64,000 nucleotides of DNA from Flavobacteriales bacterium (GTDB lineage Bacteria; Bacteroidota; Bacteroidia; CAIKAF01). The DNA is taken from the NCBI GenBank assembly GCA_022402535.1, contig JAKRSD010000023.1:30741-94740 (forward strand), written 5' to 3'. Shown one piece after another: positions 1-64,000 of this stretch; within the stretch, counting starts at the first letter, position 1, and the number at the start of each line of letters is the position of its first letter. The notes beneath the pieces are model-generated. The model had not been told where the DNA came from and did no database searches. It saw only the letters and a program-made list of their open reading frames with translations. The position numbers and the translations under genes were made by a program.

Positions 1-103
1 CAATGTTTTTAGCCGTGTACCAGTTTTTGTTTACAAACAGATTCCCTTCGTTGCAACGCGGACATTTATCCTTTACGACACTATAAATAAAACCTCTTTG
101 CAT
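1..103 (-). CDS. N-terminal fragment of a protein running off the window (MQRGFIYSVVKDKCPRCNEGNLF...; CPxC zinc-ribbon-like motif)
   Basis: Reverse complement of 1..103 reads from an ATG (complement of 101..103) through a CPRC motif. The rest of the gene lies outside the window. Confidence 0.3.
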   Translation of the reverse strand, partial: MQRGFIYSVVKDKCPRCNEGNLFVNKNWYTAKNI

Positions 104-168
104 ATGGTGAATTTTGACACAAAATTATATGGGTTTGCGGTTGCAAAACGTAACAAATGTAACAGAAT

Positions 169-1245
169 TTATTTTTTAACTTTTGTGGAAGTTTTGCGGC
201 TTTTTTTGCCTGATATAAGCATCAGATTAACCATATGAAACAACATTCTGGCGCCCACGTTGGCATCCCATTCATCATCTCCCGGAGCTACTTCGTTCAG
301 GTCGAAACCGATGATTTCACGTCCGGAATCCACCACCGATTTCATCAGGTAAACCGCTTCATCAAATTCCAATCCGCCCGGCACGGGCGTGCCCGTATTC
401 GGACAATAACGGGGATCTAATCCGTCAATATCAAAACTGATATACACCTTCTGTCCCAATGTATTCACATATGATTTAATCATGTCGGCAAACGATTTTC
501 CTTCCGCTTTGCCGCGACCGATTTCGGCATAAAACAAGGTTTGCACACGCCCTTTGGAATTCTTGATCAGTTCGGCTTCGGCCTGACAGTAATCGCGGAT
601 TCCTACCTGAACCAGTTTTTCCACGCCCTTTAGTTTAAGTGCATTGAACATAATGGAAGCATGCGAATATTCAAATCCTTCAAACGCATCGCGCAAATCG
701 GCATGGGCATCAATCTGCAACACTGAAAAAGAGCCGTGACGGGCTTCCAAAGCCTGCATATAACCCAACGGGGTACTGTGATCGCCGCCCACTAAACCTA
801 CTTTTTTCCCTTCTTTCAGGCGTGAGGCGGTTTCGTTTTTTACCCATTCCACCATTTCGGTGCAGCCTTCGTTCACGGCACGAAGCAGCTTTTGCGACTC
901 GGCTCCCGTTTTTCCGTCAAATAACAAATCCAGATAGGCTTCCGTTTTTTTGCGCAGTTTTTCTGAAATTTTGCGCAGTTTTTTGGGGCTTTCGGCCATG
1001 TAGAAACCTTCTTTCCATCCGTCGGGATTTTCAGGATAATATAAATCCACCTGTTTTGAGGCTTCCAGAATGGCTTCTGGGCCTTCTGCCGTGCCAGCTC
1101 CGTACGAAACCGTTACCTCCCAGGGAACAGGAATCAACACCACTTCCGCTTCACTTTCGTCAAAAGGAAGTCCGAAAATATTCGATTCTGTGGCGGCGTA
1201 GGAGTTGGGATCAAACGCTTTTATTTTTTTCTCTTTTGAGGTCAT
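169..1245 (-). CDS. Arginase/agmatinase/formiminoglutamase-family ureohydrolase
   Basis: ORF 169..1353 contains GGDHS...DAHADL...DxDxLDP-type metal-binding motifs of the arginase fold. The start is trimmed to the internal ATG (MTSKEKK, complement of 1243..1245), since the upstream extension is non-conserved. Confidence 0.75.
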   Translation of the reverse strand: MTSKEKKIKAFDPNSYAATESNIFGLPFDESEAEVVLIPVPWEVTVSYGAGTAEGPEAILEASKQVDLYYPENPDGWKEGFYMAESPKKLRKISEKLRKKTEAYLDLLFDGKTGAESQKLLRAVNEGCTEMVEWVKNETASRLKEGKKVGLVGGDHSTPLGYMQALEARHGSFSVLQIDAHADLRDAFEGFEYSHASIMFNALKLKGVEKLVQVGIRDYCQAEAELIKNSKGRVQTLFYAEIGRGKAEGKSFADMIKSYVNTLGQKVYISFDIDGLDPRYCPNTGTPVPGGLEFDEAVYLMKSVVDSGREIIGFDLNEVAPGDDEWDANVGARMLFHMVNLMLISGKKSRKTSTKVKK

Positions 1246-1536
1246 TTTGCAAATAAATTTGGACGGCAAAGATACGCTTAGAACCAGCGGAAATCCATTC
1301 CACTTAAACCCATTTTTGCAATATCGCTTAAATCTTAAGCTGTTTTCTATCACACACTATTATAAACTGATTTATAATCTGTCATTTACGATGTAAGAAA
1401 AACTACCAAAATGCCTTCACTACGTTCACTATTTTGGTGTTTTTCTAAATCGGGGTTATCCCAACTAATGCAGGCAGTTCGGTGAGTGTTCACCTCCTAC
1501 TGCATATTTGGGTTAAATAAATCAGATATTTGCCCT

Positions 1537-3288
1537 ATGGGCCGCTTTGCATCGGGTTGGATAATTGTATTCCTTTTTGCGGGAATTTTCTGTGCTTCGG
1601 CTCAGGGGCCATACCGCCTACATATGCTGGCCGATTCGGCCGAAATAAAATCCTTGACATCTAAAGAACAGTTCAGCTACGATAATCGGTTTACCGGCAT
1701 ACAGGCCCGGCATAAAGAAATTCAGCGGGTCTTGCTGATTATGTATGATATGGGGTATCTGGCCGCCACGGCCGATTCCATGGGCGGCGATTCGTTATCG
1801 CTTACAGTGCATATAAACCGGGGAATAAAATATACCAAAACCCGCATAAGGCCCGGCAATGTCGATTTGAATATGCTCTCCAATTCAAACCTGAAAGATA
1901 AACTGCTGTACAACGAACCGTTCAGTCCGCGAAAAATTACGGCATTACTCAAAAAAATTCTAAGCCGTTACGAAAACAACGGGTATCCGTTTGCTTCCGT
2001 AAGCACCGACAGCGTTGAAATTTCGGGAGAAAATATTTCCTTCAGCATCAAGGTGGATAAAGGACCGAAAGTGGTAATTGACAGCCTGATAATATCTGGA
2101 AATGCCCTGCTCAAAAAATCATTTCTTCACGGTTATCTGGGTGTGAAACCCGGACAACTTTATAACGAAAAACAATTGAGCCAACTGAATACCAAACTGC
2201 GCCAACTTCCCTATATTCAAGTAACACAGCCGCAACGGGTAATTTTTACGGAACCCGGAAAAGCCAATGTGTTCATTTACGCCAAAAAGGTAAATGCATC
2301 CCGTTTTTCGGGGTTAATCGGGTTTATGCCGGGCAGTGCCGACGGACGCTTGCTGATTACCGGCGAAGCCGATCTTTCGTTGAAAAATGCCTTGGGATAT
2401 GGGGAACAGCTCACCCTGCGCTGGCGGCGGATACGAGCAGGAACCCAAAGTCTTAACGCACAGGCCACTTACCCTTATCTCTTCGGAACGCCCTTGGCCA
2501 TCAACGGATTTTTTAATTTTTTCAGGCGCGACAGCACCTTCCAGAACATTGATTTCGGGGTGGGCGTCCGATATATGTTTGTGGGCACCAGTTATCTGGA
2601 ATTGTTTTACAAACGGCAGATTTCGCAGGTAATCAATGTGGCAAATGTGCCCCAGCAGGCGCTTACCCGTTCCATAGATTACACAGCCAACAACATCGGG
2701 TTAACCCTGAATCTGGAAAAATACGATTACCGGTTAAATCCCACCTCGGGTTACCTGCTGAACACCACTTTGTGGGGAGGAAACAAAACCATGCGGACAC
2801 GAAAAGATGTGCCTCCCGAAGTGTATGAAAATGTTCGGTTAAATACCTATCAGATAGGCGGTGAATTAAAAGCGGATGTGTTTATCCGGCTTCATAAACG
2901 CATCACGCTAAAACCGGGCATTTTACTGGCCCATTCCGAAAATCCGTATCGTTTTTACAATGAACTGCTGCGTATGGGCGGAATCAATAACCTGCGCGGT
3001 TTTGATGAAGAAGGTCTTTATCTTTCCTCCTACGCATTCGGAAATGTGGAGCTGCGTTATCTGATTGAACAAAACTCAAACGTGTATCTGTTTTTCAACG
3101 GAGGATGGGGCGAACGAAGAACCACCGAAAATTACCTGCGGGATACCCCTTATGGATTTGGGGCAGGCATGAACTTTTTTACCAAAGCCGGCATCATTAA
3201 TTTTGCTTATGGATTGGGCAGTCAGCAGGGGCAGGCCATCCGCTTCCGCGATGGAAAAATTCACCTTGGATTTACCGGCGTTTTTTAA
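1537..3288 (+). CDS. Omp85-family (BamA/TamA-like, surface antigen D15) outer-membrane protein
   Basis: Signal peptide (MGRFASGWIIVFLFAGIFCASAQ) followed by POTRA-like repeats and a C-terminal beta-barrel ending in an aromatic residue (...LGFTGVF). Start taken at the ATG at 1537. Confidence 0.6.
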   Translation: MGRFASGWIIVFLFAGIFCASAQGPYRLHMLADSAEIKSLTSKEQFSYDNRFTGIQARHKEIQRVLLIMYDMGYLAATADSMGGDSLSLTVHINRGIKYTKTRIRPGNVDLNMLSNSNLKDKLLYNEPFSPRKITALLKKILSRYENNGYPFASVSTDSVEISGENISFSIKVDKGPKVVIDSLIISGNALLKKSFLHGYLGVKPGQLYNEKQLSQLNTKLRQLPYIQVTQPQRVIFTEPGKANVFIYAKKVNASRFSGLIGFMPGSADGRLLITGEADLSLKNALGYGEQLTLRWRRIRAGTQSLNAQATYPYLFGTPLAINGFFNFFRRDSTFQNIDFGVGVRYMFVGTSYLELFYKRQISQVINVANVPQQALTRSIDYTANNIGLTLNLEKYDYRLNPTSGYLLNTTLWGGNKTMRTRKDVPPEVYENVRLNTYQIGGELKADVFIRLHKRITLKPGILLAHSENPYRFYNELLRMGGINNLRGFDEEGLYLSSYAFGNVELRYLIEQNSNVYLFFNGGWGERRTTENYLRDTPYGFGAGMNFFTKAGIINFAYGLGSQQGQAIRFRDGKIHLGFTGVF

Positions 3289-4741
3289 GGATATAAAACG
3301 AATCCGCCTGTTCCCAGATTTCCCAATTTTCGGTATCATTCAGATATAAATCAATGAGGTTTTCAAACGCTTCCTGCGTGAGCGGATAAGTTACTTCACG
3401 TTTTGAAAACACGATAAATTCGGCATCCTTCACCATGGGAAACTGATAAATATTATTCCGCAAAGCCAGATGCGGCAGAAAAGGCGACTGCGCCGAAACC
3501 ACGGCATCGGCGGGTATTTTGCCCAACAGATGATGCACGGGAGCCACTTCGTATTTGCGGGTATAATGCCCTTTGTAGTAAAAACGGATTCTAGATTTAT
3601 CCGTAAACATTTCTGTACTGTCCATGCTTCGGAAGGTAACGGCCAGTGAAAGCAAAGGCAATATAACACAGGCGATTTTTTGCCATTTTTCAGAAGGGAA
3701 AGCCTGTACCACCGAAAATAATCCAATTGCCATCACGGGGGCAAACTCCGCCCCATAATGAAATCCCACGCCCCACATGGAAGGATCATTGTGCAGCATC
3801 TTTTGAAAATACAACGGAATCAGCATAAAAAAATAGGCCGGTCTCCATAACAGAAGCGGCAATCCGGTACACAAGACAAGCAGATGAAATTCGATTTTAT
3901 AGAAGTTGGCCAATTCTAACCCGGAATGATTGACAAAGAGTAGTTTAAGCGTTTCGAATGGATGTGTGATTGCATAGGTAAGTGCTTCCAACGGAGTATT
4001 TCCGACAACCGAATACAGAAAACCGCTATACGCTCCCGAATCCGAAAATGAAGGAATAACCCAAAAAATAAGGGCCGCAAAATACAACACCGCAACAGCC
4101 GAAGCCACCAATAAGCGGTTTCGCCAAACCGTGTTTTTTCGCTCTTCAAAAGCTAATCCTAACAAAATAAAAACCAGCCAAAGGCTTACATTTTCTTTGC
4201 ATAACAGCATGAATATAAACGCGGAAGTAAACCAAAGAGGCTTGTTCTTTCTAACGCCCAACACCAAAAACGGAAACACGGATGCGGCAATCACATTGGT
4301 ATGGAAATCAAAGGCTAAGGAGGCAAACAGGGTAAAATACCCCAAAAAGAAAATCAGAGCACCCAGGGCAATTCCTCTGCCCGATTTTTCAAACAAGGCG
4401 TACACCCCATAACCGCCCAAAAGCAAAAACACTACCTGAATGATCAACAGCGTGTATGTGCCGAACACCCATGAAAACGGGGCAAACAAGAACAACACGG
4501 GTTCAAAATGACCGCCGAGCATATTGGTTCCGTTTTCGAAAATAGTGGTGGAATCATTCCAACGCAATAGGCGGTAATCATAAAGCGCATTGGTATAAAA
4601 ACCCAAATCGAGCGTGTAGGTCCTAAAAAAATAGTGATTGACGAATGAAATGAGGGCGTATATAACCGCAAAAAACAGCATCAACGCAAAAGCAGAAAAT
4701 GCCAAAGAAGGAAATGTATATTTTTCAAGGTGTGTTTTCAA
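3272..4741 (-). CDS. Polytopic integral membrane protein, DUF2079-like
   Basis: 489-aa ORF with many hydrophobic helices. The N-terminal RxYTLDLGFY region is reminiscent of the DUF2079 family. The annotated start is a TTG; an ATG 60 nt downstream is an alternative. Confidence 0.5.
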   Translation of the reverse strand: MKTHLEKYTFPSLAFSAFALMLFFAVIYALISFVNHYFFRTYTLDLGFYTNALYDYRLLRWNDSTTIFENGTNMLGGHFEPVLFLFAPFSWVFGTYTLLIIQVVFLLLGGYGVYALFEKSGRGIALGALIFFLGYFTLFASLAFDFHTNVIAASVFPFLVLGVRKNKPLWFTSAFIFMLLCKENVSLWLVFILLGLAFEERKNTVWRNRLLVASAVAVLYFAALIFWVIPSFSDSGAYSGFLYSVVGNTPLEALTYAITHPFETLKLLFVNHSGLELANFYKIEFHLLVLCTGLPLLLWRPAYFFMLIPLYFQKMLHNDPSMWGVGFHYGAEFAPVMAIGLFSVVQAFPSEKWQKIACVILPLLSLAVTFRSMDSTEMFTDKSRIRFYYKGHYTRKYEVAPVHHLLGKIPADAVVSAQSPFLPHLALRNNIYQFPMVKDAEFIVFSKREVTYPLTQEAFENLIDLYLNDTENWEIWEQADSFYILKKRR

Positions 4742-4763
4742 CAGTCCAAAAGTAATGGAAATC

Positions 4764-7700
4764 CTATCGGGGCCACCATTCCAATTTTTCGCGAATCCGG
4801 CGCGGATTCAATTCCTGCATATTCAGGCGGAAACGAATCTGGTTATACCATTTGATATCCGCAAAAGCCAGATAATCCCGTATGTCTTTAGAATGATACA
4901 GCGGAACAAAAATTTCCAACACATCATTTATCACCGACATCATCACTCCCCCGCTATAGCTGAAGTTTACCGATTTTACCTGATTGCCTGTTCCGGCATC
5001 GGTAACCACCTGCCTGAAAACGGCCAAATCGATATACGGCTTAATCGGAATAGGTCCGGGAACTGATGCCTTCAGATTTAAGGCAATCATCCAACGGTCG
5101 GTTTGACCCAAAGGGGTCAACACTTTAAAGCCACCGTCATATTCATAAAACTGGCGCGAAGAAAGCCCTCGGGTTTCAGCCCTTCCCAGATAATAATTAT
5201 CAAACTTATAATCCCAGAATCCGGGATGACCTGAAAGCCGGTATCTGTAATCAAGTACCGTATTGGCTTTCCCCACAAAAGTTCCGGCAAATACACGGAT
5301 ATCCAATCCTTTATTGGCCGAGAGATACGTGATTTTTTGACGGAATTCCACCGAAAGTTTTATGGCACTTCCGGCGCTTACCCCAGGTTTTGAAAACTTG
5401 TCCAATTCCACAATGTATTCGGCCCAAGCCAATAGCTGATAAGGATGCAGTAATCGGGTATCGCGCATGGAAAAACCGATTTCATTTACGTTGAACGCCA
5501 GATTTTTTCGACCGTACGCAGCACGTAACACATCGGTGGCTTCCAGATAATTGAAAATACTGCGGGCATAGAGCTGGGTTTTTCGTTCGCTGAGCGGACT
5601 CGGCGGTCTGAAATTCACCATGATTTTGGGCATTATCCGGTTCCAGTTCCGGGCCTGGGTGTCGAAAAAATAATCGAACCGGGTATACGCCAGTTTGTAC
5701 CAGACACTTTCCACCCTTTTGGAACGCGGTGTAGAAAAAGCCCCACTGATAATTCCCACCCCGGCAAAACCGATGGGATTGAGTGAAACCATGGGCGCAA
5801 ACAGGTATTCAAATTTCTTACGGATAGGCGTTTTGTTATGAATGGCAATGCCTGCCATGCTTTTGTTATAGTTATTCCAAAGGGTTACGGGCAGATAAAA
5901 CACCTGATTCCGGTTGGGCAGATTGGGCGGTCCCATGATAAAATTAAAACGGGTTTTCTCCATACGGGGCAATACGGCTCCCGTCCTGTAAAGGTTATTT
6001 TTGCGGTTCACTTCCGGAATTACCCGATTCCGGTCAATCTGCACGGACATACCTTCCATTGAAGGCAGAAAAAGCACTTTTTCGCCGCTGAACCCTTCCA
6101 TCCAAACCGTGGCCCCTCCAATGCGTTCATCCTGAAATGTGGTAAGCGTAAACGGTCCGGAAACATTCCCTTTGTTTTGAATTAAAACTCCCGTTTCTTT
6201 TTTACCGGTTTGCGGATTCACGAAGGTGCCCACTTTTTTCACCACATAATCCAAATATCCTTTTTCGGGTAGCAGTTCATCAAAAAACCAGCTTAAATCT
6301 TTCTTGGACTGTTGTTCCATCCAAAACCGGAAATAAACAGGCGTGGAAAAATTCATAGTATTCTGTGCGTAATATCCGCTCATCAACGAATCGAAAAGGG
6401 CTGTGCCTAGGTATTGCTCCAGATAATTAAAATGCATGGCATTTTGCCCCCTTACGGCAATTCCGTAATTCCCATCGGGATATTCATCGGCAGCGAGACC
6501 CGAAGGTTGGTCATTGCCTCTGCGCACTTTGTATTGATAAGGAATATGATCCAAATCATCGCGGCGCAAAAAACGAAGTCCCATCACCGGCAATACCCGA
6601 ATGGGCAATCCGTTATAATCGGGTTTCTTTTCGCGCAGGTACTTGCGATAATAGTATGCACTGAGTCCTTCATTCAACCAGGGATTCTGTTTACCGTCGG
6701 AGCCTACTACACCACTAAACCAGGAGTTCGCCACCATACGCATGGTAATATCTTCTAACGAAAGGCGGGAACGTTTATACCCGATAACAGAAACCATGGG
6801 ATAGCTGCGATCTACCCCGGCATACTTCATCCCGTCGGTAATGGTGTATTGACTATACGGATACTCCCCTATTTTTTCGCTGTAATAGGTTATGGCATTT
6901 TTCAGGTATTCGATTTCGCGGGTCCAAAGCTTTTGAAATTTGGGACGGTAAAAAGCATACACATTCACTTTTTTGCCGGATGGAAGCGTGAATTCTTCTC
7001 CATCAACCCAAAAATCTTTGGATGCAAAAAAGGCAAAATCATTCACGTTGGAAGCTTCGTATTCCAAGGTTTTCAACCCTTTCTTTAGTTCGTTAACCGG
7101 CGCAGGACCATTTGCACGGAAAGCGGCCGTCTGTTTTCTTTTTTCATCCAAAAAGGCTAATTCTTCGGGCGTTTTCAGTTCGCCGGTAGAAGCTACCAGA
7201 TAAGAAGCCGGAAGGGTGAGCCTGACTTTAAAATCTGAAAAAGGAGAAAAGATATTTCCCTGATCGGTAAAGGGCACCGGGTATTGTCCGGTAGTTTCTA
7301 CCCACACGGGCTTAGGAAACCAATGGGTGATGTAGTATTCATGCTGCCTGTGTCCGAATGTGGAAACTCCCGCATCTGGAATTTTCACCCTGAAACTGAT
7401 GTTGAATGTGCAGGAAGTTCCAGGTATTATCGGTTTATCCGGAATCACATAAAGGATGTCGGGGTGGGTGTTGTGGTATCCCCAAACCAAGGGCGTCCCA
7501 TTCGATTGAAAATGCAGAGAATCGGTATACCCGCCATATTTTGCGGGTCGCAATTTGAGTTTTTCGTTGCGTTTGTCGGTTAGCTGATTCGCGAGCGCCG
7601 TGTTATTGGCCGAATACGCATTGGCCCATACATGAAACCATACCGTATCCATCGTGTTTCGGGAGGTATTGACAAAATACACCTCTTCGCGGCCATGAAG

Positions 7701-7847
7701 CGAATGGGTTTGGTCGTTGAGCGAAACCTGAATATCAAAACGCATGTTCTGTGCCTGAGTTTTCTTATTGAAAACCAGCACGGATAAAGCACATAAAAAA
7801 GCCGCAGAAATAAATCCGCGGCTGAAATGAGAATATGTTTTAGCCAT
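4764..7847 (-). CDS. Large secreted protein with M1-aminopeptidase-like core lacking the HEXXH zinc motif
   Basis: 1027-aa ORF with an N-terminal signal peptide. The segment TMRMVANSWFSG...NPWLNEGLSAYY has the spacing of the M1 gluzincin HEXXH-(18)-E motif (HELAHQWFG...WLNEGFA), but His/Glu/His are replaced by R/M/N. Confidence 0.6.
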   Translation of the reverse strand: MAKTYSHFSRGFISAAFLCALSVLVFNKKTQAQNMRFDIQVSLNDQTHSLHGREEVYFVNTSRNTMDTVWFHVWANAYSANNTALANQLTDKRNEKLKLRPAKYGGYTDSLHFQSNGTPLVWGYHNTHPDILYVIPDKPIIPGTSCTFNISFRVKIPDAGVSTFGHRQHEYYITHWFPKPVWVETTGQYPVPFTDQGNIFSPFSDFKVRLTLPASYLVASTGELKTPEELAFLDEKRKQTAAFRANGPAPVNELKKGLKTLEYEASNVNDFAFFASKDFWVDGEEFTLPSGKKVNVYAFYRPKFQKLWTREIEYLKNAITYYSEKIGEYPYSQYTITDGMKYAGVDRSYPMVSVIGYKRSRLSLEDITMRMVANSWFSGVVGSDGKQNPWLNEGLSAYYYRKYLREKKPDYNGLPIRVLPVMGLRFLRRDDLDHIPYQYKVRRGNDQPSGLAADEYPDGNYGIAVRGQNAMHFNYLEQYLGTALFDSLMSGYYAQNTMNFSTPVYFRFWMEQQSKKDLSWFFDELLPEKGYLDYVVKKVGTFVNPQTGKKETGVLIQNKGNVSGPFTLTTFQDERIGGATVWMEGFSGEKVLFLPSMEGMSVQIDRNRVIPEVNRKNNLYRTGAVLPRMEKTRFNFIMGPPNLPNRNQVFYLPVTLWNNYNKSMAGIAIHNKTPIRKKFEYLFAPMVSLNPIGFAGVGIISGAFSTPRSKRVESVWYKLAYTRFDYFFDTQARNWNRIMPKIMVNFRPPSPLSERKTQLYARSIFNYLEATDVLRAAYGRKNLAFNVNEIGFSMRDTRLLHPYQLLAWAEYIVELDKFSKPGVSAGSAIKLSVEFRQKITYLSANKGLDIRVFAGTFVGKANTVLDYRYRLSGHPGFWDYKFDNYYLGRAETRGLSSRQFYEYDGGFKVLTPLGQTDRWMIALNLKASVPGPIPIKPYIDLAVFRQVVTDAGTGNQVKSVNFSYSGGVMMSVINDVLEIFVPLYHSKDIRDYLAFADIKWYNQIRFRLNMQELNPRRIREKLEWWPR

Positions 7848-7864
7848 GTTTCAATAACAAACAT

Positions 7865-8995
7865 TTACGGCATTAGTTCAGCCAATTTTTGTTCCAGCAT
7901 CGGACCACGTAAATCCGAAGCAATGATTTTACCTTCTTTATCCAACAAAAACGATTTAGGAATAGATGTTACATTGTATAATTTGGCCGCTGCCGAATTC
8001 CAAAACTGCAAATCGCTCACATGAATCCAAGTCAGGTTATCGGCGGCAATGGCATCAGTCCAGGCTTTTTTCTCTTTGTCGAGCGAAACAGCATAAATTT
8101 CAAGGCCTTTACTTTTATATTTTGCATAGGCATTCACGATATTCGGGTTTTCCATGCGGCACGGACGGCACCATGAGGCCCAGAAATCGATAAGCACATA
8201 TTTTCCGCGTAGCGAAGACAGCTTAATATTTTTTCCGTTGGGATCGGGAAGGTCAATTTCCGGGGCTTCCGCACCCGAACCGGTACTGGCTTTGGAGGTA
8301 ATCATGGCGTGAAAATTCCGCACAAAGCCATTGTTCGGATGGGCTTTAATTAAACTTTCAGCTACTTTCTTGTGATAATCCATGTACTGGGCCGGATCTA
8401 ACTGACCCACCGTTTCCAGAGCCACCAGAGAATTCAGATTTTCATCTACCACTTTTTTCATGTATTCAATCTGCTGCTGTTGGCGTTTGTTGGCAATTTC
8501 CTGAAACTCGATGGCTTTGAGTGCCTTGGTTGCCGGATCGGTGATTTTTTGGAATTCGGTATTCAATGAATCATTAAATGCCTGATTGCTCATGATGCGG
8601 CGGGTAACCAGATTCAGCGTCTGTGACTCCGGACTTCCTTCCACTTCATAATCCTCGCCTATTTGCGCTCCTTTGGACGTAAAGTTGATTTTTTCGTTGG
8701 GTCCGGTGATGAAATACACCTGTGCACCGGGTGTAGGTTGAGGATTCCCACCTTTAACCCGAAGGCGGTAATAGTTATAATCCGTAGGTTTTTTAACGAT
8801 ATAAAACGTTCCGTTTTTTTCGATGCGGGCGCTATCCAAAAATTCGGTGTTGCCCACTACCACTTTTTCTACGATTACGGTTTTTCCTGCGCCTGCCGCA
8901 TATGAACCTTTGATGAAATACTCTTTAGGGGCAGAGGGCCCGCAAGCCGTAAATACTGAGTAAAATAATATTGAAAGTAAGGATATCATTCGCAT
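7865..8995 (-). CDS. TlpA-like thiol:disulfide oxidoreductase lipoprotein (thioredoxin fold, WxxWCxPC)
   Basis: Lipoprotein signal (MRMISLLSILFYSVFTACG). C-terminal thioredoxin-like domain with the DFWASWCRPCR active-site motif. N-terminal DUF4369-like domain. Confidence 0.8.
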   Translation of the reverse strand: MRMISLLSILFYSVFTACGPSAPKEYFIKGSYAAGAGKTVIVEKVVVGNTEFLDSARIEKNGTFYIVKKPTDYNYYRLRVKGGNPQPTPGAQVYFITGPNEKINFTSKGAQIGEDYEVEGSPESQTLNLVTRRIMSNQAFNDSLNTEFQKITDPATKALKAIEFQEIANKRQQQQIEYMKKVVDENLNSLVALETVGQLDPAQYMDYHKKVAESLIKAHPNNGFVRNFHAMITSKASTGSGAEAPEIDLPDPNGKNIKLSSLRGKYVLIDFWASWCRPCRMENPNIVNAYAKYKSKGLEIYAVSLDKEKKAWTDAIAADNLTWIHVSDLQFWNSAAAKLYNVTSIPKSFLLDKEGKIIASDLRGPMLEQKLAELMP

Positions 8996-9046
8996 TCTGA
9001 TAAAAATTTCAGGCCGAAAATACGGTAAAATTTTTAATGCAAGACC

Positions 9047-9640
9047 TTATTCTTCTTCATCGCTGCGGCGGAGTTTATCCGCCTTGGGAAATTTTTCGTG
9101 AGAGAGAATCCGTTTAGCCTGTTTGAAATGGCGTTCCTGATGAAGTGCCATGATTTCGAGCACATCTTTGAGTTTGTAGGTGATATATGGCGAAAAAGGG
9201 GAACGGACATAGTACTTGTCATTATTTACCGAATCCAGCTTTTTTAAGTATTCCAGCACCGATACTTCGTGTTCATTGAATTCATCAAGCAGTTCTTCAT
9301 TCAGTGCGGAAGCAGATGGAATAAAAATCTGTGGCGCTTCCACTTTTTTGAGCGATTCGGGTTTTACCAAACCGATAACCAAGCGACCCCAAAAACGGGC
9401 TTTCCCGGGAATCAGACTCCAAAAGGGTCTTCTATATTTTCCCGACAGGATTTTTTCTATCTGCGAAAAATAAGAACGGTCCGCAATCATGATGTGTTCC
9501 AGACATTGGCCGATGCTCCATGTGCTTTCATCGGGTTTCCAATTCAGCTGAAAACGGGTAAGATTGTTCAATTCATCATGAACATCCTGTTTTACCAAAT
9601 CAATGCGATATATAAGTTCTTCAAGATGTTTGTTGTGCAT
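9047..9640 (-). CDS. DinB/YfiT-like metal-dependent protein (DinB_2 family)
   Basis: 197-aa ORF with conserved His residues (EHIM...HQERH) typical of DinB-family four-helix-bundle proteins. Confidence 0.5.
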   Translation of the reverse strand: MHNKHLEELIYRIDLVKQDVHDELNNLTRFQLNWKPDESTWSIGQCLEHIMIADRSYFSQIEKILSGKYRRPFWSLIPGKARFWGRLVIGLVKPESLKKVEAPQIFIPSASALNEELLDEFNEHEVSVLEYLKKLDSVNNDKYYVRSPFSPYITYKLKDVLEIMALHQERHFKQAKRILSHEKFPKADKLRRSDEEE

Positions 9641-9655
9641 GGTTTTACAATTTTA

Positions 9656-11107
9656 TCAGGCGTCCAACTTTTCTTTCAGCAGGCGTGTGGTTACCTTGGG
9701 ATCGGCTTTGCCTCCTGAAATTTTCATGACTTCGCCCATAAACATGCCGATCAGTCCTACTTTGCCGCCTTTGTATTCGGCTACTTTTTCGGGAAATTTG
9801 GCAATCACCTGATCCACCCAGGCCGAAAGCGCACTTTCGTCGCTCTGCTGAATCAGATTTTTTTCTTCGGCAAGGACGGCTGCCGATTTTATCGGATTTT
9901 CCAGCAAGGCAGGGAAAATATTTTCCGAAGCCACCGTATTGCTCACTTTGCCCGATTTCACCAAAGCAATCAGTTCTCCTATTTTTTCGCCACCGAGCGG
10001 GAATTTTTCAATCGAAAGGCCTTTTTCATTCAGATATGAACGAATTTTACCCATCATCCAGTTGGCCGCCGCTTTATAATCTTCGGTGTGTTTAATAATC
10101 TGTAAAAAATAGGCTACCGTAGCCTTATCTTCCGTAATCCAGTAGGCATCATATTCGGGCAGTCCGTATTGTTTCACAAACTTTTGAAACAACGCTTCCG
10201 GAAGCTCTGGCAGTTCCGATTTAATTTTATCGATATAGGCTTCGCTCACAATAAGGGGCGGAAGATCGGGCTCAGGAAAATAGCGGTAATCGTGTGCCAT
10301 TTCTTTGCTACGCATCGAACGGGTTTCGCCCGAAACGGCATCGAAATTTCGCGTTTCCTGATAAATGGTTTCGCCAGTTTCAAGGCAGTTGCACTGACGC
10401 TGGAATTCAAATTCAATGGCCCGCTGCACATTGCGGATGGAGTTCATGTTTTTTACTTCCACTTTGGTGCCCAACTCCGTGGCGCCTTTCAGCCTTACGG
10501 AAATATTGGCATCGCAACGGAGCGAACCTTCTTCCATATTTCCGTCGCATACATCTAAGTAGCGTACCAGTTTGCGGATTTCGGTTAAGTATAAACCGGC
10601 CTCCTGAGAGGAAGAAATATCGGGACGGGAAACCATTTCCACCAGCGCCACACCGGCCCGGTTCAGGTCTATCAGCGAATCAAACGGATCTTGGTCGTGG
10701 ATGCTTTTTCCGGCATCTTCTTCTAAGTGTATCCGCTCCAAACGGATGTTTTTGGCATTGCCCGCATCATCTTTTATGGTAATGTATCCGTCGTAGCAGA
10801 TGGGTGTATCAAACTGCGAAATCTGATACCCTTTGGGAAGGTCGGCATAAAAATAATTTTTACGGGCAAAACGGTTCACTTCACGGATTTGGCAATTGGT
10901 GGCCAAACCCAGTTTCACGGCCAGTTCCACCACTTTTTCGTTCAGCTTGGGTAAGGTTCCCGGATGCCCCAGGGTGATCACGCTCACACAGGTATTGGGC
11001 GATGCGCCAAACTCGGTACTGTCTGCACTAAAGGCTTTGCTGAGTGTCTGCAGTTGCGCATGCACTTCCAGCCCGATTACGATTTCGTATTTGTCTTCAA
11101 ACTTCAT
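9656..11107 (-). CDS. gatB: Asp-tRNA(Asn)/Glu-tRNA(Gln) amidotransferase subunit B
   Basis: MKFEDKYEIVIGLEVHAQL N-terminus and full-length GatB similarity. Start trimmed to the MKFEDKY ATG (complement of 11105..11107). Confidence 0.9.
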   Translation of the reverse strand: MKFEDKYEIVIGLEVHAQLQTLSKAFSADSTEFGASPNTCVSVITLGHPGTLPKLNEKVVELAVKLGLATNCQIREVNRFARKNYFYADLPKGYQISQFDTPICYDGYITIKDDAGNAKNIRLERIHLEEDAGKSIHDQDPFDSLIDLNRAGVALVEMVSRPDISSSQEAGLYLTEIRKLVRYLDVCDGNMEEGSLRCDANISVRLKGATELGTKVEVKNMNSIRNVQRAIEFEFQRQCNCLETGETIYQETRNFDAVSGETRSMRSKEMAHDYRYFPEPDLPPLIVSEAYIDKIKSELPELPEALFQKFVKQYGLPEYDAYWITEDKATVAYFLQIIKHTEDYKAAANWMMGKIRSYLNEKGLSIEKFPLGGEKIGELIALVKSGKVSNTVASENIFPALLENPIKSAAVLAEEKNLIQQSDESALSAWVDQVIAKFPEKVAEYKGGKVGLIGMFMGEVMKISGGKADPKVTTRLLKEKLDA

Positions 11108-11289
11108 CTTGGGCAAATGTAGCCGTTCCCGGTTTATCTGCCTTACATGTGGATAAATTGACCCCTTATCTGTTAAAACCAACTTCGTAAACTCCTGTAT
11201 TTCAATGTATAAAAATTATGATGCATGCATACCTTTTATATAGTAAAAATGGCTAACTTGCAGACACAAACTGTAGAACCAAGATAATC

Positions 11290-12504
11290 ATGGAACAAAA
11301 TTTCATTCTGCTGGCCATTCCCGTTTTCTTTTTATCCATCGGCATCGAACTTTGGTATTCGCGCAAAAAAGGGGCACGTTGGTATAACTTTGAAGACACC
11401 ATTACCAATCTGAATCTGGGTATCGGCAGTCAGGCAGTGGGGATAATGACCAAACTGTTGCTCGTGGGTTCGTACCATTGGGTATATGAAAACGGACGTC
11501 TGTTCGACTTACCCCAAAACCATTGGCTGGTGTGGATTGCAGCCCTGCTGCTTTTTGATTATATCTACTACTGGGCTCATCGTCTGGGACACGAGTGGAA
11601 TTATATGTGGGGTGCTCATATTGTGCATCATCAGAGTACGGAGTTTAATCTTTCGGTGGCGCTGCGCCAGAGTTGGTTTCATAACCTGATTTCGTTTTTT
11701 ATGTTTCTGCCCATGGCACTGTTGGGTTTTCATACTTATGTGCTGGTTGGCGTGGCGGCATTCACCACCTTATATCAATATTGGATTCACACACGGGCCA
11801 TCAAAAAACTGCCTTGGATTTTTGAATATGTGCTGAACACGCCTTCGCACCACAGGGTTCACCATGCCACCAATGCCCACTATATCGACAAAAATTATGC
11901 GGCCACTTTCATTATCTGGGACAGGCTGCACAACACCTTTATGGAAGAAAAAGAAGAACCCGTTTATGGCATCACCAAACCATTTGAATCGCTGAATCCG
12001 ATTTGGGCCAACCTGCATTACTACAAAGAAATGGCCGAAGGCATGAAACGCGAAAAAGGATTCTGGAACAAACTGGCTTTGTGTTTCCGCGGTCCCGAAT
12101 ACCTGGGGAAACTGCTGAATGAACCCATTCCTGAACCCAAACCTGCGGTGCAGACGGCACTTCCCGTGAAGTTATATGTGCTGATTCAGTTTGTGATTCT
12201 TTCTGCCGGACTGGTAAAATACCTCATGCATTTTGAAGAACTGAGCACGTTTTATAAAATCTCGGGCTTTGGACTTATTATCGCCACCACCCATATCTGC
12301 GCCGGATTGTTGGAAAACAAACGCGCTGCCATCGTAACCGAAGTACTGCGTATAACGGCAGCCTTGCTGGTGTTGAACTCGCTGTATTATTTTAATTATG
12401 CCGAGTGGTTTGCCATTATGCTTACCGGTTCCTTGGTCATTACGGCTATTTCGGCGGTTTGGCTGGCATTCAATGTGAAAACGATACGCGTAAACGCCCG
12501 TTAA
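11290..12504 (+). CDS. Sterol desaturase/fatty-acid hydroxylase-family membrane protein with extra C-terminal TM domain
   Basis: Histidine boxes HRLGHEW, HIVHHQS and HHRVHH in the FA_hydroxylase arrangement. About 130-aa hydrophobic C-terminal extension. Confidence 0.8.
   Translation: MEQNFILLAIPVFFLSIGIELWYSRKKGARWYNFEDTITNLNLGIGSQAVGIMTKLLLVGSYHWVYENGRLFDLPQNHWLVWIAALLLFDYIYYWAHRLGHEWNYMWGAHIVHHQSTEFNLSVALRQSWFHNLISFFMFLPMALLGFHTYVLVGVAAFTTLYQYWIHTRAIKKLPWIFEYVLNTPSHHRVHHATNAHYIDKNYAATFIIWDRLHNTFMEEKEEPVYGITKPFESLNPIWANLHYYKEMAEGMKREKGFWNKLALCFRGPEYLGKLLNEPIPEPKPAVQTALPVKLYVLIQFVILSAGLVKYLMHFEELSTFYKISGFGLIIATTHICAGLLENKRAAIVTEVLRITAALLVLNSLYYFNYAEWFAIMLTGSLVITAISAVWLAFNVKTIRVNAR
12448..12504 (+). 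repeat. Left copy of 57-bp direct repeat (3' end of desaturase gene plus stop)
   Basis: GCGGTTTGGCTGGCATTCAATGTGAAAACGATACGCGTAAACGCCCGTTAATTTT is repeated at 13289..13345 with one mismatch (G/A). Confidence 0.9.
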
Positions 12505-13288
12505 TTTTCCCCGATTTATCCATTTTAGCGCTATAAATATAATGGGGACGATAACAAGCTAAGTTGCTCCTGCGTTTGTTAATAGTAAGGGGTAAAAGTA
12601 TAAAATAGTTCATTATCAAGGAATTTTAAATACTTTCCACGTTTACTCATTTATTGCCCTCAAGCCGGGCAGGCTTTTACTTTCTTTATCTCAGTTGATT
12701 TTATTGTTTTTATAGGAATCGATGAGCACTTCGTGGTTGCCTTGCCCAAAGAAAGTAAACAAAGAAAGGGCACTGCTTCCGGAGGCGTTGCGGAGCACCG
12801 GAAGAAAAAGGCTAAAACGCCTCCAATACCGATAGCCATCGGTATTCGCCATTTCTTAACGCCTTTTTCTTCCTACGCTACCGAAAGCAGGGCTTTCCTC
12901 TCCGGACGGCATCGGATTTATTGGCGGGGTTCCCACACGGCGAAAATTCCGTCAAAAGGGTGGGTCAAAAGGCACCACAGGGGCCGGCTTCCCACCCTTT
13001 AGGAATTGAGGCGGATGTGGGTCGCCAAAAATCCGCAGCCTTGATTTACTCCTCTTTGTTTATTTTATTTGGAAGTCGTGAGCTCGGCTTCGCCTCGGTT
13101 TTTTGATTCTTTTTTCATCAAGGAAAAAAGAATGCCCTGCGGCGAGCAGACAAAAGAAAAGCTACTGATTTCACTGAATATTGCACAATGATGTTCTTAG
13201 TTTGACTAATAAAACACTAAAACCATCATAATGCTGGACCTATAATATTTATATGGAAAATGAAAATTAAAGAGATCAAATCAGGAGC

Positions 13289-13345
13289 GGTTTGGCTGGC
13301 ATTCAATGTGAAAACGATACGCGTAAACGCCCATTAATTTTTGCG
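13289..13345 (+). repeat. Right copy of 57-bp direct repeat
   Basis: Near-identical copy of 12448..12504, read directly from the sequence. It overlaps the stop codon of the convergent gene 13334..14011. Confidence 0.9.
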
Positions 13346-14011
13346 GTAAGGCTGCACGCCTTTTCCCAGATAAAAAGCCAAACCAAAATTCAGATTTGGA
13401 CTGACAGTTAATCCTCCGTTGTAACTTTTTAAATTTGCCATTTGGAAATAATTAAAGGAAATGCTTCCAAAACCCGCTTCCATAGCCAAACGGCGTGTAA
13501 AAAAATAGACAATATGGGGCGAAACCCCAATATTAAGTCCAAAAGCTAAGGGATTGGAAGTAACAGCACCATTTTGCTCGGTTTTTCTGAAATTAAACCC
13601 GAATGTAGTATTGAATTGACCTATCAATCCAAATTTAGGGGTAAACATTTTATAATATCGCAGAAATACTCCCGGCAATATAGCGTGGCTATACGCTTTC
13701 ACCTCTGATGGCATAGTGGGAAAAACAGTGTAATCATAGTTCTTATCATAATTAAAACTATACCCAAGGGTTTTTCCGACTACCAGATTATGGGTTACAA
13801 AAAAACCACTCTGTTCTGATATCCAAAAACCGATGTTATTGAGTTCATTTGCTCCTAAAGGTTCGCTTTTGCTGCCCGAACCACCAAAAGACAAACTTCC
13901 CGTAATCAGTTTGGTGCCTTTTTCTATGCGGTATTTTGTTTTTAAGGAATCCTGGGCCGAGAGCGAAAGGCTGCTGCAAACAGCAAGTACTACAACAAAA
14001 ATCTTTTTCAT
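13334..14011 (-). CDS. Outer-membrane beta-barrel protein (OmpW/PorT-like small barrel)
   Basis: Signal peptide (MKKIFVVVLAVCSSLSLSAQ). About 200-aa mature protein with alternating hydrophobic/aromatic beta-strand patterns. Confidence 0.55.
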   Translation of the reverse strand: MKKIFVVVLAVCSSLSLSAQDSLKTKYRIEKGTKLITGSLSFGGSGSKSEPLGANELNNIGFWISEQSGFFVTHNLVVGKTLGYSFNYDKNYDYTVFPTMPSEVKAYSHAILPGVFLRYYKMFTPKFGLIGQFNTTFGFNFRKTEQNGAVTSNPLAFGLNIGVSPHIVYFFTRRLAMEAGFGSISFNYFQMANLKSYNGGLTVSPNLNFGLAFYLGKGVQPYRKN

Positions 14012-14022
14012 AGTCGATAAAT

Positions 14023-14841
14023 TTATAACATGGTTTGGATTAATTCTTTAAACAGACCGGTCATTACTTTTTCGGCTTCGTGGGCGGCTTTCACCACATC
14101 TTCGTGTGATATTTCAACAATTTTTCCTTCCACGCCTAAATCGGTGATGACGCTGATGGCAAAACAGCGCATGTTCATGTGTCGGGCCACGATAATTTCC
14201 GGCACGGTACTCATACCCACGGCATCTCCGCCCAAAATGCGGAACATTTTATATTCGGCGGGGGTTTCAAACGTGGGGCCCTGCACGCCTACATACACGC
14301 CCGTATGCAGTTTTATGTTTTGGGATCGGGCAATCTGCAATACTGAATCCATCAGTTCGGCATCATACGCCTGACTCATATCCGGAAAACGCACCCCGAG
14401 GCGGGTATCATTTTTTCCGCGCAGCGGATGTTCGGGCTGCAAGTTTATATGATCACGGATAAGCATCAGATCACCCACCTCAAAATCAGGGTGCATGCCT
14501 CCTGCGGCGTTGCTCACCAACAGGGTTTCTATGCCCAAAAACTTCATCACCCGCACGGGAAACGTTACTTTGTCCATATCGTAGCCCTCGTAGTAATGAA
14601 AACGCCCCTGCATCACCATTACTTCTTTACCGCCGAGATTACCGAATATCAGATAACCCGAATGCCCCTCTACCGTGGACACCGGAAAACCGGGAATATC
14701 GGTATAGGATATTTTTTCGGTGATGTCCACCTCTTTCACGAGGCCGCCGAGGCCGGAGCCTAAAATAATTCCGATACGCGGAGCCACGGAGATTTTACTT
14801 TTCAAAAAATCGGCACAGGCCTGATACGATTCGTAGGACAT
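14023..14841 (-). CDS. Purine nucleoside phosphorylase (PNP/MTAP family)
   Basis: GIILGSGLGGL phosphate-binding motif, and GHSGYLIFG...VMVMQGRFHYYEGY and MSTVPE motifs of trimeric PNP. Confidence 0.85.
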   Translation of the reverse strand: MSYESYQACADFLKSKISVAPRIGIILGSGLGGLVKEVDITEKISYTDIPGFPVSTVEGHSGYLIFGNLGGKEVMVMQGRFHYYEGYDMDKVTFPVRVMKFLGIETLLVSNAAGGMHPDFEVGDLMLIRDHINLQPEHPLRGKNDTRLGVRFPDMSQAYDAELMDSVLQIARSQNIKLHTGVYVGVQGPTFETPAEYKMFRILGGDAVGMSTVPEIIVARHMNMRCFAISVITDLGVEGKIVEISHEDVVKAAHEAEKVMTGLFKELIQTML

Positions 14842-14991
14842 GGAAAATTTGATTAGGGGACAAAAGTAAGGGTTAAATCAGAACGCTGCGCTCAAAGATG
14901 GATTACAGAAGTATCGGCGATGACCTGTCCTTTTTATCCGTACAACTACTACTGTTAATGGTTATCTGTTAATCATGAGTAAGAACAGTCC

Positions 14992-15012
14992 CAATACTTA
15001 ATACTCAATACT
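14992..15012 (+). repeat. CAATACT-type heptamer triplet (CAATACTTAATACTCAATACT)
   Basis: Same heptamer family as the arrays at 27579..27615 (inverted) and 28201..28299. Sits between the zupT stop and the PNP gene start. Confidence 0.7.
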
Positions 15013-15017
15013 GTTCC

Positions 15018-15833
15018 CTACGCAAACAACAGCAGACTCAACGCCATCACGCCCATACCGGCCACGAGGCCATATACGGCAATATGGTGTTCGCCGTATT
15101 TTTCGGCGGTGGGCATCAGCTGGTCGAGCGAAATGAATACCATAATGCCGGCCACGGAGGCAAACAATACCCCAAAAACAACCTCATTAATGAACGGCGC
15201 CAATAATAGATAGCCCACCACGGCACCCACGGGTTCGGCCAATCCCGAAAGGAAAGACAACAAAAAGGCACGCCTGCGGCTGCCCGTGGCAAAATAAATG
15301 GGCACCGAAACGGCTATTCCTTCGGGGATGTTATGAATGGCAATCGCCACCGCAATGGAAATTCCCAAAGCCGGGTCATTCAGCGCGGCAATGAATGTGG
15401 CCATACCCTCCGGAAAATTGTGAATGCCGATGGCCAGGGCAGAAAACATGCCCATACGCAATAATTTTCGGCGGCGGGCTTCCGCAGCATCCGAAGCAGA
15501 AAAATCGTTCACGTCCTTCGGTTCGTGCGGATTATCGAACGAAGGCACCAGGCGGTCAATAATGCCGATGAGCAGAATGCCGCCAAAAAAAGCCAGCGTG
15601 GCGTATATATAGCCTTCTTTTTCGCCGAGCGATGTGCTCAGAATATGGCGGGCTTTGGAAAATATTTCCACAAAGGATACATAAATCATCACCCCGGCCG
15701 AAAAGCCGAGCGCTCCCGCCAAAAACTGATGATTGGTTTTACGGGTGAAGAGGGCAATCAGACTGCCCACACCGGTGCTCAACCCCGCAAAAAGGGTTAA
15801 TCCGAACGCAAACCATATATTTTGTGTATCCAT
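15018..15833 (-). CDS. zupT: ZIP-family zinc/metal transporter
   Basis: HNFPEGMA and HNIPEGIAV signature motifs of ZupT/ZIP permeases. 8 TM helices. Confidence 0.85.
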
Positions 15834-15914
15834 AATTATGGCGACAAAGATATATTTTTCGACTTACCTAAAAATATATTTCCCTAAACCCAAGCGAATG
15901 GAATAGAGGAGATA

Positions 15915-16976
15915 TTAATCCTTCAGCATGGAGAGCAGTTCATTTTCAAATTTCATTTTATCGCTGCCTAACTCGGGCTGTATGCCCACAATCAGCAGTT
16001 GTGACGATTCCAGCCATTCGGGCCATACTTCGCGGATGCGCACCACATCTTTTTCGGTGACGATCCAAAACCAATCTGAAAAGCGGTTCACAATATGTTC
16101 CAGCTCGCTGCGCGTATAGGCATGATGATCGGAAAACGGTTCGCGGGCCACACGATGAAACCGGGTTACCAACCAGTTGTATAAGGGAGTTTGATCGGCT
16201 ATTGCAGCCAGCAGCACGGCTTTATCCTGTTCAAAACGGGGCAAATATTCCGTTCCTTTTCCTGTGGTGAGCGGTAAATAGCGGTAGACAGAAAAATATA
16301 CGGAAGCCTCCGTATAGCGGCGGATTTTGGCCCGCATTGCGGCTTTGTCGGAATCGGTAAGCCCATCGGGGCATTTGGTAATTAGCACCATTCGGGCATG
16401 GCGTAACGCAGACAAAGGTTCGCGGGCATTTCCGGCAGGCAACAGCATCCAGGGATTATGCAGCGATTCCCAGGTAAGGAGCACGATGGCTACATGCGGT
16501 TTTAACTTCAGGTGCTGAAAGGCATCATCCAGCACCACATACCGGGTTTCGGGATTTGTTTTTAAAAGCTGTTGGATTCCCGCAGGTCTGTTTTCGCAGA
16601 CAAACACAGGTATTTCGGGGTATTTGTGTTTCACCATCAGGGGCTCATCCCCTGTTTGGGAAGCGGGCGCATCGTAGCGCACTTCCAAAAATCCTTTCGT
16701 TTTGCGTCCGTATCCGCGGCTGAGCCAGGCCGCTTTTTTGCCATGCTGCAATAAGATTTCGGCTATAAGCGCCGTGTGGGGTGTTTTTCCGGTTCCGCCG
16801 GTGGTTAAATTACCCACCACAATGGCCGGCACAGGTGATTTCCATCTTCTGCCGCTTTGGCCATACCAGATTCTGCGCAGTTTTACGATGCAGTAAAAAA
16901 GAGCCGAAAACGGAAAAAGCAGGCAACGCAAAAATTTCACCATGAAGACAAAGCTACGTTTTTCGTTTCCATTCAA
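15915..16976 (-). CDS. lpxK: Tetraacyldisaccharide 4'-kinase
   Basis: VVGNLTTGGTGKTP Walker-A motif and overall LpxK architecture. The start may be the internal ATG (MVKFL) 33 nt downstream. Confidence 0.85.
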   Translation of the reverse strand: MNGNEKRSFVFMVKFLRCLLFPFSALFYCIVKLRRIWYGQSGRRWKSPVPAIVVGNLTTGGTGKTPHTALIAEILLQHGKKAAWLSRGYGRKTKGFLEVRYDAPASQTGDEPLMVKHKYPEIPVFVCENRPAGIQQLLKTNPETRYVVLDDAFQHLKLKPHVAIVLLTWESLHNPWMLLPAGNAREPLSALRHARMVLITKCPDGLTDSDKAAMRAKIRRYTEASVYFSVYRYLPLTTGKGTEYLPRFEQDKAVLLAAIADQTPLYNWLVTRFHRVAREPFSDHHAYTRSELEHIVNRFSDWFWIVTEKDVVRIREVWPEWLESSQLLIVGIQPELGSDKMKFENELLSMLKD

Positions 16977-17006
16977 AAAAGTACCTTTGAAAAAACAAAA
17001 ACAGTC

Positions 17007-17402
17007 ATGCGTAAAGATCAGGTACCACAGGACGACGGAAAGATGCTGGATGGTAAAACCCGCGATTTATACTACGTTTTAGACGAAAACGGCAACTATG
17101 TGCAGGCATTGAGCCAGGGCTGGGACCCTAAAACCACGGTACTGCAACAAGCCTGGGACGATATAAATGAACAGGCCGAACTGGCCCGGAAAGAGGTGCT
17201 GGAGGGTAAATATTCGCCCATTCATTATTACATGGAAAAAACGCAGATGGATTTGAAATTAGTTTCGGAATACACCGGGTTTTCCAAAGGAAAAATTAAA
17301 GACCATATTACCCCCGAAGGCTTTAAAAAACTGACGGAGGCAGAACGTAATGCTTACGCAGAAACGTTTAATATCAAACCCGAAGAATTGGAAAGTTTCT
17401 AA
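17007..17402 (+). CDS. Hypothetical cytoplasmic protein (131 aa)
   Basis: ORF 16857..17402 trimmed to the first ATG (17007), which lies beyond the lpxK start on the opposite strand. No recognised motifs. Confidence 0.5.
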   Translation: MRKDQVPQDDGKMLDGKTRDLYYVLDENGNYVQALSQGWDPKTTVLQQAWDDINEQAELARKEVLEGKYSPIHYYMEKTQMDLKLVSEYTGFSKGKIKDHITPEGFKKLTEAERNAYAETFNIKPEELESF

Positions 17403-17405
17403 AAA

Positions 17406-18185
17406 TTATTCGTTCTCTTTTGAACGGTTCCAATACACATCCAGCTCTTCGAGGGTAAGGTTTTTCATTTCCTTTCCTTCTTCGCGGATTTTTTCTTCCA
17501 TGAACGAAAAACGGCTGATGAATTTTTTGTTGGTGCGCTCCAGGGCATCCTCCGGATTTACCCCGATAAAACGGGCATAATTCACCAGCGCAAAAAACAC
17601 ATCGCCCATTTCGGCTTCAGTTTTATCGGCATTTCCTGCGGTTACTTCATGACGGAGTTCGTGCAGCTCTTCCTGCACTTTTTCCCAAACCTGTTCAGGG
17701 TTATCCCAATCAAAACCTACTCCGGCGGCTTTATCCTGCATACGCTGTGCTTTCACCAGGGCCGGCAGCCCTTTGGGCACACCCTCCAATACTGATTTGC
17801 GGCCTTCTTTCAGTTTTATCTGTTCCCAATTCTGTTTTACCTTTTCGGGAGTGTCGGCCTGCACATCGCCATAGATATGCGGATGCCTTACCACAAGTTT
17901 ATCGCAGATGCTGTTGAGCACATCGGAAATATCAAAAGCGCCCTGCTCCTGTCCTATTTTTGCATAAAACACGATGTGAAGCGCCAGGTCTCCCAATTCT
18001 TTTTTGATTTCGGGAAGGTTATTATCTAAAATGGCATCGCCCAACTCATAAGTTTCTTCAATGGTAAGATGACGCAGCGATTCCAAGGTCTGTTCGCGAT
18101 CCCAGGGACATTTTTCGCGCAGGTCGTCCATAATATCCAAAAGGCGCTTAAACGCCTGTAAACGGGGGTCTGAAGTAAAATCCAT
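17406..18185 (-). CDS. mazG: Nucleoside triphosphate pyrophosphohydrolase MazG
   Basis: EKCPWDREQT...EETYEL and a second EExGD-type MazG repeat. Start trimmed to MDFTSDPRL (complement of 18183..18185). Confidence 0.85.
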   Translation of the reverse strand: MDFTSDPRLQAFKRLLDIMDDLREKCPWDREQTLESLRHLTIEETYELGDAILDNNLPEIKKELGDLALHIVFYAKIGQEQGAFDISDVLNSICDKLVVRHPHIYGDVQADTPEKVKQNWEQIKLKEGRKSVLEGVPKGLPALVKAQRMQDKAAGVGFDWDNPEQVWEKVQEELHELRHEVTAGNADKTEAEMGDVFFALVNYARFIGVNPEDALERTNKKFISRFSFMEEKIREEGKEMKNLTLEELDVYWNRSKENE

Positions 18186-18229
18186 AGCACAAAGAAACAA
18201 ATTTACGCGCGGCTGCCTATTTTTGTCAT

Positions 18230-19366
18230 ATGAGGCTTTCACAGGGATTCATTTTCGGATTATTGATATGGAGTGTCGCCGCTAAGGGGCAGTCGGTTAA
18301 ACCCGACCCACAGGCACGTAAATTTTCGCTCGATGCACATTATTCGCGCGGATTTCTGATTGTGCATTCGCCTTTGATTGCAGCCATTGCCCAAGGACCG
18401 GTACAAACAATCGAAATTTCAGGACGTTTTCAGACTTCGGACAAAAACAAATGGGCCGCTACGCACCGTTTTCCCTGGATGGGTGTGAAATATTCGGTCA
18501 CCGATTTTTCGAACCCGAAACAAATCGGTTTGGTGCACAGTGTTGCGCCCCAACTCGGGTTTCCGTTAGTGCGCAACCGTTGGTTTTCGCTTCATTCGGT
18601 TTGGAATATCGGGCTTGGTTTTGTTTCCAGACCTTTCCATCCGCAAGAAAACAATAAAAATGCCGCCAACAGCACCGTTCCCAATGTGCTGATTGAAAGC
18701 CGGCTTGAAACACTTTTCCGTCCGCAAAAACACATGGCTATTTCTGCCGGAATCACCTTTTCACATTGGAGCGTGGGTGCCATAAAAATGCCCAATCTGG
18801 GCATGAATGTGGTATCGGTGTATGCCGGCGTGCAAGCCCGATTTGGCGAAACCGTACTGCAAAACGGACCCAAACCACCCAAAGAAAAGTATCCGTTTTC
18901 GCTGTGGATACAAGGCGGAGCAGCCGCAAAACAAATTTCTTTCAAAACCGGAAATGTATACCGCCCCTGCGCTGAAATCAGTTTAGAAATCAATAAAGCC
19001 TTCACCCCTAAATCGGTGGTTCCTTTGGGCATAAATTTTTTCTATGACGGCACCATTCCCTTCCGCACGGAAATGTTGACGAATACCCCCGGAAAACCGG
19101 GACAGGCTTTTCGGGCGGGCATTCATACCGGATACGAATTTAGGGTTCACCGGCTCAGCCTGCTGTTTCATGCGGGGTTATATTTTATCAAAACCGACCC
19201 GACCGACCGTTTTCATTTTGCACGAATCGGTGCCAAATATCAGGTGCATAAACGGGTGATGGTGTATGCAAATTTGAAAACCCATTTGTTCGTTGCCGAT
19301 TTTGTATTAGCCGGCGTGGGGTATAAAATCACCGATTTCCAATTTAAAAAACGTAAACCTGTATGA
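18230..19366 (+). CDS. Secreted outer-membrane protein, possibly lipid A deacylase/acyloxyacyl hydrolase (PagL-like)
   Basis: Signal peptide and a beta-rich sequence with C-terminal His/Ser-containing segments. The family assignment is an inference from recollection of Bacteroidetes acyloxyacyl hydrolase annotations. Confidence 0.4.
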   Translation: MRLSQGFIFGLLIWSVAAKGQSVKPDPQARKFSLDAHYSRGFLIVHSPLIAAIAQGPVQTIEISGRFQTSDKNKWAATHRFPWMGVKYSVTDFSNPKQIGLVHSVAPQLGFPLVRNRWFSLHSVWNIGLGFVSRPFHPQENNKNAANSTVPNVLIESRLETLFRPQKHMAISAGITFSHWSVGAIKMPNLGMNVVSVYAGVQARFGETVLQNGPKPPKEKYPFSLWIQGGAAAKQISFKTGNVYRPCAEISLEINKAFTPKSVVPLGINFFYDGTIPFRTEMLTNTPGKPGQAFRAGIHTGYEFRVHRLSLLFHAGLYFIKTDPTDRFHFARIGAKYQVHKRVMVYANLKTHLFVADFVLAGVGYKITDFQFKKRKPV

Positions 19367-20091
19367 AAAGAATTTCCTTGATGTTGGGTTGTGTTCTATT
19401 CTTTTTCGGCTGCGAAAAAGGAGGAAACTGTTTCAGAAATGCGGGCGATTCAACCACCATTACGTTATGGGACTCATCGCAGATAAATAAAATAACCTTG
19501 CGGAAAGATGTACATCTGAATTGGTATCCTGAAGGAAACGGAAAACTGGAATTAACGGGCGGAAAAAACCTGCTGGAATTGGTAAAAACCAAGCAGGACA
19601 GCACACATTTGCAGTTATGGGAACAAAACACCTGCAACTGGCTGGGCAAATACGATGAAAAAGTAAGCGCCAATATCTATTCCGACAAAATTCAGGAAAT
19701 AACCCTTAGGGGAGGTGGAGATATAACCATGAAAGATATGTTATATGCCCCGTTTTTCATTGTATTGATGTACACTTCATGGGGTAAAGTCGATTTAAAA
19801 CTAAACACCGATGAGTTCTATATATATCAGCATTCGGGTGTTTCAAACTGCCATGTGGAGGGAAGCACAAAACTGGCGGGTATTACCGCCTGGGACAGAG
19901 GCATATTGGATTTAAAAAACCTCACCTGCAAAAATGCCGGAATCGAAAGCCGGGGCACCGGAAATATTTATATAACCGTAACGGATACGCTTTCTGTTTT
20001 TTCTACAGGAACCGCAGATATTCATGTTTGGGGCAATCCGTATGTGAAGAAAGCGGAAATCAACGGAAAAGGGAAATTAATACTTTATTGA
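19363..20091 (+). CDS. DUF2807-like lipoprotein (putative autotransporter-adhesin head GIN domain)
   Basis: Lipoprotein signal (MKRISLMLGCVLFFFGC). Repetitive beta-solenoid-like G/N-rich segments ending ...VWGNPYVKKAEINGKGKLILY. Start overlaps the previous gene's stop by 4 nt. Confidence 0.5.
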   Translation: MKRISLMLGCVLFFFGCEKGGNCFRNAGDSTTITLWDSSQINKITLRKDVHLNWYPEGNGKLELTGGKNLLELVKTKQDSTHLQLWEQNTCNWLGKYDEKVSANIYSDKIQEITLRGGGDITMKDMLYAPFFIVLMYTSWGKVDLKLNTDEFYIYQHSGVSNCHVEGSTKLAGITAWDRGILDLKNLTCKNAGIESRGTGNIYITVTDTLSVFSTGTADIHVWGNPYVKKAEINGKGKLILY

Positions 20092-20756
20092 TTGGGGAAT
20101 ATAACCGCACCTTGATTTGTTATATTCAGCATTCCGTTTTCATCAAAATAATTTTCAATTGTATCGCCTTCGTGTATGTTGAGCCATAAGGTAGGAATAC
20201 CCGCCTGAACCGCTCCACGTACATTGTGCTCGGTATCTTCAATAAAAAGCGTTTCCGATGCATTCAGATTATTATCAAGCAGAACCAGATCAAAAATTTC
20301 TTTTTCGGGTTTACGGAAACCGGTTTCGTTGGAATAATAGACTTCTTCAAAAAAGGATGTAAAATCTTCCACCCCGTTGTTATATTTTAAATCCGCAAGA
20401 AACTGACGGATATGAATTTCGTTGGTGTTGCTTAGTAAATAAATCCGATACTGTTGTTTTACCTTCAAAAGCAGTTCCAACCGGTTTGAAGGGAATTGCC
20501 CCAAAATGGCATTCCAAGCCTTCAAAATATCTGTTTCGGACACGGAGGGCATTTTCTTTTTGAGTTCGAACAAAAATTCGCCTCCACTGATTTCGCCTCT
20601 TTCCAATTGATCGAACAAAGGCTGTTGGGCCTGTTGAGAATACATTTGGGCGGCATCGGAAACACCCAGTTCCTCAAAGGCACGGATTACCACCTGGTAA
20701 TCTACGGGGAGCAACACGCCCCCTAAGTCAAATATGATATTTCGAATCGTATTCAT
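20085..20756 (-). CDS. HAD-superfamily hydrolase (subfamily IA)
   Basis: IIFDLGGVL motif I with the catalytic Asp pair, and LLSNTN motif II. Typical HAD length. Confidence 0.75.
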   Translation of the reverse strand: MNTIRNIIFDLGGVLLPVDYQVVIRAFEELGVSDAAQMYSQQAQQPLFDQLERGEISGGEFLFELKKKMPSVSETDILKAWNAILGQFPSNRLELLLKVKQQYRIYLLSNTNEIHIRQFLADLKYNNGVEDFTSFFEEVYYSNETGFRKPEKEIFDLVLLDNNLNASETLFIEDTEHNVRGAVQAGIPTLWLNIHEGDTIENYFDENGMLNITNQGAVIFPNQ

Positions 20757-20792
20757 GGGCTAAAGATAAAATTTCTCTCTTCCTTTGTAGGC

Positions 20793-21407
20793 ATGTTTGA
20801 AAACCGGTTGAACATTACGCCCGAAGAAATTCACCATTTTTTTGAAGCCTGCCGGCTTACCCGAAAAAAGTGGTACCGCGAAATTCCGGATACCGAACAC
20901 CTTGTGTATGCTTATTTTGTCATCACCCGAAGAATGATTCAACCCGCGGCTTACGAGGTTTCTGAAACCGAATCCTGCCTGGCAGCTTTTCTTCCTGCGG
21001 AGGTCATTCACGAATATCACGAGTTAAAAACAGCCCTTTCGCAGGGCGGCGATTTAAAAAAGTACCACACCCAAAACTCACGTATCCTATATCCCGTGGA
21101 TGGTTTGCTGGAAGATTGGAACATTAACCATCTGCATCTGCAGAAAGGAAAATACCAGGTGTATTTTGTGGTGGAAGAAAATCGGATTTTGATGTTGAAA
21201 GTCGTGAAACATTTTGCCCGGCATCACACCTCCTATTCTAAAACCAAATTGCTGGAAATATGGGAAAATCATCGGGGCGAAAAACCGGTGAAGAACCCGT
21301 TGAACGTAAAATATCTCAATGACCCACGCATCAGTCCCCAATACCCGAGTGCTTTCGGATGGTACATGACCGACCTTTGGAAGGAGAAAAACGCGATATA
21401 CAAATAA
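20793..21407 (+). CDS. Hypothetical protein (204 aa)
   Basis: Clean ATG ORF with codon usage like its neighbours. No recognised domain. Confidence 0.55.
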   Translation: MFENRLNITPEEIHHFFEACRLTRKKWYREIPDTEHLVYAYFVITRRMIQPAAYEVSETESCLAAFLPAEVIHEYHELKTALSQGGDLKKYHTQNSRILYPVDGLLEDWNINHLHLQKGKYQVYFVVEENRILMLKVVKHFARHHTSYSKTKLLEIWENHRGEKPVKNPLNVKYLNDPRISPQYPSAFGWYMTDLWKEKNAIYK

Positions 21408-21527
21408 CTGTCATTCTGGCATTTACGCATAATTTAAGAAGTTCCTAATTTCATTTTGGCAATACCGTACCAAAAACTTACTTTTGCGCCCTTATAAAAT
21501 TTGTTACTCAACAACAGCACGTTAATT

Positions 21528-23810
21528 ATGGAACAATTTATTATTTATTTGCCGGCAGTATTGGCCGTGTTAGGTTTGGTTTACATGGCGATACAATCTG
21601 CCTGGGTAAACAAGCAAAACGCCGGGGATGCCAAAATGCAGTCCATTGCCAAAAGCATTCAGGAGGGCGCCATGGCATTTTTGAAAGCAGAGTACAAAAT
21701 CCTGTTGATTTTCGTAGTGATTGCTGCGATTGCTCTGTTTGCCGTATCTCAGGTAGTGGAAACCACACACTGGATTATTGTAGTGGCCTTTGTTTTTGGA
21801 GCCATCTTTTCCGCACTGGCCGGTAATATCGGTATGCGCATTGCCACCAAAGCCAACGTAAGAACCACAGAAGCCGCTAAAACCAGTCTTCCCCAGGCCT
21901 TGAAAGTTTCTTTCGGCGGAGGAACAGTAATGGGATTGGGCGTTGCCGGTCTTGCCGTACTCGGATTAAGCATCTTTTTCCTTTTATTTCTGAATATGTT
22001 TGTTGGAAAGGGCGGTTCCTTTTACAATGAAATGACCATTGCGCTGGAAGCCTTAGCCGGTTTCTCCCTGGGTGCCGAATCCATTGCCCTATTTGCCCGT
22101 GTGGGCGGCGGTATTTATACCAAAGCTGCAGACGTAGGCGCTGACCTCGTGGGTAAGGTAGAGGCGGGAATCCCTGAAGATGACCCCCGTAACCCCGCCA
22201 CCATTGCCGATAACGTGGGCGACAACGTGGGCGATGTGGCCGGTATGGGTGCAGACTTATTCGGTTCTTACGTGGCCACCGTATTGGCCTCCATGGTATT
22301 AGGAAACTATATTGTGAAAGATATGACCGATGTTTCGGGAACTCAATTCACGGATGCATTCAACGGAATGGGACCGATACTGCTTCCTATTCTTATTGCG
22401 GGGGTAGGTATTCTTGCCTCCATCATCGGTACGTTCTTTGTGAAAATTAAAAACAACGAAGCTAAAGAAGCCCAGGTTCAGCAGGCGCTGAACATCGGAA
22501 ACTACGTTTCATTGGCGCTTACCGTAGCGGCCTGTTGGTTTTTGATTCAATATATGTTGCCCGAAACCATGACCATGAAATTCTTTGGAGAAGGCTACAA
22601 ATCCGTATCCAACACCAATGTATTTTTCGCCACATTAGTAGGTTTGGCTGTGGGGTGGTTAATTTCAGCCTTCACGGAATATTATACCGCATTGGGTAAA
22701 AAACCGGTGTTGAACATCGTAAAAAACTCATCTACCGGAGCCGCCACCAATATCATCGCCGGTTTGTCAACTGGAATGATTTCTACTTTCTCTTCCGTAA
22801 TTCTTTTTGCTGCTGCCATCTGGGGTTCTTATGAACTGGCCGGATTTTATGGGGTAGCCATTGCCGCTTCTGCCATGATGGCCACCACGGCCATGCAGTT
22901 GGCTATCGATGCATTCGGACCTATTGCAGATAATGCCGGTGGTATCGCCGAAATGAGCGAATTGCCTAAAGAAGTGCGTCAAAGAACCGACGTATTAGAC
23001 TCTGTGGGTAACACTACGGCAGCCGTAGGTAAAGGATTTGCCATCGCTTCCGCGGCACTTACGGCTTTGGCCTTATTTGCAGCGTATGTAACATTCACCG
23101 GTATTGACGGAATCAACATTTTCAAAGCCGATGTATTGGCCGCCTTATTTATCGGGGGAATGATTCCGGTGGTATTTTCGGCCCTTGCCATGCAGTCGGT
23201 AGGAAAAGCCGCTATGGACATGGTGAACGAAGTACGTCGTCAGTTCCGCGAAATTCCTGGCATTATGGAAGGAACCGGCAAACCGGAGTACGGAAAATGT
23301 GTGGATATTTCTACCAAAGCCGCCCTTCGCGAAATGATGCTTCCGGGTGCCATTACCATTATTACACCCATCATCATCGGATTCATTATGGGTCCTGAAG
23401 CGTTGGGAGCTTACATGGCGGGTGTTGCCGTATCGGGTGTACTTTGGGCTATTTTCCAAAACAATGCCGGTGGTGCCTGGGATAATGCTAAAAAATCGTT
23501 TGAAGCAGGCGTAATGATCAACGGAGAAATGACCTATAAAGGTTCGGATGCCCACAAAGCAGCCGTAACGGGTGACACTGTGGGTGACCCATTCAAAGAT
23601 ACTTCCGGTCCGTCTATGAATATCCTCATTAAACTTACCTGTCTGGTAGGTCTGGTGATTGCACCGATTTTAGGGGAAATTTATACAGGCACTTCACACG
23701 AAACCGTTCAGGTGCAAAAAGAAGTGGTGATTACCGTAGATGAAAACGGAACGGAAACCCGCACCGAAACTTCATCGGTAGAGGGGGAAACCGAAACCAC
23801 TGCTGAATAA
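21528..23810 (+). CDS. hppA: Membrane-bound proton-translocating pyrophosphatase (H+-PPase)
   Basis: [20 protein letters not shown] and [21 protein letters not shown] signature motifs. 15-16 TM helices. Start at the ATG at 21528 (the ORF-track start is an upstream TTG). Unusual acidic Thr/Glu-rich C-terminal tail. Confidence 0.9.
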
Positions 23811-23830
23811 ATAAATAGATTTAAATATCT

Positions 23831-23866
23831 GAAAAGGCTGCCCAATCGGGTGGCCTTTTTTTGTGG
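23831..23866 (+). terminator. Rho-independent terminator (AGGCUGCCC-AAUC-GGGUGGCCU plus U-run), copy 1 of 3
   Basis: 9-bp stem containing two G-U wobble pairs, formable only in plus-strand RNA, followed by TTTTTTT. Directly after the hppA stop. Confidence 0.7.
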
Positions 23867-23999
23867 TTTTATTACGCGAAAAATCTGTAATTCATAGTAT
23901 TCCTATGGTTGTTTTTTCACAAACCATTTTCTGTACCATGCAATAAAAAATTTGCATACGTGAAATGTTTTTTTTTTTTTGTAAAAACATTAATGTCAT

Positions 24000-24230
24000 A
24001 TGAAAAAATTAATCATTATTTCCTTTACGGCTTTATTATCCTTATTCTCATTTCTATCTCCGATAAAATTAAATGCCGTACCCGGTGGTGCATGGACTTA
24101 TAATGTGATAGCCATAGACGGTTGCTACAAAAAATTTGCCTGCACCAAACCGGTAGCTCATCCCAACTGCGTTAAGGGACATGAAACAGGATGGGTTTGT
24201 ACCTGCGAACCGTGGAATTGTAACAAATAA
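24000..24230 (+). CDS. Small secreted cysteine-rich peptide (76-aa precursor; 6 Cys in about 50-aa mature region)
   Basis: Hydrophobic signal peptide (MKKLIIISFTALLSLFSFLSPIKLNA), then C-x5-C-x8-C-x9-C-x-C-x4-C. Preceded by a T13 homopolymer tract at 23967..23979. Confidence 0.5.
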   Translation: MKKLIIISFTALLSLFSFLSPIKLNAVPGGAWTYNVIAIDGCYKKFACTKPVAHPNCVKGHETGWVCTCEPWNCNK

Positions 24231-24254
24231 TATCTTTATCTAAAGCAATATCTT

Positions 24255-25391
24255 ATGAAAACAATCAAATGGGTTATACCCTCATTTTTGCTGCTTACTT
24301 TTGCCTGTACGCCTGAAAAAAAACATTCCACAGTAAAAGCCTATTTAAATCACCTTTCTACTGAAGATAAAAAGTTATCCATACAGGTGGTAAAAAATGA
24401 TCCTTTACCCTCATTTTCGCCTCAAACCGGCATGTATGTTCAAATGAGCAAAACGGCTCCTGGCAGCCTTGATTTTTACAATGGAGATGATTTTTCAGTC
24501 AAGAAGTTTGACTTATTAACCGGAAGAGAGTTGAATTACATTTCATTTTCGTTACAGGAAACCACCAAACAAAAATCAGGGTATTGCTTTAAGTCTGACG
24601 ACCAAACCTACATATGGCACACGGGCGAAAATAAGTTGTATCTTTTTAATCAGACAGGAGCCTTAATAAAAACGGAAACGCTTACGCTAAGCTTAAACGG
24701 TGAATCCTATTTTTTATCAGCATCTGCCAATTCCTCGGCACAATTTGATGCCCTTTCAAACACCGTAATTTTGCCGGTATATCCAACGGAAGGAGCTGAT
24801 GGTAAAACACTGTATGAAGTGCCCAGATTTGTGTCGTACAACCTCACGAACGGGAAAACCCAATTCATACCGATTAAGTTACCGAAAGAATACTCAACGG
24901 GTAAAACTTATGGCATGCTGGATGTTCCATACACGGCAATGGATAATGGCAGTTTTTATGCTATATTCCCCTTAGTGGCTACGGTATTTGAATATAACAT
25001 TGCTTCGGGTCAGTTAAATTCCGTTCCACTTTCATTACCTGTTTCACTTGCGTATCCATCAGCCGTTAAAGAAGGACGAGATTTTATGGATCAAAGTGAA
25101 AACGAATACCGCACTAACCGCATTACCGGATTTGCCGTTAATCAGGGTAAAATATACATTCAACAGACCGAAGGCTGGGACGAAACATTGGAGTCCAAAT
25201 TATTTACGGAAAACACCGTATTGCATGCTTTCAGCAGAAACGGCACATACCTCGGCGGAGGGCAATTCCCCGAAGATGTATTTGGCAGTCTGGGTGTTTT
25301 TTATCTGAAATACACCCAAAACAATGAATTGTATTTCACTTCGTTCGATAGCAAGAATTCTAAACGACTGATTGCGATAAAGACCAAATAA
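24255..25391 (+). CDS. Hypothetical lipoprotein (378 aa; beta-rich, possibly beta-propeller-like)
   Basis: Lipoprotein signal (MKTIKWVIPSFLLLTFAC). No catalytic motifs recognised. Followed by terminator copy 2. Confidence 0.6.
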   Translation: MKTIKWVIPSFLLLTFACTPEKKHSTVKAYLNHLSTEDKKLSIQVVKNDPLPSFSPQTGMYVQMSKTAPGSLDFYNGDDFSVKKFDLLTGRELNYISFSLQETTKQKSGYCFKSDDQTYIWHTGENKLYLFNQTGALIKTETLTLSLNGESYFLSASANSSAQFDALSNTVILPVYPTEGADGKTLYEVPRFVSYNLTNGKTQFIPIKLPKEYSTGKTYGMLDVPYTAMDNGSFYAIFPLVATVFEYNIASGQLNSVPLSLPVSLAYPSAVKEGRDFMDQSENEYRTNRITGFAVNQGKIYIQQTEGWDETLESKLFTENTVLHAFSRNGTYLGGGQFPEDVFGSLGVFYLKYTQNNELYFTSFDSKNSKRLIAIKTK

Positions 25392-25449
25392 GGTTTTAAT
25401 AACATTACTCAATTGAAAATTGTGTCGTAATCATACTCCATACATGACA

Positions 25450-25486
25450 TGTAAAAGGCTGCCAAAACGGGTGGCCTTTTTGTTTT
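25450..25486 (+). terminator. Rho-independent terminator, copy 2 of 3 (variant loop)
   Basis: AAAAGGCTGCCAAAACGGGTGGCCTTTTTGTTTTTT. Same stem as 23831..23866. Confidence 0.65.
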
Positions 25487-25597
25487 TTACATGACTAATA
25501 CTATCAAATATTTGACATTTTCCAGAGTTACAGACTGCTCGAAATCTATATTTAAAAATCGTAAATTCGCAGAAGTTTAATGAACTGAAACATCATT

Positions 25598-25747
25598 ATG
25601 AATAACACTGAAATAAAAATAGAGCGAAGGAATAAAATCGTTGAAGGGCTGAAAATTGCCTATAAAAGGCTGATTGAGGAAAAACGAAAAAACAACAGAA
25701 TGATAGTCATCAGCAGAAATGGAGAAATAATCGAGATTAAACCTTAA
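25598..25747 (+). CDS. Small ORF (49 aa, MNNTEIKIERRNKIVEGLKIAYKRLIEEKRKNNRMIVISRNGEIIEIKP), below the ORF-track length cutoff
   Basis: ATG..TAA ORF read directly from the sequence. Flanked upstream and downstream by copies of the terminator hairpin, with the downstream copy immediately after its stop. Confidence 0.35.
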   Translation: MNNTEIKIERRNKIVEGLKIAYKRLIEEKRKNNRMIVISRNGEIIEIKP

Positions 25748-25761
25748 TACAAGTTTATTAA

Positions 25762-25798
25762 TAGAAAAGGCTGCCCAATCGGGTGGCCTTTTTGTTTT
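25762..25798 (+). terminator. Rho-independent terminator, copy 3 of 3
   Basis: AAAAGGCTGCCCAATCGGGTGGCCTTTTTGTTTTT, identical stem-loop to copy 1. Confidence 0.65.
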
Positions 25799-25803
25799 TA
25801 GTA

Positions 25804-26841
25804 TTATCCTTTACGCAGCATATCGGCCTTATACAGGCGTGCTACTTCGCGCAGGGTTTCTTCAAACGGAGTGTACGAAAAATCTATATGCTGAAACAGT
25901 TTGGAGTTGTCGTAATAGCTTTTCAGATTGGCCGTTTTGGCCGTTTCGGGGGTGATGAGCGGTTCCCCTCCCGTTATTTTTGACTTAATCGTTTCCGCGA
26001 TTGCCGCCACTTTTAAAAGGGTATTCCCCGCTTTCAGGTAAGGTTTTTTACTGCCTAACATATCGGCCATTTGCTCAAAAGCCTCTTTCAAGGGAATATT
26101 TTGCGACGAAAGAATAAATCGTTCGTGTTTTATGCCGGCAGATTCCAACTGCAATATAGCCCTTACGGCATCCCGCACATCTACCCAACCGTTCACGCCC
26201 GAGGTGTAAAAAGGCTGTCCCTGGGCAATGGAATGTACCACACGTCCCGTGCCCGAATGCCAATCTCCATATCCGATAATCAAGGCCGGATTCACCACCA
26301 ACACATCAAGCCCTTCTTCCGCACCGCGCCATACTTCGCGTTCTCCCGCCTGTTTGGTGATGGCATAATGGGTATTTTCGGGGGCATTTTTCCAGGGTGT
26401 TTTTTCCGAAATAAATCCGTCTTCTTCGGCGTGGCCGAGCGCCGTCACTGAGCTTACATGCACCAGCCTTGATACACCCGTATGCAAAGCCGCATTCACC
26501 ACATTGGCCGTACCCTGCACATTGATGGCTTCCAGTTTGGGATGATGTTTTTTTTCAAACGAAATGTAGCCGGCAAGATGAAAAATTTTATCTACGCCCT
26601 GCATGGCGTTTTCCAGCGAATAGTAATCGGTTACATCGCCCGTAAGCCATTCGATTTGATTCAGCGATTCGGCAGGATTGGGAAGATACGCATGAAATAC
26701 TTTTTCCACGGTTTGGGCCGATGAACGCTCACGGCGTATGGCTTTTACACGGTATCCCTGTGAAACAAGCTCCCGGAGCAGATGCGCCCCCAACAGACCG
26801 GTTCCTCCGGTAACTAATATGGTTTGGTTTTCATTGGGCAT
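25804..26841 (-). CDS. NAD(P)-dependent epimerase/dehydratase (extended SDR; cinnamoyl-CoA/dihydroflavonol reductase-like)
   Basis: N-terminal Rossmann motif ILVTGGTGLLGAHLLRELVSQGYRV and a YxxxK catalytic region. Start overlaps the prsW stop by 1 nt. Confidence 0.8.
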   Translation of the reverse strand: MPNENQTILVTGGTGLLGAHLLRELVSQGYRVKAIRRERSSAQTVEKVFHAYLPNPAESLNQIEWLTGDVTDYYSLENAMQGVDKIFHLAGYISFEKKHHPKLEAINVQGTANVVNAALHTGVSRLVHVSSVTALGHAEEDGFISEKTPWKNAPENTHYAITKQAGEREVWRGAEEGLDVLVVNPALIIGYGDWHSGTGRVVHSIAQGQPFYTSGVNGWVDVRDAVRAILQLESAGIKHERFILSSQNIPLKEAFEQMADMLGSKKPYLKAGNTLLKVAAIAETIKSKITGGEPLITPETAKTANLKSYYDNSKLFQHIDFSYTPFEETLREVARLYKADMLRKG

Positions 26842-27542
26842 TACACTTGCATTTTGTTGGCCGGATTAAACGGCGAATTTTTCCTATGCAAATGTATGGC
26901 TCTTAAGGAAAGTACCACTCCGATAAGTAAAGAAAGTAAGGCCCCGATCACCATAAGTGGAATCTGTTCTGCCGAAAACAACGCAAAATCATAAAAACCA
27001 TGCATAAACACGGCACCAAAAAGTCCTATGAATTTCAGCCCGGTGGAATTGTTTTTGAATTTGGCCAATCCCATAAAATACCCCATAATCACCCCAAAAG
27101 TAACATGCGCCGGAACCGCCGTAAACATACGCAATACAGCCACAGACATGCCTCCCTGTAAAACGTACAGGATGTTTTCCAATGTGGCAAAACCCAGGGA
27201 AACCATTACGGCATAGGTTATTCCGTCGTAAGGCTCATCAAAGGCTTTTTTTCGGTAGGCGTAGGCATCCACGAATACGAATTTCCATCCTTCTTCAAAC
27301 AAAGCCACTATGATGAATGCCGTCACAAAATGTCCCCACAATCCGGAAAGGTATGGGCCTAACACTTCCTGCAGAGCAATCCCGGTAAAAGCTGCCGGGA
27401 ATGCGGATAATGCGCCCAACAAAAAGGAAATCATCAATAGTTTGAGTGGTTCTCTGTCAAATTTATCGCGCCAATAAATGAATACACCCAAGGCCAAACA
27501 GGGCGCCACCGCCAAACCCAGACTGATAAGCAGGTAAATCAT
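26841..27542 (-). CDS. PrsW-family intramembrane glutamic protease
   Basis: EEGWKF (EExxK) motif, FxxxH and HGFYDF motifs in a multi-TM scaffold. Confidence 0.75.
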   Translation of the reverse strand: MIYLLISLGLAVAPCLALGVFIYWRDKFDREPLKLLMISFLLGALSAFPAAFTGIALQEVLGPYLSGLWGHFVTAFIIVALFEEGWKFVFVDAYAYRKKAFDEPYDGITYAVMVSLGFATLENILYVLQGGMSVAVLRMFTAVPAHVTFGVIMGYFMGLAKFKNNSTGLKFIGLFGAVFMHGFYDFALFSAEQIPLMVIGALLSLLIGVVLSLRAIHLHRKNSPFNPANKMQV

Positions 27543-27578
27543 ATGTGCAAATTAGATGGACAAAGTAAGAATTATTAT

Positions 27579-27615
27579 AGTATTTGGTATTGAGTATTAA
27601 GTATTGAGTATTGAG
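27579..27615 (-). repeat. Inverted array of about 5 AGTATYR heptamers (reverse complement of the CAATACT family)
   Basis: AGTATTTGGTATTGAGTATTAAGTATTGAGTATTGAG is the reverse complement of the heptamers in 28201..28299 and 14992..15012. Confidence 0.8.
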
Positions 27616-27697
27616 ACTATGTGACTGAAGTTAACCATTTCTTGAAAAACAAAATCAACCCAAAAAACCTAAGAACATAAAAACATTCAAACAAATA

Positions 27698-27887
27698 CCT
27701 GCCTATCCCCTATTGCCTATTCCCTTTTGCCTATTGCCTATTCCCTTTTGCCTATTCCCTTTTGCCTATTGCCTATTCCCTATTGCCTATTCCCTTTTGC
27801 CTATTCCCTTTTGCCTATTGCCTATTGCCTATTCCCTTTTGCCTATTGCCTATTGCCTATTCCCCATTGCCTTCCCCTATTGCCTAT
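27698..27887 (+). repeat. Tandem heptamer array of about 27 units alternating TGCCTAT and TCCCTTT
   Basis: Direct reading: TGCCTATTCCCTTTTGCCTATTGCCTATTCCCTTT... for about 190 bp. The ORF-track proteins MPIPFCLLPIPF... are translations of this repeat. Confidence 0.9.
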
Positions 27888-27918
27888 ATTTTTTTACATT
27901 TACGGCAAACGAAGATTC

Positions 27919-28161
27919 ATGCGCATCATTGCAACCATACCGCACCCCAAGGTGAAAATTTCGGTCTTTCAGATGAATAATAAATACCTGCTGAAAATGG
28001 AAGCCGGGCCTTACGAGCAGACCTATAAAATTTACGAAGATGAAATCCAATCCATGGAGCAGCTGCAAGCCCTGTGCAACGAAGATTTTATGAATACTGT
28101 CATCAAACGATTTGAAGCTATGCACAGTGATTTTGAATCCAGCCTGAAACAAATAGTTTAA
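27919..28161 (+). CDS. Small hypothetical protein (80 aa; MRIIATIPHPKVKISVFQMNNKYLLKMEAGPYEQ...)
   Basis: ATG-initiated non-repetitive portion of ORF 27727..28161, located between the two heptamer arrays. Confidence 0.4.
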   Translation: MRIIATIPHPKVKISVFQMNNKYLLKMEAGPYEQTYKIYEDEIQSMEQLQALCNEDFMNTVIKRFEAMHSDFESSLKQIV

Positions 28162-28200
28162 TTTGGCAATTTGAAAATTTGAAAATGATAAAATTGTCTT

Positions 28201-28299
28201 GATACTTGATACTCAATACTTGATACTATTTCCTGATACTCAATACCAAATACTCAATACTTTTTTCCTGATACTTGATACTCAATACTTGATACTATT
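28201..28299 (+). repeat. Tandem array of about 14 YRATACT heptamers (TGATACT/CAATACT) abutting the thiolase start codon
   Basis: TGATACTTGATACTCAATACTTGATACTATTTCCTGATACTCAATACCAAATACTCAATACTTTTTTCCTGATACTTGATACTCAATACTTGATACT, ending 3 nt before the ATG at 28303. Confidence 0.9.
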
Positions 28300-28302
28300 C
28301 AT

Positions 28303-29508
28303 ATGAACGCCTACATTTACGATGCCATCCGCACCCCGCGCGGAAAAGGAAAAAAAGACGGAAGTCTGCACGAAGTGCGCCCCGTGAGTTTACTTTCGGG
28401 ATTATTAAAAGAAATCCCCCATCGAAACGGTCTTTCGGCCGATAAACTGGAGGATGTGATCATGGGCTGCGTAACCCAGGTGCGCGACCAGAGTGGCGAC
28501 ATTGCCATGGCGGCCGCCATTGATGCCGGATATCCCGATTCTGCCAGTGCCGTTACCCTCAACCGCTTTTGCGGTTCTGGATTAGAAGCCGTTAATCAGG
28601 CCGCAGCGTTGGTAAATTCCGGTCAGGCCGGGTTTGCCGTGGCAGGCGGAGTGGAAAGCATGAGCCGCAATGCCTTGGGTTCCGATGGAGCCTTTACGCT
28701 CATTGATCCGCTCATGATTACTTCGCACCGTATGATTCCACAGGGCGTTTCCGCCGATCTGATTGCCTCCAAATACGGATATTCCCGTGCCGATTTAGAT
28801 GCTTTTTCGGCAGAATCACACCGCCGTGCGGCACAGGCCTGGACCGAAAACCGCTTTGCCAAAGGCATTGTGCCCGTACGCGACAACAATGGCAAAATCA
28901 TCCTCGACCGCGATGAAACCATCCGCCCCGAAACCACGGTGGAAAAACTCGCCGAACTCAAACCCAGTTTTGAAATGCAGGCCAAAATGGCCGGTTTCGA
29001 CAGCATGGCGCTGCAGCGTTATCCCGAAGTGGAAGAACTCAACTATTTTCACCATGCCGGCAACTCGTCCGGTATTGTAGACGGAGCCGCTGCCGTGCTC
29101 ATAGGAACCAAAGAAGCCGGAGAAGCCGCAGGCATCAAACCCCGTGCCCGTATCCGCTCATTTGCCGTGGTGGGCACCGAACATGTCATCATGCTCACCG
29201 GTCCTTATCCGGCCTCGCAAAAAGCCCTCAAACATGCCGGTATGACTTTCGCCGATATAGACCTGTTTGAAGTAAACGAAGCTTTTGCCGTGGTGCCCAT
29301 GCTCTTTATGGATCAGGCAGGTGTAAGTGCCGACCGCGTAAACGTGAACGGAGGCGCCATCGCCATGGGTCACCCGCTCGGGGCCACAGGTGCCATTTTG
29401 CTCGGCACTGTGCTCGACGAACTCGAACGTACAGGTAAATCCACCGGATTGGTAACCCTCTGCATCGGCGGGGGAATGGGAATCGCCACGGTAATTGAAA
29501 GGGTGTAA
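28303..29508 (+). CDS. Acetyl-CoA C-acyltransferase (3-ketoacyl-CoA thiolase, FadA/FadI-like)
   Basis: [11 protein letters not shown] active-site Cys region, NEAFA, and C-terminal GHPLGATGA and CIGGGMG motifs. Confidence 0.9.
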
Positions 29509-29515
29509 AAACAGA

Positions 29516-29650
29516 ACAAGGATGAAAGAACAAAGATTAAGGACTACGTCTGTTTTTCATCCTTGTCCTTTGATCAAAAAATAGATAAATAGAGTAGAAA
29601 CCGGAGTATCAGGAAAAGAATCTTTCATCCTTGTTCCTTGCTCCTTAATC
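29516..29650. repeat. Inverted-repeat/hairpin-rich intergenic element between the thiolase and dehydrogenase genes (AAGGATGAAAGA motif x3)
   Basis: ACAAGGATGAAAGA (29516..29529) pairs with TTTCATCCTTGT (29557..29568) and with TCTTTCATCCTTGT (29619..29632). GATTAAGGAC (29535..29544) pairs with CTCCTTAATC (29641..29650). Confidence 0.6.
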
Positions 29651-29659
29651 CAAAATAAC

Positions 29660-31759
29660 ATGTTCACCATCACAAAAAATAACGAAATAGCCCATGTAAC
29701 CATGAATGCCGCAGGACCCGTAAATTCCTGGGGGCTGAATGCCGTAATCGAATTGCGTAATATGCTGGACAATGTGCTGGCAGATGCGGAAATCAAAGGC
29801 GTGATTCTTAGCTCAGCCAAAAAAGATTGGTTCGTGGGGGCCGACCTCAAAGAAATCATGGCCACCGACGATATTACAGGCGTGATGCAGATGGGCCGAA
29901 TGCTCACCGATCAGTTCCGCCGTATGGAAACCTCAGGCAAAATGTTTGTGGCCGCCATCAACGGATCGGCGTTGGGTGGCGGATATGAGCTGGCACTTGC
30001 TTGTCATAAACGCATTGCCCTAAACAATCCGCAGACCCGCATCGGATTTCCGGAAGTAACCATCGGATTATTACCGGGAGCCGGCGGAACCCAACGTTTT
30101 CCGCGCCTCGTGGGCATTCAGGCTTCGCTTCCGCTGATGCTGGAAGGAAAACGCCTGGCCGTAGATAAGGCCCTCGGTGCCAAAATGATTGATGCCATAG
30201 CCCAAACGCCGGAAGAAATGATGGATATGGCCACCAAAGCCATCCGCGAACAATTTAACGCCGTACAGCCCTGGGATGTAAAAGGCTACAAAATGCCCGG
30301 TGGCGGTATAGAACACCCCGACAATGTGATGTTTATGGCGGGAGTATCCGGAAACGTAATCAAACGCACATTTGGAAATTATCCTGCGCCCATTTACATC
30401 ATCCGCGCCGTAAACGAAGGCTTGCAACTGCCCTTTGAACGGGCACTGAACAAGGAGCAGGAGTATTTTGAAACCCTGCTGCGCAGCAAAGAATCCAAAA
30501 ATCTCATCCGCACTTTATTTCTGCACATGGGAGAAGCCGCCAAAATACCCGCTTCGCTCAAAGAAGTGGAAACCCTTCCCGTGCAGAAAATCGGCATTTT
30601 GGGTGCCGGCATGATGGGTGCCGGTATCGCGTATGTAAGTATCCTGGCCGGATACGATGTGGTGCTGAAAGACCGCGACAAAGAAAGCGCCGAAAAAGGT
30701 AAAGACTACTCGCGCAAACTGCTGGATGAAAGCATCAGCAAAGGAAAGAGCACCCGCGAAAAAGCCGATGCCCTGCTCGAAAAAATAAAAACCACCGGCA
30801 ATGCCGACGACCTGAGCGGATGCGACCTCATCATAGAAGCCGTGTTTGAAGACCGTGCACTGAAAGCCGCCGTGACCAAAGAATCCGAAGCGGTGATGAA
30901 CCCCAAAGGCGTATTCGCCTCCAACACATCCACCCTGCCCATTACCGGACTGGCTGAGGCTTCTGCCCGACCTGATAATTTTATCGGGCTGCACTTCTTT
31001 TCGCCGGTAGATAAAATGCAACTGGTGGAAATCATCCGCGGAAAAAACACCTCGGACTTTGCCGTGAAACTCTGCCTTGAATACGTGCAGAAAATCAAAA
31101 AAACACCGATTGTGGTGAACGACGGACGCGGATTTTTTACCTCACGCATATTTACCACCTATCTGTTTGAAGCCTTTGAAATGGTGGCCGAGGGCGTAAG
31201 CCCCGCATTGATTGAAAACTGCGGAAAAATGACGGGCATGGCCACATCTCCGTTGGCGGTAGCCGATGAAGTAAGCTTGGAACTCATATACAAAATAATG
31301 CTGCAGACCGAAAAAGATTTGGGCACGGCATATAACACGCCCGGCGCCGCCCTGATTAAAAAAATGGTGGGCGAACTGAAACGTTTAGGCCGCAAGAGCG
31401 GAGGCGGATTTTATGAATACCCCGAGGGCGGAAAGAAAAAGTTATGGAAAGGCCTGAGCGAATTGGTTAAGCCGGCAGCGGAGCAACCTGATGCCGAAAC
31501 AGTAAAACAGCGTCTGTTATACATACAGGCTTTGGAAGCCGCCAAATGCTGGGAAGAAGGCATTGTACAAAAACCGGCCGATGCCGATTTAGGTTCCATA
31601 TTTGGGTGGGGATTTGCCCCGCATACGGGCGGTGTATTGAGTTATATTGACCATGTGGGCCTGCCTGCCTTTTTAGCCCGTGCGGAAGAATTTGCCACAA
31701 AATACGGAGAGCGGTTTACGCCTTGTAAGAAGTTGAGGGAGATTAAAAGGGTGTATTGA
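29660..31759 (+). CDS. Multifunctional fatty-acid oxidation protein: enoyl-CoA hydratase/3-hydroxyacyl-CoA dehydrogenase (FadB/FadJ-like)
   Basis: N-terminal crotonase fold ([11 protein letters not shown]) followed by an NAD-binding [14 protein letters not shown] dehydrogenase domain. 699 aa. Confidence 0.9.
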
Positions 31760-31848
31760 ACTAATTACTTATAAATAACAATCTCAAAAACTCAATTTTT
31801 ATGAGGTTTAAGAATGAAAAGTACAATTAAGTTGATTTAATCTAAAAC

Positions 31849-32667
31849 ATGCTAGTTTATAAAATAAGGGAGTTTGGGAAAAAATATGAAGATGCTTCAA
31901 CATCTGATGATACTTTATTCAAACAAATACTTTTTTCCGCAAATCCAAATAGTTTCGATGACAAACATGACAGATTCATCTTACCAGAAATCCCGAAGCT
32001 TGATAGTGAGGAGGAAATAGATATAATTTCAACCCAAATAACTGAAAAACATATTGGTTATAAAAATTTAAAGTCTTTTTTTGAGAATAAAAAAAAAATA
32101 AAGGAAAAATTAAGAGTCAGAGATATCTTTATAGATGAATTAAAATATTCAATTCGTCAAGAAAACAAGAACTATGGTATATGTTCATTTACAAAAAATT
32201 GGAATCAACTTAAAAATTGGATTGAATATGGAAATTCCAATAATGGATTTTCGATAGGATTTGAAACAGATGATTTAATAAAATTAGATTTATTTAGCTA
32301 TGCTGCTGATGTTGTATACTCTAATGAATATCCCCAAATACCACTATTAGATTATTTCCCATCTGATTCATCAAACCCCTTGGATTGGTTTACAAACGTT
32401 TTTAGCAAAACTTTTTTCATCAAATCTATTGACTGGAAACATGAAAACGAATGGAGAATTGTAAAATCATTTGTAGATAACCCTTTTAGGATTGAAAGAA
32501 AATTTAAATTCCCAGCAGGAATAATAAAAGAGATTGTTTTAGGATTTGAAACAAATTCAAAAAATACTGAAAAAGTTGTTTCATTTTTTTCGGGTAGTAG
32601 TATTCCTATATATAAAACTTATCTTCCAGAAGATAGTTATGAACTTAAAAGAATTAAAATAAACTGA
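31849..32667 (+). CDS. DUF2971-like hypothetical protein (AT-rich island)
   Basis: CSFTKNWNQLKNWIEYGNSNNGFSIGFE resembles the DUF2971 core (S.F...W..YA..H.G.c.eF). Markedly AT-rich codon usage compared with flanking genes. Confidence 0.45.
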   Translation: MLVYKIREFGKKYEDASTSDDTLFKQILFSANPNSFDDKHDRFILPEIPKLDSEEEIDIISTQITEKHIGYKNLKSFFENKKKIKEKLRVRDIFIDELKYSIRQENKNYGICSFTKNWNQLKNWIEYGNSNNGFSIGFETDDLIKLDLFSYAADVVYSNEYPQIPLLDYFPSDSSNPLDWFTNVFSKTFFIKSIDWKHENEWRIVKSFVDNPFRIERKFKFPAGIIKEIVLGFETNSKNTEKVVSFFSGSSIPIYKTYLPEDSYELKRIKIN

Positions 32668-32802
32668 AAAACAAGCTGTCCCAAGCTGTTCGGGATTTGT
32701 CTACTGCTGATCTAGATTTTGTCGATTGCTGTTTTATATTATAAGATTGTTGCATAGTACTTAACAATCGTATGAATTAGAATTGAGATTTATTTACCTT
32801 AA

Positions 32803-33207
32803 TCACTTTTCCTGATTAGGTACAATACTAACATTTAACAAATCAGGAATAAATTCAACCATTAAACTAACCAAAGAAGGGTTAATTGAAATAATTAAAT
32901 TATTATCCTCTTTCTCTTTATCAAAGCGATTAAGAGAAATTCCAAAAAAATCAAATTTATCACCATAGAATTGCACGTTTGAATCTCCGTTTTTTTTGTA
33001 ACATTCATCAAAAAAGTCTTTCAAAAATTTATTAGCTTGGTTTTGCTTTCCCAATCCTAAATTCATACAATATAATAGGTAAATAGCCATAGCTTTTGTT
33101 TTATTGCCATGATTGCTTCCAATAAACTTATCTAATTTTATTTCTGCCGTATGAAATTCTTTCTTTTTTATTAGTTCAACAATTTCATTAAAGTCCTCTT
33201 TTTTCAT
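32803..33207 (-). CDS. Hypothetical small cytoplasmic protein (AT-rich island; 134 aa)
   Basis: ORF 32803..33240 trimmed to MKKEDFNEIV. AT-rich. No signal peptide. Confidence 0.4.
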   Translation of the reverse strand: MKKEDFNEIVELIKKKEFHTAEIKLDKFIGSNHGNKTKAMAIYLLYCMNLGLGKQNQANKFLKDFFDECYKKNGDSNVQFYGDKFDFFGISLNRFDKEKEDNNLIISINPSLVSLMVEFIPDLLNVSIVPNQEK

Positions 33208-33294
33208 TTTGTTTTTTCTTTCAAATGTAAATAAAAACAAAAAATCAACGCTATTAAGAATTAATAAAAGCGTAGCGCAAATTGGCTTTCCATT

Positions 33295-33500
33295 ATCCCG
33301 TCCCTAAAGGGACTTCACCGTTTTATCATTCCGGTTTCTACCAATATGTCATTCCTACTGAATGAATGCTAAATCCATTCAAACCCAAACGATTCTACCC
33401 AATAACATGGCGCACATAATGCCCTGTCCCGTCAGGGACAAAATACGGTAGAAACCATTTCCATTCCCAAAACCAAGTGCCTTTAGGTACGCGATGTGTG
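33295..33500 (+). mobile_element. MITE-like repeat copy 1 (about 205 bp, imperfect terminal inverted repeats, three internal hairpins)
   Basis: Starts CCGTCCCTAAAGGGAC and ends GTGCCTTTAGGTACGC (imperfect TIR). Internal palindromes CATTCCTACTGAATG and TGTCCCGTCAGGGACA. Closely matches 38183..38386. Confidence 0.7.
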
Positions 33501-34418
33501 CAATCTTATCATGTGATTTAATATCTCAACCCTATTGGAACTTCTCCAGTAGCATTTTTGATTTTTCGATACGGCTTATATTAGCCCCGATAAATTAATC
33601 CGTTGCCCGATAAACAAGGGAATACAGCATGGACGTTTGGAAGAAAGTAGAATCCAATTTTTAATAGTATTTGATGTGCCGTTTGTAATCGGCATGATGT
33701 GATTCGTGAATTACCTGATTTCGGGCGGGTAAGGAAAGATTGCCGAATTTTAGTACTGAATTGCGCGTTTGACCGAAAAATTCTCAAGGCTATTCCAAAC
33801 AAAAAACAAAGCATTGAATAAAATGAACGCGATTTTTTATAGAGCTTTCATGTTCGATAAATTTTTAAAGACAAAAAACTATGTAAGGTCGAATTCCTAA
33901 TTTAATGTTTAGCTAAAAAACAGGCCTTATCAATATCTTTTTTATCGAAAGAGATGCAACCTTCGTAAGTAATTATCCAAAAAAGTTTATATTGCTCAAG
34001 CCTTACACTATTAACAAATCCGTTAAAATTCAGTTCCGATGGGGTGAACCGAGCTCCGGCTTTATCGACTTCCACTGTGAAAATCGGGTTTATCATTCGA
34101 GATTTATCAAACGGAAAATGAAATTCTTCAAAAAAGAACGCTTTGATTTCCAATTTCTTTTCCAGAAATTAAAATAATAATCCCCAATTTTTTTCAAAGT
34201 TTCTGAAAATCCTATTGCCTTTCCTGTTCCTCCTTATAGGGCTAACCATTCAACATTTTGTTGGAATTTCATTAGTTAATTATACTGCAGTTTTTGATTA
34301 ATCAAACATAAAAACCAGCATCATAGACCAAAAGCAGAGAATAGACAAAATGAATATTCGAAAATGTTTAAAAAATAAAAATCATCAGATTGTATTCTTA
34401 TGATTTATTTACAGGTTC

Positions 34419-34946
34419 TCATTTCACATTACTCACCGCCGCATTCAGCTTATCTGCAAGCTCCTGAGCTTTCTGAAAATCATCGTATTTAAACGTAAAA
34501 ACCACGTAAGTCCTGTTATTATCCTCCATAAGCTCTCCTCTATCCGTCAATATTTTGTAATTAATATGACTGTCATTGCCCGTCCACTTTAAATACGCTT
34601 CTCCATCTGAATAATTTTTAACTACCTTAAAATTTGGCGCTACAGGTTTAGATTTATCTAAGGGTATCTGAATCATTTCGTATTCCGTAACCTGATTATT
34701 ATATTGATTTACGCGGTACGCATATACCAAAAATTCTTTTTTGACTTTATCTTCATAATATCCGATTTTACAACCATATTGCCTTACGGTATACCAAATA
34801 CCATTGGCAGGAATGTAATAATTATATTTAGGTTTAGCCACCGGAGCGGGCTTTTCCACTTCCTCCTGAACAGGTTGTTCAAACAGTTGTGCTCTTAATC
34901 CGCCTAGCGTAAAGAGCGCGATTAACAATAAACCGATTTTTTTCAT
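34419..34946 (-). CDS. Secreted small protein, paralog family A (175 aa)
   Basis: Signal peptide (MKKIGLLLIALFTLGGLRAQ). Shares a FLVYAYRV...IQIPL..KPVAP core and a C-terminal A.ELA.KLNA helix with 35650..36120 and 34982..35653. Confidence 0.6.
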   Translation of the reverse strand: MKKIGLLLIALFTLGGLRAQLFEQPVQEEVEKPAPVAKPKYNYYIPANGIWYTVRQYGCKIGYYEDKVKKEFLVYAYRVNQYNNQVTEYEMIQIPLDKSKPVAPNFKVVKNYSDGEAYLKWTGNDSHINYKILTDRGELMEDNNRTYVVFTFKYDDFQKAQELADKLNAAVSNVK

Positions 34947-34981
34947 GGTAAAATTTGACTATGTTTTATAAATTTTAGGCA

Positions 34982-35653
34982 CTATTTGGTCAATCCGAGT
35001 CGCATATTCAATTCGTTTGCAAGCCATTTTGCCGCATCCGGTTGAAGCGGAAGACTTACCAGCTCTTTAAAATATCCATTGGTGCTGCTTATGTTGTCAT
35101 AGTATTTTTTTGTTCTGCTCTCTTCAACCCAATTTTTATCATAGGCTTTCCAGGGCATCTCACTCAAATCAGCTTTGGGGATAACATTTACTTGAAAAAC
35201 TTTACCGCATTTGGTATGGTAGGGATCCGTATATATGTTTGCATACTCTTTTTCCCAGGGTTTGCCGTGATGGTAATACTCTTTCGTGATGAATTTAGGA
35301 ATGACACCGGAGCGTTTACAATCTTCAAAATCATCAGCAAACAGAAGGTATAATGTTAAATATTCAGGATCACCCATTTCATTTGATGCGGTAATTTTAT
35401 ATCGCACTACATATAACGAACAGGCTTTCGTTTTCTCATCCCACTTGTAATACAGCACATCAGCGTTTTCTTCGAAAAATTTTGATAAAAGCGCGCCTTT
35501 CCAATCGGTTAACTGCACAGCACCTGCAGGAATTTCCACTCCGTCAAAATTTGTTATAGCTTGTTTTGTTTTCGTTGGCACAAAATTTTGGCCGCTTACA
35601 TATACTGAAATCAAACTGAGTATGACGAAAGTAATTGCTTTATACCTTTTCAT
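34982..35653 (-). CDS. Secreted small protein, paralog family A (223 aa)
   Basis: Signal peptide (MKRYKAITFVILSLISVYVSGQ). LYVVRYKI core and an AKWLANELNMRLG C-terminus related to the two neighbours. Confidence 0.6.
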   Translation of the reverse strand: MKRYKAITFVILSLISVYVSGQNFVPTKTKQAITNFDGVEIPAGAVQLTDWKGALLSKFFEENADVLYYKWDEKTKACSLYVVRYKITASNEMGDPEYLTLYLLFADDFEDCKRSGVIPKFITKEYYHHGKPWEKEYANIYTDPYHTKCGKVFQVNVIPKADLSEMPWKAYDKNWVEESRTKKYYDNISSTNGYFKELVSLPLQPDAAKWLANELNMRLGLTK

Positions 35654-36120
35654 TTTTTGAATTTTGCATTAAGTTCATTTTTTAACCACTCGGCTTTTTC
35701 ATGCGAGCTGATGATTACATCCAAATCGCTTGAATTGTCACATTCCAGTGCGGTAGCCTCTTTATCTGCTTCACACTCCACGATGAAGTCATTTTCCTTT
35801 GCATCGGTCCATTGTACCCGTGATCCGTCAGACTCTTTAAGTGCCGTAAATGCAGGCGCCAGCGGTTTGATTTTGACCACCGGAAGGGTAATTATTTCCG
35901 CTTCCTGAAATGTGTTGTCTTCGTCATCATAGCGAACCAGATAAATCTTGGCTTCTGCTTTGGTGTTGTCGAAATAGTAAAATGCCTTTTCCCACTGATC
36001 TATTCCCTGTCCAAGCTCCACATGGCCGGCAGGAATGGTAAAGGTTTTGAATTTAAGCTCTTGCGCACGGGTAATCAGTGCAAATAACAAGGCTGGAATA
36101 ATTAAAACTATTTTTTTCAT
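35650..36120 (-). CDS. Secreted small protein, paralog family A (156 aa)
   Basis: Trimmed to the MKKIVLIIPALLFALITRAQ signal peptide. IYLVRYDD...ITLPVVKIKPLAPAF core and an AEWLKNELNAKFKK C-terminus. Confidence 0.6.
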   Translation of the reverse strand: MKKIVLIIPALLFALITRAQELKFKTFTIPAGHVELGQGIDQWEKAFYYFDNTKAEAKIYLVRYDDEDNTFQEAEIITLPVVKIKPLAPAFTALKESDGSRVQWTDAKENDFIVECEADKEATALECDNSSDLDVIISSHEKAEWLKNELNAKFKK

Positions 36121-36166
36121 TTTTTTTAATTTTATAGAGTAATACAGAGTATTGCTATTATTCAAA

Positions 36167-36736
36167 CTATTTGATTCCAAACACTTCTTTAAACTTATTT
36201 TCAGCAAACTGAATCCAAATATCATCGCCAATACCTTTATCAGAATACCAGATGAACCTTTTTGGAGTAAACGAATCTATTACACTATAATCTGTTTTAC
36301 CCCCGTTTACCATTTCCTTCTTAGTCTCGGAAATTCCATCTTTCCAATAGTTCAGCATGAATCCATCCTCCGGCAGCTCCACTTTGATGAAGGACCGCTT
36401 ACCCGGATAATACTATTCTAAACGGGTGCTTTTGAAACGCTCACTTTTAGCCAAAGCATCCGAAATTTTAATTTCATAACCGCTACCCAGTTCAGCAGAG
36501 TTCATTATAAAAAATACATGATTATTTGCCGCATCTTTCCAATACCACAATGAATTTTTATGGGGCGTATTGGAAAAACTGGAAATTCCCATTAATTCGC
36601 CTGTTGCATATTTAGCGCCCTCTGCGTTGTGCGGTATGATTAATTTGCCGTATTTGTATATCGGCGTCTGGGCAATTGCTGTTACACAAACACTCAGGGT
36701 TAGTAGTATTAAAATAAGCGTTTGTCTGTTTTTCAT
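36167..36736 (-). pseudogene. Nonsense-interrupted paralog of 36849..37412 (family B): in-frame TAG at complement of 36413..36415
   Basis: ORF 36413..36736 (signal peptide plus N-terminal half) and ORF 36167..36382 (C-terminal half) are in the same frame. The intervening read-through gives FKSTRLE*YYPGKRSFIKVELPEDGFML, against FKSTKIEIDKYSKAIEVILPENGFIL in the intact paralog. Confidence 0.7.
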
Positions 36737-36848
36737 AAAATAGTTGATGTTATGTTTGGTAAAAAACCGATTCCTGAATAGAATCCTTTACAATAGCCGA
36801 AATAAAATTCTTTCCTAAAATGAATTGACAGCGGAATGCTTAGAATTT

Positions 36849-37412
36849 CTAATTCAACCCAAAAACCGCTTTTACCTTTTTCTCAACAAACTGAAGCCAT
36901 TCCATTTCTTTTCCCTCTTTGTATTCCGTATTCCAGTAAAATTTATTGGGAGTAGAGGTACCTCGATGATTCAGGCCATAATCTATAAAGTTAATTTTGC
37001 TTTGCGCTTCCGAATATCCTGACTCATAAAATTGGGTGAGAATGAATCCATTTTCTGGTAAGATAACTTCAATGGCTTTTGAATATTTATCAATTTCAAT
37101 TTTAGTGGATTTAAATGGAGCACTTTTTGCCAATGCGTCTGAAATTTTTGCCTGATATGCGCTTCCGTTAGCTGAACTTAAAACACAAAATATATGATTT
37201 CCCGAAGCATCTTTCCAATACCAGAATGTGTTTCTCAAAGGCTTGTTTTCGTCGCTCGAAAGACCCAACAATTTACCATTGGCATCTCGCGGCCCTTCGG
37301 CATTATGTGGTATAGTCAGTTGCCCTTTCTGGAAAATGGGTGTTTGCGCTAAAACTAATTTACCTGTAAATAAAGTAAAACAGGAAACAGCTATAATCAT
37401 TAGTTTATTCAT
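36849..37412 (-). CDS. Secreted small protein, paralog family B (187 aa)
   Basis: Signal peptide (MNKLMIIAVSCFTLFTGKLVLAQ). QTPI..G.L.IPHNAEG...WYWKDA..NH.F core shared with 36413..36736. Confidence 0.6.
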   Translation of the reverse strand: MNKLMIIAVSCFTLFTGKLVLAQTPIFQKGQLTIPHNAEGPRDANGKLLGLSSDENKPLRNTFWYWKDASGNHIFCVLSSANGSAYQAKISDALAKSAPFKSTKIEIDKYSKAIEVILPENGFILTQFYESGYSEAQSKINFIDYGLNHRGTSTPNKFYWNTEYKEGKEMEWLQFVEKKVKAVFGLN

Positions 37413-37548
37413 GATAATGTGGATTTTTTACATTGATTAATCAATCGGTTGACTAACTTTTTTATTATGTTTATATATTATGAAAAATACAATTTTTATA
37501 AGAGCAGGAATTAACTATTAACCCCCGCTCTTTAGGTATTAACACAGT

Positions 37549-37827
37549 TTACGGTAAATTAATTTCAGGTTCGATTTGAAGAAATGATCCCATGATTATT
37601 TGTTTTCCAATGCATTGAGTTTGGAAAGTAAGACCTGCTTCGCGGTTTTGAGAAACAGAATTCCCAGCGTTTATTAATCCAGAGGCGACAATCTCTTTTC
37701 CATTTAAATATCTACAATTTAACGTCTTGAATTTGTCGTTTTTTATTGGAAAAGCTACTATCTGTGCCTTCAGGGTGATGCACAAACCTAATGCTGGAAG
37801 TAGAGTAATTATAATAACTCTTTTCAT
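37549..37827 (-). CDS. Small secreted hypothetical protein (92 aa)
   Basis: ORF trimmed to MKRVIIITLLPALGLCITLKAQ signal peptide. AT-rich island. Confidence 0.4.
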   Translation of the reverse strand: MKRVIIITLLPALGLCITLKAQIVAFPIKNDKFKTLNCRYLNGKEIVASGLINAGNSVSQNREAGLTFQTQCIGKQIIMGSFLQIEPEINLP

Positions 37828-37962
37828 GGTTATATTGAAATGACAATGCAAACTTACATTTTGAAAAAAAGGATTAGGATTGTGTTTGCATGAACAGAAG
37901 AGTTTATTTCACGAAAAGAGCAAAAATCTTCTTAAACAATTAAATCTGGTTTTATTAAATTA

Positions 37963-38150
37963 AAGCTTACAAAGCTTGTATTTGAGGTCGGAGCGGGTTG
38001 ATTGTCAGAAACTGGTATCACAATTTAGAGTTCGTATGTATTGCATACAAGTAATTCAGGTTTGGCTACCGTTTCTTCGAGATACTCGCCAAATAAATCG
38101 GAATGTTTTAAACCACTTTTTACCTGTTGATTATGGTCGCTCCTTATTTT
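37963..38150 (-). pseudogene. Fragment homologous to the 3' part of gene 39667..39987
   Basis: GCTTGTATTTGAGGTCGGAGCGGGTTGATTG...TCGCCAAATAAATCGGAATG...ATCGCTCC aligns with 39700..39880 (GCCTGTATTTGTCTGCGAAGCGGGTTAATTG...CTCCAAATAAATCGGAATG...ATCGCTCC). Confidence 0.5.
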
Positions 38151-38182
38151 AGACCTAAACTTATCATTACGTTGTCAATATC

Positions 38183-38386
38183 TCATCCCTAAAGGGACTT
38201 CCCCATTTTTTTATTCCGGTTTCTACCTATATGTCATTCCTACGGAATGAATGCGAAACCCTTCAAATCAAAACGATTGTACTACATCAAACTACGTAGC
38301 CACATGCCCTGTCCCGTCAGGGACAACCTATCGGTAGAAAATGCCACTTCCTCCAAATCAAGTGCCTTTAGGTACGCAATGGGTGT
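38183..38386 (+). mobile_element. MITE-like repeat copy 2
   Basis: Near-identical to 33295..33500 with small indels. Direct orientation. Confidence 0.7.
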
Positions 38387-38410
38387 AAATCATATTATGT
38401 GTCTTCAATA

Positions 38411-38476
38411 TCCCGTCCCTAAAGGGATTACTATTCCAGGTTCTACCATAGCTCATTCCTACGGAATGAGAGAGAG
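38411..38476 (+). mobile_element. Partial third MITE-like copy (5' end only)
   Basis: ATCCCGTCCCTAAAGGGATTACTATTCCAGGTTCTACCATAGCTCATTCCTACGGAATGAGAGAG matches the first about 65 bp of the element. Confidence 0.55.
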
Positions 38477-38627
38477 ACATATACCCAAGCCAAACCCATC
38501 TACCGGAATATTTAGTATTAATTCTTCCATCATACCGGAATATTTCATAGTTTTGAAACATGTAACTTCGTGTTGGTCATCAGCCCTTTATGATATTCAA
38601 TCCTTTTACTCAATAACAATTCTTTCC

Positions 38628-39554
38628 ATGAAAAAAGCCTTTATTTTTCTCAATCTGATTTTTCTATCCCTTGGCGCAATGACCCAGGCTCCTCAAAAAA
38701 TGAGTTTTCAGGCAGTTATCCGAAGTGCATCCGGTCAGTTGGTGATTAACGCCCAGGTAGGCATGCGTATCAGTATTTTGCAGGGTTCTGCATCGGGTAC
38801 ACCCACTTACGTGGAAACCCAAACGGCCCAAACTAACGGTAATGGCCTGATAAGTTTGGAAGTAGGCAGCGGAAATGCAGTAAGCGGCAGTTTTCAAAAT
38901 ATCAACTGGAGCTCGGGTCCGTATTTTATAAAAACAGAAACTGACCCCGCAGGCGGAAACAACTATTCCATTTTAGGCACCAGTCAGCTGCTTTCCGTGC
39001 CTTATGCCTTATATGCCGAGAAATTAAGCAGCAATGCGTTTCAATTTTTCTACGCCGACAGAGACGGTGACGGATTTGGAGACCCATTTGGGGCTTATTA
39101 TGGTCCTTCTACCCTAACGGGATATGTGAGCAACAATACCGACTGCAACGATCAGGAAGCTTCTGCATTTCCGGGAGCCACAGAAATATGCGATGGAATA
39201 GACAATAACTGTAACGGTCAGATTGACGAAGGCTTAACGCTGACTACCTATTATTTGGATGCTGACGGTGACAATTTTGGAAACCTAAGCATTTCCATCT
39301 CCACATGCGCGGCTCCCCCATCGGGTTATGTCATTAATGGAGGTGATTGCGACGATAGTAATCCGACGATTTTCCCCGGCGTTTCAGTCGCCTGTCAGGG
39401 CAATAATGTCGGTATCTGTAATCCGGGTACCAAAACCTGTCAAACCAATGGAAATTTCAGCAATTGTGTAGGGCAGGTATTACCGCTTCCTGCGGAAATT
39501 TGCGGAAACGGTATAGACGACGACTGCAATGGTATAGTGGATGACGGATGCTGA
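38628..39554 (+). CDS. Secreted protein with MopE-like putative metal-binding Cys/Asp repeats
   Basis: Trimmed to the MKKAFIFLNLIFLSLGAMTQA signal peptide. C-terminal repeats DxDGDGFGD...CNDxxAxxFPGATExCDGxDNNCNG...DEG are typical of the putative metal-binding motif. The upstream ORF-track extension is a translation of the MITE. Confidence 0.6.
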   Translation: MKKAFIFLNLIFLSLGAMTQAPQKMSFQAVIRSASGQLVINAQVGMRISILQGSASGTPTYVETQTAQTNGNGLISLEVGSGNAVSGSFQNINWSSGPYFIKTETDPAGGNNYSILGTSQLLSVPYALYAEKLSSNAFQFFYADRDGDGFGDPFGAYYGPSTLTGYVSNNTDCNDQEASAFPGATEICDGIDNNCNGQIDEGLTLTTYYLDADGDNFGNLSISISTCAAPPSGYVINGGDCDDSNPTIFPGVSVACQGNNVGICNPGTKTCQTNGNFSNCVGQVLPLPAEICGNGIDDDCNGIVDDGC

Positions 39555-39666
39555 TTGAATCAAAACGTATTTCTTGTAATTAGGCTCTCTACTTCTATTC
39601 ATTTTAGAGGCTATGATATGAAATTGGATTGATATTCATATTTCGGAACATCAACTTAAGAAATAC

Positions 39667-39987
39667 TCACAAATAATTTTGTTCAATTACTGCTTTTAGC
39701 GCCTGTATTTGTCTGCGAAGCGGGTTAATTGCAGCAAATTTATAGCCCATTATGGCGGCGGTATGTTTAGATTCCAATAATTCGGGCTTGGGTTCTATTA
39801 CTTCCCGATATTCTCCAAATAAATCGGAATGACGTTTAAAGTGTTGGAGCAGTTTGTTATAATCGCTCCACAGAAACTTCACATCGGCGGCACTGACTCC
39901 TTGAATTAGGGTTTCAGAAGGTATCTGACTTTTTTCAACGGAATTTTCCAATTCATGTAACATGCCTTTCAGCCGCTCTATATCCAT
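39667..39987 (-). CDS. Hypothetical protein (106 aa)
   Basis: Clean ORF. Its 3' portion is duplicated as a fragment at 37963..38150. Confidence 0.5.
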   Translation of the reverse strand: MDIERLKGMLHELENSVEKSQIPSETLIQGVSAADVKFLWSDYNKLLQHFKRHSDLFGEYREVIEPKPELLESKHTAAIMGYKFAAINPLRRQIQALKAVIEQNYL

Positions 39988-40104
39988 AACACTTAAATTT
40001 TCCCGAAGATACGCAAATAAAACCGGGATTTTTTACCTAATTCGGCATGGCATTTGTTTAAACAAATTGCCTTTTACGTTGTCATTTTAAAAATAAGTAT
40101 ATAT

Positions 40105-40875
40105 ATGAGAGCATTATGTATGTTAAGTTTGATTTCGGCCAGTTTATTTACCTCCTGTGCCATTATCCGTCCCGGCGAAGTAGGGGTTCGTTCCTCATTC
40201 GGAAAATTGAAGGGCGAAGTAAAAACCAGCGGCATGATTGTGTACAATGCCTTTGCCACCAAGGTGATTAAAATACCTACAAGAACCATTAACCGCGAAC
40301 TCAACATCAATTTACCGTCAAAGGAGGGCCTAACCATACAATCGGATATTTCCATTCTGTATCATATTAAAGGCGAAAAAGCGAAAGAACTGATTCAGAA
40401 CATCGGGTTAGAATATGACCAGATTATAACCTCCGTGTTCCGTTCGGCTGCCGCCGATGTATGCGCACGCTATTTTGCTAAGGATATGCACAGTGGCGAA
40501 CGCGATAAAATTGAAAAAGAAATTTGTGCCAAAATGAATGAGAACCTCCGTCCACGGGGTTTTGAAATAGAGTCAGTTCTGCTCAAATCCATTGTACTTC
40601 CTGCTGGATTGGCCAAAGCCGTAGAAAGCAAATTAGAGGCCGAGCAGCAGGCCCAACAGATGGATTTTGTGCTGATGAGGGAACGTAAAGAAGCGGAACG
40701 TAAAAAAGTGGAAGCTGAAGGTACCCGCGATGCCCAATTGATTTTATCGGAAGGACTGACGGATCAGATTTTGCAACTGCGCAACATTGAAATGATGCGG
40801 GAACTCATCAAATCAAATAATACCAAAGTGATTATCACGGATGGAAAAACGCCCGCGTTTATCGACGCAAAGTAG
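40105..40875 (+). CDS. SPFH/Band-7 (prohibitin/HflC-like) domain lipoprotein
   Basis: Signal/lipobox (MRALCMLSLISASLFTSC), then an SPFH core and a C-terminal coiled coil (EAEQQAQQ...RERKEAERKKVEAEG). Confidence 0.8.
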   Translation: MRALCMLSLISASLFTSCAIIRPGEVGVRSSFGKLKGEVKTSGMIVYNAFATKVIKIPTRTINRELNINLPSKEGLTIQSDISILYHIKGEKAKELIQNIGLEYDQIITSVFRSAAADVCARYFAKDMHSGERDKIEKEICAKMNENLRPRGFEIESVLLKSIVLPAGLAKAVESKLEAEQQAQQMDFVLMRERKEAERKKVEAEGTRDAQLILSEGLTDQILQLRNIEMMRELIKSNNTKVIITDGKTPAFIDAK

Positions 40876-40888
40876 CACCGGATCTTAT

Positions 40889-40918
40889 TAAGGGTTGGTA
40901 TGTCGCCAACCCTTTTTG
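40889..40918 (+). terminator. Rho-independent terminator
   Basis: AGGGTTGGTATGTCGCCAACCCTTTTTG: 7-bp GC-rich stem plus T-run after the SPFH gene. Confidence 0.65.
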
Positions 40919-40966
40919 TTTAATAATCAAGCCAATGAAGTTGAGCACAGATTATATAACATTATC

Positions 40967-41578
40967 CTATTCCATGGTATAAAACGCCCGAAAAGCCGGA
41001 TTTCGGTTTTCCGCTGTACGGATATGGACAAATGAAAGTGTAAATGTTTTTTTGTACTCACCGGTGCCTACTTCAAACACAACTAGCGTTTTATCCGGCC
41101 TGCATTCCACATATCCGTCTTGGGCTGAGCAATTCATTTTTTGTGCTTTGGTAAACTTCTCCCATGTTTTCGCCGCTTGTATTTCTTTAGATTCAATCGT
41201 AATTTCAAAAACAGGCTTATATTTTGTATCATGGGGTTCAAGCCAACGTAAGAATACCGACCCGTTCCATGTATCAAAATTTTCAGGAATTTGATAGTAC
41301 GTATACTCACGTATTGATTGGAAATAACCCATTCCTGCAAAAAGATAAGGCTCCGTATATTCATCATAATCCGGAATATCAAATGCATCTTCAAACAACC
41401 CATTATACCCCCTAACTTTTAAAAAATAGTTGTCCATCGATTCCAGTTGACTGTTGTTAATCATAACTATCAACTCCTTATTCAGCAGCTCATCACATGA
41501 AACCGGCTTCAAAGTCTGAGAAAACATACTTTGCATTGCCAATGTAATCAGCAGCAACATAAATCCAGATTTCTTCAT
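40967..41578 (-). CDS. Hypothetical secreted protein (203 aa)
   Basis: Signal peptide MKKSGFMLLLITLAMQSMFSQ. Confidence 0.5.
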   Translation of the reverse strand: MKKSGFMLLLITLAMQSMFSQTLKPVSCDELLNKELIVMINNSQLESMDNYFLKVRGYNGLFEDAFDIPDYDEYTEPYLFAGMGYFQSIREYTYYQIPENFDTWNGSVFLRWLEPHDTKYKPVFEITIESKEIQAAKTWEKFTKAQKMNCSAQDGYVECRPDKTLVVFEVGTGEYKKTFTLSFVHIRTAENRNPAFRAFYTME

Positions 41579-41626
41579 CCTAAAATAGATTGGACGTTAT
41601 ACTTAACAGAAATTCATTTTCGGCAA

Positions 41627-42043
41627 TCACTCTTCAATGATAATACCCGCTGAGTTTATAAAAGTATCCGCCTCGTTATACATGTCTATATAATACTTAC
41701 CGGGTTTGGAAAAAGTCTGACTGAAACTCACCCAATTCCAGTTTCTGTCTCCTACTTTTACCGTATAACTTTCCACAAGTCCGCCTGCCTCTTCATACAC
41801 TTCTACAATGAGTTCAGAGAGCATGAGAGGTTGCTCTTGCTCAAGGAGTACCTTTAACTCAACCGGTTTACCGTTGAGCGAAAAGGTTTCTGCCACTTCC
41901 TCCAAAAGTCCTTCGGAGTTTAATTTCTTTCCAAAATAAATTTGGGAATACTCATAATAATAGGTGTCATAAATAGACTCAGATTGCGACTGGGCGGATA
42001 AAACAATTCCACAGACCAATACAAAAAGTAATGTGAAGCGTTT
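41627..42043 (-). CDS. Hypothetical secreted protein (138 aa)
   Basis: Trimmed to the MKRFTLLFVLVCGIVLSAQSQ signal peptide. Confidence 0.5.
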   Translation of the reverse strand, partial: KRFTLLFVLVCGIVLSAQSQSESIYDTYYYEYSQIYFGKKLNSEGLLEEVAETFSLNGKPVELKVLLEQEQPLMLSELIVEVYEEAGGLVESYTVKVGDRNWNWVSFSQTFSKPGKYYIDMYNEADTFINSAGIIIEE

Positions 42044-42191
42044 CATAATAAAAGGATTAAGTTTAGTCAAAGGTAAAGTAATGTATTGGGAATAATCATC
42101 ATGTTGTGAAAGATTTCATGCAAAATAATGCATATGAATCATACTCGTGTGCGTTATCAAAACTATCTTTGGATAAAATGAACATCTTGCC

Positions 42192-43001
42192 ATGAAAAAA
42201 GCATTCCTAATTCTTTTCGCAATCGTAACAGCCTTTACCGCCAAAGCACAATCGGAAGAAAATACCGCCAAATCGGTTATTATGGCCCTAAAACACAAGT
42301 CGTTTTATCAACTGGAATTTATCTTAGCTGAACCTGAGAACAAAAAAGCCATCGAAACCAAGTTTAATCTTCTGCTCAGCAATGCCTCTAAAAGCGGAAT
42401 CAATGTAGAAAAGCTGGCTTTCGACTTTCATCAGTCACATAGAATTGAAGGCACCAATATGCTTGTACTGCTTATCGTGTACAAAACTGAAGACGGCACT
42501 AACTGGGATGATATTATTTTGCTGCTCGATAAAAAGAGTTACAGCATTATGGACATCGGTCAACCTGAAAAAACATTGAAAAAAGATGCGGCTTCCAGAG
42601 GTAAAAACATGAAAAATATCGCGGGTCTGATAAAGGTTTTTTATCCCAATATTCCCATAAAGGAGGATGCGCTGAATGCCGCAAAAAACATCATCAATAT
42701 TGTGAATACAGGCAAACCTGAAGATTTAATTCCGTTTATGGTGTACACCGGATCCGAAGATCCCACCCGTAAACACATGTCGCAACCGCTCAATCCCAAA
42801 ATTGAAAAAGACCAAAAGACAGCCAAATACATGTTTAACAAACTGAGCGGACTGTTTTCAGGCCCTGAAAGTATTTATGCGGAGGGGTTTAAGTCTAATC
42901 CCGAAAATAACACCTGCAACTTCCGTATCGTATGCAGTTCCACCAAAAACACAGAATACATGGCCTTTGTGTTGCTTAACGGTAAATACCTCTTATACTA
43001 A
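42192..43001 (+). CDS. Hypothetical secreted protein (269 aa)
   Basis: Signal peptide MKKAFLILFAIVTAFTAKAQ. Confidence 0.5.
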   Translation: MKKAFLILFAIVTAFTAKAQSEENTAKSVIMALKHKSFYQLEFILAEPENKKAIETKFNLLLSNASKSGINVEKLAFDFHQSHRIEGTNMLVLLIVYKTEDGTNWDDIILLLDKKSYSIMDIGQPEKTLKKDAASRGKNMKNIAGLIKVFYPNIPIKEDALNAAKNIINIVNTGKPEDLIPFMVYTGSEDPTRKHMSQPLNPKIEKDQKTAKYMFNKLSGLFSGPESIYAEGFKSNPENNTCNFRIVCSSTKNTEYMAFVLLNGKYLLY

Positions 43002-44296
43002 GCAAAAAGCTTATTGAGCTCATGTTTGATTTTGAATCGCACTTTATCAAAAAAGGAGTCAAACACATAGGCATAAGGCTCTCCCCGATTGATATGGGCC
43101 GCTATTTTTCCAAACCTTCTGATACGCGAATAATCTCCGTTTGGAGGTATCTGAAAACGGGCGTTGATATTGAGCGTATCCAATCCCCAAAGAAATTTAA
43201 AACAATACAATAAGGATTCCGCGCTTAGAGCAATATCGCAGTCATCGGGCGGCATTTCTATTTCGTTTAGGCCATTTCTGCCTGATAAGATAAATGCTTG
43301 CGCATAATCGGTTATATATACATGAGCATACATAGACTGAATATCTCTTCGGAATCGCGGATTGTTGGAAATCAGTTTGTCAATAAATTCAAGACCCCGT
43401 TTTTTCAATTCGGCTAATTCTACCGTTTGGGTTTTTAATAACTGCACATTGCCCAAAGCTTCGTAGTCGTTGTTATATTTTTGGATGGATGCTAAGGAAT
43501 CATGTTTATCACCCACAATCCATTCATCTCCCGGGTATAATACCACACAGGGCTTGTGCAACTCTTGAGAAATAAAATCATATATTTTCCCGATACGGTG
43601 CACGCCGTTGTTCATGTAAGCATTTTCTTCGTGACAGAAATAGATGAAACTCGCAAAAGGAACTATAACTTTAGGCTTAATGGCTGTATCCTGAAAACGG
43701 ATCCGTTGTAATTTTTCATCCGAGGCCGCTTTTCTCTTTTCCACATCGTCTTTGTTTCCCACTTTGTTGGCATACCCAAACTGGGTGAAAAGCACATCCA
43801 CTTCTCCGGTAATGTTGGCAATGCCTTCGGCGGCCTGCAGCGTATTTACGATGCAATCGTTCAGATTCAGAATTTTACCATCATCCGTAATAAATAAAGC
43901 GTACGAATCTCCGTCGGTGTAAGGGTTGCAGAGTATTTTAAAATCCTCTTCAATTGTGTAAGGCGTATTGCTTTTCAATTCTACAATATGGCCAAAGCCC
44001 ACTTTCCTGCAATATTCAGAGACCTTTCTATCAGCAGTTTCCTGAAAAAGTACGGTAATTTTTTTTCGATACGCTTCGGGAATTTTATTGAGATTAGGCG
44101 GCGAAAAATGGTCGGGATGTTCATGAGAAAACCAGATATGGGTGATATGCTCAAATTCTTCGTAGGGAAACTGTGTTTTGGCGAGCAGTCCCCACCCATT
44201 GTCAAATGCAGTGCCTTCCAGCCAGGGATCACAAATCAGGTTTACTTTTTTGTGACTGATGATAAACGACGCGTGGTTTACAAATTTTATTTTCAT
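42998..44296 (-). CDS. MBL-fold metallo-hydrolase domain protein with C-terminal extension
   Basis: N-terminal beta-lactamase-fold motif (WFSHEHPDH, HxHxDH) followed by an uncharacterised approximately 250-aa region. Confidence 0.6.
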   Translation of the reverse strand: MKIKFVNHASFIISHKKVNLICDPWLEGTAFDNGWGLLAKTQFPYEEFEHITHIWFSHEHPDHFSPPNLNKIPEAYRKKITVLFQETADRKVSEYCRKVGFGHIVELKSNTPYTIEEDFKILCNPYTDGDSYALFITDDGKILNLNDCIVNTLQAAEGIANITGEVDVLFTQFGYANKVGNKDDVEKRKAASDEKLQRIRFQDTAIKPKVIVPFASFIYFCHEENAYMNNGVHRIGKIYDFISQELHKPCVVLYPGDEWIVGDKHDSLASIQKYNNDYEALGNVQLLKTQTVELAELKKRGLEFIDKLISNNPRFRRDIQSMYAHVYITDYAQAFILSGRNGLNEIEMPPDDCDIALSAESLLYCFKFLWGLDTLNINARFQIPPNGDYSRIRRFGKIAAHINRGEPYAYVFDSFFDKVRFKIKHELNKLFA

Positions 44297-44504
44297 GAAA
44301 TCTCGCTTTTAAACAGGCTTTTTCAAGCATCCACAGGGAAACTGAACAAAGTTAGCAAATAGCCCGGGAATCGGAATGTAGGACAATAAATCCATTCCTC
44401 TATAAAATTTCAGGGGGAGTTCATTCTCAAATCCTTGATTATGAAACAGGTTGTCAAATACTGAAAAATGACTAAGTTTGCCCCCCTATAATTTGAAAAC
44501 GCAC

Positions 44505-45569
44505 ATGGCAAACCTTACCGAAATACTTGGCACTGACGCAGAATATCTGCTGAACCATACCTGCAAAGGCATCACCAAAGAACAGATTCACCTTCCGGGC
44601 GGCGATTTTACAGATCGTATTTTTTCGCTGAGCAACCGCAACAACCAAACCCTGAGAAGTATTGAAACACTATACAACCACGGACGTTTGGGCGGCACGG
44701 GCTATGTATCCATTCTGCCTGTTGATCAAGGAATTGAACACAGCGCAGGCGCAAGTTTTGCACCTAATCCTGCCTATTTTGATCCGGAAAACATCGTAAA
44801 ACTGGCCATCGAGGGCGGATGTAACTCAGTAGCTTCCACCTTTGGTGTATTGGCGGCATGTTCCAGAAAATATGCCCACAAAATTCCGTTTATGGTGAAA
44901 ATTAACCACAACGAATTGCTCACCTACCCCAATAAAGCCGATCAGGTGCTTTACGGAACCATCAAAGATGCCTGGAATATGGGTGCCGTGGCGGTGGGAG
45001 CCACCATTTATTTCGGTTCGGATGAAAGCAGCCGTCAGATTGTAGAAATAGCCAAAGCCTTTGAAATGGCCCATGAACTGGGCATGGCCACGGTACTTTG
45101 GTGTTATGTGCGTAACAATGCCTTCAAGAAAGACAAAGATTACCATGTGAGCGCCGACCTTACCGGACAGGCCAATCACCTGGGCGTTACCATACAGGCA
45201 GACATCATCAAACAAAAACTGCCTGAAAACAACGGCGGTTATACGGCCATACAAATGGGCGACAGCAGCTACGGAAAAATCGACAAACGCGTTTATACCG
45301 ACCTGACTACCGACCATCCTATTGACCTATGCCGCTATCAGGTAGCCAACTGCTATATGGGCCGTATCGGGCTGATTAATTCGGGAGGAGCCAGCAAAGG
45401 AGCCAGCGATTTAAAGGAAGCAGTAGCCACAGCGGTGATTAACAAACGGGCTGGCGGACATGGACTAATTTCGGGACGTAAAGCATTCCAGAAACCCATG
45501 CACGAAGGCGTTGCACTGTTAAATGCCATTCAGGATGTGTATCTGGATAATGGAATTACCATTGCCTAA
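44505..45569 (+). CDS. fbaB: Class I fructose-bisphosphate aldolase (FbaB/DhnA type)
   Basis: Full-length similarity to class I DhnA-type aldolases ([18 protein letters not shown]...). Trimmed to [16 protein letters not shown]. Confidence 0.75.
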
Positions 45570-45610
45570 TTCACCTTTTTTTGTAAATTCATTCACCTAA
45601 ACGGGAAATT

Positions 45611-46465
45611 ATGTCGTGGTTTAAACGTATCAGAAGCGGTATTTTAACCTCTACGGAAGAGAAAAAAGAAACTCCCGAGGGATTGTGGCATAAGTGCTCG
45701 GCCTGTAAATTTATTTCCAGAACCGAAGAACATGCCGAACACCTGTTTGTATGCCAGAACTGCGGATTTCATGACCGTATAGGCTCCGAAGAATACTTCT
45801 CCATCTTTTTCGACAACAATAAATACAAACTGCTCAATCCTAATATTATCTCGGGCGATCCGCTTCAGTTTACCGACTCAAAAAAATACACCGACCGCGT
45901 AAAACAGGTCATTGCCAATACCGGACTGAAAGATGCCATTGAAACTGCCGTAGGCAAAATAAACGGGAAAGAAACCGTGATTGCCTGTATGGATTTTGAT
46001 TTCATCGGAGGGTCAATGGGTTCTGTGGTGGGCGAAAAAATAGCCAGAGGCATTGATTATGCCCTGAAAAAGAAAACCCCGTTTATCATCATTTCCAAAT
46101 CGGGCGGAGCCCGCATGATGGAGGGCGCTTTCTCACTGATGCAGATGGCCAAAACATCGGCAAAACTCACCCAGTTATCCAAAGCTAAACTGCCATATAT
46201 TTCCATACTGACCAACCCCACCACAGGAGGGGTTACGGCTTCGTATGCCATGCTGGGCGACCTCAACATTGCCGAACCTAATGCCTTAATCGGTTTTGCC
46301 GGTCCCAGGGTGGTTAAAGAAACCATTAAACGCGACTTACCCGAAGGTTTCCAAACCTCTGAATTTGTGTTGGAATCCGGCTTTTTGGACAAAATTGTGG
46401 AAAGAAAAAAACTGAAAGAACACGTTTCATTCTTTCTTGAAGTAATGACGGCTAACACCCGATAA
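45611..46465 (+). CDS. accD: Acetyl-CoA carboxylase carboxyltransferase subunit beta
   Basis: N-terminal C4 zinc ribbon (CSACKF...CQNCGFH) and the carboxyltransferase GGSMG / GGARMMEG motifs. Confidence 0.9.
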
Positions 46466-46502
46466 ACGGTCATATTTACCGGTCTGAATTCCGGATTTCC
46501 AC

Positions 46503-47843
46503 ATGCGCAACACTGAATTACCTGACGCCATAAAAACAGATGAACGCTTTCATCGCAATTATATCTGGTTTTTATTGATTGCTTTGGCCGCAGGCTCCGA
46601 AGTATTTGCCTTGGCCACGGGGCCGCTTTCTATCTATCCCTATCGGTTTGCCGTAATGTCGGGCATGTTATATTATGCTGCATTACTTTTGAAAAATAAA
46701 GGTCCGGTGAAAATCGATTTTTCATTTGCCCTTCCTGCGCTGATTGTCTTTATGATTGTGTATGGAGGTATCCATTCGTTTTGGGTAGAATATAAATCAG
46801 CTGCCGTGAAAGAACTCGGAAACCTTGTTTTTGGATTTGCATTCGTGTTCAGTTTTCAGCAGGCCTGGAAACAGTTAAAAGAACCCTGGGAATTTTTACA
46901 ACACATTTTTTATTGGCCGTTGGGATTTATTTTGGCATTTAGTTTTTTCGAAATTGCCACCAAAAGTCACTTGCCTTCACCCTATGCCACTGAAATTTTA
47001 ATCACTGACCCTATTCACTTTGTAAGACTTTCCCCTTCTGCCACATTCGGAAATCCAAACCATCTGGGTATCTTTTTAGTTTTGTCTTTTTTCATCCTTT
47101 TTAATCAGATAATTCGTCGGATTCACCTACAAAAAGCCCTGATTTTTTTATTTCTCACGCTAATTGTGTTGTGGTTCACGCTTTCACGGTTCGGACTCAT
47201 GGCCGTTTTCTTGCCGATTTTGTATCTTCCTTTTCACTTTAAACATGAAATTATACGCTCCTTCAAAAATCAAAAAAGAAATTGGCTGGGCCTTGGTTTT
47301 CTGATTTTGGGCACAGGGCTGATTGTAGTGTTTCACCAAGGTTTTACGGGCGGAATGTTTGCCGCTAAAGGTGAAGGTGCCGAAACTCCGGTGGTAGATC
47401 CTATGGCTAAAAGCAGCCGTACGGTGCGAACCAACATGCTCAAAAACGGATGGGAAATAACGAAGGAGTCTAATTTCCTCGGAGTAGGGCCGGGACAATT
47501 CTCCGAATTGATGAAATACGAACCCCAGAAATTCGAAACCTTTGGTTTTACCGATCCCCATTCCGGAGCTATTGAAATCATCAGTCAATATGGGATACTC
47601 AGCATTTTGTTGTGGGCATTCTGGGGTGTGGGGGTACTTTTTATCTGCATAAAAGGACTTAAAACCGAACCGGCATATTGGCTTACTCCCCTATTTATGG
47701 CTATTGCCTTTATACCGGTTTCTGCAGCAAACAGTAGTTTTTTAGCTTCGCCTCTTACTTGGGCCTATGTAGGAATTTTACATATTTTAGTGGCTCAAAA
47801 ATTACCGTTCTCTCCATCACAGGAGGGAAAAACGATTCGGTAA
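46503..47843 (+). CDS. O-antigen ligase/polymerase-family (Wzy/WaaL-like) polytopic membrane protein
   Basis: 446-aa, about 10-12 TM protein with a large periplasmic loop, at the head of a glycosyltransferase cluster. Confidence 0.55.
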   Translation: MRNTELPDAIKTDERFHRNYIWFLLIALAAGSEVFALATGPLSIYPYRFAVMSGMLYYAALLLKNKGPVKIDFSFALPALIVFMIVYGGIHSFWVEYKSAAVKELGNLVFGFAFVFSFQQAWKQLKEPWEFLQHIFYWPLGFILAFSFFEIATKSHLPSPYATEILITDPIHFVRLSPSATFGNPNHLGIFLVLSFFILFNQIIRRIHLQKALIFLFLTLIVLWFTLSRFGLMAVFLPILYLPFHFKHEIIRSFKNQKRNWLGLGFLILGTGLIVVFHQGFTGGMFAAKGEGAETPVVDPMAKSSRTVRTNMLKNGWEITKESNFLGVGPGQFSELMKYEPQKFETFGFTDPHSGAIEIISQYGILSILLWAFWGVGVLFICIKGLKTEPAYWLTPLFMAIAFIPVSAANSSFLASPLTWAYVGILHILVAQKLPFSPSQEGKTIR

Positions 47844-47861
47844 TCGCTGATAACCAACCGA

Positions 47862-49013
47862 ATGTCCTCTCAAAAACTCCATATCCTCTTCATTTCTACT
47901 GCTTACCCCGGTCCATATCAACCGCTGGAAGGTGTTTTTTTTACCGATCAGGCACAGGCATTGGCAAAAGCGGGACATAAAGTGGGGTATATAGCCATAA
48001 ACCCGGTTTCCATTAAAGATATTTTTAAAAAAGGACTCTCGGGTTTAGGTAAAAAAACAGAGGAAAACAAAGGAGTGCATACCTTTATTTTTCGCTATCC
48101 CCACACGCCAAAAGATACCCAGCAGCCCATCCGTAAGGCATTGAAAAAAGGCAAAGTGTTGGCCGAAGAATACTTACAGCAATATGGCAAACCGGATATC
48201 GTTCACCTGCACCGGTTTGAAGGGGGATTACTAGCCGTTTACTTCAAAGAAAAATACAACATTCCTTATGTTGTAACCGAACACAGTTCGCGGTTTCTGA
48301 ACGGAACATTGCCCCAAAATCAATTAACACCGGCGTTAAAAACATTCAGTGAAAGCGCTGAAAATATTGCCGTAAGCAGGGCGTTTAAAGAAAAACTGGA
48401 ATCCATAACCGGGAAAACATTCACTTATCTTCCGAATATGGTGGATACTGAGGCTTTTTCGTTGGGTAAAAAGTCTAAAAAGGGATTCATTTTATTGTCG
48501 GTAGGCAATTTCACCCCAAATAAACGTCAAGATTTGGCGGTTCATGCTTTTGCAAATTTTTGTAAAATATATCCTGAAACCTCTTTATGGATGATTGGCG
48601 AAGGACCCGAAAAATCAACTGTTCAAAAACTGGTGGAAGAACTCGGTATTTCTGATCAAGTGCAATTTAAAGGACGTATCAGCCGAGAGGAACTTGCCCA
48701 GTGCATGAAACAAGCGCATGTATTATTGATTACCAGCAAAGTGGAAACCTTTGGTGTGGTAGCCATTGAAGCGCTCAGCAGTGGCATTCCGGTAATTTCT
48801 ACCCGCTGCGGTGGACCCGAATCGGTAATAAAAGAAGGGGAAAGCGGATATTTTTCAGACGCCAATGTGGACGCGTATGTCCAAACCATGCTAAAGTGTA
48901 AAGAAAATTACGGGCATTTTACCCCTGAAGAACTCCGTAAAAAAGCGCTGGAAGAATTCTCATCCGTAGAAATTGTAAGAAAACTCGAAAATATTTACCG
49001 AAAGTATATTTAA
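47862..49013 (+). CDS. Glycosyltransferase family 4
   Basis: GT-B fold with a C-terminal EX7E-type motif (ETFGVVAIEALSSGIPVI). Confidence 0.8.
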   Translation: MSSQKLHILFISTAYPGPYQPLEGVFFTDQAQALAKAGHKVGYIAINPVSIKDIFKKGLSGLGKKTEENKGVHTFIFRYPHTPKDTQQPIRKALKKGKVLAEEYLQQYGKPDIVHLHRFEGGLLAVYFKEKYNIPYVVTEHSSRFLNGTLPQNQLTPALKTFSESAENIAVSRAFKEKLESITGKTFTYLPNMVDTEAFSLGKKSKKGFILLSVGNFTPNKRQDLAVHAFANFCKIYPETSLWMIGEGPEKSTVQKLVEELGISDQVQFKGRISREELAQCMKQAHVLLITSKVETFGVVAIEALSSGIPVISTRCGGPESVIKEGESGYFSDANVDAYVQTMLKCKENYGHFTPEELRKKALEEFSSVEIVRKLENIYRKYI

Positions 49014-49038
49014 GCCCTTTCTTTGCAGTGTGCCATCC

Positions 49039-50157
49039 ATGAATACGGACAAAAATATACGCGTTTGCCACCTGACTTCGGTTCACCGGGCCGATGATAT
49101 CCGGATTTTTGTAAAAGAATGCGTATCGCTTGCCGCAGCAGGATTTGAAACCCATCTGGTAGCTCCTGCCGAAAAAAATTATACCGAAAAAGGCGTGCAT
49201 GTGCATGCCGTTTCAAAAGCAACGGGAAGCCGAATATCCCGCATGTGGAAAACGGTAAATGCCGTATATCAAAAAGCGCTGGAAATCAATGCCGACATAT
49301 ACCATTTCCATGACCCCGAATTACTTCGTATTGCCTTAAAATTGAAAAGAAAAGGCAAAAAAGTGATTTATGATGCTCATGAAGATGTGCCCAAACAAAT
49401 ACTCGCCAAACATTGGATTCCCGGGCTATTCCGAAATATCATCGCCTGGATTTTTAAGCGATATGAAAATCATACAGCTTCGAAACTTTCCGGAGTGATT
49501 ACATCTACACCGGGGATTCGGGATCGCTTTTTAAAAGTGAATAAAAACTCTACGGACATCAACAATTATCCTTTGCTCTCAGAGTTTCCGGAAGTTAACC
49601 ACAACACCGTGCAAAACGGAATCTGTTATATCGGCGGCATAACTGAAAACAGAGGGATTCTGCAACTCTTGAATATTTTATCTAAGGAAAAAAATATAAC
49701 ATTAGAATTAGCCGGTGCCTTTTCTCCCGCCGAGTTAGAGGTGCGGGCAACTTCACACCCCAACTGGCATTGGGTTACTTACCACGGATTGGTGAACCGT
49801 AAACAAATCGGAGAAATATTATCGCGCTGTAAAGTGGGTATGGTTACGCTGCTGCCTACGCCCAATCACCTGGAATCGCAACCCATAAAAATGTATGAAT
49901 ACATGGCTGCCGGTTTGCCGGTGATTGCCTCCGATTTCCCATTTTGGAAACAGATTGTAGAAAAACAAGCCTGCGGAATCTGCGTAAATCCGTTTGATGA
50001 AAAGGCCATTCAAGAAGCGGTGATTTATCTCTTTAATCATCCTGAAGAAGCGAAAAAAATGGGCGAAAACGGGCGAAAAGCCGTGTTGAATGAATACAAT
50101 TGGGAAGCCGAAACCAAAAAACTTGTGGCATTTTATCAATCTATATGTAGGCCATGA
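49039..50157 (+). CDS. Glycosyltransferase family 4
   Basis: GT4 C-terminal catalytic motif (ESQPIKMYEYMAAGLPVIASD). Start at the ATG at 49039; the ORF-track start is an upstream GTG. Confidence 0.8.
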   Translation: MNTDKNIRVCHLTSVHRADDIRIFVKECVSLAAAGFETHLVAPAEKNYTEKGVHVHAVSKATGSRISRMWKTVNAVYQKALEINADIYHFHDPELLRIALKLKRKGKKVIYDAHEDVPKQILAKHWIPGLFRNIIAWIFKRYENHTASKLSGVITSTPGIRDRFLKVNKNSTDINNYPLLSEFPEVNHNTVQNGICYIGGITENRGILQLLNILSKEKNITLELAGAFSPAELEVRATSHPNWHWVTYHGLVNRKQIGEILSRCKVGMVTLLPTPNHLESQPIKMYEYMAAGLPVIASDFPFWKQIVEKQACGICVNPFDEKAIQEAVIYLFNHPEEAKKMGENGRKAVLNEYNWEAETKKLVAFYQSICRP

Positions 50158-51179
50158 ATAAAGAAAACCCGATAGTCAGTATAGTCATTCCCTGCAGAAA
50201 TGAAGAGGCGTATATAACAAAATGCCTGGATTCCATCGTTGCCTGCAATTTTGACAAAAAACGGCTACAGGTAATTGTCTGCGACGGAATGAGTGAAGAT
50301 AAAACGCCCGAACTTATTCTAGCATACAGCCAACAATTTCCGTTTATCCATTATACAGAAAATAAGGAAAAAACCACCCCCCAAGCCTTTAATCTGGGGT
50401 TTAAACAGTTTGTGTTTGACATTGGAATCATTTTAGGCGCTCATGCCGAAATTGACAAAGATTACATCACAAATTGCCTTAAGGCGTTTGATGTAGATCC
50501 CGAAATTGGCTGTGTGGGCGGTGTTATAGAAAACGTGAACGAAAACCAAACTTCCGAAGCAATCGGTTTGGCGATGTCGTCGGTTTTTGGCGTTGGTAAT
50601 GCGCATTTTCGTACAGGAACCAAAAGTGGATTTGTAGATACTGTTGCCTTTGGTGCCTATAAAAAAGAAGTGTTTGAAACATGCGGTTATTTTGATGAAG
50701 AATTAATCAGAAACCAGGACGATGAATTTAATTTCCGGATACAGAAATTTGGGTTTAAAATTTGGCTGGAACCGACAGTAAAAAGCAAATATTACGTAAG
50801 AGCATCGTTTAAAAAGTTAAGTCGCCAGTACTTTCAATACGGATATTGGAAAGTTTACGTCAACCGAAAACACAAGGCAATTACCACACTCCGTCAGTTG
50901 GTACCTGCCGTTTGGGTATTGTACTTATTTCTGGGTTTTATTCCCGGTTTTTTCTTTACGCCACTATTCTATCTCTATGCTTCAGGGGTATTTCTGTATT
51001 TGATGCTTTCAAAATTTGCCGCCCTAAAAACGGCTAATCATTTCCGTCAGGTTCCTCAAATTCTATATGCCTTTTGGATTCTTCACTTTTCATACGGAAG
51101 AGGATACATTAAAGGCATATTTGACTTTATCGTATTGGGGAAAAAGCCAGCAAAAAAACAGGCAGAATTAACGAGGTAA
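50154..51179 (+). CDS. Glycosyltransferase family 2
   Basis: VSIVIPCRNEE N-terminus and DxD-type (CDGMSED) motifs with a C-terminal TM anchor. 4-nt overlap with the upstream gene. Confidence 0.8.
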   Translation: MNKENPIVSIVIPCRNEEAYITKCLDSIVACNFDKKRLQVIVCDGMSEDKTPELILAYSQQFPFIHYTENKEKTTPQAFNLGFKQFVFDIGIILGAHAEIDKDYITNCLKAFDVDPEIGCVGGVIENVNENQTSEAIGLAMSSVFGVGNAHFRTGTKSGFVDTVAFGAYKKEVFETCGYFDEELIRNQDDEFNFRIQKFGFKIWLEPTVKSKYYVRASFKKLSRQYFQYGYWKVYVNRKHKAITTLRQLVPAVWVLYLFLGFIPGFFFTPLFYLYASGVFLYLMLSKFAALKTANHFRQVPQILYAFWILHFSYGRGYIKGIFDFIVLGKKPAKKQAELTR

Positions 51180-51235
51180 TGCACAAAAAAAGGCTTCCGT
51201 ACATGGAAGCCTTAATCCTAATTCAATATTTGCAG

Positions 51236-51727
51236 TTATTGTCTGTTGAATGTGAGTCCTTCTTCAAACCACTCCGGTTTTTTAATAGAAACCGCCAATT
51301 GTTTTCTAAAGGTTTCTGTAGAAGTTACTGCATCCACACCGCCATCCAGCAACGCCGCAGAATATAACTTCAACTCATTGTTTCCTGACATTTTGTAGCC
51401 GTAACAATAGAATTTTTCTTCATCATCCGGTTTGATATAAATAAAACCCAACCCATCGATTTCGGTATGCCAACCTTTAAAATCATCGTCTTCTAACGAG
51501 TACATAGTTCCTTTTTCTAAAATGGTAACCTGATACGAAAAATCATCATTCCGAACCAGTTTAGCTTCCTTAAACTCCGGATCATCGTCAGAAGATACCC
51601 AGTGACCCAACAGCACAGGATTGATTTTTTCTTTTCCGGGCGTACCGGGAGGATAATCAATCCCAACAGGGCATCCGAATAATAACAGAACAACAGGCAG
51701 TGTAAATACAAATGCTAACTTTTTCAT
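51236..51727 (-). CDS. Hypothetical lipoprotein (163 aa)
   Basis: Lipobox MKKLAFVFTLPVVLLLFGC. Confidence 0.5.
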   Translation of the reverse strand: MKKLAFVFTLPVVLLLFGCPVGIDYPPGTPGKEKINPVLLGHWVSSDDDPEFKEAKLVRNDDFSYQVTILEKGTMYSLEDDDFKGWHTEIDGLGFIYIKPDDEEKFYCYGYKMSGNNELKLYSAALLDGGVDAVTSTETFRKQLAVSIKKPEWFEEGLTFNRQ

Positions 51728-51788
51728 AAGGGAAAATTTTGATGTAAATGTATGTGAGTGTTTGCTAAAAACGAATACTCCGGATGTA

Positions 51789-52556
51789 CTATTGTACTTT
51801 TTTAATCAGCGAATCCACCAATGCATTCAATCTTACACGGGCTTCCGTATCCCACCAGTGTTTCAGCGTGTCGCCAAACGATTCTTCAAAATCATTTTTA
51901 AGAGAATATAACACTTCTTTGCGCAAATTGAGTTTGGTTTTGGCAAATGTTCCCGCATCTAATTTCATCATTTGTCTTACGGCCGCTTCGGTTACTTCAA
52001 ATACTTTTTCCTGCGGATAAATTCCATCCACTAAACCGGCGTTCAACGCTTCCTGCGGATTAAGCAGTTTGCCCTGAATCAGAAATTGGTATGCATTCCG
52101 GGTTCCCACCCACATCGAATATAATTTATACACAGGCAGCGGAACTACAATGCCCACGGGCACTTCGTTCAGACCGATTTTAAAATTTCCTTCGGCCATA
52201 AAACGAAAATCTGCCGTAATGGCCAGAATGCATCCACCCGCAGGACTGTGCCCGTTAATCGCGCATGCCATCGGTTTCGGCCACGAAGCCAGATTATACA
52301 TCATATCCGCAAAGGCTTTCCAAAACACTTCAGATTCCGACTCGTTGTAGCCTACTACTTCAATTACATCCAAACCGGCCGAAAAAAAGTTATCCGTTCC
52401 GGTGATGATAGCCGCTTTTACGGTTTCGTCTTCTTTAATCCGGGTGAATAAATCCGAAAGTTCCTGAATCATTTCCACGTTGAGGGCATTAGCCGTTCCG
52501 CGGTTCAGCGTTACCACCCCGATACCGTTACGGTTTTCAAAAAGCAGGTTGTTCAT
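51789..52556 (-). CDS. Enoyl-CoA hydratase/isomerase-family protein
   Basis: Crotonase fold: AAIITGTDNFFSAGLDV and CAINGHSPAGGCILAITADFRF oxyanion-hole segments. Confidence 0.8.
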   Translation of the reverse strand: MNNLLFENRNGIGVVTLNRGTANALNVEMIQELSDLFTRIKEDETVKAAIITGTDNFFSAGLDVIEVVGYNESESEVFWKAFADMMYNLASWPKPMACAINGHSPAGGCILAITADFRFMAEGNFKIGLNEVPVGIVVPLPVYKLYSMWVGTRNAYQFLIQGKLLNPQEALNAGLVDGIYPQEKVFEVTEAAVRQMMKLDAGTFAKTKLNLRKEVLYSLKNDFEESFGDTLKHWWDTEARVRLNALVDSLIKKVQ

Positions 52557-52636
52557 GATGATGCGATTTTATTTTCGGTAAATATACATCACAAAATCAT
52601 TCGCCGGTTTACCTTTGGGGGTTGAATCTGCTCACA

Positions 52637-53305
52637 ATGCGTATAGATATTATTACTGTTCTGCCCGAATTACTTTCGCCTCTCCAACACAGCATCGTGA
52701 AACGGGCTGTGGACAAAGGAGTGGCCGAAATTCATGTGCATGACCTCAGGCAATTCGGAATAGGAAACTATAAACAGGTGGACGATTACCCCTACGGAGG
52801 CGGGGGCGGCATGGTGCTGAAACCGGAACCCCTTTCGGATTGTCTGGAAATGCTGCTGAAAGAAAGAGCATACGACGAAATCATTTATCTGACTCCAGAC
52901 GGAATAACCCTGAACCAAAAAGCCGTAAATACACTTTCGCTCAAAAACAATATCTGCCTGATTTGCGGACATTATAAAGGTATTGACCAGCGAATCCGCG
53001 ATGAATATGTAACGCTTGAAATCAGCATTGGCGATTATGTACTTTCGGGCGGAGAGCAGGCTGCAGTAATTCTTACGGATGCTATCATCCGCATTTTACC
53101 GGGTGCCATCGGCGACGAAATGAGTGCCCTCAGCGACAGTTTTCAGGATAATCTGCTGGCTCCGCCGGTGTATACCAAACCCGAAATTTGGAAAGACCGC
53201 AAAGTGCCGGAAGTACTGCTTTCGGGCAACCACAAAGCCATTGATGAGTGGCGTTTAGAACAGGCCCTGGAAATTACCCGCAACAAACGCCCCGACTTGT
53301 TATAA
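52637..53305 (+). CDS. trmD: tRNA (guanine37-N1)-methyltransferase
   Basis: MRIDIITVLPELL N-terminus, and GGGGMV and CGHYKGIDQR motifs of the SPOUT TrmD family. Confidence 0.9.
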   Translation: MRIDIITVLPELLSPLQHSIVKRAVDKGVAEIHVHDLRQFGIGNYKQVDDYPYGGGGGMVLKPEPLSDCLEMLLKERAYDEIIYLTPDGITLNQKAVNTLSLKNNICLICGHYKGIDQRIRDEYVTLEISIGDYVLSGGEQAAVILTDAIIRILPGAIGDEMSALSDSFQDNLLAPPVYTKPEIWKDRKVPEVLLSGNHKAIDEWRLEQALEITRNKRPDLL

Positions 53306-53357
53306 ACCCAAGTCGTCTCATTTGCATACTTTTATGGCTGTGGCGCAACAAGAATAG

Positions 53358-54590
53358 ATGAATAACCTACGGCACATATTACAGAAAGGATTCTACGCCG
53401 GCTTGGCGCTGATTTGTTTCCTGCTGCCTTTTCAGCCCGGCTTTTTGGCCACGGTGGAAATTATCGTGGTGGCTCTTTTTCTTTTCAGCCATTCGCCCCG
53501 TTTTATTTGGCAAAACCTGAGGAATAACCGGTTTGTCCTTCCCTATATTCTCTTTTTTATCCTTGTGGTAATCTGGTATTTTTTTTCATCAGAAACCCAA
53601 GAAGCCGGAAGACAGGTAGAAGTAAAAATGGCATTTGGAATTATTCCGATTTTGCTCGCAGGGTCAGGCATCCAAGGTAAAAAAGCCGAAAACCTGATTC
53701 GCCTTTTTGTGGTTTCAAACGGCATAGCCGCCATGATTTTGCTTTTCATGGCCGTGTTGAGATTTTATAAAACCGGAGAAAGCGCCGCTTTTTTCTACAC
53801 CGAATTTTCACACTTTATTCATGTAACCTATTTCAGCATGTATATGCTTTTCTGCATGGCATGGCTGCTGATGAAAGGCGTGGAAGAATATCAAAAATTT
53901 CCGCTTATGTTCGGCATTCCGATACTTCTTTTTGCCGTTTGTATTTTTTTGGCTTCGGCCAAAATGATGATCATTACCCTCGTATTTGCCATCGCTTTTA
54001 TGGCCATTTACATAGGCCGCCGGAAAAACACCTGGGGCCCAGCCCTTTTCCTTTTTGTCCTGGGTTTTCTTCTGCCCGTTTTGTTATACAACCTTTCCGA
54101 AAATTTTAAGCTCAGGGTAAACTATGGAATGAAGGAAATCACCGAAGGCTTCACCAAAAGATATCCGGAAACCATCGGCTCCACGGGATTACGTATGGTG
54201 GTTTGGTCGGAAACCATGCCCATTATTATGCAACGTTTACCGTTGGGAATGGGACCCGGAAATGTGCAAAACAAACTGCAGGAAATCTATATTGAAAAAG
54301 GAATGATACACGCCGAAAGCCGAAAATTCAATATGCACAACGAATACATGCAACAATTGGCGGGCAATGGAATTCCCGGACTTATTCTGTTTTTATTAAT
54401 TGTTCTCCTACCCTATTTTTTATCGGCGCAGCCCATGAAATTCGCTTCCTTCATTTTCAGTGTTACCCTGCTGATGGCTTCCCTTTCTGAAAGTATTTTT
54501 GAAAGACAGGCGGGCACCCTCTTTGCGGGACTCATCGGCGTATTGCTGATTCTTTCATACAGAAGAATTTCAAAACCGTCTAACTCTTAA
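53358..54590 (+). CDS. O-antigen polymerase/ligase-like polytopic membrane protein
   Basis: 410-aa multi-TM protein inside the glycan locus. Second Wzy/WaaL-like gene in the window. Confidence 0.5.
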   Translation: MNNLRHILQKGFYAGLALICFLLPFQPGFLATVEIIVVALFLFSHSPRFIWQNLRNNRFVLPYILFFILVVIWYFFSSETQEAGRQVEVKMAFGIIPILLAGSGIQGKKAENLIRLFVVSNGIAAMILLFMAVLRFYKTGESAAFFYTEFSHFIHVTYFSMYMLFCMAWLLMKGVEEYQKFPLMFGIPILLFAVCIFLASAKMMIITLVFAIAFMAIYIGRRKNTWGPALFLFVLGFLLPVLLYNLSENFKLRVNYGMKEITEGFTKRYPETIGSTGLRMVVWSETMPIIMQRLPLGMGPGNVQNKLQEIYIEKGMIHAESRKFNMHNEYMQQLAGNGIPGLILFLLIVLLPYFLSAQPMKFASFIFSVTLLMASLSESIFERQAGTLFAGLIGVLLILSYRRISKPSNS

Positions 54591-54635
54591 CAATTCGCGT
54601 ATTTTTGCGCCCATTAGTAAAGCAAATTCCTCTTT

Positions 54636-55865
54636 ATGAAAGTTGCATTTTCGCCACCAAGAATTGATGACCTTGTTTTAGAGGCCGTGTCAAACGCTCT
54701 TAAATCGGGATGGATAACCACCGGACCCCGCACCAAACTGTTGGAAGAAAAAGTAACGGCCTATTGCGGAAACAAAAAAAGCATCTGCTTTAACTCGGCT
54801 ACGGCAGGTATGGAACTCATTCTTCGTTTATTTGGAATCGGTCCCGGCGATGAAGTGATTGTGCCTGCTTATACATACTGCGCCACCGCCAATGTAGTGG
54901 TGCATTGCGGAGCCAAAGTGGTTTTTGTCGATATTAACGAACACGATTTTAATATTTCGGTGAACGAAATCCGGAAGGCTATCACCCCAAAAACGAAAGC
55001 AATCATTCCTGTTGATTTTGCGGGTTTTCCGTGTGATTATGATGAAATAAATGCACTGGTCAATGAACCGGAAATTCAATCGATGTTTTCTCCGGCCAAT
55101 GAAATGCAACAGAAGTTGGGAAGAATTTTGGTAATGGCCGATGCCGCCCATTCTTTCGGGGCGATGTATAAAGGAAAACATACCGGCGTTTTGTGCGATG
55201 TGAGTGTATTTTCATTTCATGCGGTAAAAAACCTCACCACGGCCGAAGGAGGTGCCGTAGCCATGAATTTCCCTGATACGTTCGACCATGAGGCGCTTTA
55301 CAAAGACCTGAATCGCATGTCGCTTCATGGACAAAGCAAAGATGCCATGGCTAAATTTTCGGGCAAAGCCTCCTGGGAATACGACGTGTTGGAAGCCGGC
55401 TATAAATGCAACATGACAGACATTCACGCAGCTATCGGACTGGTAGAAATAGAACGCTACGACAGCGAAAATCTGGCCGCCCGTAAATATATTTTTGATG
55501 TGTATTCTGCCGCATTTTCTGAATATTCCCTATTCGAAATTCCGGTGTACGAAACTGATTTAAAAACGACCTCGTATCACGTATATCCGCTTCGGATAAA
55601 AGGAATTACGGAAGCCCAGCGAAACCGGATTATTGAACTGATTTTTGAGAAAGAAGTTTCCGTGAACGTGCATTTCAAACCGGTTCCTATGATGACGGCC
55701 TACCGAAATCTGGGTTATCATGCTGAAGATTATCCGGTGGCACTGAAAAATTTCCGCTCCGAAATTTCGCTTCCCGTGTATTACGACCTGGACAATGAAA
55801 AAATCAATCTGGTGATTGATGCCGTTCTCAAAAGTGTGGAAGAAGTAATCGGCAACCTTTCGTGA
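54636..55865 (+). CDS. DegT/DnrJ/EryC1/StrS-family PLP-dependent sugar aminotransferase
   Basis: Fold-type I aminotransferase with a conserved lysine region (SFHAVKNLTTAEGG), adjacent to a PglC-like transferase. Confidence 0.85.
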   Translation: MKVAFSPPRIDDLVLEAVSNALKSGWITTGPRTKLLEEKVTAYCGNKKSICFNSATAGMELILRLFGIGPGDEVIVPAYTYCATANVVVHCGAKVVFVDINEHDFNISVNEIRKAITPKTKAIIPVDFAGFPCDYDEINALVNEPEIQSMFSPANEMQQKLGRILVMADAAHSFGAMYKGKHTGVLCDVSVFSFHAVKNLTTAEGGAVAMNFPDTFDHEALYKDLNRMSLHGQSKDAMAKFSGKASWEYDVLEAGYKCNMTDIHAAIGLVEIERYDSENLAARKYIFDVYSAAFSEYSLFEIPVYETDLKTTSYHVYPLRIKGITEAQRNRIIELIFEKEVSVNVHFKPVPMMTAYRNLGYHAEDYPVALKNFRSEISLPVYYDLDNEKINLVIDAVLKSVEEVIGNLS

Positions 55866-56452
55866 AACGCCTGTTCGACATCGTTTTTTCACTCTCGGCC
55901 ATTCTTTTTCTTTGGCCGGTGATGCTTTTCATTGCCGTTATCATTCTTACCGGTTCTCCCGGCGGAATATTTTACCGTCAAATCCGGATCGGAAAAAATT
56001 TTCGGGAGTTTAACCTGTTAAAATTCCGCACCATGCGCCCCGGAAGCGACCAAAAAGGGCTGATCACCGTGGGCGGAAAAGACAACCGCATTACCCGTGA
56101 AGGCTATTTTCTCAGAAAATACAAACTGGACGAACTGCCTCAATTTTTCAATATTCTTCTGGGTGACATGAGTTTTGTGGGCCCCAGACCGGAAGTGAAA
56201 AAATATGTGGATATGTTTCAGGAGCGGTACAAAAACATTCTACAGGTAAAACCGGGCCTCACCGATTATGCCAGCCTGGAATACATTTCTGAAAACGAAA
56301 TATTGGGCAAAAGCAGCGACCCCGAAAAAACCTATACCGAAGAAATTCTTCCCCACAAGCTGGATTTGGCCGACTTGTACGTAAAACGTCTTTCCTTTGC
56401 AGAAGACATCCGAATTATTTTTCGAACCCTACTCAAAATTATCAAAGGATGA
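55862..56452 (+). CDS. Monotopic phosphoglycosyl (bacterial sugar) transferase, PglC/WbaP-C-terminal type
   Basis: 196 aa with an N-terminal re-entrant helix, then KFRTM, DELPQ and GDMSFVGPRP motifs. Confidence 0.85.
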   Translation: MKRLFDIVFSLSAILFLWPVMLFIAVIILTGSPGGIFYRQIRIGKNFREFNLLKFRTMRPGSDQKGLITVGGKDNRITREGYFLRKYKLDELPQFFNILLGDMSFVGPRPEVKKYVDMFQERYKNILQVKPGLTDYASLEYISENEILGKSSDPEKTYTEEILPHKLDLADLYVKRLSFAEDIRIIFRTLLKIIKG

Positions 56453-57474
56453 TTTCATGCACCACAGATACCGCCGTTGTTATTCTGAGTTATAACGGAA
56501 AGCCTTACCACGAAGCGTTTCTTCCGCTTATTGTAAGCGAATCGGCAGGAAAATATGATGTGGTGCTCATCGATAATGCATCCACGGATGATACGGCCGC
56601 GTACATAAAAACAAATTTCCCTTCGGTAAAACTCATCCAGCTCCCTGTAAACTTAGGCTTTACGGGAGGATATACCGAAGGCCTCAAGCATATTGACACC
56701 CGCTATGTGGTGCTGCTCAGTGCCGATTTTGAAGTAACGCCCGGATGGTTTCAACCGCTTCATCGTCTGATGGAATCGGATGAATCCATTGCCGCATGCC
56801 AACCCAAAGTCCGTTTTCAGAAACAGCGCGAACTTTTTGAATACGCCGGAGCCGCCGGAGGATTTATAGACACATTAGGCTATCCGTTCTGCCGGGGGCG
56901 AATATTTTTCACGCTGGAAGAAGACAAAAATCAATATAACGACAACCGGGAATGTTTTTGGGCTTCGGGCGGATGCTTCTTCACCCGTAAACAACTGTTT
57001 GATGCATTTGGCGGATTTGATGCCGATTTTTTCGCCCACATGGAAGAAATTGATTTGTGTTGGCGAATGAAAAATGCCGGATATAAAATCATGGCCTGTG
57101 GCGAATCCACCGTTTTTCATGTGGGAGGCAGCGTAATCAGTTACGGCAGTCCGCAAAAAATTTTCCGCAATTACCGCAACGGGCTCATTATGCTGGTAAA
57201 AAATCTGCCTTGGGGGCAATTACTGTGGAAATTGCCGGTTCGCCTGCAACTGGATGTGATTGCCGCCTACAAAGCCCTGTTCAGCGGAAACCTGCAGGAA
57301 TTTATGGCCATTTTAAAAGCTCATCTCTCGTTTATTTTCGGAATGCCCAAATGGCTGGGAAAGCGGAAAAACATAAAACGCAGCAACCCCAATTCAACCG
57401 GCATATATCCGCGCAGTATGGTTTGGGATTATTTTGCCAAAGGAAAAAAGAAATTTTCGGAGCTGGAGTTTTGA
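56449..57474 (+). CDS. Glycosyltransferase family 2
   Basis: VVILSYNG...DNASTDDT N-terminal GT-A motifs and a DxD-type region. 4-nt overlap with the previous gene. Confidence 0.8.
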   Translation: MISCTTDTAVVILSYNGKPYHEAFLPLIVSESAGKYDVVLIDNASTDDTAAYIKTNFPSVKLIQLPVNLGFTGGYTEGLKHIDTRYVVLLSADFEVTPGWFQPLHRLMESDESIAACQPKVRFQKQRELFEYAGAAGGFIDTLGYPFCRGRIFFTLEEDKNQYNDNRECFWASGGCFFTRKQLFDAFGGFDADFFAHMEEIDLCWRMKNAGYKIMACGESTVFHVGGSVISYGSPQKIFRNYRNGLIMLVKNLPWGQLLWKLPVRLQLDVIAAYKALFSGNLQEFMAILKAHLSFIFGMPKWLGKRKNIKRSNPNSTGIYPRSMVWDYFAKGKKKFSELEF

Positions 57475-57544
57475 GATTATTGCCTATTTGCAAAACATGT
57501 GATTCTCATTTTTCAACCTGAATGGGATTTTGTACTTTTGAAAC

Positions 57545-57727
57545 ATGCTCAGCAAAAAACAAATCATAAAATCGATTGATACCCTACCGGAAAATGTTTC
57601 GATAGATCAAATTGTGGATCACTTGATTTATATCGAAAAAATAGAAAAAGGCCTTTCTGACTCGAAAGAAGGCAAAATAAACACCGTAGAAGAGGCAAAA
57701 GTCAAGTTGAAAAAATGGTTAAAATAA
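57545..57727 (+). CDS. Putative antitoxin of type II TA pair (60 aa)
   Basis: Small ORF overlapping the downstream RelE/ParE toxin by 13 nt. Short helical protein typical of addiction-module antitoxin components. Confidence 0.5.
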   Translation: MLSKKQIIKSIDTLPENVSIDQIVDHLIYIEKIEKGLSDSKEGKINTVEEAKVKLKKWLK

Positions 57728-58017
57728 TTTGGACCGACAATGCCATTTTTGACTTGGATGAAATAGGTAATTATATTGCTTTACACTCGGTAAAATATGC
57801 TGAAAAAACGGTTGATTATCTATTTAACTCCGTGTCCATTTTAAGCAGTTATCCGCAAGCTGGAAAAGTGGTAACCGACTTCAATTCCAATGCAATTCGA
57901 GAAATTGTAAGAGGTAACTACAGAATCGTTTATAAAATCATTTCAAAACAGCGTATAGATATTTTAGCTGTTCATCATGGAGCAAGATTCATGGATGATG
58001 AAAGGATTGAAGAATAA
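57715..58017 (+). CDS. RelE/ParE-family type II toxin
   Basis: 100 aa with IWTDNAIFDLDEI...REIVRGNYRIVYKI...IDILAVHH, characteristic of RelE/ParE toxins. Confidence 0.8.
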   Translation: MVKIIWTDNAIFDLDEIGNYIALHSVKYAEKTVDYLFNSVSILSSYPQAGKVVTDFNSNAIREIVRGNYRIVYKIISKQRIDILAVHHGARFMDDERIEE

Positions 58018-58067
58018 CATGACACCTCAATTATGGTACATTTTTTCTGAGCACTACCAAACGTTCC

Positions 58068-59486
58068 TTACGATTTATACTTCCTTCGCATGTAGAAATA
58101 AACGGGCACACCCGATAAAATCAGCAGCGTTCCAATTCCCGCTTCGCGGGGTTTTTCCATAACTGATACAATAACCAAAGCCGCACAGAAAACCACAAAC
58201 AAAGCAGGCACAAAAGGATATCCGAATACCTTATACGGTCTTGGCGTTTCTTTCATTTTTCGGCGAAGCACAAATACACCGAATGCCCCGGCACCATAAA
58301 ATATGAAAGCCGCAAAAATGAGCATGTCGGTCAATTGGTCAAAATTCCCCGACAATACCAGTACCGAACCCCATATTCCCTGTATCAGCAGTGCATTGGA
58401 AGGCGTACGGAATGTGGGATGAATTTTGGCAGCCCCCTTAAAAAATAATCCGTCATTCGCCATTCCGTAGTATATACGCGGTGCACCCATAATGGTCGTA
58501 TTTGTACTGTTGAATGTAGACATCATAATCAGAATGAGAATAAAAAAAGCGCCACCCGCACCCAAAAAAGAACGTACCACTTCAACGGCGGCTATCTGAT
58601 TTTCGGCATTATGAATGGCCACAAACTGTTCTGCCGGCAACACATACAGGTATGCAAAGTTGATGAGCATGTACACCACAATCACAAACAAAGTTCCGAA
58701 GGTTAATGCCCGGGGGATATTTTTGTACGGATTTTTAATCTCACCTCCCATAAAACCGATGGTGTTCCAGCCTTCATAAGACCAAAAAGCAGCCATCATG
58801 GCGGCAAAAAAGGCACCCATAAAACCCAGACCCGATGATTTTTCAACGGGTACAACGGCTGCCTGGGAAAGATTTGAAATATCCCCTCCGCCCATGGAAA
58901 GGCAAAGTAATATGATAGCAAAAATGCAGATGATCACAGAAGAGGCCAAAACCTGCAACACCAAACCGCCCCATTTTACCCCCACATAGTTAATGGTGGT
59001 AAGGGTCAGCAGCAGGCCGATGGTTACGGTTTTCACCCCCAGGTTGGCAAACGGGGTAAACAAAAACGGATCTGAACCATAGCTGATGGCTTCCCATTCG
59101 GGTCCCAAGCGGGGTAATTCCACCAACGCATTTAGCGATTCGGCAAAAACATACGCCACAGAAGCGCCTGTGGCAGTCTGCACCACACTCATCATGCTCC
59201 ACCCGTACAAAAAGCTGAAAAACTTCCCGTACATCTTTTTGAAATAAGCATATTGCCCTCCCGGTTCGGCAATCAATCCGGCCACCTCCGCATTGGTTAA
59301 AGCCCCCAAAAGACTAATGATGCCCGCAGTTAACAGAGCGGCGAGCACTAACCAGGGCGAACCTAACTCGGCGGTCATGGGGGCTACTTTTTTAAATACG
59401 CCCGAACCGATCATGGAACCGGCTACAAGTAAAAATGCTGTGTAAAGACCAAACGATTTAATTAAACCATTTTGATTGTCGTTCAT
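58068..59486 (-). CDS. APC-superfamily amino-acid permease
   Basis: 12-TM transporter with an N-terminal GSGVF motif typical of the amino acid/polyamine/organocation family. Confidence 0.85.
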   Translation of the reverse strand: MNDNQNGLIKSFGLYTAFLLVAGSMIGSGVFKKVAPMTAELGSPWLVLAALLTAGIISLLGALTNAEVAGLIAEPGGQYAYFKKMYGKFFSFLYGWSMMSVVQTATGASVAYVFAESLNALVELPRLGPEWEAISYGSDPFLFTPFANLGVKTVTIGLLLTLTTINYVGVKWGGLVLQVLASSVIICIFAIILLCLSMGGGDISNLSQAAVVPVEKSSGLGFMGAFFAAMMAAFWSYEGWNTIGFMGGEIKNPYKNIPRALTFGTLFVIVVYMLINFAYLYVLPAEQFVAIHNAENQIAAVEVVRSFLGAGGAFFILILIMMSTFNSTNTTIMGAPRIYYGMANDGLFFKGAAKIHPTFRTPSNALLIQGIWGSVLVLSGNFDQLTDMLIFAAFIFYGAGAFGVFVLRRKMKETPRPYKVFGYPFVPALFVVFCAALVIVSVMEKPREAGIGTLLILSGVPVYFYMRRKYKS

Positions 59487-59580
59487 CAGGTATTGGATTT
59501 AGCACAATGATAAGAAGAGTTTCTAAGATTATTCCTTGATGCCAAACCGAAATATAAATAATGTGATTGTTTAAAAACTA

Positions 59581-59683
59581 AACCCGGTATGATATCCGGT
59601 TTACCAAATTCGCGCTCTTTTGGGGGAGTTGGGGGCTGCGAATGTTATTTCGATGCGGCAAACCGGATATACATATTCGGGTT
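59581..59683. other. About 100-bp near-perfect palindrome with central G5 runs in the permease/AraC intergenic region
   Basis: AACCCGGTATGATATCCGGTTTACC...GGCAAACCGGATATACATATTCGGGTT, with central TTCGCGCTCTTTTGGGGGAGTTGGGGGCTGCGAAT. Confidence 0.6.
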
Positions 59684-59940
59684 AACCTAGGTCGGGGAAA
59701 GGGTAATTATAATAATGACCGATAGGTATGAGATAAGGTAAAGAACTAAACCAAAAAGAGAACAGGGCTGCTTACTTTCTGATACAATGCAAGTTTACCT
59801 CAATTCGTTCAACTCAAACAAATATTTCTGGTTTCCATAACGCAACTTTTATAAAAGTTGACCGATAACCAACTGATTAATATATAATTAAAAATATTTC
59901 ATGGGAAATGAAACATAATGGATTTTACCTAAAACCTTCA

Positions 59941-61578
59941 CTAACTTCCATTCTTTCTATACTGAAGCGGGGTAGTACCCGTAAACTTTTTGAAGGCGTT
60001 ATAGAAAGATGATTTATTACTGAAACCACATAAGGAGGCGATAGCCTCTTGGCTATATTGGGTAATAATTTCGTCATCGGACAGAAGCTTTTTGGCATGG
60101 GCAATCCGAAAGGAATTGACAAAATCGAAAAAGTGCATTTCGCTGCAACTGTTCACGGCATTGGATATGGCATGCGGACTCTGATGAAGCGATGAGGCCA
60201 CGGTTTCCATTCTCAGTTTTGAATTTAGATATGGTTTTTCCGTTTCAAAATAGTGTACAATCGCTCCAAATAATTTCAAGACTTGTTCATCGGCTCCGCC
60301 AGGTTTTTCTATGAGTATACCCGTTTCGGTTTTGCCATTTTCCAAAACCGATGCCTCATCGGCTTGGCCCGTTTCAATTTCAGGAATCTTCAATACATTA
60401 ATCCTTTTTACATAACTGATTAAGCAAAAGAGTGTTACTGAAGTTTCCCAGATCAACACCCCGAAAATGATATTTTCCGACATTCCATTGTACGGAATTA
60501 ACTTAAAATTTCTGAGAATAAAAATCAGCAAAACGGCCACAACGGGTATCTGACCTATTAAAAAATACAAGCCCGGCGGGTGTTTTTGAATGGCCGCTTT
60601 ATAGGCTGCATAGAGCAGCACCAAAAATCCAAACGGTGAAATCAGATAAAATATAAGGGCACCGATTCGCTTAGCTTCAATCCCTATGGGCAAAAAAACT
60701 AACCCCATAAAAACGGTCATGACCCATGCGGTAATTTTTAAAAAACGGGCCACTTTTTTCCCAGCTAATTCATTCACATCCAGCAATCCATAGCCAAAAC
60801 CCAACATGGATAAATACCCGGGAATAGTCCAAAAAAACCGGAAATCATTCATCATATACAGCATGGAATCGGGTAAAATAAATACGCCCCATCCTAAGTT
60901 AAAAGCTTGATGTAGCAATGTAAACACAACATAAAACACATAAAACACAAACCAACGGATTCGATAAAGAAAATACTGTCCGAGAACATAAAGAGCCTGC
61001 AAAAAAAGACCTCCCAGCAGGAAGAAAAAAAGGTAATTTTCCCATAACAGCTTTTTGTACAGTTCTCCGGCAGAAAGAATGCTCAACCTTGTCTTCAATG
61101 AAGCACCATGGTTTTTAAACTTTACATATATTACTTTGCCTTCTCCCTCTTCCGGCAATTGAAAAACAAAGTGATTCAGTGAAAACTCCCGACTCGAAAC
61201 CGGAAAATACAAACCGGTTCTTTGATGCGTAATCAACGAATCTCCTTCCAGTAAAAAATACTCCACTTCATTCACCGCCTGATGATGAACCAACAGATAA
61301 TGAGGCACTTCTTGAAATTTTTCACCTGTCGGTGGCTGAATTTTTATCAGACATCCTTCATCAAAGTAACTCAACTGTACATTGTCCGCTGATTTAAACA
61401 ATTGCTCATTCAATTGATTAAAAGGCGTTTCTATATCCCCGGAATAAACCAGAAACGAAATATTTTTCTGTGAATAAGAATTGGAAGCACACAAAACCCA
61501 CGTAGCAAGCCAAACAAAAAGTTGCAAAACTCTTTTGGGCTTTGAAAAATAACCGGTTATATGTAGCGTCACCCCCAC
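59941..61578 (-). CDS. 7TM-DISM-type membrane sensor fused to AraC-family HTH transcriptional regulator
   Basis: Signal peptide and extracellular domain, seven TM helices, and a C-terminal AraC HTH (FRIAHAKKLL...SSFYNAFKKFTGTTPLQYRK). Confidence 0.7.
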   Translation of the reverse strand: MGVTLHITGYFSKPKRVLQLFVWLATWVLCASNSYSQKNISFLVYSGDIETPFNQLNEQLFKSADNVQLSYFDEGCLIKIQPPTGEKFQEVPHYLLVHHQAVNEVEYFLLEGDSLITHQRTGLYFPVSSREFSLNHFVFQLPEEGEGKVIYVKFKNHGASLKTRLSILSAGELYKKLLWENYLFFFLLGGLFLQALYVLGQYFLYRIRWFVFYVFYVVFTLLHQAFNLGWGVFILPDSMLYMMNDFRFFWTIPGYLSMLGFGYGLLDVNELAGKKVARFLKITAWVMTVFMGLVFLPIGIEAKRIGALIFYLISPFGFLVLLYAAYKAAIQKHPPGLYFLIGQIPVVAVLLIFILRNFKLIPYNGMSENIIFGVLIWETSVTLFCLISYVKRINVLKIPEIETGQADEASVLENGKTETGILIEKPGGADEQVLKLFGAIVHYFETEKPYLNSKLRMETVASSLHQSPHAISNAVNSCSEMHFFDFVNSFRIAHAKKLLSDDEIITQYSQEAIASLCGFSNKSSFYNAFKKFTGTTPLQYRKNGS

Positions 61579-61614
61579 CGGTTAAAAGTAATGATTTATA
61601 ATATCCCTAACCTA

Positions 61615-62829
61615 CTACAGGTAAGTTTTCATAAACTCGGACACCGAGTCGCACATATGGTTAAGTTGCTCTTGGCTCAATCCCTGATGACAACCCAATA
61701 ACATTCCCCCGCCCATCACCTTATCGGCTTCAGCATATCCGCCTTGTGCGCGTTTGCATGCAATATTTTTAAACCCGGGCTGCCTGAGGATATTTCCCGT
61801 AAAGACGGTACGGGTCTGAATATTGCGTTTCTCTAAGAATATCTGTAAATCTTTACGGATGAAAGGGGCATTTTCACGAAGGGTAACGGGGAAAGCCAAC
61901 CATCCGGTACGGGAATCTTTCAATTGCTCCGGAAGAATAAAAAACGCCTCATACTGAGCAAAGAAATTTCTCAGGTGATTATAATTGTGAATCCGGGTAT
62001 CGATATTCGCCTGTAATTTGGCCACCTGAACTAACCCGAAAGCAGCCCCCATTTCCGAAGGCTCCACATTGTAACCCGGCTCTTCAAACACAAACTTGGC
62101 ATCGTAAGGAATTCCGTCCACCTCTACATTAAAGCGGTTTTCAATTTTTTCAGATTCCACAAAAAGCGAAGAACTTCTTCCCCAGCTTCTGAGTAGTTTT
62201 CCCCGGCGAAGATGTTCGTCGTCGTTCACACACAACATGCCTCCGTTTCCTCCGCAGTTTACCACATGCGATCCATAAAAGCTGGTCGTACTCATATCCG
62301 TAAACCTTCCACTGCTGCTTCCTCCGATTTCTGCACCCAGTGTATCGGCAGAATCTTCCAACACAAACAGATTATATTTATCGGCTATGCGTCTCAGCTC
62401 TTGCCAGTCAGGTAAATTACCGATCAGGTTGGGAATAAAAAGTGCCTTGGTTTTAGGCGTAATCATTTCTTCCACCTTATTCACATCTATATTATAGGTG
62501 CCTTCTTCTACATCCACAAAAGCAGGTATCCATCCTTTTTTCACCAAAGGAGCCACGGTTGTGCTGAATGTAAGTACCGGAGTAATTATTTCCGAACCCT
62601 CAGGAAAATCAAGCAAATCGGCCGCCAGATACAATGCCGTAGAACCGGAATTCAACATGATGCCATGCTTTTTGGCATATAATGCGGCCACTTTTTCTTC
62701 CATTTCGCGCACGTGTTTCCCCATCTGGGTTGTTGTGCGGAGTACATTGACTACGGCGGCTATTTCATCTTCGCCATGTACACTTTTACCATACGGTACA
62801 TGAATATATTGAGTTGTTTCGGTTGACAT
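61615..62829 (-). CDS. DegT/DnrJ/EryC1/StrS-family PLP enzyme (RfbH/CDP-4-keto-6-deoxyglucose-3-dehydrase-like)
   Basis: Fold-type I aminotransferase/dehydrase signatures (LNSGSTALYLA, SFYGSHVVNCGGNGGM). 404 aa. Confidence 0.75.
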   Translation of the reverse strand: MSTETTQYIHVPYGKSVHGEDEIAAVVNVLRTTTQMGKHVREMEEKVAALYAKKHGIMLNSGSTALYLAADLLDFPEGSEIITPVLTFSTTVAPLVKKGWIPAFVDVEEGTYNIDVNKVEEMITPKTKALFIPNLIGNLPDWQELRRIADKYNLFVLEDSADTLGAEIGGSSSGRFTDMSTTSFYGSHVVNCGGNGGMLCVNDDEHLRRGKLLRSWGRSSSLFVESEKIENRFNVEVDGIPYDAKFVFEEPGYNVEPSEMGAAFGLVQVAKLQANIDTRIHNYNHLRNFFAQYEAFFILPEQLKDSRTGWLAFPVTLRENAPFIRKDLQIFLEKRNIQTRTVFTGNILRQPGFKNIACKRAQGGYAEADKVMGGGMLLGCHQGLSQEQLNHMCDSVSEFMKTYL

Positions 62830-63023
62830 GCGTTTTGAAATTTTGTGCTAAATACTTCAATTTTAAACAAACCAACAAATAGCCCCATCCTAAAGTTTTT
62901 TTAAAATCGTTCTTCCCTTCTTTTTCAGAGGGCTGCAAAAGAAAGTTCCCATATTCTTTATAGAAGATAATCGCCCAGTTACAAATTTAGGATTTACCTT
63001 CACGGCCCAAATATTTTATTAAA

Positions 63024-63470
63024 ATGACTCCATCTGAAAAAATAAACAACGATATCAAGCAAGCCATGCTGGCTAAAGATTCGGTGAAATTAGCGGCGCT
63101 TCGTGCCATTAAATCAGCCATTCTATTAGCCCAGACCTCGGGCAAAAATGCCGAAATAGGAGAAGACGATTTTCTGGCCATCATCAATAAAATGGTAAAA
63201 CAAAGACAAGACAGCATTACCGTTTATGAGCAACAAAACCGTCCGGACCTGGCCGAAGAAGAAAAACTTCAATTGGATGTGATTAAACAATTTCTGCCCG
63301 CACAGCTTTCTGATGAAGAATTGGAAAGTGCTGTAAAAGAAATCCTGCAAAAGATCGGGGCTAATTCCCCGGCAGATTTCGGAAAAGCCATGGGAGCCGC
63401 ATCGAAGGAACTCTCCGGAAAAGCGGACAATAAAAGGGTTTCACAAATCATAAAAACCATTTTAGGATAA
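63024..63470 (+). CDS. GatB/YqeY domain-containing protein
   Basis: 148 aa with the YqeY family pattern (DIKQAMLAKD...LAALRAIKSAI...VYEQQNRPDLAEEE). Confidence 0.85.
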   Translation: MTPSEKINNDIKQAMLAKDSVKLAALRAIKSAILLAQTSGKNAEIGEDDFLAIINKMVKQRQDSITVYEQQNRPDLAEEEKLQLDVIKQFLPAQLSDEELESAVKEILQKIGANSPADFGKAMGAASKELSGKADNKRVSQIIKTILG

Positions 63471-63543
63471 CCCGGCTTTTTAAACGCAAAATTTCTGATT
63501 CATTTTATTCAATTATCTTTCCGCCCCAAAACAATCTAGTATA

Positions 63544-64000
63544 TGGCAAAAAATCTGGTCATCGTTGAGTCTCCCGCAAAAGCAAAAACAATTGAAGGAT
63601 TTTTAGGCAAAGATTTTATTGTAAAATCAAGCTATGGCCACGTCAGAGATTTATCAGAAAAAGGCATTTCCATTGAAATTGATAAAGGGTTTTTACCCAA
63701 CTACGAAATTTCGGCGGACAAGAAAAAAGTAATTTCCGAACTCAAAAAACTGGCAGACCAATCCGAAACCGTATGGTTGGCATCGGATGAGGACCGTGAA
63801 GGAGAAGCCATTTCCTGGCATTTATATGAATCGCTGAAACTTAAACCCGAAAAAACCAAACGGATTGTTTTCAACGAAATCACCAAAAAAGCCATTTTAT
63901 CTGCTATTGAAAAGCCCCGAAACATTGATTTAAACCTGGTGAATGCCCAACAGGCACGCCGTGTGTTAGACCGTTTGGTGGGCTACGAAATATCCCCCGT
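63544..64000 (+). CDS. topA: DNA topoisomerase I (N-terminal part; continues beyond the window)
   Basis: MAKNLVIVESPAKAKTIEGFLGKDF...SYGHVRDL Toprim domain N-terminus. Confidence 0.9.

Follow-up and report, generated by a model that had tools for sequence, protein, structure and literature searches.

Composition and genes of the AT-rich stretch

The window, which is the whole 64-kb stretch of DNA analysed here, contains downstream of fadB a 6.7-kb AT-rich stretch that encodes a DUF2971 protein, an ORFan and a cassette of genes for small exported proteins, the latter bracketed by two copies of a MITE-like repeat (Table 1). The first-pass annotation had described an AT-rich block with shifted codon composition, and the GC profile in 500-bp windows agrees with it, being not uniform and showing a clear dip over 31.75-38 kb (mean 0.338 inside, 0.438 with sd 0.042 outside). 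The GC drop begins exactly at the fadB stop codon and the minimum of the entire 64-kb window, 0.254, lies at 31751. By piece, GC is 0.268 in 31760-33290, 0.366 in the cassette and 0.507 in fadB, and the GC3 of the cassette genes (0.28-0.42) is lower than that of the thiolase, fadB and PrsW genes (0.49-0.57).

Table 1. Features of the AT-rich stretch, in window coordinates
Feature	Position	Strand	Remarks
DUF2971 protein, 272 aa	31849..32667	+	candidate single-gene anti-phage defence, PDC-S31 type (Pfam PF11185, PADLOC)
ORFan, 134 aa	32803..33207	-	145 aa from TTG at 33240; lacks signal peptide; convergent with DUF2971 gene
MITE-like hairpin-rich repeat, copy 1	33291..33545	.	core unit 33291-33503, then degenerate start of second unit
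A4 pseudogene stump	33546..33846	-	fourth family-A paralogue, truncated where repeat copy 1 ends
Insert of ~420 bp relative to L009	33847..34262	.	interrupts 5' part of A4 relic; from nucleotide alignment with L009
83-aa ORF within the insert	33902-34153	-	candidate ORF
A1, family-A exported protein, 175 aa	34419..34946	-	last intact gene of operon
A2, family-A exported protein, 223 aa	34982..35653	-	large internal insertion, conserved Cys pair
A3, family-A exported protein, 156 aa	35650..36120	-	stop overlaps A2 start (ATGA)
B2, family-B gene, inactivated	36167..36736	-	single in-frame TAG at 36415-36413
B1, family-B exported protein, 187 aa	36849..37412	-	
S, small exported protein, 92 aa	37549..37827	-	first gene of operon; divergent allele
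Stump of 106-aa-gene paralogue	37925..38141	-	C-terminal two thirds; frameshifted relic; repeat copy 2 starts ~35 nt past 5' end
MITE-like repeat, copy 2	38176..38478	.	core 38176-38388, similarity on to 38430; partial third unit 38406-38478

The DUF2971 gene and the ORFan form a separate strain-variable, very AT-rich islet (31760-33290, GC 0.27) directly downstream of fadB. The DUF2971 protein matches Pfam PF11185 (E 2e-8), as the DUF2971-like call of the first reading had anticipated, and the PADLOC model PDC-S31 over its full length (E 2.9e-34). The protein of the Aristaios antiphage system, from lactococcal plasmids, has this same DUF2971 domain (PMC11381338). With these systems the gene shares a single DUF2971 protein of ~270-316 aa, the full-length PDC-S31 HMM match (E 3e-34) and a very AT-rich, strain-variable and recently spread character, a likeness that is limited to the candidate gene at 31849-32667, does not extend to the A/B cassette and, for Aristaios, consists in the shared domain. 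L093, a contig of a close strain, has a counterpart with 99% amino-acid identity (dS 0.007), although the adjoining fadB is 86% identical (dS 1.1), and the gene was not found downstream of fadB in the relatives' contigs L003 and L006; by these comparisons it looks recently transferred and variable between strains. The ORFan has itself as sole match among 5.8 billion proteins and gave no family match above noise in family searches, and a TACATTTG box lies upstream of its ATG at 33229-33222.

The cassette has the gene order S-B1-B2-A3-A2-A1(-A4). Identities and E values confirm the paralogue families A (A1, A2, A3) and B (B1, B2) that had been proposed together with the small secreted protein S. 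A1 and A3 are 33% identical over 113 aa (E 3e-10), the A2-A3 match is weak, and A2 is joined to family A via a fourth paralogue, P0020, which hhalign places in family A (probability 97.7%). B1 and B2 are 58% identical in the N-terminal part (E 8e-36) and 35% in the C-terminal part. All six cassette proteins have N-terminal K/R-hydrophobic-AQ leaders, the signal peptides having been read directly from the sequences, and A2 and A3 have conserved Cys pairs. The TAG codon that interrupts B2 is TCG (Ser) in relatives; of the 14 members of the 90% cluster that contains B2, 13 are intact (189 aa), and the identical truncation occurs in an annotated NCBI MAG protein, MCG9911649.1. The array is one of tandem paralogous exported proteins that includes pseudogenised members, as first described.

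About 900 bp that had been taken for degraded non-coding sequence consist of repeat copy 1, the decayed A4 paralogue and the insert with its 83-aa ORF. In a tblastn search with P0020, residues 64-158 of 235 align at 55% identity to the A4 stump, which is broken by a frameshift and two in-frame stops, and the stump has 76% nucleotide identity to L009 11921-12217. The nucleotide alignment with L009 is interrupted from 33841 to 34263, where L009 has 48 bp. The insert matches none of the relatives' loci compared, and its ORF is without family match. At the right edge, the duplicated gene fragment noticed earlier is the relic of a paralogue of the 106-aa gene located at 39667-39987. An intact 106-aa gene is found on the S side of the operon in most relatives, adjoining S in L091, L093 and L096-L098 and lying one or two genes from it in L003-L005 and L095.

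Conservation of the cassette in relatives

A search with the cassette proteins recovered 18 related contigs, each of which carries the cassette with its gene order unchanged, order and strand being conserved in L003-L010 and L091-L098, which are contigs from independent samples. Every A paralogue, and B1 as well, can be paired with separate orthologues in three or more lineages. The orthologues of A1 are 61-98% identical (dN/dS 0.06-0.33) and those of A2 77-98% (dN/dS 0.17-0.33), and B2 has a dN/dS of 0.10-0.16; over the cassette dN/dS is 0.06-0.6, against 0.03-0.09 for the thiolase, fadB, PrsW, DeoC, Band_7 and 106-aa genes. Low GC is common to the cassette in the relatives. Because order, low GC and purifying selection are found in the relatives, the content of the cassette argues against an accessory element; its position does not. 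As judged from these contigs, the cassette belongs to the core of a narrow, uncultured Bacteroidota clade, which carries the NCBI label 'Flavobacteriales bacterium'. The proposal of one accessory island consequently fails as a unit: strain-specific content holds for the left 1.5 kb (DUF2971 gene and ORFan), and strain specificity also for the position of the cassette, but not for what the cassette contains.

Families A and B comprise 13 and 6 clusters (19 in all) among 5.8 billion proteins, a search that gave no relatives outside the clade, and an exhaustive HMMER search of 1.84 billion proteins gave 7 representatives only. Neither family has a match in Pfam, NCBIfam or PADLOC, in keeping with the earlier suggestion of an undescribed function.

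Within the clade the paralogue content varies, and the alleles are mosaic. L003 lacks A2 and B2, A4 occurs in L009 and L010 only, and L006 has one B gene, a chimera of B1 and B2. In the comparison of the window with L093, dS is 0.03 for A3, 0.05 for A2, 0.15 for A1, 0.19 for B1 and 0.44 for B2, and it is saturated for S. Relatives have an S protein of 97 aa, with which that of the window shares 48-55% identity; among the four compared, three hardly differ from one another. The cassette sits in a hyper-plastic chromosomal zone, which is rich in exported proteins.

Repeats and relocation of the operon block

The repeats had been recognised as MITE-like elements bounding the island, and they are indeed direct repeats of 213-255 bp starting at 33291 and 38176. 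Their cores (33291-33503 and 38176-38388) have a gap-free spacing of 4885 bp, and a gapped alignment of 33291-33545 with 38176-38430 gives 79% identity over 255 bp. The repeat has a terminal inverted repeat, GTCCCTAAAGGGAC / GTGCCTTTAGGTAC, and an inner one, GGTTTCTACC / GGTAGAAACC; copy 1 folded as single-stranded DNA has z = -3.5 and gave no Rfam match. The hairpin motifs are confined to these sites within the 64 kb, where none are expected by chance.

The elements resemble MITEs and REP/REPIN hairpin repeats in being non-coding and ~210 bp long, in having inverted repeats both at the ends and internally and in folding stably as single strands, and, like MITEs and REPINs at rearrangement junctions, they lie at both junctions of the relocated block. 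In addition, an unrelated and clear MITE family, with 17-bp terminal inverted repeats, brackets the same cassette in L006 and L007. They differ from MITEs and REPINs in that the known copies number two and a third and all lie at this locus, that no target-site duplication is definable and no cognate transposase lies in the window, and that the copies are ~79% identical, with hairpin modules better kept than spacers. Two pattern scans of JGI metagenomes gave zero further copies. Because the repeat has been seen at two sites only and at none in those scans, both the mobility of the element and its part in bringing about the relocation are inferred.

In L093, the only close-strain contig that reaches fadB, so that the synteny comparison rests on this one contig, fadB and the DUF2971 gene are followed after 410 bp by the MopE, 106-aa and Band_7 genes and, further on, by A1 to S, a 106-aa gene and Peptidase_C1. 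The DUF2971-MopE junction is uninterrupted there, with the cassette ~4 kb away, a clear answer to the synteny comparison that the first-pass annotation had suggested. In the window, 5.8 kb (32720-38500) replace these 410 bp, a difference whose left edge is 570 bp to the left of repeat copy 1. The A4 stump abuts repeat copy 1, and the stump of the 106-aa gene lies within ~35 nt of repeat copy 2; the two copies, at 79% identity, are too diverged to cause mis-assembly.

In this strain a 4.6-kb operon-bearing block has moved into the DUF2971-MopE spacer, its ends being the stumps of former neighbours, A4 on one side and the 106-aa gene on the other. The move may have occurred via recombination or transposition involving the repeat copies. 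The stumps suggest that the layout of the window derives from an L093-like one, and a second cassette copy may exist elsewhere in the source genome.

Organisation and possible roles of the exported proteins

At 37856-37849, 22 nt before the S ATG, there is a TAAGTTTG box (TAnnTTTG). On that strand, as far as the A1 stop, this is the one intergenic TAnnTTTG, and one more is found inside the S coding sequence. The six genes would form one transcription unit read from this box, and promoters of another type may be present in the gaps of 136, 112 and 46 nt between genes. The products are predicted to be small Sec-exported beta-rich proteins. The model of A3 has a PH-like fold (pLDDT 79), and for family A a fold of this type with seven or eight strands and a C-terminal helix is predicted; family B might have it too. 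In hhalign, A and B align at a probability of 17%, too low to show them to be related.

The bacterial PH-like families taken for comparison are those of the Pfam clan PH, bPH_1 to bPH_6 (e.g. PF03703 and PF08000), reportedly described by Xu et al. (J Mol Biol 2010). The PH families known from bacteria lie in the cytoplasm or are anchored to the membrane; the cassette proteins, by contrast, have conserved Cys pairs as well as Sec-type leaders, and neither A nor B matches any Pfam PH-clan model in sequence.

Taken as a whole, the 6.7-kb stretch is probably a composite of a variable islet, a lineage-restricted operon and a relocation of the operon block. A possible, if unlikely, alternative is an orphan immunity array, in which each A/B paralogue would be a periplasmic immunity protein that neutralises a different envelope-targeting competitor toxin and is kept without the toxins. 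Consistent with it are the tandem exported paralogues, whose members have been gained, lost, fused and pseudogenised, protein evolution faster than that of flanking genes, strongly mosaic alleles when close strains are compared, S and B2 being replaced, low GC, a plastic zone beside a candidate phage-defence gene and a predicted small non-catalytic binding fold. However, A and B match no immunity, defence or other family, are limited to one narrow clade and not laterally spread, keep order and orthology across lineages with 14% fadB difference, and have gene-wide dN/dS well below 1. No toxin, Rhs, VgrG/Hcp/PAAR or recombinase gene occurs in the relatives' gene tables read or among the ORFs of the window scanned against Pfam, and in the tables read no toxin, T6SS or other secretion system, integrase or recombinase is annotated near the cassette. 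The first-pass annotation had likewise seen neither integrase nor toxin, but its immunity or effector reading gained no positive evidence.

Orphan immunity-gene arrays and the acquired interbacterial defence (AID) clusters of Bacteroidales, reportedly described by Ross et al. (Nature 2019), are similar in their tandem small exported proteins, paralogues and pseudogenes, AT-richness, variable neighbourhood and lack of an adjacent toxin. The cassette differs from these in having no known-immunity homology, no recombinase or mobile-element backbone, families of one narrow clade with the same ordered orthologue set across lineages, and no toxin-linked A/B homologue anywhere found.

It is rather improbable that the proteins are subunits of one lineage-specific, hetero-oligomeric periplasmic or outer-membrane-associated assembly with a housekeeping role in the clade. 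Fixed gene order, a single upstream promoter-like box, the A3/A2 start-stop overlap, purifying selection, the near-invariance of S in three of four relatives compared and the presence of the cassette in every related contig recovered would fit such an assembly, but members are dispensable (A2 and B2 absent in L003, B1/B2 fused in L006, B2 with a nonsense codon here, A4 mostly lost), and co-adapted subunits do not usually have their alleles replaced between close strains, as S and B2 have. Very little credence is due to a single foreign island, in which all of 31760-38480 would have arrived together by recent horizontal transfer with its low GC, for although the GC dip starts at fadB, direct repeats lie near the edges and the DUF2971 gene does look recently transferred, the synteny data contradict it. 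All relatives found carry the cassette, which is no less AT-rich there, there are two composition classes (0.27 and 0.37), the repeats bracket the cassette block and not the islet, L093 has the DUF2971 gene without adjoining cassette, and there is no integrase, tRNA or att-like site, searches for inverted and direct repeats at the outer edges giving only weak chance-level pairs.

Under the composite reading, the A and B proteins are most likely non-catalytic periplasmic binding proteins. Their binding may inhibit incoming toxins or enzymes or may serve another envelope role. In either case the operon products would be non-catalytic binding modules of the periplasm or envelope, with a separate partner or ligand for each paralogue.

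Composition of the AT-rich stretch

In windows of 500 bp, the GC content falls from about 0.50 in the thiolase and fadB genes to 0.25-0.29 right after the fadB stop codon, and then remains at 0.32-0.41 up to about 38.2 kb. The mean is 0.338 within 31.75-38 kb and 0.438 (sd 0.042) outside, so the profile is not uniform, and the GC3 of the cassette genes (0.28-0.42) is lower than that of thiolase, fadB and PrsW (0.49-0.57). The first-pass annotation described this stretch from a single sequence, and what it observed is present: the GC dip, all the listed ORFs, the two protein families, the repeats and the gene fragment at the right edge. The stretch has two composition classes, with a GC content of 0.268 in the left islet and 0.366 in the cassette, and the islet with the DUF2971 gene is a unit of its own, distinct from the cassette. 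A second GC dip (about 0.34-0.39) is found elsewhere in the window and coincides with an ORF of 378 aa; this ORF and another of 1027 aa have no Pfam match.

The left islet contains the DUF2971 gene and a convergent ORFan of 134 aa, which has no relative among 5.8 billion proteins. The 272-aa DUF2971 protein matches the Pfam model DUF2971 (PF11185) with a score that exceeds the gathering threshold. Its match to the PADLOC candidate defence family PDC-S31 (PDLC04994) is full-length (E 2.9e-34, residues 3-266 on profile positions 19-268 of 273). The PDC label by itself marks a family as a candidate. The gene is 99% identical (dS 0.007) between the window and L093, a close-strain contig that reaches fadB, beside a fadB that is 86% identical in protein (dS 1.1), and it is missing downstream of fadB in the related contigs L003 and L006; its behaviour is thus that of an accessory gene that has spread recently. 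DUF2971 is the sole recognised domain of Aristaios, a lactococcal antiphage protein (PMC11381338). The window gene looks like a one-gene defence candidate, which would spread through recombination at the fadB 3' end.

Coordinates of the features of the locus and of related contigs
Feature	Sequence	Coordinates
ORF of 1027 aa	window	4764-7847
Second GC dip	window	23750-25500
ORF of 378 aa	window	24255-25391
Lowest GC value in the entire 64 kb	window	31751
fadB stop codon	window	31759
Left islet	window	31760-33290
DUF2971 gene	window	31849-32667
Segment corresponding to the L093 spacer	window	32720-38500
Repeat copy 1	window	33291-33503
A4 relic	window	33546-33846
Cassette, minus strand	window	34419-37827
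TAG codon of B2	window	36415-36413
S	window	37549-37827
Relic of the 106-aa gene	window	37925-38141
Repeat copy 2	window	38176-38388
Partial third repeat unit	window	38406-38478
TTCCGGTA-like motifs	window	38477-38565
106-aa gene	window	39667-39987
Orphan proteins with Sec-type leaders	window	40967-41578, 41627-42070
Orphan protein of 269 aa	window	42192-43001
Tandem copies of the motif stretch	L093	15229-15300
Hairpin spacer	L093	15266-15675
DUF2971 gene	L093	15728-16546
320-bp MITE copies	L006	5874-6189, 11759-12072, 16146-16447
Single B gene (P0018)	L006	9391-9954
Y1_Tnp gene	L095	16240-16686

Putatively exported protein families of the cassette

The cassette has the order S-B1-B2-A3-A2-A1, in which S is a small, putatively exported protein of 92 aa and the other genes encode putatively exported proteins of families A and B. 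The paralogy proposed from the sequence is borne out: A1 and A3 share 33% identity across 113 aa, B1 and B2 share 45% over their full length, and A2, a divergent member with a large insertion, is joined to family A by the shared motifs IPAG, YY-D, Y-VRY, P-F, W and A-WLANELN and by a fourth paralogue (A4) from a relative. Most of the residues that are invariant in family A are aromatic or structural, and a catalytic constellation is not evident. A relationship between A and B is not supported: the hhalign probability is 17% and is driven by the leaders. The alignment of S with B is confined to the leader.

Profile searches among 5.8 billion proteins recovered 13 family-A and 6 family-B clusters, all 19 of which belong to one clade, and when 1.84 billion representatives were searched exhaustively with HMMER, only the fourth paralogue and one further match were added. 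The latter, P0021, a protein of 663 aa with FN3-like repeats that matches the A profile weakly (E 6e-5), was judged spurious. The A, B and S proteins match nothing in Pfam (E <= 1), NCBIfam or PADLOC, PDB sequence profile searches with the cassette proteins return only noise, and a plasmid search with A3 finds no homologue. Judged by sequence, families A and B are previously undescribed and have no detectable relatives beyond the clade.

The leaders of all six proteins, as read from the sequences, run from a basic to a hydrophobic segment and end in AQ, as is usual for signal-peptidase I cleavage contexts of Bacteroidota. None of the six has a lipobox cysteine at the right place, and cysteine pairs are kept in A2 and A3. 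The structure predicted for family A, from a model of A3, is a seven-stranded antiparallel β-sandwich with a C-terminal α-helix, as in the PH-like fold; a secreted PH-like fold is unusual among bacterial PH-like proteins. At the sequence level no described PH-clan family is matched (Pfam E <= 1; noise in PDB profile searches), and Foldseek of the B1 model against the PDB gives no significant match. A TAnnTTTG box precedes S by 22 nt; up to the A1 stop the operon strand has a single further box of this type, within the S coding sequence. A3 and A2 overlap in ATGA. A scan for sigma-70 promoters and terminators gave chance-level results, sigma-70 not being the promoter type of Bacteroidota.

Two further small orphan proteins with Sec-type leaders and an orphan protein of 269 aa, which has paralogues on both sides of the cassette in L003, are also encoded in the window. 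None of the three has a family match, and the two ORFs with leaders are unrelated to family A by hhalign.

Relocation of a clade-conserved operon

The best fadB matches among GTDB species representatives are just 56-58% identical, which is too distant for synteny, so contigs recovered with the cassette proteins, which derive from many independent samples, were used instead. The sole deposited MAG is labelled 'Flavobacteriales bacterium' by NCBI. In all recovered contigs the genes lie on a single strand and follow a common order: S (97 aa), B1, B2, A3, A2, A1, with A4 additionally after A1 in one lineage, and each A paralogue and B1 have their own orthologue in at least three lineages. Because of this order, these orthologues, the selection described below and the low GC content, which is common to the relatives' copies, the cassette is regarded as core to a narrow clade and not as a recent import. 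The label of accessory island thus fits only the DUF2971 islet and, for the cassette, its position but not its content. Its surroundings are variable, and four arrangements are found.

Arrangements of the cassette in the window and in related contigs
Type	Contigs	Gene order
I	L091, L093, L095-L098, L003-L005	Peptidase_C1 - 106aa - S..A1 - 271aa - 140aa - Band_7
I, extension	L093	after Band_7: 106aa' - MopE - 410-bp spacer - DUF2971 - fadB
I, variants	L003-L005, L095	one or two extra genes between the 106-aa gene and S
I, variants	L003-L005	without A2 and B2; a 36-aa ORF replaces the 140-aa gene
II	L008, L009	DeoC ... S..A1 - A4 - ...
III	L006, L007	fadB - MITE - beta-lactamase - S..A1 - MITE
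IV	window	cassette within the DUF2971-MopE spacer

The junction of DUF2971 and MopE is uninterrupted in L093, where the cassette stands elsewhere and the 410-bp spacer corresponds to 5.8 kb of the window. Two former neighbours have left stumps in the central 4.6 kb of the window block. Next to S is a frameshifted relic of a paralogue of the 106-aa gene, which stands S-side of the operon in type I; this relic accounts for the duplicated fragment noted at the right edge. On the A1 side is a relic of A4, the successor of A1 in type II; the relic corresponds to residues 64-158 of P0020, a relative's intact protein of 235 aa, and has two stops and a frameshift. What had been taken for 900 bp of degraded non-coding DNA is made of repeat copy 1, this decayed A4 and a roughly 420-bp insert, which splits the 5' part of the A4 relic, contains an ORF of 83 aa and occurs in none of the related loci searched. 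The stump of A4 stops at repeat copy 1, and that of the 106-aa gene no more than about 35 nt from copy 2. The operon has been relocated as a block in a plastic zone, bringing along stumps of its old neighbours beside the repeat copies, and the repeats may have caused this relocation. Type IV is so far seen in the source sample only; mis-assembly induced by the repeats is ruled out, since the identity of the two copies is no higher than about 79% and unique sequence is present at the junctions.

The direct repeats, which had been called MITE-like, are real and consist of two copies and a partial third unit. The unit is a short non-coding element of 213 bp with a terminal inverted repeat (GTCCCTAAAGGGAC / GTGCCTTTAGGTAC, 12/14 complementary) and an exact inner one of 10 nt (GGTTTCTACC / GGTAGAAACC). 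It comprises four short palindromes; the outer pair and the inner pair are mutually complementary, which gives the unit a long hairpin fold (z = -3.5). The hairpin modules are more conserved between the copies (22-23/25 positions) than the spacers (7-15/25). The hairpin-rich repeats resemble a MITE or REP cluster. Only these copies are known: they occupy just two loci within 64 kb, with no identifiable target-site duplication, and no integrase or transposase is found among the window ORFs scanned against Pfam. The hairpin motifs do not occur elsewhere in the window, where none is expected by chance. The repeat is absent from the related loci searched, JGI metagenome contigs have no match to an exact 23-mer or to a gapped three-module pattern, and Rfam has no match in 31-40 kb, so the repeats are not a known RNA.

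Other contigs have different elements at the same zone. L006 and L007 contain a 320-bp MITE of another family, unrelated to the window repeat, whose 17-bp terminal inverted repeats (CCCAAAATTGTCATCAG) are clear. It has three copies within 11 kb, two of which, in direct orientation, bracket the cassette and a beta-lactamase/T9SS-tail gene. The L093 spacer consists of clustered perfect hairpins that are GC-rich (CAACCCCTCCGGGGTTG, AGCCCTCCGGGCT, CCACCGGATTTTAATGCGGTGG and others) and unrelated in sequence to the window repeat. L095 encodes, about 6 kb from the cassette, a 148-aa Y1_Tnp (IS200/RAYT-type) protein, which is a possible mobiliser of hairpin repeats and whose gene is not found in the window. 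Repeat-rich junctions are thus general to this zone. Just upstream of the MopE gene, the window also has a stretch of repeated TTCCGGTA-like motifs, which recurs at 78-85% identity by Band_7 or AAA_14 genes in four contigs (L003, L091, L097, L098) and is tandemly repeated in L093.

Selection, recombination and possible function

The dN/dS values of the cassette genes are 0.06-0.6, and those of thiolase, fadB, PrsW, DeoC, Band_7 and the 106-aa gene are 0.03-0.09; selection on the cassette is purifying, yet relaxed relative to its neighbours. The nonsense-interrupted B copy is B2, which is broken by a single TAG at a codon that is TCG in L095 and L009, and the truncation is also present in the NCBI annotation of the MAG as a 71-aa fragment (MCG9911649.1). 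B2 is intact in the remaining 13 members of its 90% cluster, with dN/dS of 0.10-0.16, and its inactivation is therefore very recent. Between close strains dS is strongly uneven along the operon: it is 0.03 for A3 and saturated for S. L006 has one B gene only (P0018), with a B1-like body and with its last 13 residues (FAEIKFKEVFGIK) identical to B2, which indicates unequal crossover between the tandem B paralogues. Different lineages have also lost paralogues. The S of the window is 48-55% identical to that of all relatives and lacks their C-terminal cysteine, whereas three of four relatives' S compared are near-identical mutually despite a fadB difference of 14% among lineages; window S is an allele that diverged deeply or else a copy in decay.

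The best reading of the cassette is one operon of putative non-catalytic periplasmic binding modules. The uneven dS, the B1/B2 fusion, the lineage-specific losses and the divergent window S would fit a role at the interface with competitors, phages or the environment. An orphan immunity array, as first proposed, is a minority possibility. AID clusters, which are arrays of this kind, have products exported to the compartment of the toxin; the AQ leaders and cysteine pairs read from the cassette sequences suggest that these proteins may be exported. AID members are homologous to immunity proteins that are toxin-adjacent in at least some genomes, and they spread laterally on mobile elements with a recombinase or integrase, whereas the cassette proteins have no such homologue, lack Pfam, NCBIfam and PADLOC matches and are confined to one clade, and A3 has no plasmid homologue. 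No toxin, secretion-system gene or recombinase is annotated in the gene tables read or in the scanned window ORFs, and nothing positive supports immunity. It is also unlikely that the operon represents a class of periplasmic proteins so far unrecognised, directed against toxins or enzymes and built on a PH-like fold that is secreted, with an array that diversifies and recombines within one Bacteroidota lineage and can move as a block between hairpin repeats; if true, this would mean a new immunity-protein fold family and repeat-mediated shuffling of such arrays. Protease inhibition, suggested by the Peptidase_C1 gene near the cassette in the common arrangement, was considered and set aside, as the linkage is lost in three of four arrangement types and no chagasin-like motif is present.

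On present evidence the cassette remains a lineage-specific cluster of hypothetical exported proteins, of a kind that is common in uncultured Bacteroidota. A relocated lineage-specific operon in a plastic zone beside a candidate defence gene is fairly close to genome features of kinds already known. As the case shows, what looks like an AT-rich island in one genome can turn out to be composite, here with an accessory candidate defence gene beside a clade-conserved operon that has changed only in place. The locus is a clean natural example of an operon relocated together with pseudogene stumps of its old neighbours, each by a repeat copy, and if the cassette proteins inhibit incoming toxins or enzymes, they would represent a new fold for interbacterial defence.

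Follow-up and report, generated by a model that had tools for sequence, protein, structure and literature searches.

Repeat clusters in the window

The window, i.e., the whole 64-kb stretch of DNA that was analysed, carries two clusters of short hairpin repeats (arms). Between them lies a cassette of eight small proteins, mostly with signal peptides (33902..37851, minus strand; ORFs and gene calls), which is context and not part of the repeat. Direct repeats at ~33290–33500 (copy A) and ~38175–38385 (copy B) lie in one gapless register with an offset of 4885, so the two copies of the original prediction exist. They had been called near-identical, but share 79.7% identity across 246 nt; the hairpins and tags are almost invariant (14–20 of 15–20 positions identical), and the spacers are only ~45–50% identical in the gapless register. 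A third, shorter copy (arm C) was read in the sequence at ~38405–38471.

A covariance model, R1, was built from 60 arms of other genomes, with window sequences kept out of the training; in the 64 kb it picks out exactly five arms, at E 9e-13 to 2e-5, and nothing else below E 1. Motif searches gave 2–5 matches, with 0–0.6 expected by chance. The five arms fall into two intergenic clusters and alternate in orientation. Arms oriented as the one downstream of a Y1 gene (see below) are named RE-type, and those oriented as the upstream one LE-type. Copies A and B are each an inverted arm pair; cluster A has the order RE-LE followed by a decayed RE, and cluster B plus C the order RE-LE-RE. The predicted palindromes are present, as four hairpins per copy, two per arm, rather than three internal ones (GTCCC-TAAA-GGGAC, (C)ATTCC-TAC-GGAAT(G), TGTCCC-GTCA-GGGACA, and GTGCC-TTTA-GGTAC).

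The left arm of copy A (RE-type; 33290..33367, minus strand; R1 48.0 bits, E 3e-10) contains, read on the plus strand, the hairpin GTCCC-TAAA-GGGAC (33300–33313), the tag TTTCTACC (33335–33342) followed by the 8-nt AATATGTC, and the hairpin ATTCC-TAC-TGAAT (33351–33363). An unstranded central spacer of 54 nt (33368..33421), 25/56 identical to that of B in the gapless register, separates it from the inverted right arm (LE-type; 33422..33500, plus strand; 56.8 bits, E 2e-12). The right arm has the hairpin TGTCCC-GTCA-GGGACA (33425–33440) followed by the 7-nt AAAATAC, the tag GGTAGAAA (33447–33454), and the hairpin GTGCC-TTTA-GGTAC (33477–33490). Homology between A and B extends ~30 nt beyond the right ends given in the original prediction, to ~33530, where AATATCTCAACCCTATTGG is aligned with AATATCCCGTCCCTAAAGG. 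It thereby enters a probable decayed third arm (33518..33591, minus strand; weak R1 match of 8 bits, E 3.2), the likely counterpart of arm C.

In copy B, the left arm (RE-type; 38175..38252, minus strand; 56.5 bits, E 2e-12) has the hairpin (A)TCCC-TAAA-GGGA(C) (38185–38198), the tag TTTCTACC (38220–38227) followed by the 8-nt TATATGTC, and the hairpin ATTCC-TAC-GGAAT (38236–38248). After an unstranded central spacer, again of 54 nt (38253..38306), the right arm (LE-type; 38307..38385, plus strand; 58.2 bits, E 9e-13) has the hairpin TGTCCC-GTCA-GGGACA (38310–38325) followed by the 8-nt AACCTATC, the tag GGTAGAAA (38333–38340), and the hairpin GTGCC-TTTA-GGTAC (38362–38375). Arm C (RE-type; 38405..38471, minus strand; 28.8 bits, E 2e-5) has the hairpin GTCCC-TAAA-GGGAT (38415–38428), the tag GTTCTACC (38440–38447), and the hairpin ATTCC-TAC-GGAAT (38455–38467), its internal spacer being shorter by 12 nt. 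The original prediction rightly placed a shorter tandem copy here, but R1 identifies it as a complete arm and not a truncated element. With a gap of 19 nt, the right arm of B and arm C form the commonest dimer of the family, which is the layout of the Y1 unit without the gene.

The termini of the 205-bp block are imperfect inverted repeats, as predicted (13/16 complementary, counted on the sequence). These "TIRs" are the outer hairpin modules of the two inverted arms, two of the four modules. Outside the arms, the flanks of A and B are unrelated (11/38 and 11/40 identical).

ORF 38247 starts inside copy B, as had been noticed, and the called gene begins at 38628. A 5'-truncated paralogous fragment of a 106-aa gene (39667–39987) lies at 37922..38145 on the minus strand (local alignment score 148; a neighbouring alignment test scored 41 vs a shuffle mean of 30). 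It stops ~30 bp short of the left arm of B and is probably the trace of a rearrangement breakpoint next to the arms. L230 and L231, the closest relatives, carry the cassette in inverted orientation with respect to fadB, and no arms accompany it there. The nearest relatives (~85% nt identity) have no arm over 80 kb, but the region is rearranged in them and the comparison is not clean; no empty site or insertion polymorphism was found. The called genes near the arms include no transposase or integrase domain. No Y1 gene is present within the 64 kb, and the window copies are gene-less. Against Rfam 15, the window has no match that reaches the gathering score, and in 33000–38800 no match at E up to 10 overlaps an arm.

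Arm anatomy and distribution

Across the family, which extends over the phylum Bacteroidota, the arm is ~80 nt long. It consists of a 5–6-bp hairpin (xGTCCC-GTNA-GGGACx), 8 nt of the form nnnATRTY, the tag GGTAGAAA, ~22 variable nt, and a second hairpin, after which comes a GATAT-like motif. The conserved unit is therefore this 80-nt arm and not the ~200-bp block of the original prediction. Hairpin-to-tag spacing is 8 nt in 293/327 modules. When sites matching the search pattern are removed, 125 ATRTYGGTAG sites remain; in 78 of them a 5-bp stem without mismatches ends exactly 3 nt before the site, vs 1/500 at control offsets. A second hairpin lies 22–30 nt past the tag in 183/292 modules, vs 7% in controls. 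The sixth stem pair, which arm detection does not require, is variable (UA 21, AU 17, CG 5), and its covariation score was reached by 0/500 shuffles. The arm is conserved, and changes in its stem are compensated. As DNA, the short hairpins of single arms are thermodynamically weak (z-scores −0.8 to −3 per arm).

Neighbouring arms within 300 bp form 133 pairs family-wide, 106 of them inverted, and gene-less arm dimers are the commonest arrangement. The LE-RE order (69 pairs, median gap 9 nt) equals the gene unit minus its ORF, and the 37 pairs in RE-LE order have gaps with a median of 62 nt, compared with 54 nt in the window. Tandem arrays of the module occur in L140, L156, L117, and L109, where the "spacers" are identical. 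A CRISPR array was considered and rejected on account of these identical "spacers" and of the lack of a regular array in the window.

The module GTCCCGTCAGGGAC-N6-10-GGTAGAA matches at least 120 genome contigs, with Bacteroidales, Flavobacterium, Algoriphagus, Ferruginibacter, Saprospiraceae, Balneolia, and Chlorobium among the matches listed, and the hairpin alone matches 105 metagenome contigs. The hairpin-plus-tag module is found in more than 100 contigs of Bacteroidales, Flavobacteriales, Cytophagales, Chitinophagales, Balneolia, and Chlorobium. On a megaplasmid of Bernardetia (Cytophagales), a sixth lineage, the stem differs (AGCT-GCGT-AGCT) and the tag AATATT-TGTAGAAA is unchanged.

The associated Y1 gene

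Arms of the window type flank one IS200-like Y1 (HUH) gene, of "subclass 1.2", in 21 loci. The hint of the original prediction at an IS200/IS605-type enzyme was thus apt as regards the Y1 gene in these related loci, but no TnpB accompanies it. Of 225 loci fetched by DNA pattern only, 15 hold a Y1 gene whose identity to the Flavobacterium one is 56% or more; a rough estimate for a single-copy gene would be ~0.3 by chance. A protein-based fetch gave arms adjoining the gene in 6/6 loci (three Flavobacterium species and three Bacteroidia); L236–L238 lie outside the R1 training set. The distance from arm to gene is ≤35 nt in 18/21 loci and ≤130 nt in 21/21. The upstream arm has the orientation of the gene, and the downstream arm is inverted (in all loci but L228 and L032/L041) and overlaps the stop codon, the loops of the two being reverse complements (GTNA vs TNAC). 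Inverted arms bracketing a single Y1 HUH gene, one on each side, are a REPtron-like layout.

The Y1 protein matches Pfam Y1_Tnp (PF01797) at 1e-30, has the motifs DH[IV]H and YI.NQ..HH, and its closest solved relatives are ISDra2 TnpA and IS608 TnpA. It scores 83.4 bits with NCBIfam transpos_IS200 (cutoff 55) and 32.5 bits with REP_Tyr_transpos (cutoff 80). Conservation of the Y1 proteins is high (63% identity between a termite-gut Bacteroidia contig and Flavobacterium); among the contigs scanned, most 90%-identity clusters of these proteins occur on only one to three. In four Flavobacterium species, the Y1 unit lies in four different neighbourhoods.

Origin of the window copies and comparison with known systems

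The MITE-like element of the original prediction probably consists of two clusters of a non-autonomous repeat of the REP/BIME-like type, on which the subclass-1.2 Y1 enzyme would act in trans, with single-stranded DNA as the substrate. A gene-less relative of the Y1-bearing unit, comparable to E. coli REP, is the likeliest identity of the element. By analogy with IS608/ISDra2 TnpA and E. coli TnpA-REP, a Y1 dimer would bind the hairpins in single-stranded DNA, e.g., in the lagging-strand template, and would cut and rejoin at or near the conserved ATRTY/GGTAG tag, so that gene-less arms could be mobilised or copied in trans and no target-site duplication (TSD) would arise. Clusters would grow by insertion beside existing arms. 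Arms may also serve as rearrangement breakpoints, here for the inverted cassette of the relatives and the truncated gene beside B.

Copies A and B share a common arm order and exact spacing, and most likely arose when a single three-arm cluster was duplicated, after which hairpins and tags were kept and spacers drifted; they may be one duplicated block instead of two transposition events. A stronger version of this, that the copies are a mere local segmental duplication tied to rearrangement of the small-protein cassette and no longer, or never, mobile here, would account for their gapless three-arm register, for there being only two clusters in 64 kb, for the adjoining rearrangement marks (the inverted cassette and the truncated paralog), and for the armless relatives. 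We regard it as unlikely: the origin of the arms is not local, because they belong to a phylum-wide family, and hairpins and tags are conserved far above the spacers, which argues for continuing constraint or homogenisation and not for a decaying duplicate. As the origin of these two copies, duplication is compatible with the REP/BIME-like reading. A classical MITE, with TIRs recognised by a DDE transposase encoded elsewhere and insertion with TSDs, is suggested by the complementary termini of an AT-rich block of ~200 bp and by AATATC near both ends, yet it is already contradicted and extremely improbable. AATATC is the nnnATRTY motif that the family has beside each hairpin, i.e., the repeat's own 8-nt motif and not a duplicated target. 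The search for TSDs found none, and no flank is shared past the arm motif. Moreover, the unit kept across genomes is the arm, the sole associated gene is that of the Y1 HUH enzyme, and genes near the arms have no transposase or integrase domain. Membership in a non-autonomous, structured repeat family is what stands of the MITE-like label.

The original prediction also allowed for structured RNA, and it is very unlikely that the ~205-nt block acts as an sRNA or cis-regulatory leader with hairpins working as RNA. Its plus strand does fold better than shuffles (z −5.4 for A and −3.3 for B), ends pairing with ends and tags with tags, and the GTGCC...GGTAC hairpin retains in distant taxa a G-T mismatch that would be a G-U pair in RNA. 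However, the long-range pairing is a simple consequence of two inverted arms, Rfam offers no support even at E 10, and the hairpins are not terminator-like because no T-run follows them. Arms also occur in both orientations, as LE-RE and RE-LE dimers and in tandem arrays with identical spacers, and in inverted orientation they bracket the gene of a DNA-processing enzyme. A host role, in which arms are binding sites for nucleoid or repair proteins or signals for replication or recombination, and Y1 is a domesticated factor that uses but does not move them, draws on the unusual conservation of the Y1 proteins, on their clusters of one to three contigs, and on the tag ATRTY-GGTAGAA, which is kept across orders as stems change. 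The first two features could also reflect a host function that has nothing to do with mobility. We consider this role highly improbable, since varied neighbourhoods of the Y1 unit, gene-less dimers that resemble deletion derivatives as the commonest form, and tandem amplifications are features that mobile or amplifying DNA more typically shows.

The REP/BIME-like reading places the family close to the REP/BIME/REPIN-RAYT REPtrons of E. coli, Pseudomonas, and Stenotrophomonas. Shared with these are short intergenic hairpin repeats, clustered and alternating in orientation, inverted copies flanking a small Y1 HUH gene that is apparently single-copy in related genomes (few contigs per protein cluster), gene-less inverted dimers as the commonest form, lack of TSD, and a short unpaired conserved tag with GTAG. 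REPs differ in having GT[AG]G directly at the 5' foot of the stem, whereas the GGTAG tag lies 8 nt 3' of the hairpin and GTAG occurs 5' of the stem in no orientation of the arm modules. Further differences are the two hairpins per arm, with stems of only 5–6 bp, and the gene, which is of class 1 (IS200-like, subclass 1.2; Y motif Y...Q..HH) and not class-2 TnpA-REP/RAYT.

With IS200/IS605 elements (IS608, ISDra2) the family has in common the Y1 HUH fold, subterminal hairpins instead of TIRs, and the absence of TSD. IS608 is cleaved ~10 nt 3' of its right-end hairpin, a position that the arm tag resembles. IS608-type ends are on one strand and non-inverted, unlike the inverted copies flanking the gene here. 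There is also no tnpB, gene-less arms are many, and the window copies have no Y1 gene. Several identical copies per genome would be typical of an active IS; most Y1 clusters were seen on one to three contigs, and the Bernardetia plasmid shows two places.

Hairpin repeats of the same phylum include the atypical REPs of Bacteroidetes RAYT subclass 2.6 and the CGTC-tagged REPs of Bacteroidetes/Chlorobi, which have been reported as atypical or as having no dedicated transposase (PMC6006769; PMC3733652). The hairpin-N8-GGTAGAAA arm matches neither: subclass 2.6 REPs differ in sequence (e.g., GCTAGCGCGAGCGTCCCGCTCGTG), and in CGTC REPs the CGTC tag is terminal and the stems, of 8–9 bp, start with AT pairs.

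The Y1 protein itself conforms to subclass 1.2 (PMC6006769) in signature (DH[IV]H, WQ, Y...Q..HH), length (~150 aa), and Bacteroidetes distribution. According to Quentin et al. (2018; PMC6006769), this subclass has no REP and in general lacks IS200-type terminal structures, and their REP table has no entry for it, yet arms flank the gene in 21/21 loci. We hold it to be an evenly balanced question whether subclass-1.2 Y1 proteins, so far described as IS200-like orphans lacking REPs, serve a phylum-wide REPtron-type system of new architecture as its enzymes, with two-hairpin arms, ATRTY-GGTAGAAA 8 nt 3' of the hairpin, stems co-evolving with the protein and a fixed tag, the window element being a gene-less product and the arms rearrangement breakpoints.

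Architecture of the repeats

Two direct repeats occur in the window where they had been predicted, copy A at ~33290-33500 and copy B at ~38175-38385, in a single gapless register with an offset of 4885. The original prediction called them near-identical, a description that blastn does not bear out (79.7% identity over 246 nt); their hairpins and tags are identical at 14-20 of 15-20 positions, and their spacers only at about half. Each copy consists of two inverted arms with 54 nt between them, a layout that accounts for the predicted long-range pairing of the block ends and of the two tags. Arms have, in order, a hairpin of 5-6 bp (in the window TGTCCC-GTCA-GGGACA or CATTCC-GTA-GGAATG), 7-8 nt with the last bases ATRTY, the tag GGTAGAAA, a variable stretch of ~21 nt, a second hairpin (GTGCC-TTTA-GGTAC or GTCCC-TTTA-GGGAC) and a GATAT-like motif. 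The first hairpin and tag are referred to here as the module.

A covariance model built from 60 training arms, none from the window, was run with filters off on both strands of all 64 kb and gave exactly five significant matches: the left and right arms of A (33290-33367, minus strand, E 3e-10; 33422-33500, plus strand, E 2e-12), the left and right arms of B (38175-38252, minus strand, E 2e-12; 38307-38385, plus strand, E 9e-13), and arm C (38405-38471, minus strand, E 2e-5). The sixth-ranked match had E 1.5. A partial third copy had been proposed after B; the copy is there, at ~38405-38471, but by the model it is a complete arm with a spacer 12 nt shorter. A low-scoring match at 33518-33591 (E 3.2) probably represents a decayed arm, the counterpart of C, so that A and B+C have a common arm order of minus, plus, minus. 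In motif searches, the matches of the window repeats were far above chance; the tag-like matches at 29593 and 47711 turned out not to be copies, and a regex match at 46762, considered as an extra copy, has no support from the model. By gene calls, both arm clusters, A and B+C, are intergenic. The start of ORF 38247 falls inside copy B, as had been noticed, and the called gene begins at 38628.

The arms are conserved in both spacing and pairing. With the tag as the only anchor and sites matching the search pattern removed, 125 sites remained; in 78 of them a perfect 5-bp stem stops exactly 3 nt short of ATRTYGGTAG, compared with 1 of 500 at control offsets. Hairpin and tag are 8 nt apart in 293 of 327 modules, with the consensus nnnATRTY in this stretch, and a second hairpin lies 22-30 nt past the tag in 183 of 292 modules versus 7% of random windows. 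Stems are mostly xGTCCC/GGGACx, with compensated variants including ATCCC/GGGAT, GCCCC/GGGGC, and GTGCC/GGCAC. The sixth stem pair, which is not required for detection, is UA in 21, AU in 17 and CG in 5 cases in the 60-arm alignment. On energy alone, these short DNA hairpins are weak, and Rfam, searched because a structured RNA had been suggested, gave no match at gathering or permissive thresholds.

The gene-proximal hairpin of upstream-type arms (H4) has the stem GTGCC...GGTAC, which is made imperfect by a G-T mismatch in its third pair and is kept across lineages (window 33477-33490 and 38362-38375; fetched loci L127 ~5104, L038 ~1368, L236 ~10593, and L238 ~9951; L236-L238 are outside the training set of the model). 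This hairpin is common to the window, Algoriphagus, and termite-gut Bacteroidia. IS608 hairpins contain mismatches, and by analogy the conserved G-T mismatch may be a recognition feature.

Distribution and arrangement of the arms

The pattern of the first hairpin and first tag, from the left part of the block (CCCTAAAGGG-N5-31-TCCNGNTTCTACC), had zero matches in 185,579 species genomes. The hairpin GTCCCGTCAGGGAC with a tag 6-10 nt away matched at least 120 contigs, and those listed included Bacteroidales, Flavobacterium, Algoriphagus, Ferruginibacter, Saprospiraceae, Chitinophagaceae, Balneolia, and Chlorobium. The hairpin alone matched 105 metagenome contigs, many originating from termite guts, and a plasmid collection had no DNA match to the element. 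Blastn of the 205-bp block found no close relative in any fetched locus; modules alone match.

In the fetched loci, the module is found singly, in tandem arrays with identical spacers, or as four-hairpin inverted composites. Neighboring arms at most 300 bp apart stand most often in plus-then-minus order, an upstream-type arm followed by a downstream-type one (69 pairs, median gap 9 nt), and such a pair is the unit of the Y1 gene described below minus its ORF. Minus-then-plus pairs number 37 (median gap 62 nt), and direct pairs 27. Window blocks A and B are minus-plus pairs with a gap of 54 nt, and the right arm of B forms with C a plus-minus pair with a gap of 19 nt. The module is tandemly amplified, repeating every 49-69 nt with identical spacers, in L140 (281-441), L156 (7386-7563), L117 (3600-3830), and L109 (1350-1520), where the array abuts the Y1 start codon.

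Pairing of the arms with a Y1 gene

A search for a cognate transposase, for example of IS200/IS605 type, had been suggested. Such an enzyme, a small IS200-like Y1 (HUH) protein, is encoded next to arms in related loci; the 64-kb window itself has no Y1 gene by tblastn. Three loci in which modules directly bracket the gene came from an initial regex search, and tblastn brought the loci with Y1 genes from 3 to 23. Of the 225 loci for which a DNA pattern was the sole search criterion, 17 have a full-length gene. The identity to the Flavobacterium protein is 56% or more for 15 of these 17, compared with about 0.3 expected by chance for a single-copy gene, by a rough estimate. In the reverse test, the protein was used to fetch six loci, three from Flavobacterium species and three from Bacteroidia, and in all of them arms adjoin the gene. 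The distance from the gene to the nearest arm is at most 35 nt in 18 of 21 loci and at most 130 nt in all 21. Adjoining upstream arms have the orientation of the gene, and adjoining downstream arms are inverted except in L228 and L032/L041; these downstream arms overlap the Y1 stop codon, the TAA being inside the 8-nt motif.

Two loci fetched by the hairpin pattern, L064 (238-684) and L106 (1316-1762), have Y1 genes only 41% identical and no detectable arms; they are probably ordinary IS200-type elements matched by chance. On a megaplasmid of Bernardetia (Cytophagales), a 60%-identical Y1 gene lies between arms with a different stem (AGCT-GCGT-AGCT) and the identical motif AATATT-TGTAGAAA, and thus the stem varies by lineage while the tag is kept. 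The gene occupies four different neighborhoods in four Flavobacterium species, and the protein from Flavobacterium shares 63% identity with that from a termite-gut Bacteroidia contig. The protein matches Pfam Y1_Tnp (1e-30) and NCBIfam transpos_IS200 (83 bits); on the RAYT model it scores 32.5 bits, far under the cutoff of 80. ISDra2 TnpA and IS608 TnpA are its closest solved relatives, and it has the motifs DH[IV]H, WQ, and YI.NQ..HH, in agreement with subclass 1.2 (Quentin et al., 2018).

Genomic context, origin and relation to known systems

The FadB-like protein of the window is identical to MCG9911643.1, from a Flavobacteriales MAG. The region was compared with relatives whose FadB is 92%, 85%, and 81% identical. 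The segment between A and B (33902-37851) is a cassette that encodes eight small proteins, most of them with signal peptides; the 107-aa and 187-aa ones are paralogs. In the nearest relatives, L230 and L231 (FadB 92% aa, ~85% nt), the cassette is present (15188-18073 in L230) and inverted relative to fadB; no arms were found at the cassette or elsewhere in 80 kb of the relatives. A 5'-truncated paralogous fragment (37922-38145, minus strand) of a 106-aa gene (39667-39987, minus strand) stops ~30 bp short of the left arm of B. The inverted cassette and the truncated paralog beside B indicate that the arms sit at rearrangement breakpoints. Splitting of the paralog by B was rejected, as the missing 5' part is not present to the right of C (score 41; shuffle mean 30.5, maximum 52). 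In L230, the cassette and a beta-lactamase gene are bounded by a different ~350-bp direct repeat (12200-12560 and 18090-18400), containing a small ORF and unrelated to the arms.

Other repeats in the window include three heptad-based tandem arrays at 27543-28302, intergenic between a PrsW-like gene (minus strand) and a thiolase gene (plus strand): AGTATTG x5 (27579-27615), TGCCTAT[T/C]-type x27 (27700-27887), and CTTGATA/ATACTCA x14 (28198-28296), the first and last mutually inverted. The closest relative has no counterpart of 27584-27847. Three similar terminator-like hairpins AAAAGGCTGCCnAAnCGGGTGGCCTTTTT are found at 23832-23866, 25453-25487, and 25765-25799, and a 55-nt direct repeat, 98% identical, at 12454-12508 and 13287-13341, 833 nt apart.

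A MITE-like element flanked by target-site duplications, as originally envisaged, does not agree with the termini: the 'AATATC' at both ends is the motif of the arm beside its outer hairpin and not a duplication, and the flanks beyond are unrelated. Among the fetched relatives there is no clean empty site, the region being rearranged, and no insertion polymorphism of arms was found. Integron attC sites were considered because of the small ORFs between the arm clusters; one cluster pair bounds eight genes and not one, and the called genes have no integrase domain. Repeats of a diversity-generating retroelement are rejected: the differences between A and B are not adenine-specific, and no gene called near the arms has a reverse transcriptase domain. 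An origin as att sites of an island inserted at an RNA gene is likewise rejected, for there is neither a tRNA-like nor an Rfam gene and the partial copy is on the wrong side. The identical spacers of the tandem arrays exclude CRISPR.

That A and B+C have the same arm order and spacing suggests an origin of both by duplication of one three-arm block, after which selection or homogenization would have kept hairpins and tags. The arm architecture, the constraint on the arms and their pairing with the Y1 gene are demonstrated features; a mechanism can be proposed by analogy with what is established for TnpA of IS608 and ISDra2 and for E. coli TnpA-REP (PMC6006769). A Y1 dimer would recognize the arm hairpins in single-stranded DNA, and would cleave and rejoin at a short motif a fixed distance from the hairpin, the candidate being the ATRTY/GGTAG tag, which lies 8 nt to its 3' side; the right-end cleavage site of IS608 is ~10 nt 3' of the hairpin. 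Arms without a gene would then be moved or copied in trans, with no target duplication. The arms explain annotation errors, such as spurious ORF starts that run through them, including ORF 38247, and mark places in Bacteroidota genomes and MAGs where rearrangement is likely to be frequent. The Y1 family, which has thousands of members with no assigned function, gains a defined 80-nt candidate substrate and a conserved candidate cleavage/guide motif.

Most known REP/RAYT systems are from Proteobacteria, and their enzymes are class-2 RAYTs. Arms and Y1 would work in a way similar to REP/BIME-RAYT, yet fail two defining features: the GT[AG]G of REPs is at the 5' foot of the hairpin, which is not so in arms, and the arm-linked enzyme is not a class-2 RAYT. 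The ends of IS200/IS605 elements are not inverted, unlike arms, and neither the atypical REPs of Bacteroidetes subclass 2.6 nor the CGTC-tagged REPs match the arms in sequence. Full-text literature searches, of incomplete coverage, found no description of the arm motif, its Y1 association, or REP/RAYT in Bacteroidota. In the 2018 survey, subclass 1.2 is listed without a REP, and the REP table has no subclass 1.2 entry (PMC6006769). If the proposed reading is true, Bacteroidota have a REP/RAYT-like system whose class-1, IS200-like enzyme was recorded in the reference survey as lacking cognate repeats.
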